From Yuukianura sp. NJ FZ-2021 (Eukaryota), in the NCBI GenBank assembly GCA_046563655.1, contig CM102288.1, forward strand, positions 1,984,001-2,048,000: a stretch of 64,000 nt of DNA. Direction: 5' to 3'. This document shows, in pieces, positions 1 to 64,000 of the stretch. Every line of letters begins with the position of its first letter. The first letter of the stretch is position 1. The position numbers and the translations under genes are program-made. The notes under the pieces were generated by a model. That model did no database searches and had not been told where the DNA came from. It worked only from the letters and a program-made list of their open reading frames with translations.

Positions 1-3000
1 ATTTCCTTGTAAATCCAGTTTTCTCAAAAACGGAATTTCAATTGTCGGTAAATTAGATACATTCGTGTAGGCCATATTCAAAGTCCGAGTTGTTTTGGGT
101 TCATTGAGCAGCGTCATTTGGGCTGCAGGAGACAACGGATTGTAAGAAATGTCGAGATGCTTGACATTTACCAGCACATTTGAATTTGGCGGAACAGTTG
201 AAATGGAATTATTGGCTAAAGACAGTTTTTCTAAAAAGAAAATTTGTGGTTGAAGTGCAACTGTTGGAAATTCATGCAAAACGTTATTGCTCAAGTCAAT
301 TTCAATCAATCGCAGTACAGTTGTGCGTGCAAAAAGTTGCGGCGGAAGAGATGACAAGTAGTTACTGGCCAACTTGAGCTCAAGTCGAAACAACCCGCGA
401 AATAAATTTTCATCCAGTTCTTCTATCTTGTTTTCCGATAAATCCAGGATTTGCAGTTGAGATGAATTTGAAAACGGTTCGATCGGAAGAGTTTCAATTG
501 CATTAGAATTTAGTTTGAGAGAGCGCAGACGCGGGAAATTTGAAAACGAAACTTCATGAATATGGCGTAACATGTTACGTGCAAGTGAAAGTGAAGTTAG
601 GGTATCCGGTGGAAGTGACTCCATAGGGAAGAAGGTTAACTGATTTCCAGAAATGTCCAGTGAAGATACTGCGGAGATATTTCCAAATGCTTGTGGGAAT
701 ACATACGTTATTTTGTTATTTGCGAGTGACAGGAATTTCAGGGCCGGAAAAGATCCCAAAAGGCCGCGGAACGAACTGAGTCCGTTTCCCGCCAGCATCA
801 GCGATTTCAAATTTTCAGCGTTTTGTAAAAACAGCGATTCTTGGAGATTGGTCAATTGGTTTTTGCTTAAATCCAGCATGCGCAGTGATGGAAGTCCACT
901 TAAAGGCTGAATTGCGCCGATTTCGTTTGAAGACAGATTCAACCATGTCAGAGCTTCCAAATCTTGGATTTGGCTGAAATCTGAAATTTTGTTGCCAGAG
1001 AGGTCAAGGTGGGTCAAATGCTTGAGTTGCTGAAAAGCATTGAGTTCTAACTTTGATACTTCGTTGTTCTGGATATGAAGACGAGTCAGTTGCGGTAAAA
1101 GTAGAAAATTATGGGACAAGATACTGCCAATATGATTGTGTGATACATCCAGAGTATGCAAAAGTGGAAGATGTAGACGCGGAATGGACGTGAGATTGTT
1201 TCGACTTGTGTTGAGGTCAAGCAGTGACCCTGGCCAGTGCAGTTCTTCGAGCGACTCAAGTTGATTTCCATGCAAATTCAGATTTTGTAGTTGCACTAAA
1301 TGTTTAAGCGATTCTGGAGGAATGTGTCGAATGAGGTTATTGGCTATGCTGAGTCCAGTTAGATTTGTAGTAGGAATTCCTTGAATTGCTGTGATTCGGT
1401 TGAAATCAAGATGGAGTCGCTTGAGGCCTAAAATAGAATGGAGTGAGTCCATTGGAAACAGAAGGAGGTTGGTATCGGACAAATCCAACGTTCGGAGATT
1501 CACGAGTCCATGAAACAATTTTTTCGGTATCTGAAAGTACAAAACGAACAACAATTTTAGTTGAAAAATTAGTTGAAAAGGGTTTTAGCAAAATTTCAAA
1601 GAATTTTGACGGTTTGACGTACAATGCGCAGTTGATTGACAGAGAGGTCAAGCGTTTCTAAGTTTCTGAGATGCATGAAAGCATTTTCAGGAATTGACGT
1701 CAAACGGTTCCTGCTGAGGTACAAACTAGTGAGACTGCGCAGAGGTGCAAAATCGTCTGCACTGACATTGTAAATCAAGTTGGCTGACAATTGAAGTCTT
1801 TTCAATCGAGGGAATTGACCTAACGAATTTCTTGGAATTTCACGTAAAAAATTGTTGTCTAGTGCCAGTTCTTCTAGAGAGGTCAATCCTAGATATTGAA
1901 AAATTTAGTATGAACTTTAAAAATTTTAGAATTTTTTTTTTTCAAAATGCACCCAAATTGAAATTTTGAATTTGATTTACCTGTAAAAGCGTCTGAATTG
2001 ATTCGTTGAAGATGATTCCAAGAGAGTAGAAGAATTTTGAGATTCTCCAGTTCCCTAAACGCTCCGGAGGCCAAAGCGCTGATTTTGTTTCCAGTCAAAT
2101 TCAAGTGCACGAGACTCCGTTGGGCCGAAAAGTCACCTCGCCCAATCTCCTCTGTTTCAAAATTTTGAAATACTTAGTTTTTCCAACTTTTCAAAAAGTT
2201 CTAAAAAATTCCAGCATTACGTATTAAATTCTCGCCGAGATTCAGCGTTCGCAAGGATTTCGGTCCGTTCAAAGCCTCTGATGGAACCAAATTCAATTCA
2301 TTTCCATCTAAATGGATTTCCTACAAAAATTAAAAAAAAAAATCTTGGTTTAAAAAAATTGTTTAAAAAAAAGTTTTAAAAAATAGTTAAGAATTTTTGT
2401 TTACCTGCAGAGACAGAGTTCCCTGGAGCAGGCCATTGTCAATTTTACGGATTCCGTTTTGCGACAAGCGCAGAACCCTGAGACGCGGAAGTCGATTGAT
2501 TTCTTGTGACGAAAAAATCGGATTCAGTTGATCTCCAAGCAGATTTTGCGAGAGGTCAAGCAAGGTCAAGGTTTCTCCAAGACCTTGCAGTGCTTTGTCA
2601 CTTAACCTTCTTAAATTGTTATTCGAAAGATCCAAATGTTCCAGTGGTACTCCAGAAGCAACGAATGCCTAAGACGCCATACAAATAAAGTTGTACACTC
2701 ATATGCCTAAAAGCGTCAGCACTTAACAGGTAGCACGGTGAAAACGATCTGATCAAAAAACGAAGAGGTCAAAAATAAGTGAACCAATTTGATCAAAAAC
2801 TGAAAAGGTCAAACTGTGAAAATGTCATTTACAAATAGTAAGGGGTTAATTTTGTCAGTCTAAATTTTTTAATTTTCTAAATTTTGGCTTTTTCACTTTT
2901 TGACCAAATTGTTTTCGACCATATTGCATCGCACCTCCTAAACCAAACTTATCGTATAACCTGTTGTGGAATATGTTGAGCCTTGATTCCTCGCCATGAA

Positions 3001-3242
3001 AATTCGGTAATCGGTTGTTTTGGTGGTATGGTGGGGAAGTCTTGCTGAAATACGACACCGTCACAGTTCACTTTCAGCGTCTCCTTGAACGTCATTGCGC
3101 AGAAGCAGTGCGGTAAAGCTCCTCCGACATTCGGAAACTCCGTACAGTACGTCCAGTCCTCGTCGTCAAACGTCTGTGACCGTCCAGGAGTAACGAAAAG
3201 AATGAGTAGGAACAGAGTGAGTGTCACCGTGACCTTGGCCAT
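1..3242 (-). CDS. Secreted/cell-surface leucine-rich repeat protein, chaoptin/artichoke-like; multi-exon, 3' end runs off the window
   Basis: Signal peptide (MAKVTVTLTLFLLILFVTPGRSQ), Cys-rich LRR N-cap (PHCFC...VNC), then many LxxLxLxxNxL repeats over several exons. A long open exon from ~1530 to position 1 (IPKKLFHGLVNLRTLDLSDTN...FLRKLDLQGN) is absent from the ORF track because it has no stop in the window. Confidence 0.9.
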
Positions 3243-5493
3243 TGTTGACCACTTCTCTGTCAGAAGTTGAAGACTGAAGATGAGACTTAAACTAACGTTC
3301 TTGTCCGTGTCAACTGAGGAGGAAGTCCATTCGAATGTGTGGATTGTTCAAGTGACTGAGTCTGGGTCAGGAAGATAAAAGTCCCGTATCCGCCCCAGGG
3401 AACTAAATTCCTTGGTACATCTTGGCCGAAAATGTTCACAAAAACCAGAGTCCATCATAGTAAGTAAAGGGAGAAGATCATTTTTCATTGTTAAGAATGG
3501 GATGAGGAGGCCCAGTTAAGTTACTCCCTGCTTATTCTTGCCAACATTATGCTGGCAGTATTCCTTATCACAGCATCACTTGAGTAAAGTGGTGTAGTAG
3601 TTCCCTTGGGTGCTGTTGGGTGAGTAGCCGAATACGTCGACTCGAAGAACTTAACTTCAAAAGAAGAAACTTTCACTTTTCTGGGTTAATCGGTGTCCAA
3701 TATCTAGAAACAAACAAAACGAGACTGTTAAATGGTTAGCTTTTTAACATGCTAAATTGAAAGGCATCACGCATCACAATTGCATGTTTATCTGAAATTT
3801 GATCTATTTGGTGTCATCTTATGGAGGAAGAAAGCGAATCTTTTTTCAAAGATCACGAAAAAAGTTAAGCAGTTAAATTTTAACCAAGAAAAATTGAATT
3901 TGTCATTCACTCCACTGATGATCAAAATCCAGGTCAAACTTTATTGTCAAACTTTTGCAGGTCGCAGGGATTTGCCAAATTTTGCATATTTTTCAAAAAT
4001 CAAATGTGAGACTTTTATAGAAAGAAGTTTTTTTTGTTTTAGTTTTTGGAAAAAGTTGGTCTTCTCTCACATTTCATCTTTATCTCGATTTTAAAAACTA
4101 TGGTCTAACCGCAAAGTGGAGATGACTGATCGATCACCGCGATGACCTCTAAAGTGAAGTGACGAAGATGATGGAATCCCCATGCATTGAATTGGACAGA
4201 TGAATGAGACTAAACCTGTTTTAATCTTCCGTGATCCCTGGGATGTGCGAATGACATTTGCACCATGTTAAAAGATGCAAAGATAAAAAAATAGGAGCAG
4301 GATCATTTTGGCATTGACTTTTTTTCTGAATCCAGAAGTGACTTGGTCCATTTCATTGTTCCAAAGTGAGTAATTGAAGGCCGATGTGATTAATCATAAA
4401 ACTAGGAAATGTAGTTTAAGGTAAAGATGCAAGAAGGACGCTACCGAGGTCAAATGAATGGAAGAAGGAGATTTTGATGAAGGATTCCTCACCCCGACTT
4501 TTTTGTTTTTCCATTTCATTCTCCCATTTAAAAAGTGTCGAGAAGCTTCCCTTTAAATCTCTGGTTGGACTAAAACTTACTCCAGTCTCCTACTTTACTC
4601 TTGCGTAATCTCGGTCCATGTTGCCACTTTTCACATGACCTCTCATGACCTCTTGACGTTTTAATAAACTTACGTCAGAGTTAGTGCATTAAAACTTAAT
4701 AAGTTATTGTAGAAGTATAATTTTTATTATTTATTTACGCTGTTATTTTAAAAAGATTTTTTTAATTCAAACAAAACTAAATCATAATTATTTTCATAAA
4801 AATAGAGATTAAATTTACATAAAAAAAAATAAATTAGTAAAAAAAAGTTTGAGATAATACTAAAAAAACAAATTGAGGTAAAAGTGATCAAGTCCTTCAA
4901 TTGGCACAAGGTCAAGTAAGATTTTGGCTCTCATTTGCTGCATTGTGACTGTAATAAACCTGCAATTTGTGTACTACCACAATGCTTGTCGAGCGTGCAA
5001 ATCAGGTCAAAGGTCAAAATTCACGGTTGAAATTATTTGAAGCAACAACTTTTGTGTTGAAGTGGTTCAGGAATGATTTATTGGCGTGTGGCCTTAAGGT
5101 CAATTAAACTGCCTAGAGATCCAATTGTTACGTGACTTTTGGCAACAGAGGAGCTGAGCGAGGGGTTAGAGTGGGTAGATGCTACATGGGTTACACAATA
5201 ATAAGAGATTGATACCCTTGTTCCGCTACTCCCTCCCTCCCACACACACAGACACAAAACACAAACAGACAGCACACACAGCTGGAATACCGTTTTCAAA
5301 TTAGGCTAACTCCAATTAGTAATTGGGACAACTCATCCTTCCACTATTAACTAGCAGCCAGATGCTGGGAATCGTGTCACAGTAATCTCATCTGGACCAA
5401 AACCGGTGCTCTCATCTCTTGTTCATCTATAAGTCTGAAATCTCCTCTTCTTGAGACTTCACTGGACACGGAAATACGACATCTTCAAGAGGA

Positions 5494-7115
5494 ATGCAAA
5501 AATCAGGAGCAGGACTGTTGGAAATTGGCGTGGAAGGGAGAGCAAGGTTGCTTGCTGATGATTCCATTGAAGGTCATTTTGATATCGAAAAGTTGGCGTT
5601 CGCCAGGTCAGTTAATCATAAGTTCTCGTATAAGCGATAACCATTTCCAATTCCACGTAATTCATTTGATGAGGATTTAAAGATTAAACGGGATTCATGT
5701 GTTGGTTTCAGGGGAAAGTTCGCAGCAGTTCGTCGTGCCTTTCGTAAAGATGATTCGTCCACATTTGCAGCCAAGTTTGTCCGGAAGAGACGTAGAGTCA
5801 GCGCCGAAGAGGTAAAAAAATCCTATAAAGATTGATGAATCTCTGATTTACTACGTAGTTGAATTGTTGATTTAGATTTGGCATGAAGTCTGTGTCCTCT
5901 GGAAGTCTCGTGACTGCCCGTTCATTGTTCATCTTTATCAAGTATTTGAAACTCCACTGGACACAGTCCTGATCCTAGAAATGTAAGTTTTTTTTTCTAA
6001 TTCGGGTAATAATTTAGTGTGTTATTCTTTAGGATTAATTAACTGTGCTTTTAATTCAGGGCGGAGGACGGTGATTTACAAACACTCCTTGACAAACAGG
6101 TTAATCCTTGGATTATAATTTTTAGTAAGAGGATGGATTTATGATTGATTATTGATGTTTAATCTTTTGCACTTTAGGAGTTTTTGGAAGAGAGTCTCTG
6201 CGCTGACGTCCTCAGGGACACTCTCAAAGGTCTCCACTTTCTCCATAGCCATTCAGTCGCTCACTTAGATATAAAAGTAACCATTGTTTTCATTATAGTC
6301 AAGTTAAATATAACTCAAATAGTTAGCAATTTCACATTGAGTTTTTCATAAATTGGATTTCTCTTTTTAGCCCGCGAATCTCCTTGTTGTAAGAGGCCCA
6401 CCACCCAAGGGCCGAGTTAAAATCTGCGATTTCGGACTGAGTCGACATATCACTACCAAAACTGAGGTAAGAAAATGATTTTTTATTGCTTCGCTTCATC
6501 GCTTCCCGGTAAAGGTCATGTTATCATTTTGCTCACAGATTCGTGAATTATTTGGGACGATTGATTATCTCTCTCCGGAAGGTAAGATTAGCACTATTCT
6601 AAATCTTGGGACTACTGAATGTTGCTTTAACTGTTTATATTTTGAATTGTAAGTTCTCAATTACGAGCCTCTGAGCCTGGCCGTTGACTGTTGGGCAATT
6701 GGAGTGCTGACTTACGTCCTTCTGTCCGGTGTCGTTCCATTTGGAGGTGACAGTAAACAAGAAATCTACCTCAACATTTCCACAGGAAGTCTCTCATTTC
6801 CACGAGCACATTTCCACAATGTCTCTTCCCTTGCCATTGACTTTATTCGACGTCTCCTCAGAATTCAACCAGCGTAAGACATTTTTCCATTCTAGACGCT
6901 CATTTTGTTTCTAGAATTCTAAACAAGGCTTGCTTTCTGTTTTTAGAGATCGTCTCACTGCTGAAGAAGCACTTGAGCACGTATTTATAACTGGAGAAGG
7001 GAAGGAGATCAGTACTGAACCCAATAATAATAGAGACCGCCGCAGTAGTAGCAAAAGTTCTTGTGCTGATGACTTGGACTTACCACAACCAACAGCCTTG
7101 CTAATTCAAGACTAA
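5494..7115 (+). CDS. Drak: DRAK/STK17 (DAPK-family) Ser/Thr kinase, many short exons
   Basis: Spliced translation gives [75 protein letters not shown] and RLTAEEALEH. The FARGKFAAV loop and KFxRKRRR are typical of DRAK. Confidence 0.85.
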
Positions 7116-8143
7116 AATCAACCTAAATATCCAAAGTGCAACATTTGTTCCGTTCCAAGCAATAAGTGGCCACTGGAGAAAGTTCAACGTTCCAAAGTGT
7201 CAACTTTCTCCTAGAAGTTTTAAACAAAAAGTGCTCAATTTTCTACTTTGAAATTCTTCTACAAATTCTTTGGCAGGATTTTCAAAAAGTAGCGAAATTG
7301 AGCCAATTTTTAAAAACATGTTCAACTTTTCCAACATTTTACACTTTTTGTGAAAACAGTAGACAAAAAATTAAGCAAATGGCCACTTTTCTTGTCGAGG
7401 TACTTCCATTGACCTTTGACCTCTGAAACGTTAATTTAAAAAGTTGAGTCCAACAAGTTTTCATTCGATGAGCGTGTAAATAACATAAGCAAAAAAATTG
7501 AAACATTTTTATATTAATTTTAATTTAATTGTAAAAAGGCGAAACTTTTTTTAAACTCTGAACGTAAAGATTTCCAGGATAACAAAAAGTCAACTCAAGC
7601 CTTGTAGACAGAGATTGAGAAATTAGAAATTTTTTAAATAAATCGGATAATTACCACTGAAATTAAAATTTTCATTAACTTCTCTTCATTAGACTCTCCC
7701 TTCTAAAGCTAAAATTGTCTAAACCTATGCGTTTTTGTCACTTGACTAATTGAATTATCGGTACTTACGTGCAACTGCACGACAAGCTGATAACGTCAAT
7801 TTGAAAGTCATGGATTGTCCTGTCGACGTCGGCTCTGTCGCGATTTTTATCAGTAACACCGATAAATTCAAATCGTATTGAACTTTTACATTAATCTTAT
7901 GGCCTCTTAACAACTAACTAGTTAATGTCAAGTTTAACTTTTATATTTTATATTTTTGTGACGCTAAACTGAAAAACTCTTCAGTAGATTTTGGGCACCC
8001 GACAAAAACAGATAAACTTGGGCTACTCAAAGTTTTTTTTAGAAGTTGCGCAGTATAATTTTAATTTTGCTATACAGAATCAGTTAGTTTCTTTGTGATT
8101 TGCAACGGTGACTGCAGATTCAGCAACCTCCAGAAGTACAGTC

Positions 8144-11100
8144 ATGCCGCTTGACAATTGGTCCCGAATTCTAAGCATTCCGGCTGGAGTGTACCACGAA
8201 CCCATGAAATGGATTACATATCAAATCAGCGGGTAACGAAACCAACATTTAGCGTTTTATTTCGAACTTTTCAAAAGAATTCTTGAAAATTCATTGACCT
8301 TGATCCTAACCTAATTTGACTTTTCAATGTTTGGTTTTCAGTTTGGATCCTACAGTATTCGGAGAGCATCAGTTGGAGTATGCGCAAGGACTTGTGGCTG
8401 AATTGCGAAAACTTCTGGAAGAACTTTACAAACAGGAGGGACTTGACGACTGGAGTCGCTTGGCCTTGAAAGATGAAATTCACGCTATTCGGGTAAATCA
8501 AATATTTTTTCGAACTTTCAATTACAGACTTTTTCTGAAAATTGAAAATTTCTGAAAACAATTTCGGAAAAAATTCAGGACAACTAGCCCTCCCCCCATA
8601 CTTGTATGTCAGGTTGAAATTTCTAACTAAAGTTGACTATGATGTAACTTAGCCTAGTTTGCCTAAATTTAACATTAACTTTTAAATTTTTATTGTGTAA
8701 TTGTGGGTTTAACCAGTTTCGGCTAATCAAAAAATTCCATCTTTATGTAACCACTAGCATTTCAGATTACGATTTTTTCCAAAATTATCATTGGTGCGCT
8801 TATTTTGGCCATAATTTATATACTTTTTGTGCAGTCGCAGATGGATGTGCGAAGTGCAATTGGGATGATAATTGTGTGGAATTTTATCATAAATTCAAAT
8901 CTAATCCTAAATTATCCATAAATTTCACAGATGATATCCTAACCTAACCTTTTGTCATTATGTCCTTAGACTGGAGACAGCAAATACTGGTGGTCAGTAC
9001 TCCGTGTTATCAAGGACCTACACTCCAGTTCTCCACAGATCCTCACACCCGGAAACCAAAGTCCAGTGGGCACAACTCCAGTCCTTTCACCTTACGGTGA
9101 CCGCGACGACTCTTCAAATTCAAATTTTGGTGACATGAATCCTGGATACCAATTCAGTACTCTACAACCTCCACCAGAATGTGGATTCTACCAGACTTAT
9201 AATGAAGGATTCATGTCATCGGCCACGTCAGAATTCGGAATACAGTATTGCCCTGTTACAGGATACCCGGCACCTCCGTACTCCTACGCTCCAGCGCAAC
9301 AAAATTACCAACCGGAAAACAGTTACTACTCACCGCATTCCAATTACTCATCATCGGTCACTTCGCCAGCACAACCATGCAGTCCTGCAGAAGTTTACTA
9401 TCAGCAGTTGTCTCCAGAGTCAATGGACGAAGAACGATTCCTGGACCTAGAGTATGCCATACCGACAGCCTCCATGTTGAATTCCATTCGGCGCGAAATT
9501 GAGTCTGTTCAGAAAGATATCCAAATGTGGAACCTTGAAGCGGAAAACAAAGAACGAAATCTGGATGGACTGAGGCACTTGGACACTAATTTTCTAAACA
9601 GTGTTGAAACCAAGGCCAGCCGAGTAGTAACTCAATTGCTGCAAATCCAGTCTGCTGAGGTGACTTTATAGTTAACAACTAATTATAAAAATTTTAATTG
9701 TTGGGGCGAAGTTGCTAAAGTTTTGTTTGACCTTGATCTTAGGCAATAAAGCTGCTGGAGGAATTTGTGGGTCAACTGCTGGTTGTGATTAGACAGCCAG
9801 ATCGGGTCATCCAGTACAAAGAAAGATTTGCAACGACAGTGAGGCTGCTACTGGGCAAAGATGTCGTGGCGACATCAGCCAAGTCGAACATTGTGTCGCT
9901 CAAGGTCATCAATGAGGAGATGAAAGAGCCACTTGAAAAGGGACTCGGAGGCATTCCGGAAGTAAAGCTGGAACGAGCTGGAAACGGACTTTCGGCTGAA
10001 CTACTGTGAGTTTTGTCCAACATTTCAAAATTTTGAAAAAATTTCAGGATTTTGAAAAAAATTCAAGATTTCATATTTCATATTTTCGTTTTTTAGACCA
10101 ACGATTCCGAAAAATCCAAAGAGATTGAACAAGGCCAACAATCCAGAAATCCTGAGAGTTCACGACGAAAGTTTCTTTTTGCAGTACACAGCAAAAATCA
10201 AGCTGCAAAATTACGGCAAAGTTCTTACTGTAAGTGTCAAAAATTTCAAAATTTCAAATTTTGACCTTGACCTTTGACCTCCATTTTTCCAGGCTTCTAC
10301 ATATTCACATCCGGTCAAAATCACAGTCAATTCTAAACAAGATGCCAATGCTTGGGAAACTATTATCTGGGACAATGCTGCCAATCGGTTCGGAATCGTT
10401 CCGTGTCGGTCGAGACCCCAGTCGCTACCGTTTTGCGAAATCGTGAATGCCGTCAATGCTTACTTTCGTGACACCCAACACGGGCTGGAGTTACGTGACT
10501 ACGAAGTGGTCTTCGGTCTGTTGAATCCCCGCTATAGTCCAAGGTTTGCCAGTGACAATGGCCAGGAACACATAACTTTGTCACAGTTTCGAGTTGAGCA
10601 GGAAGTTGCTGGGTTGAATTTGGATCTCAAAGATATCAAGAAGATCTCCTACTGGGGCTGGTTCTTCTACTTGAAAAAATTTGTCACAAGTTATGTCCGT
10701 GACCTCTTCAGAGAGTAAGGAACAAGATGCCACGTGATCTACCTTAACGCTAATCTGACGACACCAATCTAAAGTAACATTTTGTTTTAGTGGCGCCATT
10801 ATGGGGTACTTGACGCAAGAAGAATCCAGGAAACAGTTAGCACAACAACCCGACGGTACTTTTTTGATCCGATTTTCAAATTCGTCTCCTAATGCTGTCA
10901 CTATCGAATGGTGTGACCCTGGATCAGCTGTTAAAAAACGTAATGACTAAAACTAGTTTCCGAAAATGAAAAAATTTTCATCACTTTCGTTATAAACTGT
11001 TAACTTTTTTGTCATTCCAGCTGGAATCTACGGCTACAGAGGCAGTGCCACTGACCTAGTTCTGCGCAGTCTCAAAGACAGAATCATGGACAGTTCACGC

Positions 11101-11274
11101 TGGACAATCCACCATCCGTCCAAACTTCCCAAGGAAACAATGCTACAAAAATCTCCGTGTGGATTTGGAACTGGAGAACGTAGGGATAATGCAGAAGGCG
11201 GAAAAGCAGAAGAGCTGCCGCGATTGGTCGGTTATGTTCGGGCATTCCTTCAAGCTAAACTGGATTTCAATTAA
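8144..11274 (+). CDS. Divergent STAT-family transcription factor, 8 exons, ~716 aa
   Basis: Exons 8144-8232, 8342-8492, 8970-9659, 9743-10005, 10097-10229, 10293-10714, 10791-10939 and 11021-11274 join in frame. DBD start LVVIRQPDRVIQYKERFATTVRLLLG, linker AWETIIWDNA, SH2 GAIMGYL...QPDGTFLIRFSNS, DLVLRSLKDRI, and C-terminal GYVR phospho-Tyr motif. Confidence 0.9.
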
Positions 11275-11678
11275 ACGTCTTTTTATTCTGTGATTTTCGT
11301 TTTTCAGTTTTTTCGAAATCGTATTTTTTTAGATTGAAATTTAGAGCAGAATTTAGAAAAATGCAAAATAAATCTTTTCGATTTCTTTTTTACGTCTACG
11401 CTTTGAATTACGTCCAAAAATTGTTAGAAAACATTAAAAACTAAACTGAAATTAAAAATTGAAGAACAAAACTAATCGTAAGTAGAATTGTGTTTTTAGC
11501 ATTTGAATATGTTTTATAGATTTATGATTTATGATTTATACACTAAAAAACATAATTAATTTGGAATAATTTGTTAAATTTTATTTTGCAATGTTAATAC
11601 AACCTTGTGATTCCAACAAATGGAAAAACATTTAACATCAACTATTAATTTCTTTGTCCAATGTTATTTGGCTTTTTT

Positions 11679-13760
11679 TTATTTATATACTTTGGCTGGG
11701 CAGTTCTTCTTCAGCGATTCCAAATATGTAGTGGCTTCAGTTGAACTTGGAAAGCAAATGGCTTTGCCCGCCCAATCTTCATCATCCGACGCTTGGCGAC
11801 TAAAGACGAAAAAGTCAAATTTTGTCCAGAGTTTGAAAAATTGGGAAAGTTTTTGAAAGTCCATGAATTTAAGTTTGACGCTACACGATTAGTGGTTTAC
11901 CGTTTTCGACGACCAGCTTCCTCGACTTTCATGATTGGGCGTTGCAGATTTCGCAGAAACGGGGAACCAAGGTATGCACCTTGTCTAATTTCAAAATTTC
12001 GAAAGATTTTTTTAGTAAATTCAAAATTTTGTATTTCGGAAAAATTTGTTGAACTGCTACGTTTAAACTGAAAACTTATTGTTCAAATACCATTGGTAAA
12101 TTAAAAGGCAAAATTCATACCGACAAGCATCTAGGTTTCGCATCACGTCACGTAGGTCAGCTTGCAGAAGATGGTCCCATGCCTCACAATTTCAAAAAAG
12201 ACGCAAAATTTCAAAAATACTGAATTTCTGTTTCAAAAGTTTGAAAAATACTAAATGCCATACCTCAGGAAACCCAAGTTTGAAAGGCCTTTCCCAGCGA
12301 TAAACCAATTCAGGTGTAAAAAGTCTCTCAATTGCCACTTCATACTGGTGGTGCTTGTTAATATTTTGACTAAATTTGCCATAACACAGTCCATGAACAA
12401 AGTCTGACACCATCCTACGATCCGCCAAAATTCAAAAACTCAAAGGTCAAATTCCCCTCTCAAGGTCACACTTTCTAAAAATCAAAATTACCATGCAGAA
12501 TCCACTGGCAAGTCGTATTTTCCCCACACAAAAGAGTCGATCGTCCTTGCATAACTTACCGTCAGATCAATCACTGTACTTGAAATACTGAAAACACCAA
12601 AATTTCAAAATTTCGTTTTTTTTTTTAAATTGTGCTTTGGTAAAAACTTACTTTTTCACAATCGCTTTGGTCTGACACACCTTTCCATCTAGAACGAACG
12701 GCGTTGGTTTGACATGTTTGCACCCGAGCAAAGCGGACTTGATTTTTTCAAAATCTTCTTCCGAAATGTCCTTCATTTTTCCCAGGTCGCCTTCTCTGAG
12801 TAAAAAGAAAAATGCTTTCTCCAGTTGCTCTCCAAATATTTCTGGAACAAATTCCTTGGGGCAGTGGGATCTAAAAATGTCAAAGGTCATGCGCATGATC
12901 TGAGCTAAGCGGGTATTCGGTCCCTTTTCGCCTTCGTCAACCAGTAGTCCACTTAAGTACAGAAATAAGCGTTCCGTTTGTTCTTTGACATGTTTATCAT
13001 TGGTTTCTATGCCTGGAATGGTATTTTCCCGCTCTTCGGATGCAGTGTAGCTAGTAGGAGTGTTGTCGGTTTCCTCCGGAACTGGAGCAGTAGTTGGTGT
13101 GAAGCTGAACGCTTCACCTTGACAGCTCAGTCCACACTGCAACGTCTTGTAAGGTTCGACGTTAGCTAAAAACAGAATATTTCGAAAAATTGGTTCAGAT
13201 TTAAAAAAAAAAGGAAATTTTTGAGTTTGTTCAAGTTTAAGATTCTTACTATCTATCGGTTGATCATCACTGCTCATAACAAGGTATTGGAGCTGGAAAA
13301 AATACAGGAGTTGAATATTTAAAAAAAAGTTTCAAAAAGAATTTCGAAATATGGAGCAAATCTCAAACTTTAAAGTTTTTGTTTCGAAGTTAGGTAAGTT
13401 TATATATTAATTGCTCGAAACGGCGTACAACGTATGAGAAAAATACGAAATTTCACTTTTTTAACAAGTTTTTAGTCCTATTTTCAGAAAATTGGCAAAG
13501 TTTACCTTGGGGTAATCCGTTGCTCCAGTGGAATCGTACGAGTACTTTTCGTCGCTGCAAATGTCTACCGTGTACTCTTGCTCCTTTGGATACATGCACT
13601 CTATGTCAATTGGGTCATTAAACCATAAACCTCCTTCACAGTCAGCTTGTTTGACCTTGTATGGTTTATTTTCATGACAAAATTCGAAGTAGGCAGAGGT
13701 CAAAGGTCGCTCGAATACAAAAATCGTCAAAACTACTAAAAAACGGCAAAATGCCGCCAT
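11679..13760 (-). CDS. Orphan secreted protein, 8 exons, ~441 aa, Cys-rich N-terminus and RRKRR site near the C-terminus
   Basis: Exons 13760-13506, 13292-13250, 13165-12652, 12587-12492, 12414-12264, 12182-12121, 11984-11901 and 11799-11679 sum to 1326 nt in one frame. Hydrophobic N-terminus MAAFCRFLVVLTIFVF. One acceptor (before 12182) is an unusual GAG. I recognise no family. Confidence 0.7.
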
Positions 13761-14375
13761 TTTCCAAAAAGTTTCCCGTAGATGGCGTCCCTGCTTCAAA
13801 AATTCTGTGCACCAGTCTTTGGTACAAAAATTGTGTGTACCAGGCTTTAGCACAAAAAAAAAGTGTTCCGAGTTGTGAAACCTGTCTAATAACAATGTAG
13901 GGGAGCTAGGAAGTAAAAAATTAGAGAGTCTGAGCATTGTGACTCTTTTATTAATCAATTACTTTTGTAATTTAATTATTGAATAGGGAAGGGTTGAAGG
14001 TACATTGGCATCTTTAAGTGTCAATTGAGCAGCACAGTTGAAAATACGTACTTAAAGTGGTCTAAACATTGTTCTAACATAAACGTTTGTTCTAAATAGC
14101 TCTATATGGTTGTTCTAAATTTTAAACAATAGACATTTTCTAAGAAATGATGACTTATAAAATTATTATAATAGGATAAACGGAGTTTCGCTCTCTCTCC
14201 AATCATCGTTTATGAGGAAAATTACAATTGGCCATTGTTTTAAGCCAGAGGTATACTGACGGATGTGATGTGACCTGGGTCATGTAACCATGTTTGGTCA
14301 GGGGGGGAGGGGGTTGTTCAGGGTGTTGGCCGTGGGGGGGGGGGGTACAATATTTGGTTCTAAAATGGGGGGGGG

Positions 14376-17300
14376 TTAAGGGATCCTTGGTCCTCTACTG
14401 CTGGTATGATGATGATCTCGTTCAAATCCTTGGTTAGTGTAGTGATGCGGATGCTGATGATGATTTGTTGATGTTGGGCTTCCCTTGGACGTTTTCCTAC
14501 GATTTTTCTTGGAGAGACTTGATTCTGTGGAGTCTTCGTCAGCAGAAGTTCCAAGACCCAAGTCACGTTCCAGTGAAGGTCGTTTGGAACCACCGTTGTT
14601 CATAGTGACGCGTGGAATTGGTAGGAACTCTCTTTTGACAAATTGGCCTTCAATGAAACCAAACTCACGTCGTGCATCAGCCGTCACTCCTCCTCCACCT
14701 AAAATGTCCACAAAAAATTTCTTGTTTTAGCATTCAAGTCCAAAAGTAATTAAATTAGACAGAATTAATTACTAATGGTAGGTGCTATTTCTTTAGTTGC
14801 GTTAGTCAAAACTTGCAATTCTTGACTAAAGCCCAGTTCACAACAATTTTCTAAGTAAAGCCAGCTACACACAACACTCACGCAGGAAATTAAACACAAG
14901 AAATTTTGTTTAAAGTAAAGCTTAGTTCACACCAAATATTGTCTTAAGCCCAGTTTGCACCAAATTCAAAAATTTTGAAAATATATTATTTTATATTATT
15001 ATTTTATTAAATATATTATTATTTTGAACTTACGTTTGGGATCAAGGGCGTCCGGCGTGAGAACAAACGAAAACGGCACCACTTTATCCTTGTTCTTATC
15101 CTTTGGAACTTCCTCCTCCGACAGCGAAGCGCATGAGCCAGGTCCAAACAGCGACAAAAGTACTGGCAGTAGTACAAGACCGTGCAGCGCCGCGATGACA
15201 ATCACCAGAAACACAACTTTGAAAAAAGTGATGAAAATATACGAAGGGGCTACCAGGAGAGCCAAAACTCCCAGAATGGTTGAAAGTGCTCCCTGGACAA
15301 TCGGTAATCCCAGGGAGTAGAGACATGCACGCACTCTTTCCCGCGGAGAATTCTCCCTGCAGCTCATGTACGCGTAGGAGATGTGGGCCGAGAAATCCAC
15401 TGAGAATCCAATACACATGATCAGATTGATCATAGAAATTGCGTCGAGGTTAACGCCCCATAGACTCATGAAGCCAACGACTCCCACTTCGATCGACACA
15501 ATAGAAAAGGCTACCCAGAGAGAACAAAGAAGATTGGGAATGAAGATGAGTGAAACGGCCATCATGATGAGAGCGGCAATCAGGACGCATTGAATTGACG
15601 TTTGACGAATCAGCAGGAACTGATCGAAGAAAATGAAGAAGGGATGGTACACGGTCTGGAAAAAACGCAGAAACAAAAGATTTAGAGAAAAGAATTTGAA
15701 GATGAGGTGTGAAAAATTACACTTTGCATAAAATGTAAAAATAAAAATAGCATTTGACGCAAGGCGAGGCCAAAAACCTTGGAAAGTTGCACCTTTTGTT
15801 AGAAGTTCGTTTCATGAGAAAATTTCCCAAGACTTTTGCGTAGGTTCTTCCAAAAAAAAATTAGATGGACAAATTTTTATGACGATTCTTTGAAAATTAA
15901 TTGGTGATGTCAAGTATAAGTACTGCGTGCAGCATTGCACATATGCATCTCGCCTCTGCTTCATCTTTTCTTTTACAGTTTTTGTTCCTGGTTGTGTGAA
16001 TTTCTTCAACTGTTCCTGATGTAGACGATTACTAATTAGGAATTTAAATTGGTGACGACGTAACTCCATGAATGAATGGCTACAAATCTTTGTTTGAAAT
16101 CAAAATTTAATTTCTGCTAGTCACAAAAGTTGGTTTAAATTGAAAAAGCAAAAGTATGGGGGGTTTCTCTATAGCAATTCCGTCAAGATTTTTTGCTGAT
16201 ATGTAATAAATTGGAATTCAGACAAATTTTTTTCATAAATATTACATTACTTTGTGCAAAATTTGTGAAGTTTTCTTTAAGCTGTGTTTTCAAATTTCAA
16301 GAGCAACTAGTATGTAAATATATTTTTGGAAAAAAACAACTTAAAATTTTGTGAATTACTAAAATTCTGGGAGTGAAACTACTCCTTAGTTTTGGAAGGA
16401 AAAAAAATGAAACTTTGAAATGAGTTTGACCTCAAATATTATCATGCAAATTTGAAACAAAAGTCTGGAAATTTTCAGTTGTTCGGAATTGTGCATTGGC
16501 TATGGGGGGTACGTTCAAAATTTTTGAATAGATTTTCAGCCACTGGCAAAAATTTTGGGTGAACCATTGTGTGAACGTCATTCATCGTCAGTTTGAAGTT
16601 GAAGTTCATTGGTTTTCGTCTAAGCATTTTGGGTCTTTTTAGTTTCAATTTCAAAATTTCAAAAATTTCAAAAAAAAAAAAGTTTCCTAATTCAAAATTT
16701 TTGTTTCAAAAATGTTTCGTTAAATTACATCTAAATGTAGAATCTTACCACATTGAGTCCTTCTTGTGCAGCCGCAATAGCTCTGAGTTCCATGGCCATG
16801 TCCTTTTCATCGTTAGAGTCAGTGATGTTAATGGTTTGGACGATGAATCTTGAGGCATTGATTCTCGTTCTGTCAGCATTGAACTTGACGTCGTCGTAGA
16901 AGGGTGACGAAGGATCAAGGTACGCATCAAACAAAGTGTCCACAAACTCCTTCTCTGTTGTAATGTTATAGTCAAAGAGTCCTTGTGACCTCTCCACGTA
17001 ACCAAGGAATGACCTGAGCCAGGATTCGGTGTACAGTGACCCCAAGTTGGCCCCGTGTTTCCCACGCACCCATTGACTCGCTTCTAATTCGCTTAGCAAC
17101 TTCTCAATCCGTTCTTGCGTCACTACTGAAGAGTAGTCCATTTCTCCACTCACAACGACCTAACATTTTTCAAAAGAACTTTCGTAAATCGTAATTCGTA
17201 TGTCGCAGTTTCATAAATCTTCATAAACATCAACATCTTAAGGTGATTTGGCACTGCGTACTGCTTTAAAACATAAAAAAATGTTATGGGCGTGGATAAT

Positions 17301-20300
17301 AGTGGACCAGCAGCAACAACTGCTGACGTCACCGCCAAAACACTGGAAACCGGTTTGGTTTGAAGTGAACCCGACTTGTTATGGTTAATGACAGAAAGGA
17401 ATACCCGGATGTAGAATTTGAATAAAATTTAATATATTAAAATATTATATAAATTAAGTACCTGGATCCTGTAGGGATACTCTCGGAAGTACATGTCTTC
17501 GCGGTCAAAGAACGTTACGGCATAAGAGTCATAGAGAACCATACGGCGACGTTCTAGGCCTTCCTGGATTTTGGTTGTTCCCCAACAGGCTACACCCAAG
17601 TAGCCCAAAAATACTGCCAGCACAAGTACTTTCACCAGTGGAAAGTTGAGGAATGCTGCCCAGTAGTCTCGGAAGAAGATCATCAACCCGTGATCCGGGT
17701 TGTCTTTGGGGTGAAACGGATCTTCTTTGGTTATTCCTCCAGTACAGAATGCTCTGTGCCAAAATGATTTTGATCCTAGGAGGGAAAATTTGAAATTTTG
17801 AATTTGAAATGAAGTTCATTAGGAAAGTTTTTGCAATTTAGTGACAATGAGGTTTTCTGGAGATGACAAGTGACATTTGACCTTGAGTGAAATACGATCT
17901 TACCTGCCTGTGACCTGGGCGTGGCTTGTCGACAGAAGATGAGGGAATGCTTGTTGTCTTGTTCATGGTAGCCTGCGATGGCAATGGCCCCACCGAAGAA
18001 GAAGATGTGCCACAAGTATGTCGCTACGACGGCGGCTCCCGAGTAGATTGAAAAAATTTGGACGCAGGGAAATGGCGTAATGACACCAACCCAGAATGAC
18101 AACATGTCAGTTATGGAAGTTATGGTGATGGACACTGCTGCTTCGGAGTAACATTCGGCCATGCGTTTAGGAACAGGATCATGGGGGGACGTACGTCGCC
18201 AGGAAGCCAACATTACAAAAGTATCGTCAATACCAATTCCTGTAAAAAAAAAAGAATGAGAAAATTGAAACATGTAAGTTCAAAGCCATTCAAAAATTCT
18301 AGAATTCCAACATACGAGTTTTAATTTTTGAAAATCAGTTCACATGTTGCCGTTTCGGGCTGCATCTAGCTTTTTGAAAAATAGTTGTAACTTGAGGCAG
18401 GAATCAGCATAATTTTTTAAAAACTCTCGCCATTTTTTAATCCAAATGGAATAAAAATCTTCCTTTTAAAGCATTACAAAAAAAATCGTAACTTCAGTGT
18501 AAGCTAACACTCGACTTTCCAAAAAAAGATGAAGTTTAAGTTCAATTTTTCAAAAAGATTGCGTCATTGCAATTTTTTGCGCTTGCAGCATCTTGAAATT
18601 GAATCTTGAACGTGGAAATTCCAAAGGCCAAGATTAATCTTTCTATTCAGCAATTTCAGCACAAACAAAAAATCCCTCCATTGTTTAATACACTTGAAAA
18701 TCCACATCTTCCAAATTCAATTGTACTTTTTTTAGCCTAACCAAAAACTCAAAGACGCACATCGTAGTGTTTAGCAGAAGCAAAAACTTAAATTTATCAT
18801 TTTTATTTTTACTTTTTTTCTTCAAGCCCATAAAAACTTTAGTAAAAACCCCACCATTTTGAATCTTTAAAATTCTCTTTACAGAGTGAAGCATGTGCCC
18901 AAACTCCCAAAAAATGTTACCAAATCATCTCAAAATTTGCGTCAGAATTGAGCAACAAAAGAGATTAAGTTTTTGGCGTTAAGTTATGTGTGTGATGCTT
19001 GATGCTGCTGGTGATGGTGGTGGTATGAGTCAGTTTAAGTGGTACATTTAACACAAAATGAATCAAAAAATCCTTCTTTTTTTTCAAAATCCCATTGTTC
19101 TGACGACACCCCCCTTAATTCTTGTTCTTTTGTAATCCTTTGTCTTTTATAAGAATAAGAGGCCTTAAGTTATTCTAAGGGCTTCCCTCGACCTCTAAGA
19201 AAAACTTGACACTGATGATGCAAAGTTGCATTAGTATTGGTTGACTCATCCAAAAGGGAGAGACCTTGGCCCTTAAATCTCTTTTGTTGTAACCAATTAT
19301 CGATTTTTTTCAATTTTGATTTACTAATCGATCTATCAAAAAATTCTGAAAACATTTCCATCAAAATTTGCATTTTAATTTTCCAAATGCATGATTTACT
19401 AAGTTATTGCGAAGTTATTCATTCAATCATGAGGGGGTTGTACAAATTGTTGCATTTCGCAGACTAATATTTTTATTGAAATTTTTACTAATTGTTGCAC
19501 TTAATTCAACAAAAGTAAAGTAAAATTGCACATAAGAGGCAACAATGAAAATGAAAACCTGGTTTGTTGGTGTTGATTACTAACTTTTGGTTATACTTTT
19601 GTGTAGTGTATGCAATTGTATTTCAAATGAATATATTTTTTTTAAGGAAAACAAGTTTCTTTCTGTGGCCCAGTGCGCCTGACCCAGTTGGAAGCAAGTC
19701 TTAAGGGAAAGTGTAATTCACTTTAACTATTTTTTTACTTTAGTCTGTAGGACCCCCTCATACACTTTAGGTCATCGACACTTTTTTCGTCAAAATGAGC
19801 ACCCCCTGACCCCCCATATCACCAGAACTGACCAATTGACCAAAGGGGTGCACTGGTCTAGACCAGAGGGGGTGCCATGATTGACTTACTAAGAAGCTCA
19901 CCTTTGCTTTATGATCTTTCTTCATCATTCCCCCCTTTTACTTTAAACGTTTTTAATATCAAATGACTGATGATGAATGTTAAAAGTTGGAAAAACAACA
20001 CGAGAGGAGAGGAAAAAGTGTCTTAAGAGGTTTGCTCAAGGCCTTGCAAAATTATTGCCAACTTAATGCCGTTTCCTCACTTGATTCGACAAAATGGAAT
20101 AAAGCAAAAAGCTACCACTACTGCTGCTATTATCTTTTGCAATGGCTTGACTTTGACTCTGGGCGTCCCAAGTGTAGTAGGTGATGATCACTACAAAAAT
20201 TTAGCAATTGGGGTATGTGAATTTGGCAATTGGCGAATACCACAGCCGTTTTTAAAGATGCCAAAGAAAGTCTAAATTTAGAATCCAACGGGCGACACAC

Positions 20301-22126
20301 TTTTGGCGACCTACAGAGTCCACCAGCCTCAAAAACCTCAAGACACACTTCCGAAGTGTCAACAATAGACGATCAAGTGCCAAAATTTTGCCTGTCAGGG
20401 TTAAAAGTTTGCAAATTTTTTGCATATTTGCAAAAATTCTGTAACGTCTAACCGCCTAACAAACATTATTTAACACAAATCCTGCCTGATTACATTTTGA
20501 GAAAACAGTTTTTTTTTTCCTTCCTGACTATCGTCTGTTTTGATTTTTATGAAAATCTTCGTTGCTTTTTTCGCTTACCGAGCATCAAAAATGGAGCCGC
20601 CATGTTGATTCCAATGAATTCTACTCCGCAGTAGCACACAAGTCCGAATGCTGCCAAGCATCCGAGTACTGCCGACACGACGCCCATAATCCCTAGCCAT
20701 GGTTTGGACTTGACCCAGTCTCGCATCATACACGTTCCAACAGTAAAAATGATCATGAGCACTACAGTGACTGAGAAGTATGGAAATACTGAATAAGTAT
20801 TTCTCTCCAGTTCAGTGGCAAGCGTTCGCACAGTAAATTTTGCTACTGAAATTTCTTTCCAAGTGCCTTCCAGCGATTCCAATTTTTTCAAAACCGCTGC
20901 TTCCCAGGCTTCACCTCTGAAAAAATTCAAAAAAAGTTTAAAATTTTGAAGAAAAAATAACATTTCAAGAAAATCATGAAAACTGTAAATAAGAAGAGAA
21001 AGCGTTTTCGAAAAACAAATAGAATCAAAAACAGTTTGAAACAAAAGCAGGATTCGACAAAATTAAGAAAAAAGCAAAATTCCAAAAAATTTGAACTGGC
21101 AAATTTTGTTAAATTTTAAATTTTTTTTTAAATTTTAATTTGTTTAAATACATAAGTTAAATACATAAGAAGTTTACCTTCTGTCTTGCTTTGGTGAGTT
21201 CACTGCTAAAAAGTAGTTAAGCTGAAGAGCGGGTACTGACAAGACAGTAGACACATTAGACACTTTGGTTCCACCGAAGAAGAACGGAAATGCATAGGTT
21301 TTGAATGTTTCTGGATTGAGCATAACTGGAAACGTTAGTGAAATATTTCCAGTTTCAATTTTTTCCATCATCCCATCATGTCCTAATTCCAAAACGTCGT
21401 TTTCATAACAATTATCTTCCCATTTGGCACACAGTGTATCGTAACTAAACGATTCTTCGTCCCAGTCAAACTTCACATCATGCATCACTTTGTCCAGGAC
21501 CAAGATTTCGTCCCAAACGGACTTGCGCAGAAGCGTTCCACCATCCAGAGCGACTATAAACAGCCTAAAAATGACCAAAACATTCATAAAAATTTTTACT
21601 TTGAATTTTCTTGAAAAGCTGAGTTTTTTTTTAAATTTTATGGCACATCATGTCTTGAAAACAAGGAAATAGATTTTAAGTGAAAGTGGACAAATGCGTA
21701 GGTGACCTTCTGTCCATTTTTGTACTGAGAAGGTCACCGCGTATCGTTTTGTCATTTTGTTGTTGTTTACTTTTACAAACTTTGTTTGTTCCGGGGATCT
21801 TACCTAGCAAATCTTCCTGGACGGACGAATCTTGAGGGATTGAAGCGTGCTGAGTAGTTCATTGGAAAGTTGACCTCGACCAATTCTCTTTCGTATTTAC
21901 CGAGACCATCCACAGGGGAAAAGAGATACTCAGGGTCATCTACGTAAATAAACCGCTGAATCCCAGTGCCAAGGAGTAAGGAAATGAAAAACGGAACGAC
22001 CAGGAAGTAGGATGGCCTTTCTCCGATTTTTCTACCGAGCCAACCAAATAACCTGGTCAACATGTTGTCAATAACTTCCAGACCGCAACCTGAAGACGTG
22101 TGAACTTTGCTTCCAGGAGGTTCCAT
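14376..22126 (-). CDS. Ptr: Patched-related / PTCHD3-like sterol-sensing-domain RND membrane protein
   Basis: Exons encode DDPEYLFSPVDG, SKPWLGIMGVVSA, AAPFLMLG|IGIDDTFVMLASW (GxxxDD), YFREYPYRIQV, and SMINLIMCIGFSVDFSAHISYAY...HGLVLLPVLLSLFGP. The last exon (~14699-14376) joins in phase. Confidence 0.93.
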
Positions 22127-24512
22127 GGTTGACTTGAATGGTTGACCTCCAGCAATGCAGTTGACCTGGAGCTGAAGGTCACTTGATGACCTGTGACCTT
22201 GCTGAGATCTTATACCTGAAAACAAGAAATAAATCATGTCATTTTGACGTAAAACTGTTGTCTGGGCAGGATTATAACATAAGCATTTCTGCTCATGCGC
22301 AAAGTGGCTGAAATTTGAGCCGATTTCTGCGCAATTGTAAGAATTTGCATTTGGTGAAGCAAACTTTACGTTTTTTACGCATTTAGTTTCATGTTGCCAT
22401 CCCCATGTCATGTCATCTGTCTTTCGTAAGTGGTAGCTTACTTTTTTTAAGTGTTACATTGCACAGTAGTACTTTGAAACTAACATTTTTCAGGAAGTTA
22501 CTCAATGAAAACCAGGGATCCAAATCCTCGCGCCTTTTCCTCCCTTAATCTTGAAATCACAGTCCTTACCTTAGTTTTTTGACGTGGCGTGTGCAGTGCT
22601 GACGAGGCTTCCCTTAACAACTGGGCAGTACTTGGCAGTACAACTGGGCAGTACTTGACAGTATTTGAGCCTTGACAAGCCTTGACACTTTGAAGCACAA
22701 AGGGACTGTACTGGTCACTACTGCTAAAAGTACACGTCGGCGCAGTAGACGTGATGCCGTGATATGTGCAGATCCTGTTCGTTCGTTGTATGGGTTTAGG
22801 TTAGGTCAAAACGCCAAGGAGAAAGTAGTAGCAAATGATCATCAGATCAGATATACAAAAGTTTTTAACAAACTCGAAAAAAAACTTAAACTTTGACAAG
22901 ATCAAAAAAGAAAACTGAAAAAATGTAAAAATTTGTAGAATGTTGTTAGCTGGGTCATGTCGCTTCGTCGTCAAAAGTTGAAATCAAATGAAGATCAAAG
23001 AAGAGAGACTTGAAGATTAAGAAGATCAAGGCTACTGTTGTGATTGGATCAAATTTTGAAAGTCAAGCGGCCAATCCAAGGACCTCCACTGTTTTTTTAA
23101 GTTTTTAGCAACGAGGGAGACTTGATTGAGGAAGTGACCTCTGAGGTCACTTCAAGATCAGCAACTTTATCACTTTCTTATGGAATTGGACAATTCAATT
23201 TTTCAAAAAGTTTCACAAAAAGTTGAAAAGTAGAAGGCAGTTGACTCAAAAGTTAATTTCACAAGTAAAACCTTGGAGCACCAAAATGTTGCCAATTGGA
23301 GGTCAATTTGTTTAGTCACTTTTCTGGAAATTATGATTAAGGAGTGACGCTATTGGCTGTTAAAGTGTATAGTGGACGTGATTGGCCAAGAGACTTTGTT
23401 AACTCTTTGAAAATCAAGATGTGACTGAACGTAGAGAGATTTTGGTTAGGTTGAAGCTTTTGCATTGCCTTTTGCAGATCCTGTTAAGTACTACTGTGTT
23501 GTGTACACAGAAGGGGTGGAAAGAGGGGGATGAAAATTTTCACCCCCTCAGAAGTACGCACAGCAGGTTTCCAATTTAGTCTGATGCGGTGGGGTTTTCT
23601 GGTGATGTGTTTCAAAATGCTACTTTTAGCACCTTTGGAATAGTAATTGGAAATGACAAGTGCGAATTAGTTGGAAAATTTCAGTTTTTTTTTTAACTTT
23701 TTAAAAAACTTGTTCAAACAACGTTTCGATTCCGGGAAAAATTCATTCATTCACGTTTTCTTGTATTTACTCAACGCCGTTTGGCTTTAAAACTATTTCG
23801 AAACATGTATGATTCGAAGTTTCAAAAGTTAAATGCATAGGAAATGCTTAAAAAAAATTACAAAAAGAAACTTTTTTTTTGAAAACTTGAAATTTTTTTG
23901 AAAAAATTTAAACATAAATGTACAAGGAGAAAACACGGATGACTTTGAGCAGAAATGACTTTGTATTCATTCAAAATATCAAAATGAGTGACCATGTTTT
24001 TTCCTGTACGTGCACACTTTACACGTTGACCTCTCCAAAAGTTAATTTTCAAAAAAATTATAATTAAAAAAGACAATGACACACAATGGGAGAGACAATG
24101 AAATTGTATAGAAATTGAATTCCTAAACTAATGCATCATGTTATCAAAGATAGTGTGAGAATTTAGTACCCTTCAATTCTAAAATCCAATAAACTTTTTC
24201 TCTTAACCTTCTCCTCTAACTTTAATTTTGATAATTTTCATCATTAATTTTGAAGTTATAAAAATTCGAGAGTTGCGAACTTATGATATGTTTGTGTAAA
24301 TAGGGAATTGAGACGTCAGTGGAAAGCCTTTTGGTACGTGTTTCACTAATTGTGGAAATCCAATTGACTTCTCCTTGGCCCAACCAAGAAACCATGAAGT
24401 GGATACAATTAATTATGAACTTTTATTATTACATCAAATACAAAATGCAAAAGTGTAGAGTTAGAACATGTTTTTATGCCTCAGTGATCTCATGTTGCTT
24501 CAACAATACTTT

Positions 24513-25024
24513 TTAGAAGCAACTGCTGAGACTTGTTACTTTGCGGGCCATTCCGACTGAAGCGAGACGCAGGTCACCAGTGTTGGGGTAAACACGAACG
24601 CAGTCTCCGCTGCAATTGAGATCTGGACAAACAGAGATACAAGTTCCGGACGTGTCCACGGACAACGGTTTTCCACGCCACCGCGTCGGTAGATTCCGAC
24701 ACCGTGATCCCTGTTCTATATTTGCTGTGGTGGATTGACCTACAAACGAGGAAACAAGAATTTTTCAACTTTTACTTCCAGAATGTAGTACTGCAAAATG
24801 AAAATTGAAAAAATTTCGAAATAAAAATTTTAACAACTCGAAATTCGGTGTGAATTAAATTTAGTTTTGAACGTACCATTGAAAAACTCCTCGTCGTAAA
24901 AAGTGGCTTTGGGTGGGAGGGATCCGAATTCTTCCAGAAGCGGATCCGGCTTTTTGGCTGCGTTGACCTGGAGGGAAACGCAGATCAAGAGGAATGTTAA
25001 AATTGAATTTTGCACGAAACTCAT
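24513..25024 (-). CDS. Small secreted beta/gamma-crystallin-like (Greek key) protein, 2 exons, ~124 aa
   Basis: Exons 25024-24877 and 24739-24513 (375 nt) give a signal peptide plus ATFYDEEFFNGQSTTANIEQGSRCRNLPTRWRGKPLSVDTSGTCISVCPDLNCSGDCVRVYPNTGDLRLASVGMARKVTSLSSCF. The FY-x4-FxG, CxNLPxxW, NCxG and terminal xSLxxC pattern resembles microbial-type crystallin domains. Confidence 0.7.
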
Positions 25025-25515
25025 TTTGAAATTTCCAAAATTTTGAAATCTGAAAGTCCTAAATTTTGCTGACTAATTTTTTGGTTGTTGGCTGGTCGAA
25101 GGACAGATTGGAAGTGGGATTGAAAGGAGGTGGACGAGATGTTTCAAAAGTAGAACTTTCACCTTACAAGGACATAGGCGGAGTGTTTGACAACCAAATT
25201 CTGAACTGAACATTGTAGGATCGTAAACTGGTTACAAAAGAATTCATCTTCAAAGGAATTTTGGATACAAACAATCAACAACAACATTTCGTGTAAGTGG
25301 GTTTGTTGTTGCTGCAATTTCTACAAATGAGAGCAAAGCAACAAAGAACGACTCAACAAAAAGCTTCCACATGCATCACAAACCAACCCCTGAAGCATAA
25401 ACGGACAGATTATTTATTAATAACAAATAATAAACTAATATTAGATATTGTAGATTGTAGATGACTTTGTGTCATCTGCATCGTGTCACAAAAGCTATCT
25501 TCTCATTCGTCGTGA

Positions 25516-25550
25516 TCATCATCATCATCGTCATCATCATCATCATCATC
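25516..25550. repeat. (ATC)n trinucleotide microsatellite
   Basis: atcatcatcatcatcgtcatcatcatcatcatcatc read directly from the sequence. Confidence 0.85.
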
Positions 25551-27081
25551 GGTGACAACGTCATCATTGTAATTTTTTATTCATTTAGTTGGAATCCGAC
25601 CAAGAAAAGCTTGAAAATACTGTATTATCTTTTTCCAATACGACCAGTTTAAATTGTATTACAATCGTTCAGTCTTGATTTTAATATAATTTATTATTTA
25701 ACTTGTATTATCAATTCAATTTATTTTATTAATATTATAGTGCATTATTTAATTAGGCTAAAAGTTAGTTTTTATTAAATAAATTCATTTAAATTAATTA
25801 ATTCAAACTCAATTCGTAAATTAATTCAAAATAGTATTAAAAGTGCAAACAGGTATTAAAATAGTATTAAAAATGCACTTTGGAAAAATAAAAGAAACAG
25901 AAATGAAAAAGAGCCGAAAAGTTTTGGCTTTTTTATAACCCCTTAATTATTTTATTAATAAAATTATTTATATTACTAGTATTAATAGTTTATTAGTATT
26001 TTTCAATTCAATTCCTTAATTTTTAACAATATAAAAACGTCAAATTAATTTTGAGATGCCCAGCCCATGCCTGTGCTGCGTCTGCGGAGGTTGTGCATGT
26101 GTATTTTAGTTTCGTTGGCGTCTGGCACTTATATCCACGAAATATCCTTCGCACGGCTTTTGACTTGTTGAGATCTCAAATCTAAATCCTCAATTTCAAA
26201 AACAGCAACAACCAATTATAATTTTGACAAAGTACATAATACACCTTTGGCGCTCATTTGGAAAAAAAGAAATCGTTTCTCAACACTTTGACACTTTTGA
26301 GAGACATTTTGACACTGTCATTGAGTTTTCCAACCAACCAATTGCATAATCCGTTCCTGATGAACCGTTATAAGATGTCAAAATTCAGACATTTTGTTCC
26401 CCTGGTGCAGAATTTAGATGCATTGCAAATTGCAGCTTACTTTTAAATTCTGTCACTCTATCTCCTCGAGAGATGCAAATAGCATATGTTAAGAGATGAT
26501 GATGATGTCTTGCGGTTATTGTTTTGTTGGTTATGATCCTTGGAGGTGTCTTAATTGAACAGAACGTCCTTGGCCCAGTTGCACAAGGTCGTTTCCCCAC
26601 GGAGAACCACCTCCTGAAGGGGGGACTTAAGGGAAGGGGGGACTTGAGGGGTGGTGGAGCAGAGGGGGTGGGTTGATGAATGATGTCGAGGCAGAATGTG
26701 GGTTTGGATGGCCTCTCTCAGTCGTGGCCGAACACTTCCCTCGACACTTTCGACTTCGTTGAGTCTGCGTCTCACTGTGTGTCTACCTAATTTCCCTTTG
26801 TAATTGCATAATCAACAAATAACGGAAGAGTTAGTGTAAGGAATTGCTAAAAAGTTAGGTTTCTCATCATCCCTTTTGTTCTTTAGGTTAGGCTAACACG
26901 TTAGTTGCGTGTGAGGAGTGAGCCCTTAGAGTTGTCACTTCCCATTGGTTGCTACTCAAAGGTTCTGAATCTGAATTGAAGCGTCGTACTCGTGATTGAT
27001 AAATTAAGTGTCAATTAATCTCAAAAAAAGTTGACCTGACCTGGCACAAATTGAAACAAAATTGACAAATTACATCAAGTC

Positions 27082-27325
27082 GTGCAACTTCCTGGCAATC
27101 TACGCAACTTTGGTGCCGCTCAAAAAAACTTTGGTGTGTTTGTACGCAACTTCGGTGGAACGTGAAATAAAGTTGTGTGTTCTCCAAATCTAGCTTCGGT
27201 GCAACTTGGAGAAATTGACGTTTAATTGCATGTGATTTCGGTGCAACTCAAACCAAGCTTTCGGTGGAACTGAAAGCAACTTTTGGTGCAACTCGCAACT
27301 TTAGTGCAACTCGCAACTTTTAGTG
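27082..27325. repeat. Degenerate array of (C/T)GGTGCAACT / GCAACTT motifs
   Basis: Roughly ten same-orientation copies of gcaact(t), ggtgcaact and ggtggaac in ~240 bp. Confidence 0.6.
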
Positions 27326-28376
27326 TGACAGAGTGCCGTTGACTGGTGACAGTTGTGGATGGGGGTCCTGGACAAGGGCTCCTGAAAATCGACGCTGGAA
27401 CTATGCCACCGCTTCCTCCCATACAGGTAGCACAGCTAATTATTTGTTATTAAGTATTAATTAATTAACTAAGTTTCTTAATTGTGACACTGTCACCTCT
27501 GGTGTACCCTCCCTTTGTTCATTACTCAACTTCATGCCCTAAGTGACAAACAAAGTGATGAAGATCTTCTGTTTCCTCATCACGAGAGAAGCATTAAGCT
27601 TGATTGCTACCTTAGTCTTTCCTACTGTCAATAATTTCAAAACAATTCCTCATTTTCACCATACCCTAACCTAACATTTTCTTAACCTAACCTTTCAGTT
27701 ATGTTTGACACTTCCTAAGTACATTGAGTATGAGTCAGACCCAGCACAAGCACATGTGCTGTCAAATTTCAAAAAATGAGCACCAGTATCAGCATACAAG
27801 TATCGAAGGCGTCGCTACTTAAGTGTCAATATCCTCATTAAAAAAAACATCAACGTCTCGTTTTTTTGATTGTCGAATTTGCAAATTGGATTTCGAAAAC
27901 TGCATTTTGATCTTTACCGAATGAACCGAGATCATCGTTAGCAGCTCCACCCACAGTTTAAAACTGTGCTTCACTTTTTGTATTCTGTTGATTACAGAAT
28001 CACGATCCGATGAATCCTGTTGTCTTTATTGCAGAAAGTGGTTCAGATGACCTTCGAATTTTGCAAATTGCTTCAAAATGTTTAACGCCATCACCAGTAA
28101 CTGTGTGTTCCTTTGTCAAAGGAAGTTTGGGTATCGATTTGCCAAGAATCATACTCTAATTGACGAGTGTTGCTTGCTCTGTCCCAATGTTAATAGCATG
28201 GCAATGCAAACTATATGTGCAAAAAACTCTGTGTGTGGAAGAGTGGAACGATCCTGGGGTGTCCCTTTTACATTACTTCTCCAAGCACAGACTTTCACAA
28301 ATTCCATCTCAACTCAGAAACCAAAAGCAGGGGGTCTGGGGGCTTGCCCCCAGCCTTTACAATACATTTTCGATTC

Positions 28377-28538
28377 AACTAGACGGAACCCGTGATGTTT
28401 AAACATCCCGAAATTACCTTTAAGCACTAGGTCATACTCGGGTCAAACGAAAAAGCTAGCGGATTTTTGACAAAATGTTCAAAATCATCCTTCCTTCATG
28501 TCATCGTGATGTGTAAACATCACGGGTTCCGTCTAGTT
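28377..28538. mobile_element. 162-bp non-autonomous element with ~35-bp terminal inverted repeats ending in CTAG (Helitron-3'-end-like at both ends)
   Basis: Left end aactagacggaacccgtgatgtttaaacatcccga versus reverse complement of right end aactagacggaacccgtgatgtttacacatcacga: 25 bp perfect, 2 mismatches in 35. Confidence 0.7.
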
Positions 28539-30320
28539 ACTTATGGTTGAGTGGGGTTGTCCTGGTTAATGTCTACTCAAGTGGTTCGTATAAGGCGGTG
28601 TTGTTGTTTTAGGCTATTCCTTTTCATGTTTTTGGCATAAACCAACTAATCCTTCCAAGTCCCTCTATTGCGTAATCCTCATTTTTGCAAGTTCTGAACA
28701 ATGGAAATGAGATACAACCTCCACAGTACTCGTTTTGCAGAAGTTAGACATATCTTGGCATCATAAACTGTTCACTGTTCAGTCAAGTGTAAACATATAA
28801 GGTAACTCACAAAAAAGCATCAAGTTATTGCAGAGGACTTGTGTTAGTTATGATTCATAACTCAAAATTTTGTAGCCCTTAAGGGGGTACTTGAAGTGTC
28901 CAGTGAACAAAGTGTCCAAATTAGGCAAAAGTTCCAAAAGAGTTGCTAGTTTTTTGGACAAAAGTGTGTTAACTTGTGACTTTATCTTCTGCTGCGCATG
29001 AGTAAAAATGTCGGCCAATGTCAGACGTAGCTACAGTAAGTTGAATTCTTTGTTGTTGCTCAGAAATGCGCATGCGCAGAGGAAAAGTGAATTGAAAGGA
29101 CGCTATGCCCAACAAAGCACAAAATCCTCCACGATTGCATCACTAACCATAGAATGTCTTTAGATCTTAAACTTTTTAACAAGTCTAGGTTTAGCATCCA
29201 AGGTTTAACTCTATAAGGGTTGTTTTTAACAATTTGAATTGAGAATACTTTTTGAAAAAGTAATTATTTTTGAATTGATTGACACTCAAAAGACAATGGA
29301 GTACGACAAAAGCCTGGGAGGAGGCGGATGCTGAGGTACTTGATCTTCGTCTTCGCAAGAATATCCAGAGAAGTTCTTGATCTCGCCCAAACTGGTTCAG
29401 GAGACGTCGTCAAATGAAACCTTCCAGGGAATTCCGGATTCTAACTAAAAGATGATCTCAGACAATACAAAGATGAAATGTTAGTCTAACAAAGATGAAA
29501 GGTTCACTTAAGGGAGATGGAAGGGAGGGTTAAGGGCTCTTGATCTTGTGAAGGGGTTGTTGATGCAATGAGGAAGTCGATGACCCCGGGGGCCCTTGGA
29601 ATTGTCCCAACAAGGAACGAGTGACCTTCGGCCTCCCAATAGTCGCTCCCTCTAGCACTATGAACATGGTTTGGTAGGTCCATTGTCATTACCAAGTGGG
29701 ATACTGCCACCATCATCTGCAGTTACTTCCTCGTCTTCCATTAAGATCACAATAGATCAGAGCCATTGGAGCCAGTCAGTGAGGCACAACGCACCAGAAG
29801 CACAGGAGATCCAAAATAGACTCTCAGTTTCAGTCTTTTCTTTTTAAGAGAAAGAAAGAAGTGGAAGTGAAAGTGGGAGTGAGCAAAAGTGGCCCCACCG
29901 GAAGGAAGCCCCACCAAACCGGACCCACGCTGCTCTTTACTTCCGATTTTGACAAAAGTGTGTATCGTATCCTGTTGCACAAAATGCTACATTTAACAGA
30001 AATTGGCAAATTAGATTTTAAAACACGGTTTTAGCGAATCATTTTTTAATCTCATTCATGAATTTTTGGAATAAAAATTCAAAAGTTTGATTTCATCCAA
30101 AATTTAGAATGAATTCAAAATTTGGGGGTATTGGAAATTGGAAACTTATAACCAAAATTTGTTTTGCTTCAAAAATTTGAGAGTAACTTTGCATGGCATT
30201 CAGTTTCATTGAGTTGAACTTAACATTTTGTAATTAAGTTAAAGTTAAGTTATTGGAATTAATTAAAATAAATATAATTTAACTTATTTTGATTTGAATT
30301 GCAGTTGATTTGGTGGGAGG

Positions 30321-33300
30321 ATGCGAGGGTGGTTCGATGCGTTTCGGACTGAGGGTGGGCCGACGCTGTACAGCTACAGCAACCGAACGCCCGTCACTGG
30401 AGACCCACCGACTATCGCCCTCTACGTCCTCTTTGCCACCCTAGGAATTGCATTCCTCATCATCTTCCCTGGAATTCGCAAAGAAGTAAGTCAATTAACT
30501 TAAATCAAGAGTTAAAGAAAAATTTAACACCCAAAACGATCAGCTTTTCATACCTAATCTATGTCCTGTTTACAACTTCTACTTAAAACTTAAATTAACC
30601 AGCATTGCATGGGGAGTTTCTCCTTTTCCGCTATATGGTACCTAGTAATCTCGAATTGTATATTTCGTTAAAAATTCAAAAATTAAATTTATTTTTGAAA
30701 TTTTGAAATTCATCATTTATCTTCTAAAAACGATTTCAGAAAAACAAACAAATATTTTTTTTTGAATTTCAGAGATTCTCCACATTTTCAAGCGTTGCTC
30801 TGAGCCTGTTTGTGGGTTTGGCAATTTTGGGTAAGAAAATGACAATGTCCTCCAAAAACGTTTGTTTTCTATTTGAATTGCAAAGTCATCTTCAGAGTCA
30901 GGCGATTAACAAGAGGGGTACAAAGGGGGGCCCATGACACAATTCTGTCCAAGGATCTTCCTCCTCGGACACTCTGCAAACGACAGAGGGTGGGAGGGGG
31001 TACTTTTTGCAACTATTTGCAAACTAGAGATGACTAGGAGTGAGGCGTCCTTTGCTTTACTCCAAGGCCACCGCCTCCCTCGAGACCTTCAATTTTCATC
31101 ATCATCTTAAAGTTACTTCCTCCTTCCGCATTTTACACCTCCTAAGCACCATCCATGAGAGTAAGTGTGCTTAAGGAGGTGAGAATGACTTAATTGATTA
31201 AGTGATTAACGACTCTGATTACCTCACAGTCTTAACTTTCACTTAAATGCAACTTAAGTTACCTTGGACTGCCACTGGCCTCTCCGCAGAGTAGCGTGGA
31301 AACGGAACCGTGAGAAAAAACATATTATGGGGGGGAAAATAGTCCAAATTGCAAGTTCAAAAATAACAAGCGCAAAACACAAGGATGTGAACAAAAGCAT
31401 AAAATGTACTCAAAACTACACAGAATGTACAAAGTGTATTACTTGATGCATAAAATTTGACTTCCCATTTACCTAATTCTCATTCTCGTTACATAAGTTT
31501 GTAACATTAGTTTTTTGGGGGTAAAGAAGTAACTTAAACGTTTATTGTGTAAGATGTGATACATTTTTGACAAATTACGGTACACTACACGACATGAACA
31601 AATTGGAACAAAGTTTGAGTAGTTTGATGTTAATCGGTTTTTGAATTTGACTTAAAAGTGAAATGTATTATGTAAAAATGTTAAAAATTTATTAAATTTT
31701 TGATTTTTTGATATTTTTAGTGAGCAAATATGGATCAGCTTGGCACGTCGCAGAAACGGAAATCACGACTGCGTACCGTGCGTTCTCTAGAGAAAAGGTG
31801 GCGGCTACCATTGGAGTTCATATTGGCCTCACGCACTTCAATGTCACCCTTCAAGGTAAGCAATACGTTGTGTTGAGACGGATTTTGTGAAGGGAGGGGC
31901 AAATTCCGGAAACGGAACTGAAATTTCCAAAAAAAAAAAAAAAAACTTTTAAGTGAATGTACTTTGAAAATGTAATTTTGAACTCTTGAATAATTATAAA
32001 GTCGTATATTTTCTTTGATTTTTCGAAACAAAAATCGTCATTTAGTCAGAAGTTTGTTGTAGGTCTAAGTATGGACTTTCAATAAGTTTATAGTTTAAGT
32101 TTTTATGTAGTTTTTCTTTTTTACTTTTTTTTCAAAAATTTTTTTTTGTCAAAATTTTGATTTCATAATAAAGTGGAATTATCCATCTAAATCATTGTTT
32201 TGCACAATGATTAGATGGATAATTCTGATTTAAAATGAAAATGTGTCACAGAAAACTGCGGAAAAATTCGATCGGCACAATTGATTTTCAAAAATACTTT
32301 TGTGACCTCATGATTTGCTCAACCTGAAACCACAATTATGTCAATGAATTTGTAAAATGTAACCAGTACCTGTCACTCCTCACTCACTACGGCATGACTT
32401 GTGTCATGGAGTCAACCACTATGACTTCAAAATGGCGTCTGTTGACATCCCAATGTCACAACACAGTTTCCGCATTTTCATGGTTCACAATGTCTCCATT
32501 CTTAAAATTGCTTTGAATTTTAGTCTTTCAACACAAATAGAAATACAAAAATAGCTCAAAAGTCCTCCAAAATTAAAATTTTGCTTTGCTTTTCAGGAAT
32601 TCCCGAGTCGAATGAAACTACTGCCGAAGACATAGACTTTAACGAGCGTTTTTACTGGGCCGAAGCAGATGCAATTCAGCAGGAACTTCGGTTAGCTCTC
32701 CAGAAAGGTCAGTTTAAAAACCATAAACTAATGTTAGGCTAGTTGGTTTGAAAAACCTAACTTAATCTTAGCAAACTTAACATAAAACTTAACTTTTTCA
32801 AAATTTCAAGGCCTGCCATATCCGATTCTGACTGTCGTGGAATACTTTAGTCTGGATGACGAAGGATTCTCGTGGGGCAGAGACTACAGGCAAGGAGGCT
32901 ACTACGCTGGAATTCTTTTGTGGTAAGAAGGTCAATGACCTTGTATATTTTTTGAAAAGTCGGTGACCTTTGACCTCTGCAGGGCCTGTTTCGCTTCCTG
33001 GTTGCTGATGAACCTATTGATAGTCGTGGTACCTCGATACGGTGCGTATCAAATGGTCCTTACGGGTGGCCTTTTGTTGTTTACAAACGCCCTCTACTGG
33101 GCCCTTATTCCTCGGAAGCCTCCGCTCATCCGATTCGAAGATCACATTCTCATTTTCAAGCTAGGAACGTCATTTTGGGTAGTGTTAATTGCAGGTTAGT
33201 GAAATTAACTAAATTTTTAGTAAAGTTAACAGAATCTAACGAAATTTGGTTATTCTTGATGTAGGTGGATGCTGTGTGGCTGTTGGAAGTGTTATTTCCA

Positions 33301-34659
33301 TTTTTGACCTGATATTTCCGCATACGTTTTCGACCATTTTGGAAGTGGACTTTGATACGCCGTATGATAGGCACATCATCATTGAAGATTCGCACACGCG
33401 CAAGAAGAAGCGCTCACTCGAGGAAGGCAGTCCCGATGGCCTTGGTAAACGAATACTCAGGTAATAATAACATTTAATAATAACATTTATTGACATAATA
33501 TTATATAATAAAATATGTAAATTTAAAGTAGTACATAAGAAATTTTTAAAATTGCATCTCATTCATGGCTCATCGCGTCGAGGTAACTTTTTGAAAAAAA
33601 AATCATAGTAGCGGATTTTCAATATTTTTTAGAACGCTGTCGAAGCGTAGCGGGAAGGGAGAAGATGAGAGCTTGGACGTCCGGCTTCAAGGTCACCCGA
33701 ACGAAGCCTTCCAAATGGATCCTCCTGTACCTAAGTAAAAAGCCCTTAGAACTGAAATTTTTGAAAATTTTGAGAAAAGTTTGAAAAAATGTCAAGGTCA
33801 TCTTGCTTTTTTTCCAGTTCCCCCTGGCGCCATCCGCACCAGTTTCAGTTTCCCCCGGTGAGGGACCAGAATCTGCAACTAAGGGGGGCCCTTGCCAATG
33901 CCTTTGCCAAAAACCCAGCCCTTATGCGCCTCGCAGCTCCAAACCCCAAGTCACCCAAGGCCGTTAGCTTCCGAAGGCAGTCTCGTCTGGAAACGACGTA
34001 CACCGTAAGTTGACCTTTGACATCCAAGGTCAAAGGTCACATTATTTAGAATTTAAATTTTGTTCATGCGCAGTTTGACCATTTCTTTTGCACTGCGCAG
34101 GTTGATGATCGTCGGAAAGACTCGTCTTCTTCCAGCGACATACCACATGAAGAACCTCCGCTGACATTCCAGGCAATAGCCCCAACCCCTTCTAAGCTTC
34201 TGCTTCTAACAACTAACTAACGCTTGACCCAGAAATAACTAAAGGTCACCACTACCTTTCCCAGTTTTTTCAAAATTTCGGATTTGACCTCAAAACAGTT
34301 TTTTGTCTTTTCAGAGTCAGTTCCGTGGAATTCAACGGAAGGAGTCAACAGAGTCCAGGAATTCTTCTTTGTCTTCTTATGGCCTAGGACTGCTAAGTAG
34401 ACAACCGTCTTCCCAGATGATGAATGTTCATCAGCCAATAGGAAACGTCGGACGGAAAAAGTCCAACAACTCCAGTCGACATGCTCCACTTCAACGTGCT
34501 GCCCAGTATCCCAGAACAATTGAACTGCCAAGAGCAACGATTGACAGGAAATCGAGTACCGAAGATTCCCGAAGAGACTCGGGCTCTTCAAATGACTCCG
34601 CCTCTTCATCAACCAATTACAAACCAGGATTGGATGCAGGAGGGAGAGACGACTGGTAA
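30321..34659 (+). CDS. mol: Dual oxidase maturation factor (DUOXA; moladietz/NIP) with long cytoplasmic tail
   Basis: MRGWFDAFRTEGGPTLYSYSNRTPVTGD, FLIIFPGIRKE, IDFNERFYW, GLPYPILTVVEYFSLDDEGFSWGRDYRQGGYYA, LLMNLLIVVVPRYGAY and HTFSTILEVDFDTPYDRHIIIEDS match the arthropod DUOXA pattern. Confidence 0.93.
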
Positions 34660-34991
34660 ACTGTTGACCTCTGACCTGAAGTCATCCAAGGAACCCCCCC
34701 CCCCCATAATACCGAGACTGTGATGACCCCCCCCCCTTCACTGAACCCCTACCCCTGAAACCAAACAAAGACCATGAGGGGTAAACATTTGCATTAAATG
34801 TGACTCGTTATTTAATTAATTTACAATTAAATTAAAAAGTTTACCTCAATAAAGACAAGACCAACACAAAGTTTCAATTTTGTGACACAAAAATTCACTT
34901 ATCTTTAGTACGACGTCTAGAATTGAGCATAGTTGCGACCCGAAAATGTAAAAAATAGAACTTTAGTAAACACGGGAAATTTGAAATTGAA

Positions 34992-36396
34992 TCAGGTTCC
35001 TTTTTTAGGAAAGAGTTTCAGCACCATGTTTCCCAGGGCAGTCTCAAGCTTGCGCAGTAGAATAGAAGGACGGAGTTGACCAAGTCGATTCCATGACCAA
35101 GACAACGTATGTGATTGGACGCCTGGTTTATCCGTTGACGACGAAATGTTCCAAGCGAAGTTGGCCAGTATCGGCCGAATAGGTTTCGGATTCGGTTTAT
35201 TCGCTCCCGGGCGATGAGGAAGAAGAAGTGGCTTTGGTCTGGGCTTGGTTGGGCCGTTAGGAAGTGGGACGTCCACTGCTGCGGCCGAGGCAAATGGCTG
35301 TACTGTATGAATTTCTTCCAGTGGAGTAGTGGTTGAAGGACATCCAGGGTTTGGTTTTAGTGTTGCTGGAGTCGGTGGGCATAAAAATATGGAGGTATTA
35401 GTTCCATTGTCAGAGTTGAACGAAAGAAGCAGAGGATTGGCTGTTGCTGTTTGCGAAGATGCTTCTGGAGCAGAGCTCAAGCTGGAAGGCTGCCCAGTTG
35501 CAGCTTCATTTCCTGGAACAGGAGCCGCCGCGGTCGCTCCTGGGTCACTTCCAGTCGTCACCGGTTGACCTCCAGCGACTGGATTGGTTACAGTTTCACC
35601 AGTAGCGCTTCCAGGAGACGGATTGTTGCCTCCGATGCCAGTCGTAGCAGTTGGTTGACTTGCGTCAGAAACTCCTTGACTTTCAGCGTCCGGGGCTGTA
35701 GCGCTACCGTCAGGGACAACATCGTCTTGTCCAATGTCTATTCCTAGTCCATCGCCGCCCCCACCACCTTGGGCCAGTGGATAACAAAATGCAATCAATC
35801 GGATTAAAGCACAATGGATCGGCTCATGACATACCAAGAACTACAGGCGCTATCGTATGAGGCGCCACAGTGGTTGTGGTACTGTTGGACCCTTCAGTAG
35901 GTTCAGTTGTCGAGGCTACGAAAATTTTAAAAATTGACACTGAAATTGGTTAAATTAATTGATTATCTAAATTATTTGGTTAACTTACTTGTTGGATTTA
36001 GTATATACGGATCTCTGGTTCGACAGAAGCACCAGCAGAGTCCGCCGGCAACGCATTCCCCTCCAGAATATCCCAGGATTTGGCAAAACCGTTGACAACT
36101 TGGGCCTTCACTGTCATCGCAGGGGTCATTGTCCTCTGGAGGGTTCTGCAATAAGGTCAAAGGTCAAACAATGCTACTGCACATGTCAAAATATTCTTTC
36201 CGGTAGAATATGTTAGGATATCCGACAAACCCACCAATACTGGACAGTAGCACGAGCACGCTTGTCCAATGAGTCTTCCAAAAGGTTTTCCAGTGTCTCT
36301 GCATTTTTGTGTACAAACGGGTTCCAGTGGATAGTAAATTGACCATGCCAGAGTTCCTCCAATCACAAAAGTCAATCCAAAAACTAAAGAGGTCAT
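34992..36396 (-). CDS. Secreted protein with two CSab-defensin-like Cys motifs followed by a Ser/Thr/Pro/Gly-rich mucin-like region, 4 exons, ~389 aa
   Basis: Exons 36396-36241 (or -36235), 36145-35989, 35915-35835 and 35767-34992 join in frame. Motifs CTQKC...CSCYC and C-x7-CQRFC-x6-GGEC-x5-CWCFC. Confidence 0.75.
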
Positions 36397-36547
36397 GGGG
36401 TACCGGTCAAGGTCAATTTTGAGCGCCAATCCTAAAGTTTCGTGTAACTTGAACTCTACAGGAATCGAAACCTAATGAAATCTGAAATCAGAAGACAAAA
36501 TAAGTTTTCTCGGAGCTTTTTTTCAAAAAATGACCTAACGGTGCTTA

Positions 36548-37849
36548 CTACAAAATTAGAAGAAGGCTGAGAGTAATCCCAACTATTTGGCTCAGAGTAC
36601 GACGAACGGACTGCGGTCTAAAATAGGAAAATGATCCAATTTCAATTCGGATAGGCGGGTAGGCCCTGGCTTCTCTTCCGCCAACTTTCTCTAAGAACTT
36701 CTTCGACAGGGCATTGACTTCCGCAGCTTTCCTGAACGCTACAAGTATTATTACAGCTACAGATACAGCGGACATTAGAGAAGTGGATAGCAGCGCAGTA
36801 AGGCCAGCTTCTTGCATTCGTTTTAGCAGTAAGAAGTTTCCAGCTGATGGAGTAACGATGATTATGAAGTAGAGCCACGGGAGTAGCAGAGATGAGAACA
36901 CACTGTTGAATTCACGGTTTAGCAGAGTCAATTGACGGTAAATCCGCATTGAATTGCCACGAACACGAAGACGGTGACTCGTTTCCAGTTTGTCTCCAGC
37001 TGAGTATTGCAACCTACAAAGAATACATAGGATTTGTATAAGATTATGGTCATAAATGAATCGATACTTGCTCAAATTGTTTTGTTTACCAAAAATTTAC
37101 GTCAAGTAAACAAAATTTACGTGAATTACGCAAGACTTACGTCATTTGATGAAGCCAATTGGCAGTAGAATGTGTGTAGGCCAGGAATAATACGAATGAC
37201 GGTAAGAAAATGTGCCACAACAGAACATATGACCACCATTCGACGACCCAGAATACGAAAATGACGTACATTGACGGAAAGTATGTTTGGAGATGAGCGT
37301 AGATGTACCGTGGACTTCCGGGTTCCAGAAGAAACAGAAGTGACGACAATGAACTTTGCGTAAATCGGACCGTCAGCATCGTCCCAAGCAAAAGTCCGAA
37401 TCCGTCAAATTCTTCACCGCGTTCAATCACATACCCGTCTAATTTTGAAAAAAACACGGAATTTTGAAATTTTGAAAATTTTTCAAAAGACAAGTACCTT
37501 TCAGCGATTTTTGAAGACCATAGAAATGGTTTGAAAATGAAGCGAATTGGTGTCTTTTCCAGATCGTATTCCAAGAAACTCCAGCGCCTAGGGAAAATGC
37601 CATGGCAAATAGACTGCTAAGTACCCGTTGACCCAGGTTCATTGACCCCCGCCCCACAACGCATGTTGTCACTTGGAATGCTGCCAGTACTGTGATCCAG
37701 GAGGCAAATAATATTGTTTTGACCAGTCGCAGGTCATTGACCACGGTCAAATGTCTCTTCCTCTCGAACCAATCAAATGGAACTACTTTGAGGAACGACG
37801 AATGTGACAAGATTATCGACACTGCAGCGATACTTCTTTTGCTCAACAT
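36548..37849 (-). CDS. Seven-TM insect-type chemoreceptor (gustatory/odorant receptor superfamily)-like, 3 exons, ~371 aa
   Basis: Exons 37849-37498, 37438-37141 and 37013-36548 (1116 nt). Multiple hydrophobic helices, IYRQLTLLNREFNSVFS, and a terminal PPIRIEIGSFSYF...IVGITLSLLLIL TM7-like segment. Confidence 0.7.
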
Positions 37850-39053
37850 GATTTCCAATACACAACTTGTTCAAAATGGCTTCATTTTCGAAAAATCTAG
37901 ACAAGATCGACAAAGAGACAAATTTTTGAACTTCCCTTTCACTTGAAATCAATTCATTTGTACAAACTTTTGTCTCTGGCGTAGATCAAATTAATTGCAG
38001 TGAATGTCTGTGATTATAGACTAGAATGGCTGGAGTTTATCTGCAGCGTATCTGCAGCCCACTGCTGTCATTTCGACCTATCGAACTGTCCAGGAAGAAC
38101 AACAAATGGATAAAACATTGGTTTCCTTTTTCAGTCCAAATGGAAAGTATTAGGGAAATTGGGCATTAAAAATTAAGAGGCTCTCTTTTCCACCAGTGCT
38201 GGCTTTCACTCGAGGAGAAAGTTATGGATTTATTGATCCAAATGCTTTTCGATAAGGTTGACCTTACTTAAACCTTTTGTCAAGTTTAATGTTGTTCCAA
38301 TTTAGGCTTCATGTAGACAAGTCAAAACAAGGAGGTCATTTGTAATTTAATGAACCGATTCATATTTCAGCGATTTCTCAAAAATGCTCTCAAAAAAAGA
38401 TTCTCCTTGCAAACTGTCGCAATAAATGAGAAGGCAGAGGGAATTTTTTCAGCATTTAATGTCAATCTTCTTGAAGGAATTTTTGAAAGAAATATTTTCG
38501 AATTTATTAGCAAAAGTCCTCAGGATTCCTTTTGAAACTTAAAAGTGGATAAACTGTACGTAGTCTCAAACCAGCGTTTCTTTAGGCGGCACCAAATTTC
38601 AATTTTAGAACAAAGGGAAAAGCGAAAGCGAAAGCCAAAATGGTGAATTTAAAATTCCTGAATTTAAAATGTCAAATGCAAATTCGAGTGGCGGGAAAAG
38701 AGACCTGAGTTTGAAACGCAAGAAATTTGAATTTTGAAACTGAAAAAACATCGTTATCGTTTTCATATAATTGATACATAATTTTTATTAATTATAATAA
38801 ATAATTAGATATCAACTAACTAATTAACGGGTTAACTAGTCACGAGTCACGACTACATTAAAATCATGTACATATATTTGATAAATTTGCCCATACCGGA
38901 TGCACAAAACCAAAGTGAATGGAGTGAAGTGCGAAGTAGCGCTTTCCTAGATTGGCTGTTTTGCGACGAAATCAAGTCGATTTTTAATCAGCACTTTAAA
39001 AATTGGTTAATTAACTTACTAATTAAATTAAGACACCTTGTTTAAAACTAAAA

Positions 39054-42000
39054 ATGGGGCGTGATAAAGGGCAGGGGCGAGTCAAAGGAAATGCAAAAGT
39101 AAGCTAAGATTCCAAGTAATTTGTTTCGTTTTTTTTATATTTTGCTAAACAATTTTTGTTTAATTTTTGCTTGACAGCCGGCAAGCTCTGGACGTAGCGC
39201 AGAATTAGCTACAACTGCTGGTACATTGACATTTGCTTCGTTATCAACTGGAAGCGCTAGTGCAGCATTTGTACCGTTAATTCCTGAACCAGACGATACT
39301 GGATTGGATCCAGCTGTTGCACTGATTTTGAGAAAATTGGGAAAGAAAGACACTACGACAAAATTAAAGGCGAGTTTAGTTAAAATATTGGAGATTAACT
39401 AAATTATGGTAGGATTCTAATTTTAGTTGTATTTTTATAGGCCCTTGCAGAATTGAGTGATACTTGTAAAAATGACGAGACACTTCCGATGGTTGTGTTG
39501 CCATACTGGCCAAAGATTTATGCTCGACTGGCTGTCGACGATTCCAGAAAAGTGCGAGAGCTGGCCCACGGTTTACTGGAAACAATTGCTACGGCTGTTG
39601 GACGAAACTTAGCACCACAAACCAAACTACTCATTCCCACCTTGTTCCTCAGCGTCAGTGACACATTTGCTCCAGCGGCATCAGCAGCCAGATCAGCCTT
39701 CAGTTCCATTTTTCCCACAGAAGAAAAGCAGAAACAAGCAATTACTTTTTGTTTGGCTGAATTGTCAACGATACTCAACGAACGCCTGATTTACACTACC
39801 GAACTAGGGAAAATCACATTTCTTGATGGACTCAACAGACTTCTACGACTTGGAATTGTTGAAGAATTGTACGAAACACTGGATTTTGCATTGACACATC
39901 AAGCATTTTGGGCTATGGGAACAAACGAGTCGCCAGTTGTAAGTTTAACACAAGCAGAACACAATCGTATAAAAATCACAATATTTTTTACGAAATCGGT
40001 GCTTTTTCAGGTTCGTAAAACGTTTTTCGACGTCGTGTCATCCATAGCAGAAACGGCTGGAAACCGAATTCCTAAATCCAAACTTGCAGCAACTCTGAAG
40101 CAAGGATTTGAGTCAGAGCGAGTCGAAGTACAAAGTTTATGGAACTGTTTTCTTACACTGGCAATCAACGGAGTAGTCGAGGAAAAAACTACAGCAGAGG
40201 CTCAAATCATTCTTTGTACCAAGAATTCCTTTTATGGCCATGCATCTCAACTTGGACCACTTTTGTTGCCAATTGTCGCTAAATTAGGAGTGCCACCTCA
40301 AATATTCGAGTCCTTAGAAGAGGGGTAAGTTTTTGCACTGTTGGTTTTCTGCTAGACACTCGCTGAATTTGTCAATGTTGTGTTTCAGGTTTATTTTGGA
40401 GAAAAGTCACGTTGAACGACAAGCTATCGTTAGAACTTACGCTGAAATCTTGAGTTTCTATTACAAAGAAACTGAAAAAATTCCAGAAAGTGCTTTTCCT
40501 TTCGTCACTTCACAACTAGCTACAATGACCGAATTCGGAAGGACTTTGAGTGCCCTAGTAAAGAAAGACGCATTTTATGACTCTTTTGCTCAGTTTTGCC
40601 TGGATCGAACCGAAGTAATGCAAAATCCTAACCTTGGAGCCTTCATAATTTCATTCTTCAAAGACAAACGCAGTGTCAAATTTTCCAACCCGAATGAACA
40701 GAAATCCGTTTACGAATCTATAGTTCAGAAAGAATTTCTTCGTAAACTGTCTCTCGGAATGCTGCATGTCAAGAACTACGTCGCCTTCGGAGTCATCGCT
40801 CGATGGCTTAGTGGATCTTCATTTCTATCCGAACTTTTCACACCTTCGGACATCCCTAACTTATTCAACTTTGGAGAAGAAGATGACAAAGTGGTACAAC
40901 TACGCCTAAGTCTAGAATTAATCAAATCGTTTCCAGAAAGTCCAGAAACGTTGGCTCTCCTCGCTTCAATTTTCCCAGGATTCAAAGATTCCACTGAGCA
41001 CTTGGAAGTATTTGCTCGTGAAATTGAACCGTTTGATAAAATTCCGGAATTCAAACGCTGGTTGAAGTCTGGCGTGTTCAATGACGAAGTTGTCCTGAAA
41101 TCAAATGCACTTTCCAAATATGTGCTTGGAAGAAAAGAAATTTTTGGAGAAGGAATGGTCCAAGCAAAACTGGAATTGCTGGTGTCTTGTCCACAAGATC
41201 ATTTGGATTTGGCCAGAGAGCTGCTTCATGATACTTCTGGAAGTTCAGTCGATATGACACCGTTTTTCATAGCCATTTGGGATGCTTTTCTGGATGACAA
41301 AAGTGGTGACAACTCAAGACTGGAAGAAACGGCGTGTCAAATTGTCCAAAAACGTTTTGTCCCCAAGAGTGTACTTTATTCCAGAATCAACGAAAACGCT
41401 GGAGAAGTGGAGCGATTAGAAGATTTGACTCGGCTGATTGGAATTGCTCAAAAATTAATGAGTGAGCAACAGGTCGACGTCGATGAAATTTCTGTGGCGA
41501 TTGATCCCGATTTACTGGTGAGTTTGAAAATACTTGCATAGCTTCGATTCTTTGCTGTGCTCTTGTATTTTCATTCAAAAAAGAAAAAAAATCATAATTT
41601 TCCGTTGTTGCTTTCAGACTTTTCGTGGATTTGGATTTTCGACTCTGAAGACACGCGATTTCACGATTCCTGCCGACTTCGACGTGTCGAAAGTCCTTCG
41701 TCAAGTGATTCTGAATGCCGAAGTGATCCTGGATGACGACGTTATAGACGAAGATGAGATGGGAACCGTTGGATCCAACCTACTGTATGCAGATACACTG
41801 GTTGACATTTCCAAGGACGCCAAAAGAAGAACATGGGAATCATCTGCGATAGGAACAACTGAAGCAGAAATTTATGACAAAGTGACCACTCTCTTGTCAA
41901 ATATTTTAGAACAATTTGCAAAAAGCAATCAACTGAAACAGTTCTGGAAGCATGTCCTTGAGAACACCAGCGATGCAATCTGGAATTCAAAATATCCTGT

Positions 42001-43935
42001 TATGAAACTACTCAAAATTTGTCAACGAATGGAGCTGCCTTGTCCTAAGCAATTTATCCCAAGTGAGTTGAATGATTTGCTGAAAGAAATTAGTTCCAAA
42101 AGTGTTTTGGATTTGGTACACAAGCTAAAAATTGATGAAAATCCACCGTATGAAAAAGTAATTGAAATTATCACGGCCAAGAGGAACCAAAATCCGGAAC
42201 TTTTTCATTTTGATGCACCATTCAACACTCTTCAAGAAGAAAACAAGGATCAGTTAATTGGTATCTTGGAAATTGTGGTAAAAAGCTTTCATAAACAGAA
42301 AACTTCTCGTTAACTAAAATTTAAGAAAAAATAATTTCTCATTTTTGAAAAACTTGTTTTTATACATGACGTCTAGATTGCTCTGATTGGCAAAAATGTT
42401 GAATTTGCTTCGGTCGCAAGTTGCTGGGTGTCGGCATGGTTGAAACAGGCTGCAGACAAGTACGACAGTGACAAAACGTCGTTTTTATGGATATCAAAAT
42501 TGGTACATGAGATTTTTTTTAAAACAGATTTTCTAAATAATTGTAAGTTTTTCTAAACATTTTGTAATTTTTTTTTCTGATTTTCAGAGTCACGCTGTGG
42601 TCCTTCTAACAAAATTTTCTAAAACTGAAACTCCGTTTTCAGTGGAATTTGCTGAATTTCATGCTCTCAATATCTTCCCAGCAGTTTACAAACATTTTCT
42701 GCAACTAGCAGCATCTGAAGAATACTGGGCAATTGAAGCTGCCGAAAACGTTGCTGACGCCGTTAGACTAATTCCTGTGACTATTCTGAATTCTTTGCTA
42801 GAAGAACCGTCCAAAGCCTTTGAACTTTTTTTGCCAGTAACACTTCGGCCAGAAATCATTTTCAAAGTGGCTGGCCACTCCCTCCTATCAAAAGTCACTC
42901 TCACAAAAGAAATTCTACCGCGAGAATTCGAAGCTTTTTCAAAACGATTTCGACGTGGTGGCCCACGGTCAGAAGAAGCCAAGGTTTCATTTCTACTGCT
43001 CTGGGATTCTCTTCTACGCGCTCAACCAAATGCTTTTGAACTTGCAAATTATGTCAAAGAAGATTACTTACTTCCGCAAGCCCTTAATCTAATCTTTGGC
43101 GACATTTTGGATTCCTCTGCAATTCCTTCACTCAAGACCTACTTTGAACTGGAACCAACAATTACTTGTCGCAGTTTGTCTCCAATAACACATTTGGCTG
43201 CCTGGGTACTTCAAAATATACTGAGAATGTTGCCGTATACTGTGAGATGGTGGTGGGCTTCACTTGGAAATAAAGGAACAAAAGCCCATGTGGAACGAAT
43301 TACTACGAAATTTCTGTCGGCGAAACTTGCTGCTGAGGAGCTCAACAAAGTGAAATGGGGAGATGGGGAAGGTGACAATGTCACTGTAAGATTTGAAGTT
43401 TTAAGATTTTCAAAATTTTGAAAATTTTATGAAAAATGTGTTGTTTTTTTTTGTTGCAGGTCAACAGTCACCCTGGTTGTAATGAACTCATAGCACGCTA
43501 CAAAATTGAAGAGACTTCAGTCACTCTCAAAATTACTTTGCCGCTGAATCATCCACTTGGCCCTGTTACTGTTGTAGCTTCAGATAAAAAAATTCATGCT
43601 CGGATTTCACAACTGCTCAACACGCGTTCACATTCTCTAGCAGCAGGACTCCGAATTTGGAAAGAAAGTTTGGATACTGTTTACAAAGATGCTGACGAAT
43701 GTGCAATTTGCTTCTTCATTCTGCAGCATCAAACAAAGCAATTACCAAAACTCGGATGCAAAACGTGCAAAAAGAAGTTTCATGCTGCCTGTCTCGTAAG
43801 TTTTTCAAAAAAGTAGGCTCAAAGTTCATAAACTTTTGAAAACTCATTTCTTTTCGTCTTTTTTGAAAATTTTAGTACAAGTGGTTCAGCACGAGCAACA
43901 AATCGGAGTGTCCGTTATGCAGAAACTTGTGGTAG
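39054..43935 (+). CDS. Ltn1: E3 ubiquitin ligase listerin (ribosome quality control)
   Basis: N-terminus RVKGNAK|PASSGRSAEL, LRKLGKKDTTTKLK|AL and WPKIYARLAVDDSRKVRE; RWD-like region; C-terminal RING ECAICFFIL...LPKLGCKTCKKKFHAACL|YKWFSTSNKSECPLCRNLW. Confidence 0.95.
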
Positions 43936-44822
43936 AATTGGCTTCGTGAGTTCCGAAAGCACTGAAATAATTGAAATTAATCGTCGCTACTTTTTTTGTG
44001 ATATTTCAAATTGAATTTAAATTCAGGAAAATTAAACAAAATTAAAGGTCGAATTTCAAAATTTGATTTTCAATTTTCCATTGTTGGAACATGATTTGAG
44101 TATTTTATTAGCGAAAGAGTTTGTTTTTGTTTTTTGTGACTTAAGTTTCTAAAACGTCCGTAATTTCCTTTTTTTTTGGAAGTTTTTGTTAACTTATGGG
44201 ATTGAGATCTAATTATTTTGTGTAATTTTGTGTGATTGATTGGCAGAGAGGCCTTTGTCCACAATCCTGAGGCTTTTTGTTGGGCTTTGGGCAGTGGCTT
44301 GTAGTGTAAATCCAGAAAAGGACCTTGAGCTCCATGCACACTTAACGTAATTCATCGTTTTTTAGTTATTTTTAAGCAGATTTGGCTAGCAGGAGATTCT
44401 AAGGGACGGGGGTACTTAGCTCGCGGTGTCTAAGGGCCCGAGGATTGTTTAAGTCTAAATGGGGGAACGAGCGGGTGAGAATCTCCTATGGTAAGCTAGT
44501 ATAATTATTACCCAGCTCTGCCACCAATTGGTTAATGCTTACAATTTGATTAATTACTTATGAATTAATCGATTAATCGATCGATTTTAATTAATTTTTA
44601 GATCTAAGGAGGAGCAAGAGGTTTGTTTTTTGGCCGACCTGCGGCCGAAGGACTTTTTTGTTCTTCCTACTGCAACAAACAGGAGGAAAAACCAACCCTC
44701 ACACTTATTTTGTGTTGTTTACGTTTTATATACGTAGTACTTTGCGTTAATTTTTTGACGCAAAGTGAAGTTTGTGTCGTATATGTCTCGTCTTTGGCAC
44801 TCGCTTTGTCCGGTTTTGATTT

Positions 44823-47800
44823 TTACAAGCGCATGTCCTCTTCTGAGTCTTCAGTGGCAGGTCGTCGTCGAGGAACTGGCGTTGGAGCGTAGTTGGGGTG
44901 TTCGGAGATTGCGTAGTAGTTACCTGGTAAGCCCAAATTAACTTAAAGTCAAGTCAATTAAATTAATCCTAACTTAATTAAGTTGATTAATTGTGTTTTT
45001 TGTTTGGTTTAGACTAGGGGTGTAAATCCGTCACCGTTTTTTCCAAATCCAGATTTCGGATTTTGACGGATTTTGATTAAAAAATCCGGATTTTAACTCA
45101 GAAGTGCGGAAAAGGTTGGTGTTTCATGCTGCCTTGAAATAATTTTACCGAAAGTCAAAATTTCCGTTTTTGATGTCGAATTTTCAATGGGTTATAGCGT
45201 CAAATGGCACAAAGAATTCGTCAAATTCGGATTCGATTATTTTCAAATCCGGATTTAGAAGAATCCGAATTCGCCAAATATCCGAATTTACATCCGAAAC
45301 TAAAATCCGGATTTACACCCCTATTTTACACACATTTGGACTTACCATTATACAGAACTCCGATTTCTCGAAGTTGGTCTCCCCGGATTTTGGCCTTGAT
45401 GGCCCAGTTGAAGGCATTTCGTCCTTCGTTTTCTCGAAGAAGACTCTCAACGTCCAGGATTTTGGCTGAGAGACGCTCCAGAATAAGCCCAATGTCTTTG
45501 ACTGACAAATGATTCCGAGCGTCCGCTCCGAGTCGATCTGTAAGGAGAAGCCACTTGGGGGAAACGAGTCGTTCCTCCTTCTCTGAAGTCGTTTCTTCTT
45601 CAGACGACTCTGTCGTAGTGGAAGCGGGGTCAACTGTTGAGCATTTTGAGTAGGAGGGTGGAGGCACCCCCAGATGAGCAGCAGAACCCCCCTTCTTCCC
45701 CACGAGCAGTCCATTCTTCTCGTCGTTGAGTCCGAGGAAACGGACGTGGAGGGGTCGATGGCCAAGGGCCGCCGAGGACCCTGGAACGGGGGACGGGGGT
45801 GGAACGGGTGGGAAGAGACGAACCCCCTCCGGCGGGTGGGGTGGGGGGTGTTGCTCAATGGGGGAAGTGGCCACGGTTTTGTGAACCTAGTGACAGGAAA
45901 CGAAAAAAGACAAGATGGGGGGATGGATTGGTGAGTTCGGGAGGTCAGAGGGGTTACCTGGGCCATTGGTTATGTTATGAGTTAGACTGGGGTTTCTTTC
46001 CGCCCTGGCCCCACCCAGGAAACCCCTCCACCCACGCTCTGAAACACATCAATCCATCAAACAAAATTCCAAAAGTTGGGGGGCTCAATTTTCAAAAAAA
46101 ACGGCGGCTACAATTCGTCAGTGTCCATTTTACGCTTTACGCATTTTTCGACAAAGTACGACAAAAAACTTTTACTGAAACGCAATTTTTGCAATTTGTA
46201 GTGTGGCGCAAGCAATTAAACTGTATGCTAGACTTGGTCATGCTTCTTTCGAGGTTTACGAAACTGAAATTTTTGAAAAAATGGTAGAGAAAAAATACGG
46301 AGAAAAATTACTGACTTCGAAGTTATTGTCTTCGTAAACATGAAATTGAAATTAAATTGAAATGTTTTTTTTTCTTTCGAATTTTTTTCAGGCAAAACTT
46401 TGCAAAATTCGCATCTTTCTTGATGTTTGAATGCAAAAATTTTAGGAACTTTTGAAGACAAAAATTGGAAGCCATTTTTGGAATTCCTTGCAGATTTGGG
46501 TAATTTAAGTATTAGTTAGCTTCGTTAAGGTCTTAATTAATGAAGGATTAAATTACTTTTGATTAATTGATTTACCTGTATTTTCCGACCTTCTTCATGA
46601 AGAGCACAGCAATGGAAGTCACAATGGGAAGAGTCAGGGCTACCTCTTCCGCCTGGACCATGAGGGGGATGTGGCGGCAGATGACCTCTTCAAAAATGTA
46701 AATAAAATGTAATAATATAAATTAATTAATTTATAATATTTTTTAATAGGTACCTCTGGGAACACTCTGGCGTATGGAGATGGATGGTTCCTGAGGCAGT
46801 TGATTCGAGTGATGAGGATCCTTGGTTCGGGAGTCTCGGAATGGCTCTTGGCAGTGGCATGATGGGTCCTCCGGAGAGTCGCTGATGCGGTGGGATCGGT
46901 GGTGGGGCAGCTCTGATGTGGTGGGGCACATTGTCATAGTGTGCCTCATCATGACTTATCACAGTGATGGTAGGAGCTAGGGCTGATGGACCACCGCGAC
47001 CATTGATCACCGTCTCCAGTTTCCCATCTTTCGTTAGGAATGTTCTCGTCACTCCGCGACTTGGACCCCAACCCACTGAACCTCAAATTCACAACAAAAG
47101 AGAGGTCAGAGGTCATCTCCTTTTTTCTTAGGTCAACACAAAGACACTCAAGTGAACATGAAATCTAATGTGCGTTACGTGGTGGCTGGGTGGGTGGTTC
47201 TCGTGACTTGTGCGTTGAAGCGAGCGGGGGACGCTGATCCCACGTGAGTACAATCGTAATCCTTCCTCGGGATTCGCTGATTTTCCAGGCAGGAACTTCG
47301 TTTTGAAGGTCAAGGGAAGAAATGGCTTCACAGACGATCCGAGGAATTGACGAAAGCGCTATGGTGGCACACAAACAAGAAACAGAGAAACACAAACCGA
47401 CTTAGAAGACTCCACCCACCCATCATCCACTTAACACTAACACAAACAACTAATTCCACCAATAGGACCTCACGAAACACTTAACAAGTGACATACTGTG
47501 CACCTAAGTTAATTAAGTTAGTTAATTGTCAATTACCTGCTCGAATGACATCCACTCCTGCAGGACACCAGCGCTCTCCTGGCCTGAGTAATAGGAAGAC
47601 AGTGTTGTCCGGAAGTGATCGGAAATCTGCCAAAATTTCAAAAAATTGAACTGAACTCTTTTCCAAAAGAATTGTCAAATTGGCAAAAATTTGAACAAAT
47701 TGAAAGCTGCCTTGATTTTTTTCCTTGAAAATGTAAAAACCATGAATAAGTGGTCATAGGTGAAACGTAGTCGTTTTGTTTTGGGATTCGTGTTAGACCG

Positions 47801-48318
47801 ATAAAAGTGTAGAAAATTTAATATTTTTGAAAAATTTTCAAACTGGTCGAAATTTTGTGTCTTTTGTTTGTTTCTTTTTTTTTGTATTTTTGATTTTTTT
47901 TTTGTAAAAAGAACGCTATTTTTAAACACGTTAAGTCAAGAAGGTGTTTGTTCTTACATTCAGAGTCGTCGACTTGTGTCCCATCAGCCTCCAGAACCGA
48001 TTTGACACTTTCATGCCCACTCAATCCCAACTTTTCTCTTCCTGGGAAGTACATTTTCAAAAAAATTCCATTTAAATAACTTAGTTTTTTCGAAATTTGT
48101 TTTTTTTTTAATTTTTGACCTTGACCCCACCACACTTACCCCTAACAATGAGCTCTTCTAGTGAAGAGACCACAAGGGCTTTCCTCGCTGCTCTCGAACT
48201 GTCCCAGACCTTGAACGGCCGTCTCGATCTGGAGGCCTGGAACACCAAAAACCAAATGAACTTAGTTTTCTCCTGCCACGAAAGTTAGTTTAGGTTGACC
48301 TCTGACCTCTCTGGACAT
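44823..48318 (-). CDS. Drep2: CIDE-N domain protein, DNA fragmentation factor-related protein 2
   Basis: MSRE|ASRSRRPFKVWDSSRAARKALVVSSLEELIVR|GREKL...VLEADGTQVDD, FRSLPDNTVFLLLRPGERW, CDFHCCALHEEGR, HLSVKDIGLILERLSAKILDVE, and IGVLYN|GNYYAISEHP. Confidence 0.88.
45015..45323. mobile_element. hAT-type MITE (309 bp) in the last intron of Drep2
   Basis: Perfect 16-bp TIR taggggtgtaaatccg / cggatttacaccccta. The 8-bp flanks gtttagac and ttttacac match 6/8 (decayed TSD). Many internal ATCCG/CGGAT subterminal repeats. Confidence 0.8.
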
Positions 48319-49382
48319 GACGACATCTCCAGCTGCTTGCCCCACTCCTTAGAAGTTGTTCTGCTGACACACTGACACTCCCCCTCCCACCAGTTTAGTC
48401 CAAGGGAGTATCAGCTCCAGCTCCCTTCTTCCACTGGACCACTTTCTCCAGCACTCCAGCAACTCTCGGACTGCTGGAGAACAAGGGGGGTTGGATAGGT
48501 TAACCTAGTCGTAACAGCTTCACAGACTCATGCAGTCGGCATCCCTCGGCAGACCTACTTCTGCTCGGCCCAAATCAATGGGAAGCTCATCCTTGTGACA
48601 CACTTTCCCCCGTAGCCTAACTGTTATGCCTAACCAGCATAGAGAGCCTTCAAGGTCCATAAAACACTTTCACCACACCACACAAGGGCCCCCACACTTT
48701 CACCTGCGCCCTTCCTTCCAGCAAAACCAAAAGTCACTCGACTAAGGCGAAATTCCTACACACAGAATTGGGTTTCCCTCGTCTTTTTTCGGTTTTTTGG
48801 ACAAGCTAAAAAGTTCAACCGCTGGAGTGTGTCTTGTCCTAAAAGCTTTTTTGAAAACAATTTCAAGTGCACTTGACTCCGAAGAAGGACTTTTCCGTTC
48901 CAGTCCAAAATTTCACAATTTTACACTTTGATGAAAACCATGCGGGCGGAAATTTGTCGAATCGCTGTTTTTGAATAGCTCCTGAAAATTTGAACTTGGG
49001 AATACTTTTCTTTTATAAAGTCTTAGCAGCGTTTTCGCAGCGATTCAAAGACTGAGTATCTAGGAAACGCTTTTGGAGGAAAACGATGGACTAAAAAAGA
49101 GAAAGTGCGTGGATGATCTCCTTTGGGAGTGTCCGGAAAAACTTTAAGGTCTCTCTACTCCCGCTTCGGTTTTATCCGAAAAACCACGCATACACACGCA
49201 CAAAAAAGTCTTCGATTGACCCCATTTTCACACACTTTCCGGCCCTGATATGCTGCCGACGCTGAAATTCAATCCTGAGTCTGACCTCTAACAAACATAA
49301 AACTAAAAAAAAAATCATCCCGTTCCGGAATTCCTGGAAGAAAAGGTGGATAGAATTGTAGAAAATTGAGTAGAAACATCCC

Positions 49383-49456
49383 ACTAGCCACTAGACCCCC
49401 CCCCCCACTAACCCCCCCTCCCACTAGACTCCCCCCTACTAACCCCCCCCCCCCAC
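49383..49456. repeat. C-tract tandem repeat (cactagac-Cn-actaa-Cn x2); G-quadruplex-prone on the minus strand
   Basis: Four long C runs separated by actag/actaa spacers. Confidence 0.6.
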
Positions 49457-50197
49457 AACTTAGTTTTAGATGTAGGTCATTGACCCAGAACTTGGTTTAA
49501 ACACGAACCAAAGTAGGAAGTGGTGCCAGCCGACGGTGGAAATAGGAAAGTGAAAGCAAACTTTCACTTTCGATTCTTTTTCCAAAAAATTTCCAAAGGT
49601 TTTTCATTTTTGCTCAAGAGAGAGTGACCTGCTCTGCGCATATTTTTATTTCTATATTTTAGCATTTTGTTTCATTAATCATAGTATTTTTTTTTTCTTA
49701 AATTTTAGGAACACCCATTGCATTTTAATTTAAATACTTTTAACACTCATTTTTTTTTCTTTCCATTTAAGTACACTTAAAATTATACTTTTTCAGCTAA
49801 CATCTAAACACTTAACATTTTTTTCTTAGTGGAATGCTTAGTTAACTTTAGGTTTTATTTAGTTTAAGGGTAGTTTTTCTTTGAGGATTGATTTCACTTT
49901 TTCCATTTCCAGCAGGAGAAAGCAAGGGTCGATTTTTGCCACACAGAATCAACACAAGAGACGACGGATTGTTGACCTCGGGGTCACACGCAGACTTTTT
50001 ATGTTTTAGCTACGCACAAAACAAGCAGCAGGAAAACAAACATTTGACGACAACAACGGATGAGACCCCTTTGAAGGATATAAGGGACCCTGACCCCTTA
50101 AGGTTTCCTCTTTCGTCAATTCTGAAGCGTTGCCAACCTATAAGGTGTGATGGATGATGACAAGGTCAAGCCAAGGTCACGAGACTCTCGACTTTGT

Positions 50198-53100
50198 TCA
50201 AGTTTTGGCGGTTAGAATTGACACAAATTCGAAGTAATTGACGAGTCCATCTCCATCTCCGTCAGCTTCTCGCAACATTTCATCTGCTTCATCTGGTGAC
50301 AATTTTTCACCAAGTGAAATCATCACATGCCGAAGCTCAGAACTGGAAATCATTCCATCACCGTCCTTGTCAAAAACCCTGTTTGAACACACAAAAAAAA
50401 GTTGCAAAATATATTTTTAAACACATTTTTCACAAAAACTTTGAGAAAAAACGCCAAAAGATTTGAAGTTTCAAGGAAAGTTGAAGAAACAAGGTCATCC
50501 GGATTTGTTTCAAATCTTGGACAAATTTGACAGATTTCGAAACTTTCCATTTTGTAACTTTTGGGAGAAAGGAGCCAAAAAATTTTTAAACTTTTTTTTT
50601 GAAAAAGTTACAAAAAGGAAGGAAACTGTTTCGTAATTTTCCGGGCTTTTAGTTACTTGAAGGCTTCTTTGAGTCCTTCTTCTCCTTCTTCGTCTTTTTG
50701 TCGCTTGCCCATGGCTTGAAGGAAGTCGTTGAACTCAATTCCGCCATTTCCATCTTCGTCCAGTCCTCCCACCATTGATTCAAGCTCAACATCTGTAGGA
50801 TTTCAAAAAAATGAAAAAATTTTGAAAATGTTTTCTGAAAACTTTTTTTTGAAGCATTAGCTTAAACCGTGTTCCTCCAAACTTTTGAAAATTACTATGA
50901 ATTTTAGAAAGCTCAACTCTTTCCTAACAAGGAGAAAGTGGACGGCAGCAGTTTCAAACTCAAAGGAGAAAAGTTTCAATTTATGAAAAGTATAACGGAA
51001 AAAGTTTATGCAAGCAAAAAAGAACTTTTATAAATTTTTATAATGCCTTTTTCCAAAAATTTCTCATTTTTTCCAAAATATTCAAAAGTTTACTCAATTC
51101 TAGTATACTTTCACTAAATTCCAATAAGCAGGAATAATTGAATTCCAAAAGTCCTTTGTAAACAGAAATCGAAATCGTAACAATTTCAAAAATTTAATTT
51201 TCTGATTGAAAATTGGATTTACTCAACAAAATTTTCAATCTACTTTTTCCTTTACTCAAATTTCAATATCTATTCAATTCCAAATGCTACGTGCAAAATA
51301 CCACGTTTTCACAAAAACAAAGACTGAACAAAATCGAATTCAAAAACGCATGTACTCATACTACATTTCAGTTTGAAAAAAAATTGAGTTCGTTTAACAT
51401 CTATGTAACAAAAATATTTATTTTGCAGCATTTTGAAATATAAACGTCAGTTTCTTTTGTGCGCTTCTTTTCAATATAAAGTTTGTGACATTTTTTTTAA
51501 TTTAAGATTTTCTGATTTTGTAAGCCAAAAAAATTCAAAAATTGATTGTAGAAACAAACACGTTAATGAACTAATGAGGTAGTAAATTTTTTCGAAATTA
51601 TGAAACTCAGCAACTTCCAGTTCATTTACGTACGCATTTGTTCTAAACCATACACGAATTTTCACTTCCACTTTCTCCATACAATGAAATCTCAAAAACT
51701 AAATCTTTCTTTTTTGAAAATCTCATGCGCTTTCTCTTCCTTTCAGCTTTCCAGGAAATCCTCACTTTCTACATCTCCCACTCCAGAAAATCGATTCTCC
51801 ACAAGAAGATTAATCGCCAACGACTCCAATTGACATGTGAATCTCCCCTTGACCACTTCTTACTACTTTTTTCCATTCGCTAGAATCTCATTTCATGCTT
51901 CATTTCTTCAACCTTTGTGTCTCCACTGACCTCAACTTGACCTCATTGCTCAATTGCCCACAAACAAATCTCTCTCAGATTCTTAAGTAATTACAAAATT
52001 AGACACTTTTAGACTCTCATTCCACAATCCACAATGGAATGTTATGGAGTATGGAATGGTAGCCAATTCCATTTTATGACTATGTTCTAGCACCTACCCG
52101 TAGGTCTCTGTCCAAGTGCTTTGAGAACAATGGCCAGTTCCTGGAGAGACACGACTCCGTCCTCATCCTTGTCACAGAGCATAAAGGCTTCCTTGAATTC
52201 TAAAATAGGCAAATACTAATATGAGAAAACGAAAATAAATGACTTTTGGATTTCGATTTGTGCCGTGTTTTTCCTCTCCCTCTGCTTCAGTTCCTGTTTT
52301 TCTCAAAGTTTTGAAAAAGGAAGAGAAAGTCACGTCGTCATTGACGCTGGAAGAGAGCTGGAGCTGGAGTCAGAGGCAGAGTCAGGTCCTTGATTAAAGG
52401 ATTTCTGCTTCCCCTCCTCCTGTCCATGTCCAGCCCCGCTTTCTTCCAGTTTCGAACATAAATCAGACAAGGAAGAGAGAAAAAAGCGGGCAAACGGACG
52501 TCATCCACTCACCCGACACTTGATCCTCCGTCAGTCCACATTCTCTCTGCAAAAACAAAAAGAAACACAAAAGTCATCAACATTTATAATTTTTTGATTC
52601 TTGCAGGTCTAAATCCTGAAAATCATTCTAAACTTTCTAGGACATTTTTGTAGGGTACTTTCTAGTTTTGAAAAGTCGCGATAAGGACAAAGATTTGCTG
52701 AAGTGTATTTTCCTCATTTATGGGAAATTTAAAAAATTCCAAAATATTGTTTTTTAAAACACCATCACACCTTCTAACTTTCTACAGAAGGACTTTTGGA
52801 AAAAGTCAGGATTAGGCTAACAAATTCACTACAGTGCATTTTCCTTTTTTATGGAAACTTAAAAAATTCCAAAATATTGTTTTTTTTTAAAACACCATCA
52901 CACCTTCTAACTTTCTACAGAAGGACTTTGGGAAAAAGTCCGGATTAGGCTAACAAATTCACTCAAGTGTATCTTCCTCATTTATGGATTTTTTCCTGAT
53001 TCCTGATACTTCTGAATTCCTAAGTTAGTAAAATTTTGGGAAAAATAAATTCATAAAAAGTTATTTCCAATTCGGTGACTGTAATAAATGATGTCGTCTC

Positions 53101-56100
53101 TCACTGTCCCCCTTCCAGGAAAGTCCAGCAGCCTAAAAAAACTTTGAATGAAACCCACCACTACTTACAACTTTACTACCCGGAAAACGTAAGATACCGT
53201 AAGTGGGCAAAAGTCCAAATTCATTTTTACCGTTGTCACAAGTTAGTCTAAGAACAGGAGTCAAGTCTCACAATAGTCCAAAACTTTGTCCATGAATCAT
53301 ACCGGAAAGACGGGCTTCTGAGAAGAAGAAAGTTTGGTCCGTGGGGCCTTTTAGACAAAAACCAACTTTCTTTTCTTCACTCAAATCACTTTCTTCATCT
53401 TTTAGCCCAATGCCCACTGGGACTGTCTCTCTCTACATGACTTAATGGCCAAGGTGAATAATCTCTCATACATATTTTACTTTTTTTTATGACTTGCTAC
53501 TAGAAGTCAAGGAAAGAGAAAGTTTTTACAACTTCTGAATTGGGCTAGGTGATTATAATCACACCGTGGTACTAAAAGTTATGGCGCTGACTGATTACTA
53601 CCACTACCACTCTGAATCAACTCAAATTACTTTTTCCAAAGAGAAAGTTAAACATAAAGGCCTACGTTGTTAAGTCATTAAATAATTCAAAATTCAAACA
53701 CACACGAAAGGCACGACACACACGAAACAGAGTGCATTTTTAGAAGTGAAAACGGAATTAAATGCGTGTGATCGTGCGTAAAAACGAGAATATGAGTGAC
53801 TGAAACGAGAGTGAAAGTCAAAAACGTCAACACCTCCTCAATACTCCCCGCAAATTTCTAATGGGTCACGTTTTTACAAATTTCGCATGAAATTTTTTTG
53901 GTTTCGCACGTTAGTAAGGAACTTGCGAGGTCAACGATGACAGGTACGAACTTACGAGGTCAATGGTGACTAGAAGGTCATAAGTCTGGTGTCTCTGCCC
54001 TTTCTTGCCTGGTTGTTGCTTCTTTCCGTTTCCATTGTTGCCATTTTTGGATTGCGGGATTTTCTGTTGTTTGACTGCCGGTTTTTGGACAACTGAAGAT
54101 CCTTTGGGTGGTGGCTTTTCGCCTTTCTTGGCTTGATGATTGTTTTTGGGCGTGAGGGTGGGTGTTTTAGGCCCACCGGACCCACTTTTTCCCACCCCAC
54201 CCTCAACTGGCTTCACACGAGCCTAGAAACAACAAAATAAATCAGTAAAACAAAAATCCAGGAAAAGTTAATCTAACTTTTCCAAGTTCCTAAAACAACA
54301 TCCATTAATCTCCAAATTACTCAACTGTGCTAAAGATTTAACGACTAAGGTTCAGTTGTTATGTGATGTGAAGAATTACCGAATTATAGGCAAGGAAATA
54401 CGGTAACAAAAAAAGGCTACAACTAGTAGTGCTTCTCTGACTCTCTTCAGTCTCTCCCACTTTGACCTCCGGTCATTCTCTTCACCGAAAAAAAGTTGAT
54501 GGAGTGAAAGTAAAAGTGAAAGGAGTAAAAGCTGATTCTGGATTTTGTGGAACTAACGTCGGCCGGACATCAAAACTCGGTCCATATTGGTGTTTGTGAT
54601 TGTCTTCCTTATAGTACTTTATAGTACTTTTAGTACAATGACGGAAGTACTAGTTGGTGGTGATGGTGCTATTCTGACTCTGCCAGGAAATGAGATTAAC
54701 TTTGATAGCCTTTCGAATTTCCTTTGTCTTTTTTTCTGCTTTTGATCTTTGAGGGATTCGATTGTTTAGACTTTCTCTCATTTTTTCCATTCTTTGTTTT
54801 TTTCCGAAACCGAAAAGATTCCACTTTCTCAAATGAATTTTCTTTTCAAATTTTTCTTCTTCTTTTGAAATCCACGCGCCACAGAAGACTCCATTGACCT
54901 CAATTAACCCTCTCTTCTGTCGTGTCGATTTGAGGTTTGGAGAGAAACCTCATAAGTCATAAGATCTGACTTGACATCGATCAAATTTCGACTGAGATCA
55001 CTCTGGTGTGCGATAAGATATGATCAAAATTCAGTCCGCCTACTTCATTCTCCATAGTATTAGGTTGAGTAGTTCCTGGTTTGTTCAACCTTAGGTTTGA
55101 ACATGAGCCAAAACGCCTTGGAAGTGACTTTTATTGGTTTTTGGTCAGAGAAAGTGAAAGTTGATGGTTCTGTTCTGGCTTAAGCTCCGCCCCTTCGCAC
55201 TTTCGTGTGTACATGAGTTGATTTAGTATCCAGCATCGTGAGTTTGTACTTTGTTACTTATTGATGAGGACGGCGGTTTGTTTGTGGTTAGGTTAATTGG
55301 GAATTGATCCATACAGGCAACTGGTAGTTTTTCTCTTAATAAGGCCGAAACGGAGTAACTTCAGAGTGAAAGTGAATGTCCATCGTCCATTTCATTTGTG
55401 AGACTGATTTGTTGAAGTTTGAAGTTATTTTTTTCCTTCGTGAGTTCTTGTTCTGGAAGAAGTAATTGGGCAAAGTGGTTTTGTGTGACTGAGTCAGAGA
55501 GAAAGTGGAGAAGAGAGATCGATTCAGCCTTCCCTTTCACTTTTTTTTTGAAGGAGGGCGATTGGTTCATGGTGAATAATGGATTTGAACCTACCAAATT
55601 CCTGGATATGACTCCTGCATGCATGATGATGACGACTGGAATGGATAATCCTCCGGAAGGGGGGCCTTCAAGGGCTCTCTCTCGTTGAAGGGCCCTCTCT
55701 CGTCAAGTGTGGTTGGGTTTTAGGCCTTTTTGGTTTAGGTGTGGAACTGGTTCTGGTCCTCCTTCGTCTGTCAAAGGTCATGCAACACTCTCGGGCACTA
55801 CTCGCACTACCCTCGACTCTACGCATTCAAATCTAAGAAAGCAAAGAGAAAAAGTTATAATTCATGCAACTAATTTGGTCCGTTTTTAGAAAAAAGTGAG
55901 CTAAAAGCTATGTTTTCAAAAGAAAAGCTCTAGTTATAATTAAAACTGTGAGGAGAAAATTATGTTAAAAGTGCTTGGAGCAATATGTGTTGGTCTTACC
56001 GGTAGGGATTAATCGAACCGTAAAACCGTAATTAATCAAATTACTATGAATTAAGCTATTAATTATACTGAAATACTATGAATCTAGTAATTACTAACCT

Positions 56101-56258
56101 GAATTACTTTGAATTACTGAGCAATTAACTTTTAAAAACAAGAAACTTTAGAGTACCTTGCTACGTGACCTTGAGCGTTCCTCTTTCGATGATCGCTTGG
56201 GGTGGACCAGGGCCGGTCGCTTGTCTTTCATAATCATACGAGCAGCGGCAAAGGCCAT
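50198..56258 (-). CDS. Calmodulin-like 4 EF-hand protein with basic N-terminal extension, 6 exons, ~273 aa
   Basis: Exons 56258-56157, 54222-53956, 52546-52513, 52199-52098, 50792-50657 and 50378-50198 (822 nt). [16 protein letters not shown]; loops [36 protein letters not shown] and [12 protein letters not shown]. The core is secure; the first exon is less certain. Confidence 0.85.
52702..52988. repeat. ~132-bp tandem duplication (about 2.2 copies) in a calmodulin-like gene intron
   Basis: Units start at 52702, 52833 and 52966 and share aaaaaattccaaaatattg...aacaccatcacaccttctaactttctacagaaggacttt...ggattaggctaacaaattcact. Confidence 0.9.
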
Positions 56259-57988
56259 GATGAGTCAGTTCCTGTTGCTGCAAGATCGATGTCAGGTCAA
56301 GGGTCACCAGGAGACCCTTAAGGGTACAGCAGCAGTCGACAGGCCAATTTTTTGAAAAAGTGGAACTGTTTCTAGAATTCAGATTGGCATTCTCTACTGT
56401 GGATGAGCTCTTGACAAAAGTGGTTGTCCTGGTATAACTTTTTCCGTCTTCCTCGGGAAGACTCCAAAGGAGACTGTCCGTACTTTCGTGCTTCTCCCGG
56501 GTTCTTCTGGGCTTGGAGTTGATCTCCTTCCGATGGGGAACGACCCACTTTCACCATCTACCTGAACGCCACCACAAGGTCACAACTTCCACCCAACTTC
56601 CAGCTCATAGCAGACAGGACACAAGGTTCCTTCACAACGAAAAGTTAATTTTCTTTAACAGGTTGGATACTCCCTCGCTTCTTGACAGAAAAACCGAAAA
56701 AATATATACCAATTTTAGTACCAATCCAAAAAATTCAACCAATTCGTATGCAAAATTTAGAAAATTCGGATGTATTACGATGCCCTGAAATGAAAAGACA
56801 CTTTTTTTTTGTAAAATCAAAAAAATATGAGATATTACCCAGCCTGTTAAGGAAAATGAAAGTCAATAAACCTTGGACAGGACCAATATTCCTACATAAC
56901 AAAACGAAGCACAACCAGTTCCACCTACCAACTTAAGCTTAGCTTTCTCCAGCAAAGTTACAAGTTTTAAAGCCCACAGTACACCAAAAGTGAGGTAAAG
57001 GAAAAGCAAAAGTCCGTAAAAGAGAAAAGTCGGCTTGTCCAAAAACGAACTCAACCAAAACCTAAATGTCCTCCTTCAGACTCGGAAGGAAGGAAGAACT
57101 AAAGAAAGTGAAAGTAAAAAAGGGAAAGTTGAAGAGAATGAGATGAAATGAGCTCAAATTGGCTTCAAGCAAAGTACGGGCGGAGACTACACAGTAAAAT
57201 AGAACTTTTACTGTGTAGTCTCCGCGTACTTCACTGTACAAAGAAGAAAACGACGGAAGGAAGAAAATGGGAAGAATAGGGTCCATGTCTCCCTTTCACT
57301 TCCAGTCTCATCTTCGTCTTCTTTTTTTCCGTTTTTCTTCGTCTACAACTCAAATGATCCTCTTCCTTCCTAATTGAGTTTCCTTGTCTTCTCTCCTGCA
57401 AAGATGTACGATGTGAGTAATACATAACATTCGAAATATGCCAAAACATTATAAAAACTAAAATGCTGCCAAGATTTTACCATTTTGTGTAGCTCCTGGT
57501 GAAAAAGTTCACACGGAAGCCGTACTTTCTCTTCCTAACTTTTGACAGTTATAATCTCTGCTCGACGGACCAGAAGCACAAAATGCCAATATTAGCCAAA
57601 AAGCCTACAAAGAAATTGAAAAAGCCTTGCTCGATAAAAAAAAAGCTTCTTCATTTTCACATCTTTTTTAATTGCATCACTCGAAAGTTATTAACTTAAG
57701 CTCTGCTTAATACCTCCAGTGCTATGCCTGATTATTTCAGGTTTCTTACGTTAAAATTTTGACGCAAGAAACCCAACTTTTCCTTCGTTGTGCTTAAAAA
57801 GTTAAGGGAACCACTGAGATAAAAATGTGCCGAAAAAGGAAATACTTCTTGCGCTTCTTCTGCATTTGAACACAAAAAATCTTTTTGAGCGACTAGTTTT
57901 TACGTAAAGCTTCAAAGTTTCTGGAATTCCCGGACTTTGATGTGTAGTAATTGTGCTAAAAGCTGGTTTTTGACACCACCGAGCTGGT

Positions 57989-60900
57989 TCAAGGTCTAGA
58001 CAAAAAGGCAAGGCTCATTTGGACGACTTTGTCTGCAAAAGCATTTGCGAGGTCAACTCGTTTCGAAGCATCCAGAAAATGGTCTTTTTCTTCCTCTTTT
58101 TCCAGAACTTCTTCAAGAGCTGATGGGCTCAAACTGTTGGCCAAATGGAGATAGACACCTTGACAAGACAAGACAAGACAGATATTAATTTTTCATAAGA
58201 GCCTCTTTTCTTTCCACAAAACAAACAGATTGGAAGTGAAGGAAATTTGAGGAGACGGGCAGAAGAGAACCGCAACAACGGCTGTTACTCTTCAGGGGGT
58301 CTTCTTAATAATGCTTCTCCATATCTCCAGTGTCGGTAAGATGCTGGCAGCATCATCACACGAACAAAAGAGAAAGAAAGGAGACAAAAGGAGAGAAAGT
58401 TGAATCTTTACTCAAGATTGGCTTACTTTCAGTAACTGTTGTGATGAGATCTTGATTGGTTGGATGAGTTCCAATTTTCTCCTTTAGTTTCATTACAACC
58501 AACTTCCACCCGTCGACAGAAGATCCAAAGGTTTCCTATATGAACCAAACAAGAAAAAAGTAATCACGGGAATTGACAAACAAAAAACTTTGGCTAAAAA
58601 AGGAATCCTATTTTTAACTTTTTGAACATAACTCTTCCAGAAATTTTCTTTTGTCCGTGTTTCTTATATACCTTGGCATAAAGAAGAAGGAGTTCAGGAC
58701 GTCTTGAAAGAAGTAAATCTAGCACTCGATCTCGAGATTCTGTTAAAAGAGCCAACGGAAACCCAAATACGGTTTCCGTTTGATTTGCTATGGCTCGAAG
58801 CACAAGATCCTTGGCCCCCTTTGTATTTCCAAGACTACTCAAAAGCAAGCTCTGCAAAGTCCAAAAAATCACGTTTTTCCATTTTTTGAAAATCCTAATT
58901 CCAATGTTTTCAAAATTCGAAACTTACAGCGAGTGCATAAAAGTGTTCCTTAGCAATGGCACTGACAGAAGGCTCGTCGTCAACTAGTGCATGCACGAAT
59001 GACGGTACGATTCCAAATGGCTCCTGCGCCGGCGCATTCGAGGCTGGCAAAGGCGATAACGTTGGTCTCTTGGACGTTTGCTGCAGAATGTTTGGGAGAT
59101 ATGAAGAAATGAGAAGATGAAGTGCTCTGACTTCATCTTCCTTTTCAATTCCAATCTGTGCTCTTTTGATAAAGAATCCTTCGAGAATACTTCGAAGGTC
59201 TTTGGTCAGAGCTTCTTTGACGCTTAAGTCCGCATTGAGGTTAACACCTTGATGAAAAGCCACAATCATATCATCAAAACACACGCCACCACTTCCCGCC
59301 TCCAAACTGTGAACCACCACCTACAGAGAATCAATTCTTTCCTGCGTGTTTGTTTTGGTTAATAATTATTAATGAATTGCCTTGTGTAGTTACGTTGTTC
59401 TTACATTGGTATGAATGGATGTGCGTGTCATGGCAAGCGAAATGGCCAAATCCGAAAGGCGGACTTTGTTCTTCCTCGTCTCTAAAATCCAGGACACTTT
59501 AATATTCTTCTCGAGACTGAGCGTGTCTGCGTGCTTGAGAAGCTTCATAATTTCGTCGATCCCCTCCGTGTCTCTTCCATGAACAGAAACAATTACGAGG
59601 ATGAGGGCGAGGTCCTTTCTCCATCCACTTTCTGGAGAGCTGTCCGTTCTCAAGGCCTGTCAAGTCCCATTCAAACAGTTCCAAAATCAATACCATCAAT
59701 TAATTATGGACCTGCCAAGAGACAAAGTGGAAAGCAAGGAGGACTTCCCAGACTCATCAAATCAAATTAAGGAACGAAAATTAAGTGGAGACTGGAGAGA
59801 GCTCTTCTAAAAGTGTTATCGTACCGAAAGAATCCGTTGACCCTGAGCCTCTCGAAGCCACGGCGTTTCGATTGTCACTCGAGCGAGATCACTTAAGGAA
59901 TTTGTTCCTAGGAAGTCCACAATGGCTTTAGACAAGGACGGTGGAAATTCTTCTCCGCCACTCAACGGCAAGGTCAAACGAAGGAACTTTGCAATCCCTG
60001 AAAAACATACAACAAAATAACTTAAACATCGTCATTTTAGTTTCAATTTTTCATAAAATTGAAATCGTAATGAAAAACATGACTGACCAGTGACAAGTTG
60101 AGGATCCTTAGGAATGTCATGGTTTTCATGACGGAAAAAGAATTTTGCATCGGTGTAAGCCATTTGAAGGAAAGCAATTCCGCGATTAAGCAGCTCTTCT
60201 TGATGGATTTCAGGTTCAGAGTTGGCATTCCGAAAGAACTGGAGACCCAGAAGACGTGTAGTATGTCGATACTTTTCCCTGAGGATTGGTTCTTCGTGAG
60301 GTTTTTGATTGATTCGATCACGTAGGAAAAGGTGAATTTCACTCAGGAGAGTCAAGTAGACCTCTGGGCTGGACTCTCTGTGTGCATCAGCTCCTCTCAT
60401 GGCATCTTCGTAAAATTGATCTGCTGGAGGAGATTCCAGTAAGTAAATGGTCCAAAGTCTATAAAAAAACGAGAATAGGCAATCAGAAGTTTCATGACAG
60501 AGGTACTAGTATCAAAGACAGATCTTTGTTAATAAACTTTGTCTGTGTGCGCAGATCTTGAAATCTTTTAGATTAACTGGCGTATAAGTTTGTTTTTCTT
60601 ACTCATTGTTTGTCGACTGTTGGTTATTAGAAGGCGCTGAAAGAAGGCAGATACTGTGCTCATTAGCTTCAACAAATCGAACTCCTGGAAATGGACGAAT
60701 TCCTAGGAGACACGGACTTTCTTCCTGAAGCGGACAATCCTGTAATGAAAAATTCAAAGATTCATCTTGATTCTTGTTTAATGGAACTTAATCCTGCTTT
60801 TACTTGACACTAAGAGCTTTGGCATAAAAAGTTTAATCTTTCCCTTACATTGTTAAGTGCAGAAAATCCTTCAATGTCTCTAAGGGCTTCGGAAAGGCCT

Positions 60901-62589
60901 CTCTTACTGTACGTTTCGATCCCAGACTCCGTTAAGGCATGGATAAATGCTAAGTCGAACCGAAGTTGCTGAAGAGGGCCAGTAAAAGGGCATTTGGCTA
61001 CACGTTTCAACGAACCACCGTCAACTTCAGGCAAATGATAAATCAACATATCATTTTCTGTAGCCAGAAGGCAAAGAGTTCCGCCAATTGTATCTAGAAT
61101 TCAGAAAGTGTGAACAAATTTAGAGAAAAGTTAATCATGATCTACTTAAAATCGCAACTTTTTAGCAACTTGAAAATACTGATAGACTTACTTCCAATAC
61201 GCTGCGGATGGAGAGACAGATGGACCAACGGGGATGACGATTGTTTTGTATCACGTTTCACTCTCAAAATGTCGTCGACTGCCAAAAGATTCCCGCGATT
61301 GTGTTTCATTTGCTGTGACAATGGAATTGTCAGAGATGCTTTGCCAGTACGAATTTCTTTCCCAAATTCTTCAATATATCCAGGCGGTTGTCTCTGTTTT
61401 CGGTTTTCTTTCTGGATTGTTGGCAGCAAAACCTGCTGTGATGGATCCAGTTTCTTCGGATTATAGAAAACCGTTTCAGTGTTTACTTCTGTTGCTTTTT
61501 GAGTATTTTTTGCACTTTGAGGCGGTTTATCCTTCTTCCGATCTGATGAACTCAAGGGAGCATCCAGATACTTGAGTTTTAAAATCAGAGCTTCATCTCC
61601 TCCGATAGTCCCGATATGATTTAGAGCAAATGCAATGCGAGTAGCGACTGTCTCCAATTGCAAAGTCACCGTGAGATCGAAATCAGCATATTGCAATCTG
61701 CCCCGACCTGACCCTTCCTTCAGACGAAAGCAGTAGATGTTGACCTGTAACAAAAGAATAATTAGCAAAATCCTGGATTACTTGAAAATTTGGTGGATCT
61801 TACACGACTATCAGCTGAAAGTGTTACGATGTTAGCTGAATGTTGACACGATGCAGTTGCAATGGTTGCGAACAAAGGCTCTGGTGCTATTTCTACCATG
61901 ATCAGAGATTCACTATCGACGTCACCACCAGTTGGAGACACCAGACCTAACAAAACAAGGAATGGAAATTACATTAGTGTGCTCCCAAGATTAAAATTAA
62001 ATTACTGTTTTTAGTTTTCAGAGTTCTCATACCAGCAATTCTAGCCTTCATCGGTCGTCCCTTCAAAGGCCGATCCCAGTGGAAGTATACCCGAACACGC
62101 ACTGAGTCTCCAGACGACTCACGACGTTCTTGACACAAGAGGTAATGTCCTGCAAGAGGTCACACGTCAAAAACGAACTTACTGAAAAATTCAAAACTGA
62201 GTTTGATGAACTATGAAATTACCTCTCTGATTGTAAGCAATTGACTCAATAAGATCGACAGGCGGAAACGTATGGGAAAGGACCAAGCTCTCCTGCGTGA
62301 CATCCTTCTTCCGTGTAGGATTCGGCGAATGCTCTTTGGCTGGACTAGATGCAGCAGGAAGAGTGTCAAAATGATATTGACCTCCAATGGAACCCTTAGC
62401 GAAAGAATCTGCAGCTCTTCTCTTGGCAAACCATGCAGGAATATTGGCAATATGATCCGAGCAGTATACGCTGATCAGATGCTCCAAAGCAACAATGACA
62501 ATTTGATCCGCCAAGGCCACTCCGATTCCACCATCACACCGGCCAATCTTCTGCGATTTGAAGTGATGACACGATAGTACTCTTACCAT
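57989..62589 (-). CDS. HPS3: BLOC-2 complex subunit HPS3-like, multi-exon
   Basis: N-terminus MVRVLSCHHFKSQ and FPPVDLIESIAYNQRGNF; LATENDMLIYHL, LIHALTESGIETYS and PCPLQEESPCLLGIRPFPGVRFV in internal exons; gene size is compatible. The assignment rests on recalled similarity to invertebrate HPS3. Confidence 0.75.
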
Positions 62590-63165
62590 GGTGCTGGATG
62601 CTGCTCAAGTCACTGGAGTAATTGACTCATTGACTCCCGTTATCCCGTTAGCCTGTCCAACTCCAGTTATCAATTGGTGTGGTTCCCATGTTCAGTTGAA
62701 AGTGTCAATTGTCAAAAATCGGAATTTTTGATTCACACTGACCGATGACCGGGCGGACCGAGGAGATTTCGGGACAGGAAAGATTTCTAGAGAAAACAAA
62801 AACAAATAGAGAAAATTTTAATTTCGCGGGTGAAAGTTTCCTACTTTTTCGATAAGACTACACAGTAGAGTGTCTTTTGTATCACTACTTAAGTTAATTT
62901 ATCACGTCTTAATTAGTAACTTTTTAATTACTTTCTTGAAAATACATAGTTTTCTTTTATAAAGTTATGTAACCATAGGTATTATCTTTTCTGTTAAGTT
63001 GTTTTTTTTTAAAACAAACACTATTTCAAATACAAACAAACAATAAGGACAAACATGTTTGAAAAACGTTATTTCCCGATTTCCCACCATTTTTTTTAAA
63101 ATTGAGAGCGAGATTTTAAATTTTGTAGTAGCGAGTGGGTGGGCCTTTTTTTGTTGGGGGGAAAA

Positions 63166-63760
63166 ATGGAACTTTTTGAAGGGAAATTTGAATTTGTTGA
63201 CAGTTATGGCGTTGACGACTACTTGTCTGCTCTTGGTACATAAAAAATTACTGTCAACTCAATTTTTGAATGCTAGTTTGTTCTGAAAACCATAATTTTG
63301 AACCCGTTTTGGGAAATTTGTAGGTGTTGGACACGTTCTCCGAAAAGTACTTCGGGCAGCCAAGCCCTTTATGGAAATCACCCGGATTCATGAGCCGGGT
63401 ACTTGGAATATCAAGCTCAGCTCAATCATGTTTGTCCATGAAGTGGAGTACAGACCGGATGAGGGAGTCCAGGACGAAACGCTGGACGGTCGTCCATGTC
63501 ACGTAACTGAAACAAAATTTCAAAAAATCGACAAGTTTAAATTTGAATCCCGACGTCTGCCATTTCAGACAACCTTGACAGTACAGAAGCACGGAGTCGT
63601 TTTGCATCAGATCCCAGAGGAGGGGCCACATGTCAAGGTCATCTTGACAAAACATGCTGGAGACTCCCAGTTCATCACTGTTTCTCACAATGCTGAAGGA
63701 AAACACATTTGTTCCTTTGAATTCAAACGAGTCCCAACCCAAAATCACTTGTCAATCTAA
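63166..63760 (+). CDS. Intracellular lipid-binding protein (FABP/iLBP fold), 3 exons, ~146 aa
   Basis: Exons 63166-63235, 63324-63502 and 63569-63760 give MELFEGKFEFVDSYGVDDYLSALG|VGHVLRKV...AKPFMEI...DETLDGRPCH|TTLT. Motifs and the first two intron positions match the iLBP family. Confidence 0.85.
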
Positions 63761-63879
63761 TAGTCCCTCAAGCTTCTCCAAAATTGAACACTTTCGAAAT
63801 TTCCAGTTTGCAAAATTCGTATCTTTTTAATAAATGTGAGATCAATAAATTCGTTTGATTAACGTTTTTTGGTAAATCT

Positions 63880-63976
63880 TCAGCGGTCCATGACACGTTT
63901 TGACTCAAGTGAAAGTTCGTAGAAGAGCAAGTACGGTTGAGCCAGTGCGACATCCGTATGTTTGCAGGCAGTGACT
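63880..63976 (-). CDS. Last exon of a ubiquitin-specific protease (USP); rest lies beyond the window
   Basis: After an acceptor (cattttag), the frame reads VTACKHTDVALAQPYLLFYELSLESKRVMDR*, resembling the terminal USP motif V-x-x-x-[A/P]YLLFY. Confidence 0.65.
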
Positions 63977-64000
63977 CTAAAATGTAATGTTAAAGACACA

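Follow-up and report, generated by a model that had tools for sequence, protein, structure and literature searches.

The domain order of animal STAT proteins is usually taken as fixed since before the bilaterian radiation. The canonical coiled coil comprises approximately 180 helical residues, and the hairpin formed by its helices 1 and 2 provides surfaces for partner binding and for antiparallel dimerization. STAT-beta forms arise by alternative splicing from genes whose other product is the full-length form, and their four-helix coiled coil is complete. The truncated STAT1-beta and STAT3-beta isoforms act as non-activating modulators.

Outside this layout, the Dictyostelium STATs (DstA-D) carry Asn/Gln-rich low-complexity sequence in their N-terminal half and have no C-terminal transactivation domain (PMC3670131). 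For the 567-aa protein F58E6.1 (STA-2) of C. elegans, the passages of the same source that deal with it report SH2 and DNA-binding domains alone, both with weak HMM scores, a negative band shift assay with a STAT consensus site ('data not shown') and strong conservation between species (PMC3670131). A full-text literature search returned no description of a STAT in which an internal acidic stretch replaces coiled-coil helices. Here, we describe a gene found in a 64-kb window, the whole stretch of DNA that was analysed, which very probably encodes a true member of the STAT family with this architecture.

The gene (8144-11274, forward strand) has eight exons (Table 1), and its coding sequence of 2151 nt is in frame and specifies a protein of 716 aa. 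All seven introns have GT..AG borders, the reading frame closes and an in-frame stop codon is located upstream of the start codon at 8096-8098. Among the exon differences listed in a comparison with contigs of a near relative, organism B (16, with 28 further rows beyond these; depth 2-5), 11 were synonymous and five were not, and this excess of synonymous changes indicates that the gene is under constraint and not decaying.

Table 1. Coordinates of the STAT gene, of regions within its predicted product and of the downstream signal.
Feature	Position	Strand	Content	Basis
Exon 1	8144..8232	+	Start codon, residues 1-29 (MPLDNW...) with the first N-terminal Trp motif	Equivalent to P0006 start
Exon 2	8342..8492	+	Residues 30-80, helical N-terminal region	Splice sites; P0006 collinear, no extra sequence at exon 2/3 joint
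Exon 3	8970..9659	+	Residues 81-310: end of N-terminal region, predicted disordered stretch, first two coiled-coil helices
Internal low-complexity stretch	9027..9452	+	Residues 100-241 (142 aa), predicted disordered	Composition, pLDDT 33-41
Helix, residues 247-275	9468..9554	+	Conserved Trp (W266, IQMWNLEAENKE); corresponds to helix 2 of the canonical coiled coil, C-terminal part	pLDDT 69-89
Helix, residues 288-309	9591..9656	+	Equivalent of coiled-coil helix 3	Exon 3 structure prediction
Exon 4	9743..10005	+	Putative last coiled-coil helix (~311-325), start of DNA-binding domain (LLVVIRQPDRVIQYKERFATTVRLLLG)	STAT_bind below cut-off; profile alignment from residue 300
Exon 5	10097..10229	+	DNA-binding domain, residues 399-442	Splice sites, profile alignment
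Exon 6	10293..10714	+	End of DNA-binding domain (SHPVKITVNSKQDANAWETIIWDNAA) and linker domain	Nine database matches; profile vs STAT5B E 9e-4
Exon 7	10791..10939	+	First half of SH2 with GTFLIRFS; phosphotyrosine-binding Arg610 at 10870-10872	Pfam SH2
Exon 8	11021..11274	+	Second half of SH2, tail segment, GYVR (Tyr704 at 11233-11235), 12 residues, TAA at 11272-11274
AATAAA	11367..11372	+	Likely polyadenylation signal (predicted), 93 nt 3' of the stop	Sequence read

Searching 1.84 billion representatives with exon 6 yielded nine proteins at E <= 0.001, seven of which were looked at (P0005 was left out). Among these seven, P0003 is a repeat protein from outside the family, canonical STAT fragments account for P0008 and P0009, and P0006, an environmental protein of 761 aa, is the sole full-length STAT-like protein. 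P0006 is collinear with the window protein and 26% identical to it (residues 5-714 against 11-761, E 2e-56). Word-index protein searches with exon 6 and with residues 330-761 of P0006 returned P0006 itself and nothing further, and a search of environmental loci with a three-row alignment matched L001 and L002 alone, both from one metagenome. L001 also contains an internal low-complexity stretch; its exon-6 equivalent is 41-45% identical, and all four comparable intron positions are in common with the window gene. An Atlas look-up of P0006 gave clusters of Rotifera (without Pfam), Arthropoda and Nematoda at 0.92-0.93, which serve as leads alone, and one with a listerin exon returned bacterial rows, all of them below threshold.

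These relatives also bear on the gene model. Intron 2 is 477 nt long, as compared to 63-109 nt for the other six introns, and the sequencing runs listed for 8000-11500 are DNA runs throughout (X1-X4 and X5), so that one might suspect missed exons with which the protein would regain a complete coiled coil or a domain at its C-terminus. We consider such an artefact highly improbable, since P0006 is encoded by an uninterrupted frame of 761 codons on a 2,766-nt contig, is collinear across every exon joint including that between exons 2 and 3, has no extra sequence at any of them and terminates at the same point. The canonical splice sites throughout, the closed frame and the AATAAA following the stop codon likewise speak against missing exons. 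In the window gene itself, alternative 3' or internal exons may exist.

The initial annotation had assigned the gene to the STAT family with an intact SH2 core and activating tyrosine, and the assignment is borne out by profile alignment and by the Pfam scan that it had proposed. In an hhalign comparison with 31 arthropod STATs, the window protein combined with P0006 and the partial L001 gave a probability of 99.9% (E 2.4e-33, 371 columns). Residues 300-709, which extend between the last coiled-coil helix and the tyrosine motif, both included, align with residues 316-706 of the canonical STAT P0011 at 27% identity, and the alignment ends with GYVRAFL opposite the canonical GYVKPLL. Both hhalign and the P0006 model indicate the presence of a STAT-type, beta-barrel DNA-binding domain and a linker domain. 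Pfam recognises SH2 in exon 7 above the cut-off (E 9.2e-9, 35.7 bits against 21 bits), and STAT_bind below its cut-off of 27 bits in exon 4 (E 1.8e-4, 22.5 bits) and in P0006 (23.7 bits); exon 6 alone matched no Pfam family, and STAT_int and STAT_alpha had no match in the window protein or P0006 (none at E <= 1 for STAT_alpha). The SH2 motif GTFLIRFS is aligned to the canonical GTFLLRFS with its phosphotyrosine-binding Arg kept (R610), and the tyrosine C-terminal to the SH2 domain is found in G-Y704-VRAFL, which corresponds to canonical G-Y-VKPLL and to T-Y-VKAFL in P0006.

Among solved structures, the chains matched best by P0006 and by the profile of exon 6 were STAT5B/5A, followed by STAT6 (P0006 against the STAT5B chain, E 2e-11); STAT3 appeared at E 0.89 with no stretch above threshold, and STAT1 was absent. 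The structural model of P0006, which has a mean pLDDT of 60.7 and was built from an alignment that includes canonical STATs and in which the short exon rows of the window are poorly aligned, superimposes on the cores of STAT6, STAT5, STAT3 and STAT1 with Z 17-21 (Foldseek E 8e-19 for STAT5B; VIA Z 21.2 for STAT6, rmsd 4.7, 370 aligned), as compared to Z 11 for the Dictyostelium STAT structure 1uur/1uus. The STAT3B/DNA complex 1bg1 is also among its fold matches. The window protein thus resembles the STAT5/STAT6/STAT92E class in its homologous DNA-binding domain, linker, SH2 domain and tyrosine motif, and it is unlike this class in the low identity of the core and in the disordered acidic stretch that takes the place of helix 1 and of the first part of helix 2.

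Two canonical basic residues have been changed in this core: the basic residue of SH2 alphaA, R/K in canonical arthropod STATs, is Q, and so is the Lys of the canonical V[LM]KT strand (template VMKT; VIQY in the window protein). In P0006, the SLPxxI..N...W strand is without both the Asn and the Trp. Due to these substitutions, DNA and phosphotyrosine binding may be altered. In combination with the weak Pfam scores, the two basic residues could be taken to mean that the protein is only STAT-like and works with other partners outside kinase-tyrosine-DNA signalling, as does F58E6.1/STA-2 in a lineage without JAK. F58E6.1 is the closest published architectural analogue, likened here by its description and not by sequence, and that description, in the passages concerned, is without the internal acidic low-complexity stretch or the N-terminal helical region present in the window protein (PMC3670131). 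That the window protein is of this kind seems to us quite improbable, as the GYV..L motif and the SH2 Arg are retained and aligned with those of canonical STATs, and as no nematode STAT was recognised among the nine exon-6 matches (P0005 left out), which provide no evidence of STA-2 orthology.

Exactly 12 residues lie between Y704 and the TAA codon, with no C-terminal tail or transactivation domain, as had been read from the sequence at the outset, whereas P0011, with its Y near residue 702 of 781, continues for approximately 75 residues beyond the tyrosine. P0006 ends 14 residues past its YVKAFL, at an equivalent point. As a C-terminal transactivation domain is also absent from accepted members such as the Dictyostelium STATs and F58E6.1, this domain is not strictly defining for the family. 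STAT1-beta and STAT3-beta similarly end soon after the activating tyrosine, and the 12-residue end together with its conservation in P0006 would fit a STAT-beta-like modulator, which would form dimers and sit on receptors or DNA sites without activating, thereby damping or redirecting a canonical STAT encoded in the same genome. Unlike in the STAT-beta forms, however, the short end is the conserved end of the gene itself and the coiled coil is reduced. A modulator of this type appears unlikely to us, because the acidic, aromatic and K/R-poor stretch conserved in three relatives resembles a replacement activation region, and because a core identity of 27% to canonical STATs makes heterodimers or common binding sites less likely.

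N-terminal to the DNA-binding domain, three helices with a total of roughly 65-78 residues are predicted, in agreement with the shortened coiled coil of about 75 helical residues that had initially been noted. Structure prediction, also proposed there, shows a disordered stretch followed by a reduced coiled coil. In the predicted fold of exon 3, residues 100-241 are disordered and are followed by two helices, the first of which has its W266 motif in common with L001 (IERWKSEEENKE). The third helix, at residues ~311-325 in exon 4, is inferred from the homologous helix 345-359 in the model of P0006, in which coiled-coil helices are present at 278-312, 321-339 and 345-359 and nowhere else. The structural alignments of P0006 start at model residue 269, as opposed to residues 208, 204 and 221 in STAT3, STAT1 and STAT5B, respectively, and helix 278-312 is aligned from residue 208 of STAT3 or residue 204 of STAT1. 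A four-helix coiled-coil domain could not be recognised, given the three predicted helices and the absence of a STAT_alpha match, and the profile score of residues 236-325 against the canonical coiled coil was not above that of shuffles. The models suggest that the stretch has taken over the position of helix 1 and of the first part of helix 2, and that it was not inserted next to an intact coiled coil. A complex prediction of P0006 residues 1-125 with residues 265-365 (score 0.01) speaks neither for nor against N-terminal helices taking the place of the missing helix 1.

The window protein begins with an N-terminal helical region whose M..W start is typical of animal STATs and unlike Dictyostelium STATs. 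When aligned with canonical N-domains by hhalign, residues 1-100 scored 15.8 (30 column shuffles: 10.7 +/- 2.1, maximum 16.0), with W23 placed opposite the tryptophan of the canonical WIE; the score does not exceed that of the shuffles and gives no confirmation of the N-domain-like label in the initial annotation. The pLDDT of the P0006 model in this region is 43-69.

The Ser/Pro/Tyr/Gln-rich sequence quoted in the initial annotation (YPAPPYSYAPAQQNYQPENSYYSPHSNYSSS) is part of exon 3. The internal low-complexity region to which it belongs, originally estimated at about 150 aa, measures 142 aa and has a pLDDT of 33-41; Ser, Pro, Tyr and Gln account for 50% of residues 100-235, as compared to 20% of residues 326-716. 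Only two of its 142 residues are Lys or Arg, whereas these make up 13.2% of the rest of the protein (binomial P 4e-7), and it contains 15 acidic (D+E) and 20 aromatic residues. The corresponding stretches of P0006 (K/R 2/162, D+E 23, aromatics 18) and L001 (K/R 2/275, D+E 28, aromatics 22) have a similar composition, and the stretch of L001, more than 270 aa long, precedes the same W-containing helix. An acidic, aromatic-rich and K/R-poor stretch is therefore common to all three proteins. It differs from the stretches of the Dictyostelium STATs, which are N/Q-rich, in being acidic, S/P/Y-rich and poor in K/R. Disorder, net acidity, aromatic or bulky hydrophobic residues and a scarcity of basic residues are traits of acidic activation domains, which form a functional class as opposed to a sequence family and activate when tethered to DNA; in disorder and composition, all three relatives would fit this class. 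We tentatively suggest that the stretch might act as an activation region, an idea to which we give somewhat less than even chances, and the acidic aromatic composition would be compatible with other functions as well.

With respect to the overall reading, a tailless STAT with a short coiled coil and low-complexity sequence in its interior, the initial annotation holds. Its view that the gene is lineage-specific is not supported, as P0006 has the same architecture and L001 the same internal stretch. This indicates that the layout is old and conserved, and its occurrence in distant environmental relatives marks it as a long-established form within a known family, not a one-off oddity. The initial annotation had further regarded the gene as a paralog. 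Alternatively, it could be the only STAT of its lineage, that is, an ordinary ortholog in a fast-evolving and poorly sampled animal group. The same architecture in relatives of 26-49% identity would be expected for an old orthologous line, and no second STAT was found within the 64-kb window, in which tblastn of the spliced protein matched itself alone (other matches at E >= 0.17). In addition, no close relative was present in the annotated proteomes of the searched collections, suggesting that the group is undersampled. On the other hand, L001 and L002 from one metagenome differ, and either a single organism with two paralogs or two species could account for them. We regard a sole ortholog as a serious possibility, somewhat short of an even chance.

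Taken together, we cautiously favour the view that the gene encodes a functional STAT from an old and very divergent branch, so far known solely from this genome and environmental sequences, in which the internal stretch would replace the C-terminal activation domain. The STAT core is retained from the last three coiled-coil helices through the DNA-binding domain, the linker and the SH2 domain with its Arg to the tyrosine motif. We propose that a tyrosine kinase would phosphorylate Tyr704, upon which two molecules would pair via reciprocal SH2-phosphotyrosine contacts. The dimer would contact DNA through the retained DNA-binding domain, and the internal acidic stretch could recruit co-activators in place of the missing C-terminal activation domain. 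Activation through Tyr704 and the SH2 domain is the step that we consider more probable than not. Without the helix 1/2 hairpin, the surfaces for partner binding and antiparallel dimers that it provides in canonical STATs should be missing, and regulation of the latent state is hence probably different. A more far-reaching and rather unlikely scenario is that of an ancient, hitherto undescribed animal STAT branch, in which the hairpin was swapped for an acidic, aromatic, disordered activation or condensate module and the C-terminal domain was lost, and which may represent the sole STAT in some invertebrate group with poor sampling. If a conserved branch could do without the tail and one half of its coiled coil and still keep the switch of SH2 domain and tyrosine, this would demonstrate that activation can be located elsewhere in the protein, and would offer a natural test of the need for the helix 1/2 hairpin.

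With regard to the surroundings of the gene, Rfam gave no matches on the whole 64-kb window. A region of high k-mer depth at 9989-10105 corresponds to a short A/T-rich tandem motif and is no gene feature. Among 74 further reading frames in the window, Pfam detected families of wide distribution alone: LRR, Pkinase, Patched/SSD, listerin, DuoxA and UBC_like, as well as weak matches to HPS3_N and CIDE-N.

The STAT-like gene is best read as functional, under constraint and belonging to a divergent branch of the STATs; its sequence suggests that the SH2-tyrosine switch is kept. It is a single gene of eight exons, identified within positions 7900-11500. The introns, seven in number, all have GT..AG borders and pyrimidine-rich acceptors; six measure 63-109 nt and intron 2 measures 477 nt. 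The spliced coding sequence of 2151 nt keeps its frame and yields 716 aa; a stop in the same frame lies just 5' of the ATG and an AATAAA is found 93 nt 3' of the TAA. P0006, a full-length 761-aa environmental relative, has no additional sequence at any of the exon joints, which argues against hidden exons, also within the long intron 2. No second STAT-like sequence was found in the 64-kb window.

Positions and supporting evidence for the STAT-like gene and its neighbours
Feature	Position	Strand	Evidence
STAT-like gene, exon 1	8144-8232	+	direct reading of 7900-11500, stop-to-stop frames
exon 2	8342-8492	+	direct reading, stop-to-stop frames
exon 3	8970-9659	+	direct reading, stop-to-stop frames
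exon 4	9743-10005	+	direct reading, stop-to-stop frames
exon 5	10097-10229	+	direct reading, stop-to-stop frames
exon 6	10293-10714	+	direct reading, stop-to-stop frames
exon 7	10791-10939	+	direct reading, stop-to-stop frames
exon 8	11021-11274	+	direct reading, stop-to-stop frames
Large leucine-rich-repeat protein gene	1-3347	-	LRR_8 E 2.8e-65, 528-aa frame overrunning window start
Protein kinase gene	about 5350-7115	+	Pkinase E 3e-8, one exon
Patched/sterol-sensing-domain family gene, multi-exon	14999-22453	-	Patched SSD E 1.6e-29, 1.1e-12, two exons
DuoxA (dual oxidase maturation factor) exon	32939-33196	+	E 1.1e-18
Listerin (LTN1) E3 ligase gene	39441-43813	+	Ltn1_1st, LTN1_E3_ligase_6th, UBC_like matches
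CIDE-N weak match	47821-48135	-	E 6.7e-4, below cut-off
HPS3_N weak match	58910-62604	-	E 0.0027

In the Pfam scan suggested in the initial annotation, searched exon by exon, the gene matched SH2 over the cut-off (E 9.2e-9) and the beginning of STAT_bind below it (22.5 vs 27 bits) and no other family, STAT_int and STAT_alpha included. When the window protein, P0006 and the partial metagenome locus L001 were combined in a profile and compared with 31 non-redundant arthropod STATs, the probability was 99.9% (E 2.4e-33). In this alignment, window residues 300-709 share 27% identity with a wasp STAT (residues 316-706 of 781), spanning the last coiled-coil helix, DNA-binding domain, linker and SH2 and ending in GYVRAFL against GYVKPLL. 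Among solved chains, P0006 best matches STAT5B (E 2e-11), followed by STAT5A and STAT6, and an exon-6 profile gave the same ranking. The window gene is therefore a STAT, albeit a very divergent one. Several features that had been read from the DNA alone were found as described, namely an intact SH2 core (GTFLIRFS, with Arg610), an activating tyrosine (GYVR, Tyr704), a stop exactly 12 residues past it, and a Ser/Pro/Tyr/Gln-rich internal region, which lies in exon 3 (residues 100-235, 50% S+P+Y+Q).

The initial annotation had interpreted the gene as a re-architected, lineage-specific paralog; the architecture held, the lineage specificity did not. An exhaustive HMMER search of 1.84 billion representatives with exon 6 matched just nine proteins at E <= 0.001, the 5,584-aa P0005 among them; seven others were fetched and classified. 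Of these seven, P0003 proved to be an unrelated repeat protein and P0008 and P0009 canonical insect-type STAT fragments; three were short exon-like fragments from environmental contigs, and only P0006 was full-length. Its coding frame is unbroken on a 2,766-nt JGI contig, and it is collinear with window residues 5-714 (26% identity, E 2e-56). Its N-terminal region opens on a Trp motif, FANWEKIWSLP, where the window protein has LDNWSRILSIP. After this region, a Ser-rich low-complexity stretch is followed by a short helical segment that carries a conserved Trp and then by DNA-binding domain, linker and SH2, as in the window protein, and P0006 ends 14 residues past YVKAFL. A scan of metagenome contigs yielded two genomic loci, L001 and L002. 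In L001, more than 270 Pro/Ser/Thr-rich residues abut the same Trp-bearing helix (IERWKSEEENKE against IQMWNLEAENKE), and all four comparable intron positions match. Since it also occurs in P0006 and L001, the layout is an old, conserved feature of a STAT branch and no invention of this genome. The Atlas clusters nearest P0006 are from Rotifera, Arthropoda and Nematoda and serve as leads only. The environmental fragments include P0007 (74 aa) and P0004 (98 aa); P0007 mixes canonical-like motifs (VHGSQ, TGRQLT) with ones like those of the divergent branch (AVIWSNAAKQFGI), which suggests that unsampled small eukaryotes carry STATs of graded divergence rather than a single isolated branch.

Where the stretch sits was judged from structure predictions. 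Window exon 3, modelled from an alignment with two relatives, gave pLDDT 33-41 from residue 100 to 241 of the protein, followed by helices at 247-275 and 288-309; a third short helix in exon 4, at about 311-325, is predicted from the homologous P0006 model, in line with the short helical segment previously noted ahead of the DNA-binding domain. The AlphaFold2 model of P0006 (mean pLDDT 60.7) used a 48-row alignment that included canonical STATs and in which the short window exon rows were poorly placed. It is confident mainly from residue 278 onward, with residues 102-270 nearly all below pLDDT 50, and shows just three helices ahead of the beta-barrel (278-312, 321-339 and 345-359). Its best structural matches are the cores of STAT5B, STAT6, STAT5A, STAT3 and STAT1 (Foldseek E 8e-19 to 1e-14; VIA Z 17-21), and the alignments start at model residue 269 against STAT3 208, STAT1 204 and STAT5B 221. 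The conserved Trp of P0006, W302, falls no more than two residues from the tryptophan in the canonical STAT3 motif ..DWKRRQQ..; MAFFT places the arthropod LIRWKRDQQ at the same position. The alignment starts and the placement of W302 indicate that the branch would retain the C-terminal part of helix 2 and helices 3 and 4, the disordered stretch standing where helix 1 and the beginning of helix 2 would be. At the sequence level, coiled-coil similarity to canonical STATs was non-significant. The N-terminal ~100 residues are helical at low confidence in both models. In a profile comparison with canonical N-domains, W23 lies opposite the canonical WIE tryptophan, with a score no higher than the best of 30 shuffles, and the region might represent either a reduced N-domain or helices substituting for the absent helix 1.

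Neither sequence nor length of the internal stretch is conserved among the window protein, P0006 and L001 (142, 162 and 275 aa). In all three it is net acidic (15, 23 and 28 D+E), rich in aromatics (20, 18 and 22) and near-devoid of Lys/Arg (two each; binomial P for depletion 4e-7, 1e-7 and 1e-16). Such a composition is expected of acidic activation domains. We propose that the SH2-tyrosine switch would be retained and that the internal acidic stretch, a putative activation region by its composition, may serve activation.

According to Wang and Levy (2012; PMC3670131), insect STATs share their domain plan with mammalian STATs. The authors describe C. elegans F58E6.1 as STAT-like but highly divergent, its C-terminus very short, without an activation domain and giving no band shift with a consensus site, and Dictyostelium STATs as having N/Q-rich N-terminal halves and neither N-domain nor activation domain (PMC3670131). 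The C-terminal domain loss of the window protein resembles the lack of an activation domain in these proteins and, on that account, has precedents. A full-text literature search found no acidic disordered stretch replacing coiled-coil helices 1 and 2 and kept across distant relatives.

DNA of a near relative, organism B (X5), provided contigs that span some parts of the gene and diverge from it by about 2-8%. The piece at 9210-9360, within the disordered stretch, has 12 differing bases of 151 and no gaps, and that at 9693-10019, which takes in exon 4 with some of intron 3, has 10 of 327. Among the listed exon differences, at low depth and from a partial list with 28 rows beyond those scored, 11 of 16 are synonymous and five nonsynonymous, which points to purifying selection. 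In X1, a DNA run probably from the source organism, alternative bases occur at several exon positions (e.g. 9030, S101P; 9514/9515, K262R; 9746, I312L), which would fit a second allele or haplotype of the gene. A short tandem motif, A/T-rich and with 2.6 copies of a 19-nt unit, lies at 10022-10071 in intron 4 and about 10244-10258 in intron 5; its summed k-mer depth in X1 is ~35,000 vs 150-400 elsewhere and contig breaks or joins are numerous there, indicating that this simple motif is very abundant in the genome.

The neighbours are widespread animal genes, coding for the LRR protein, a CAMK-like kinase, the Patched-family protein, listerin and DuoxA. The kinase gene lies directly 5' of the STAT-like gene on the same strand and, by eye, looks like a CAMK/DAPK-like Ser/Thr kinase rather than a JAK. 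The LRR gene has a probable signal-peptide exon near 3100-3347, and the listerin exons are unusually long, reaching 407 codons.
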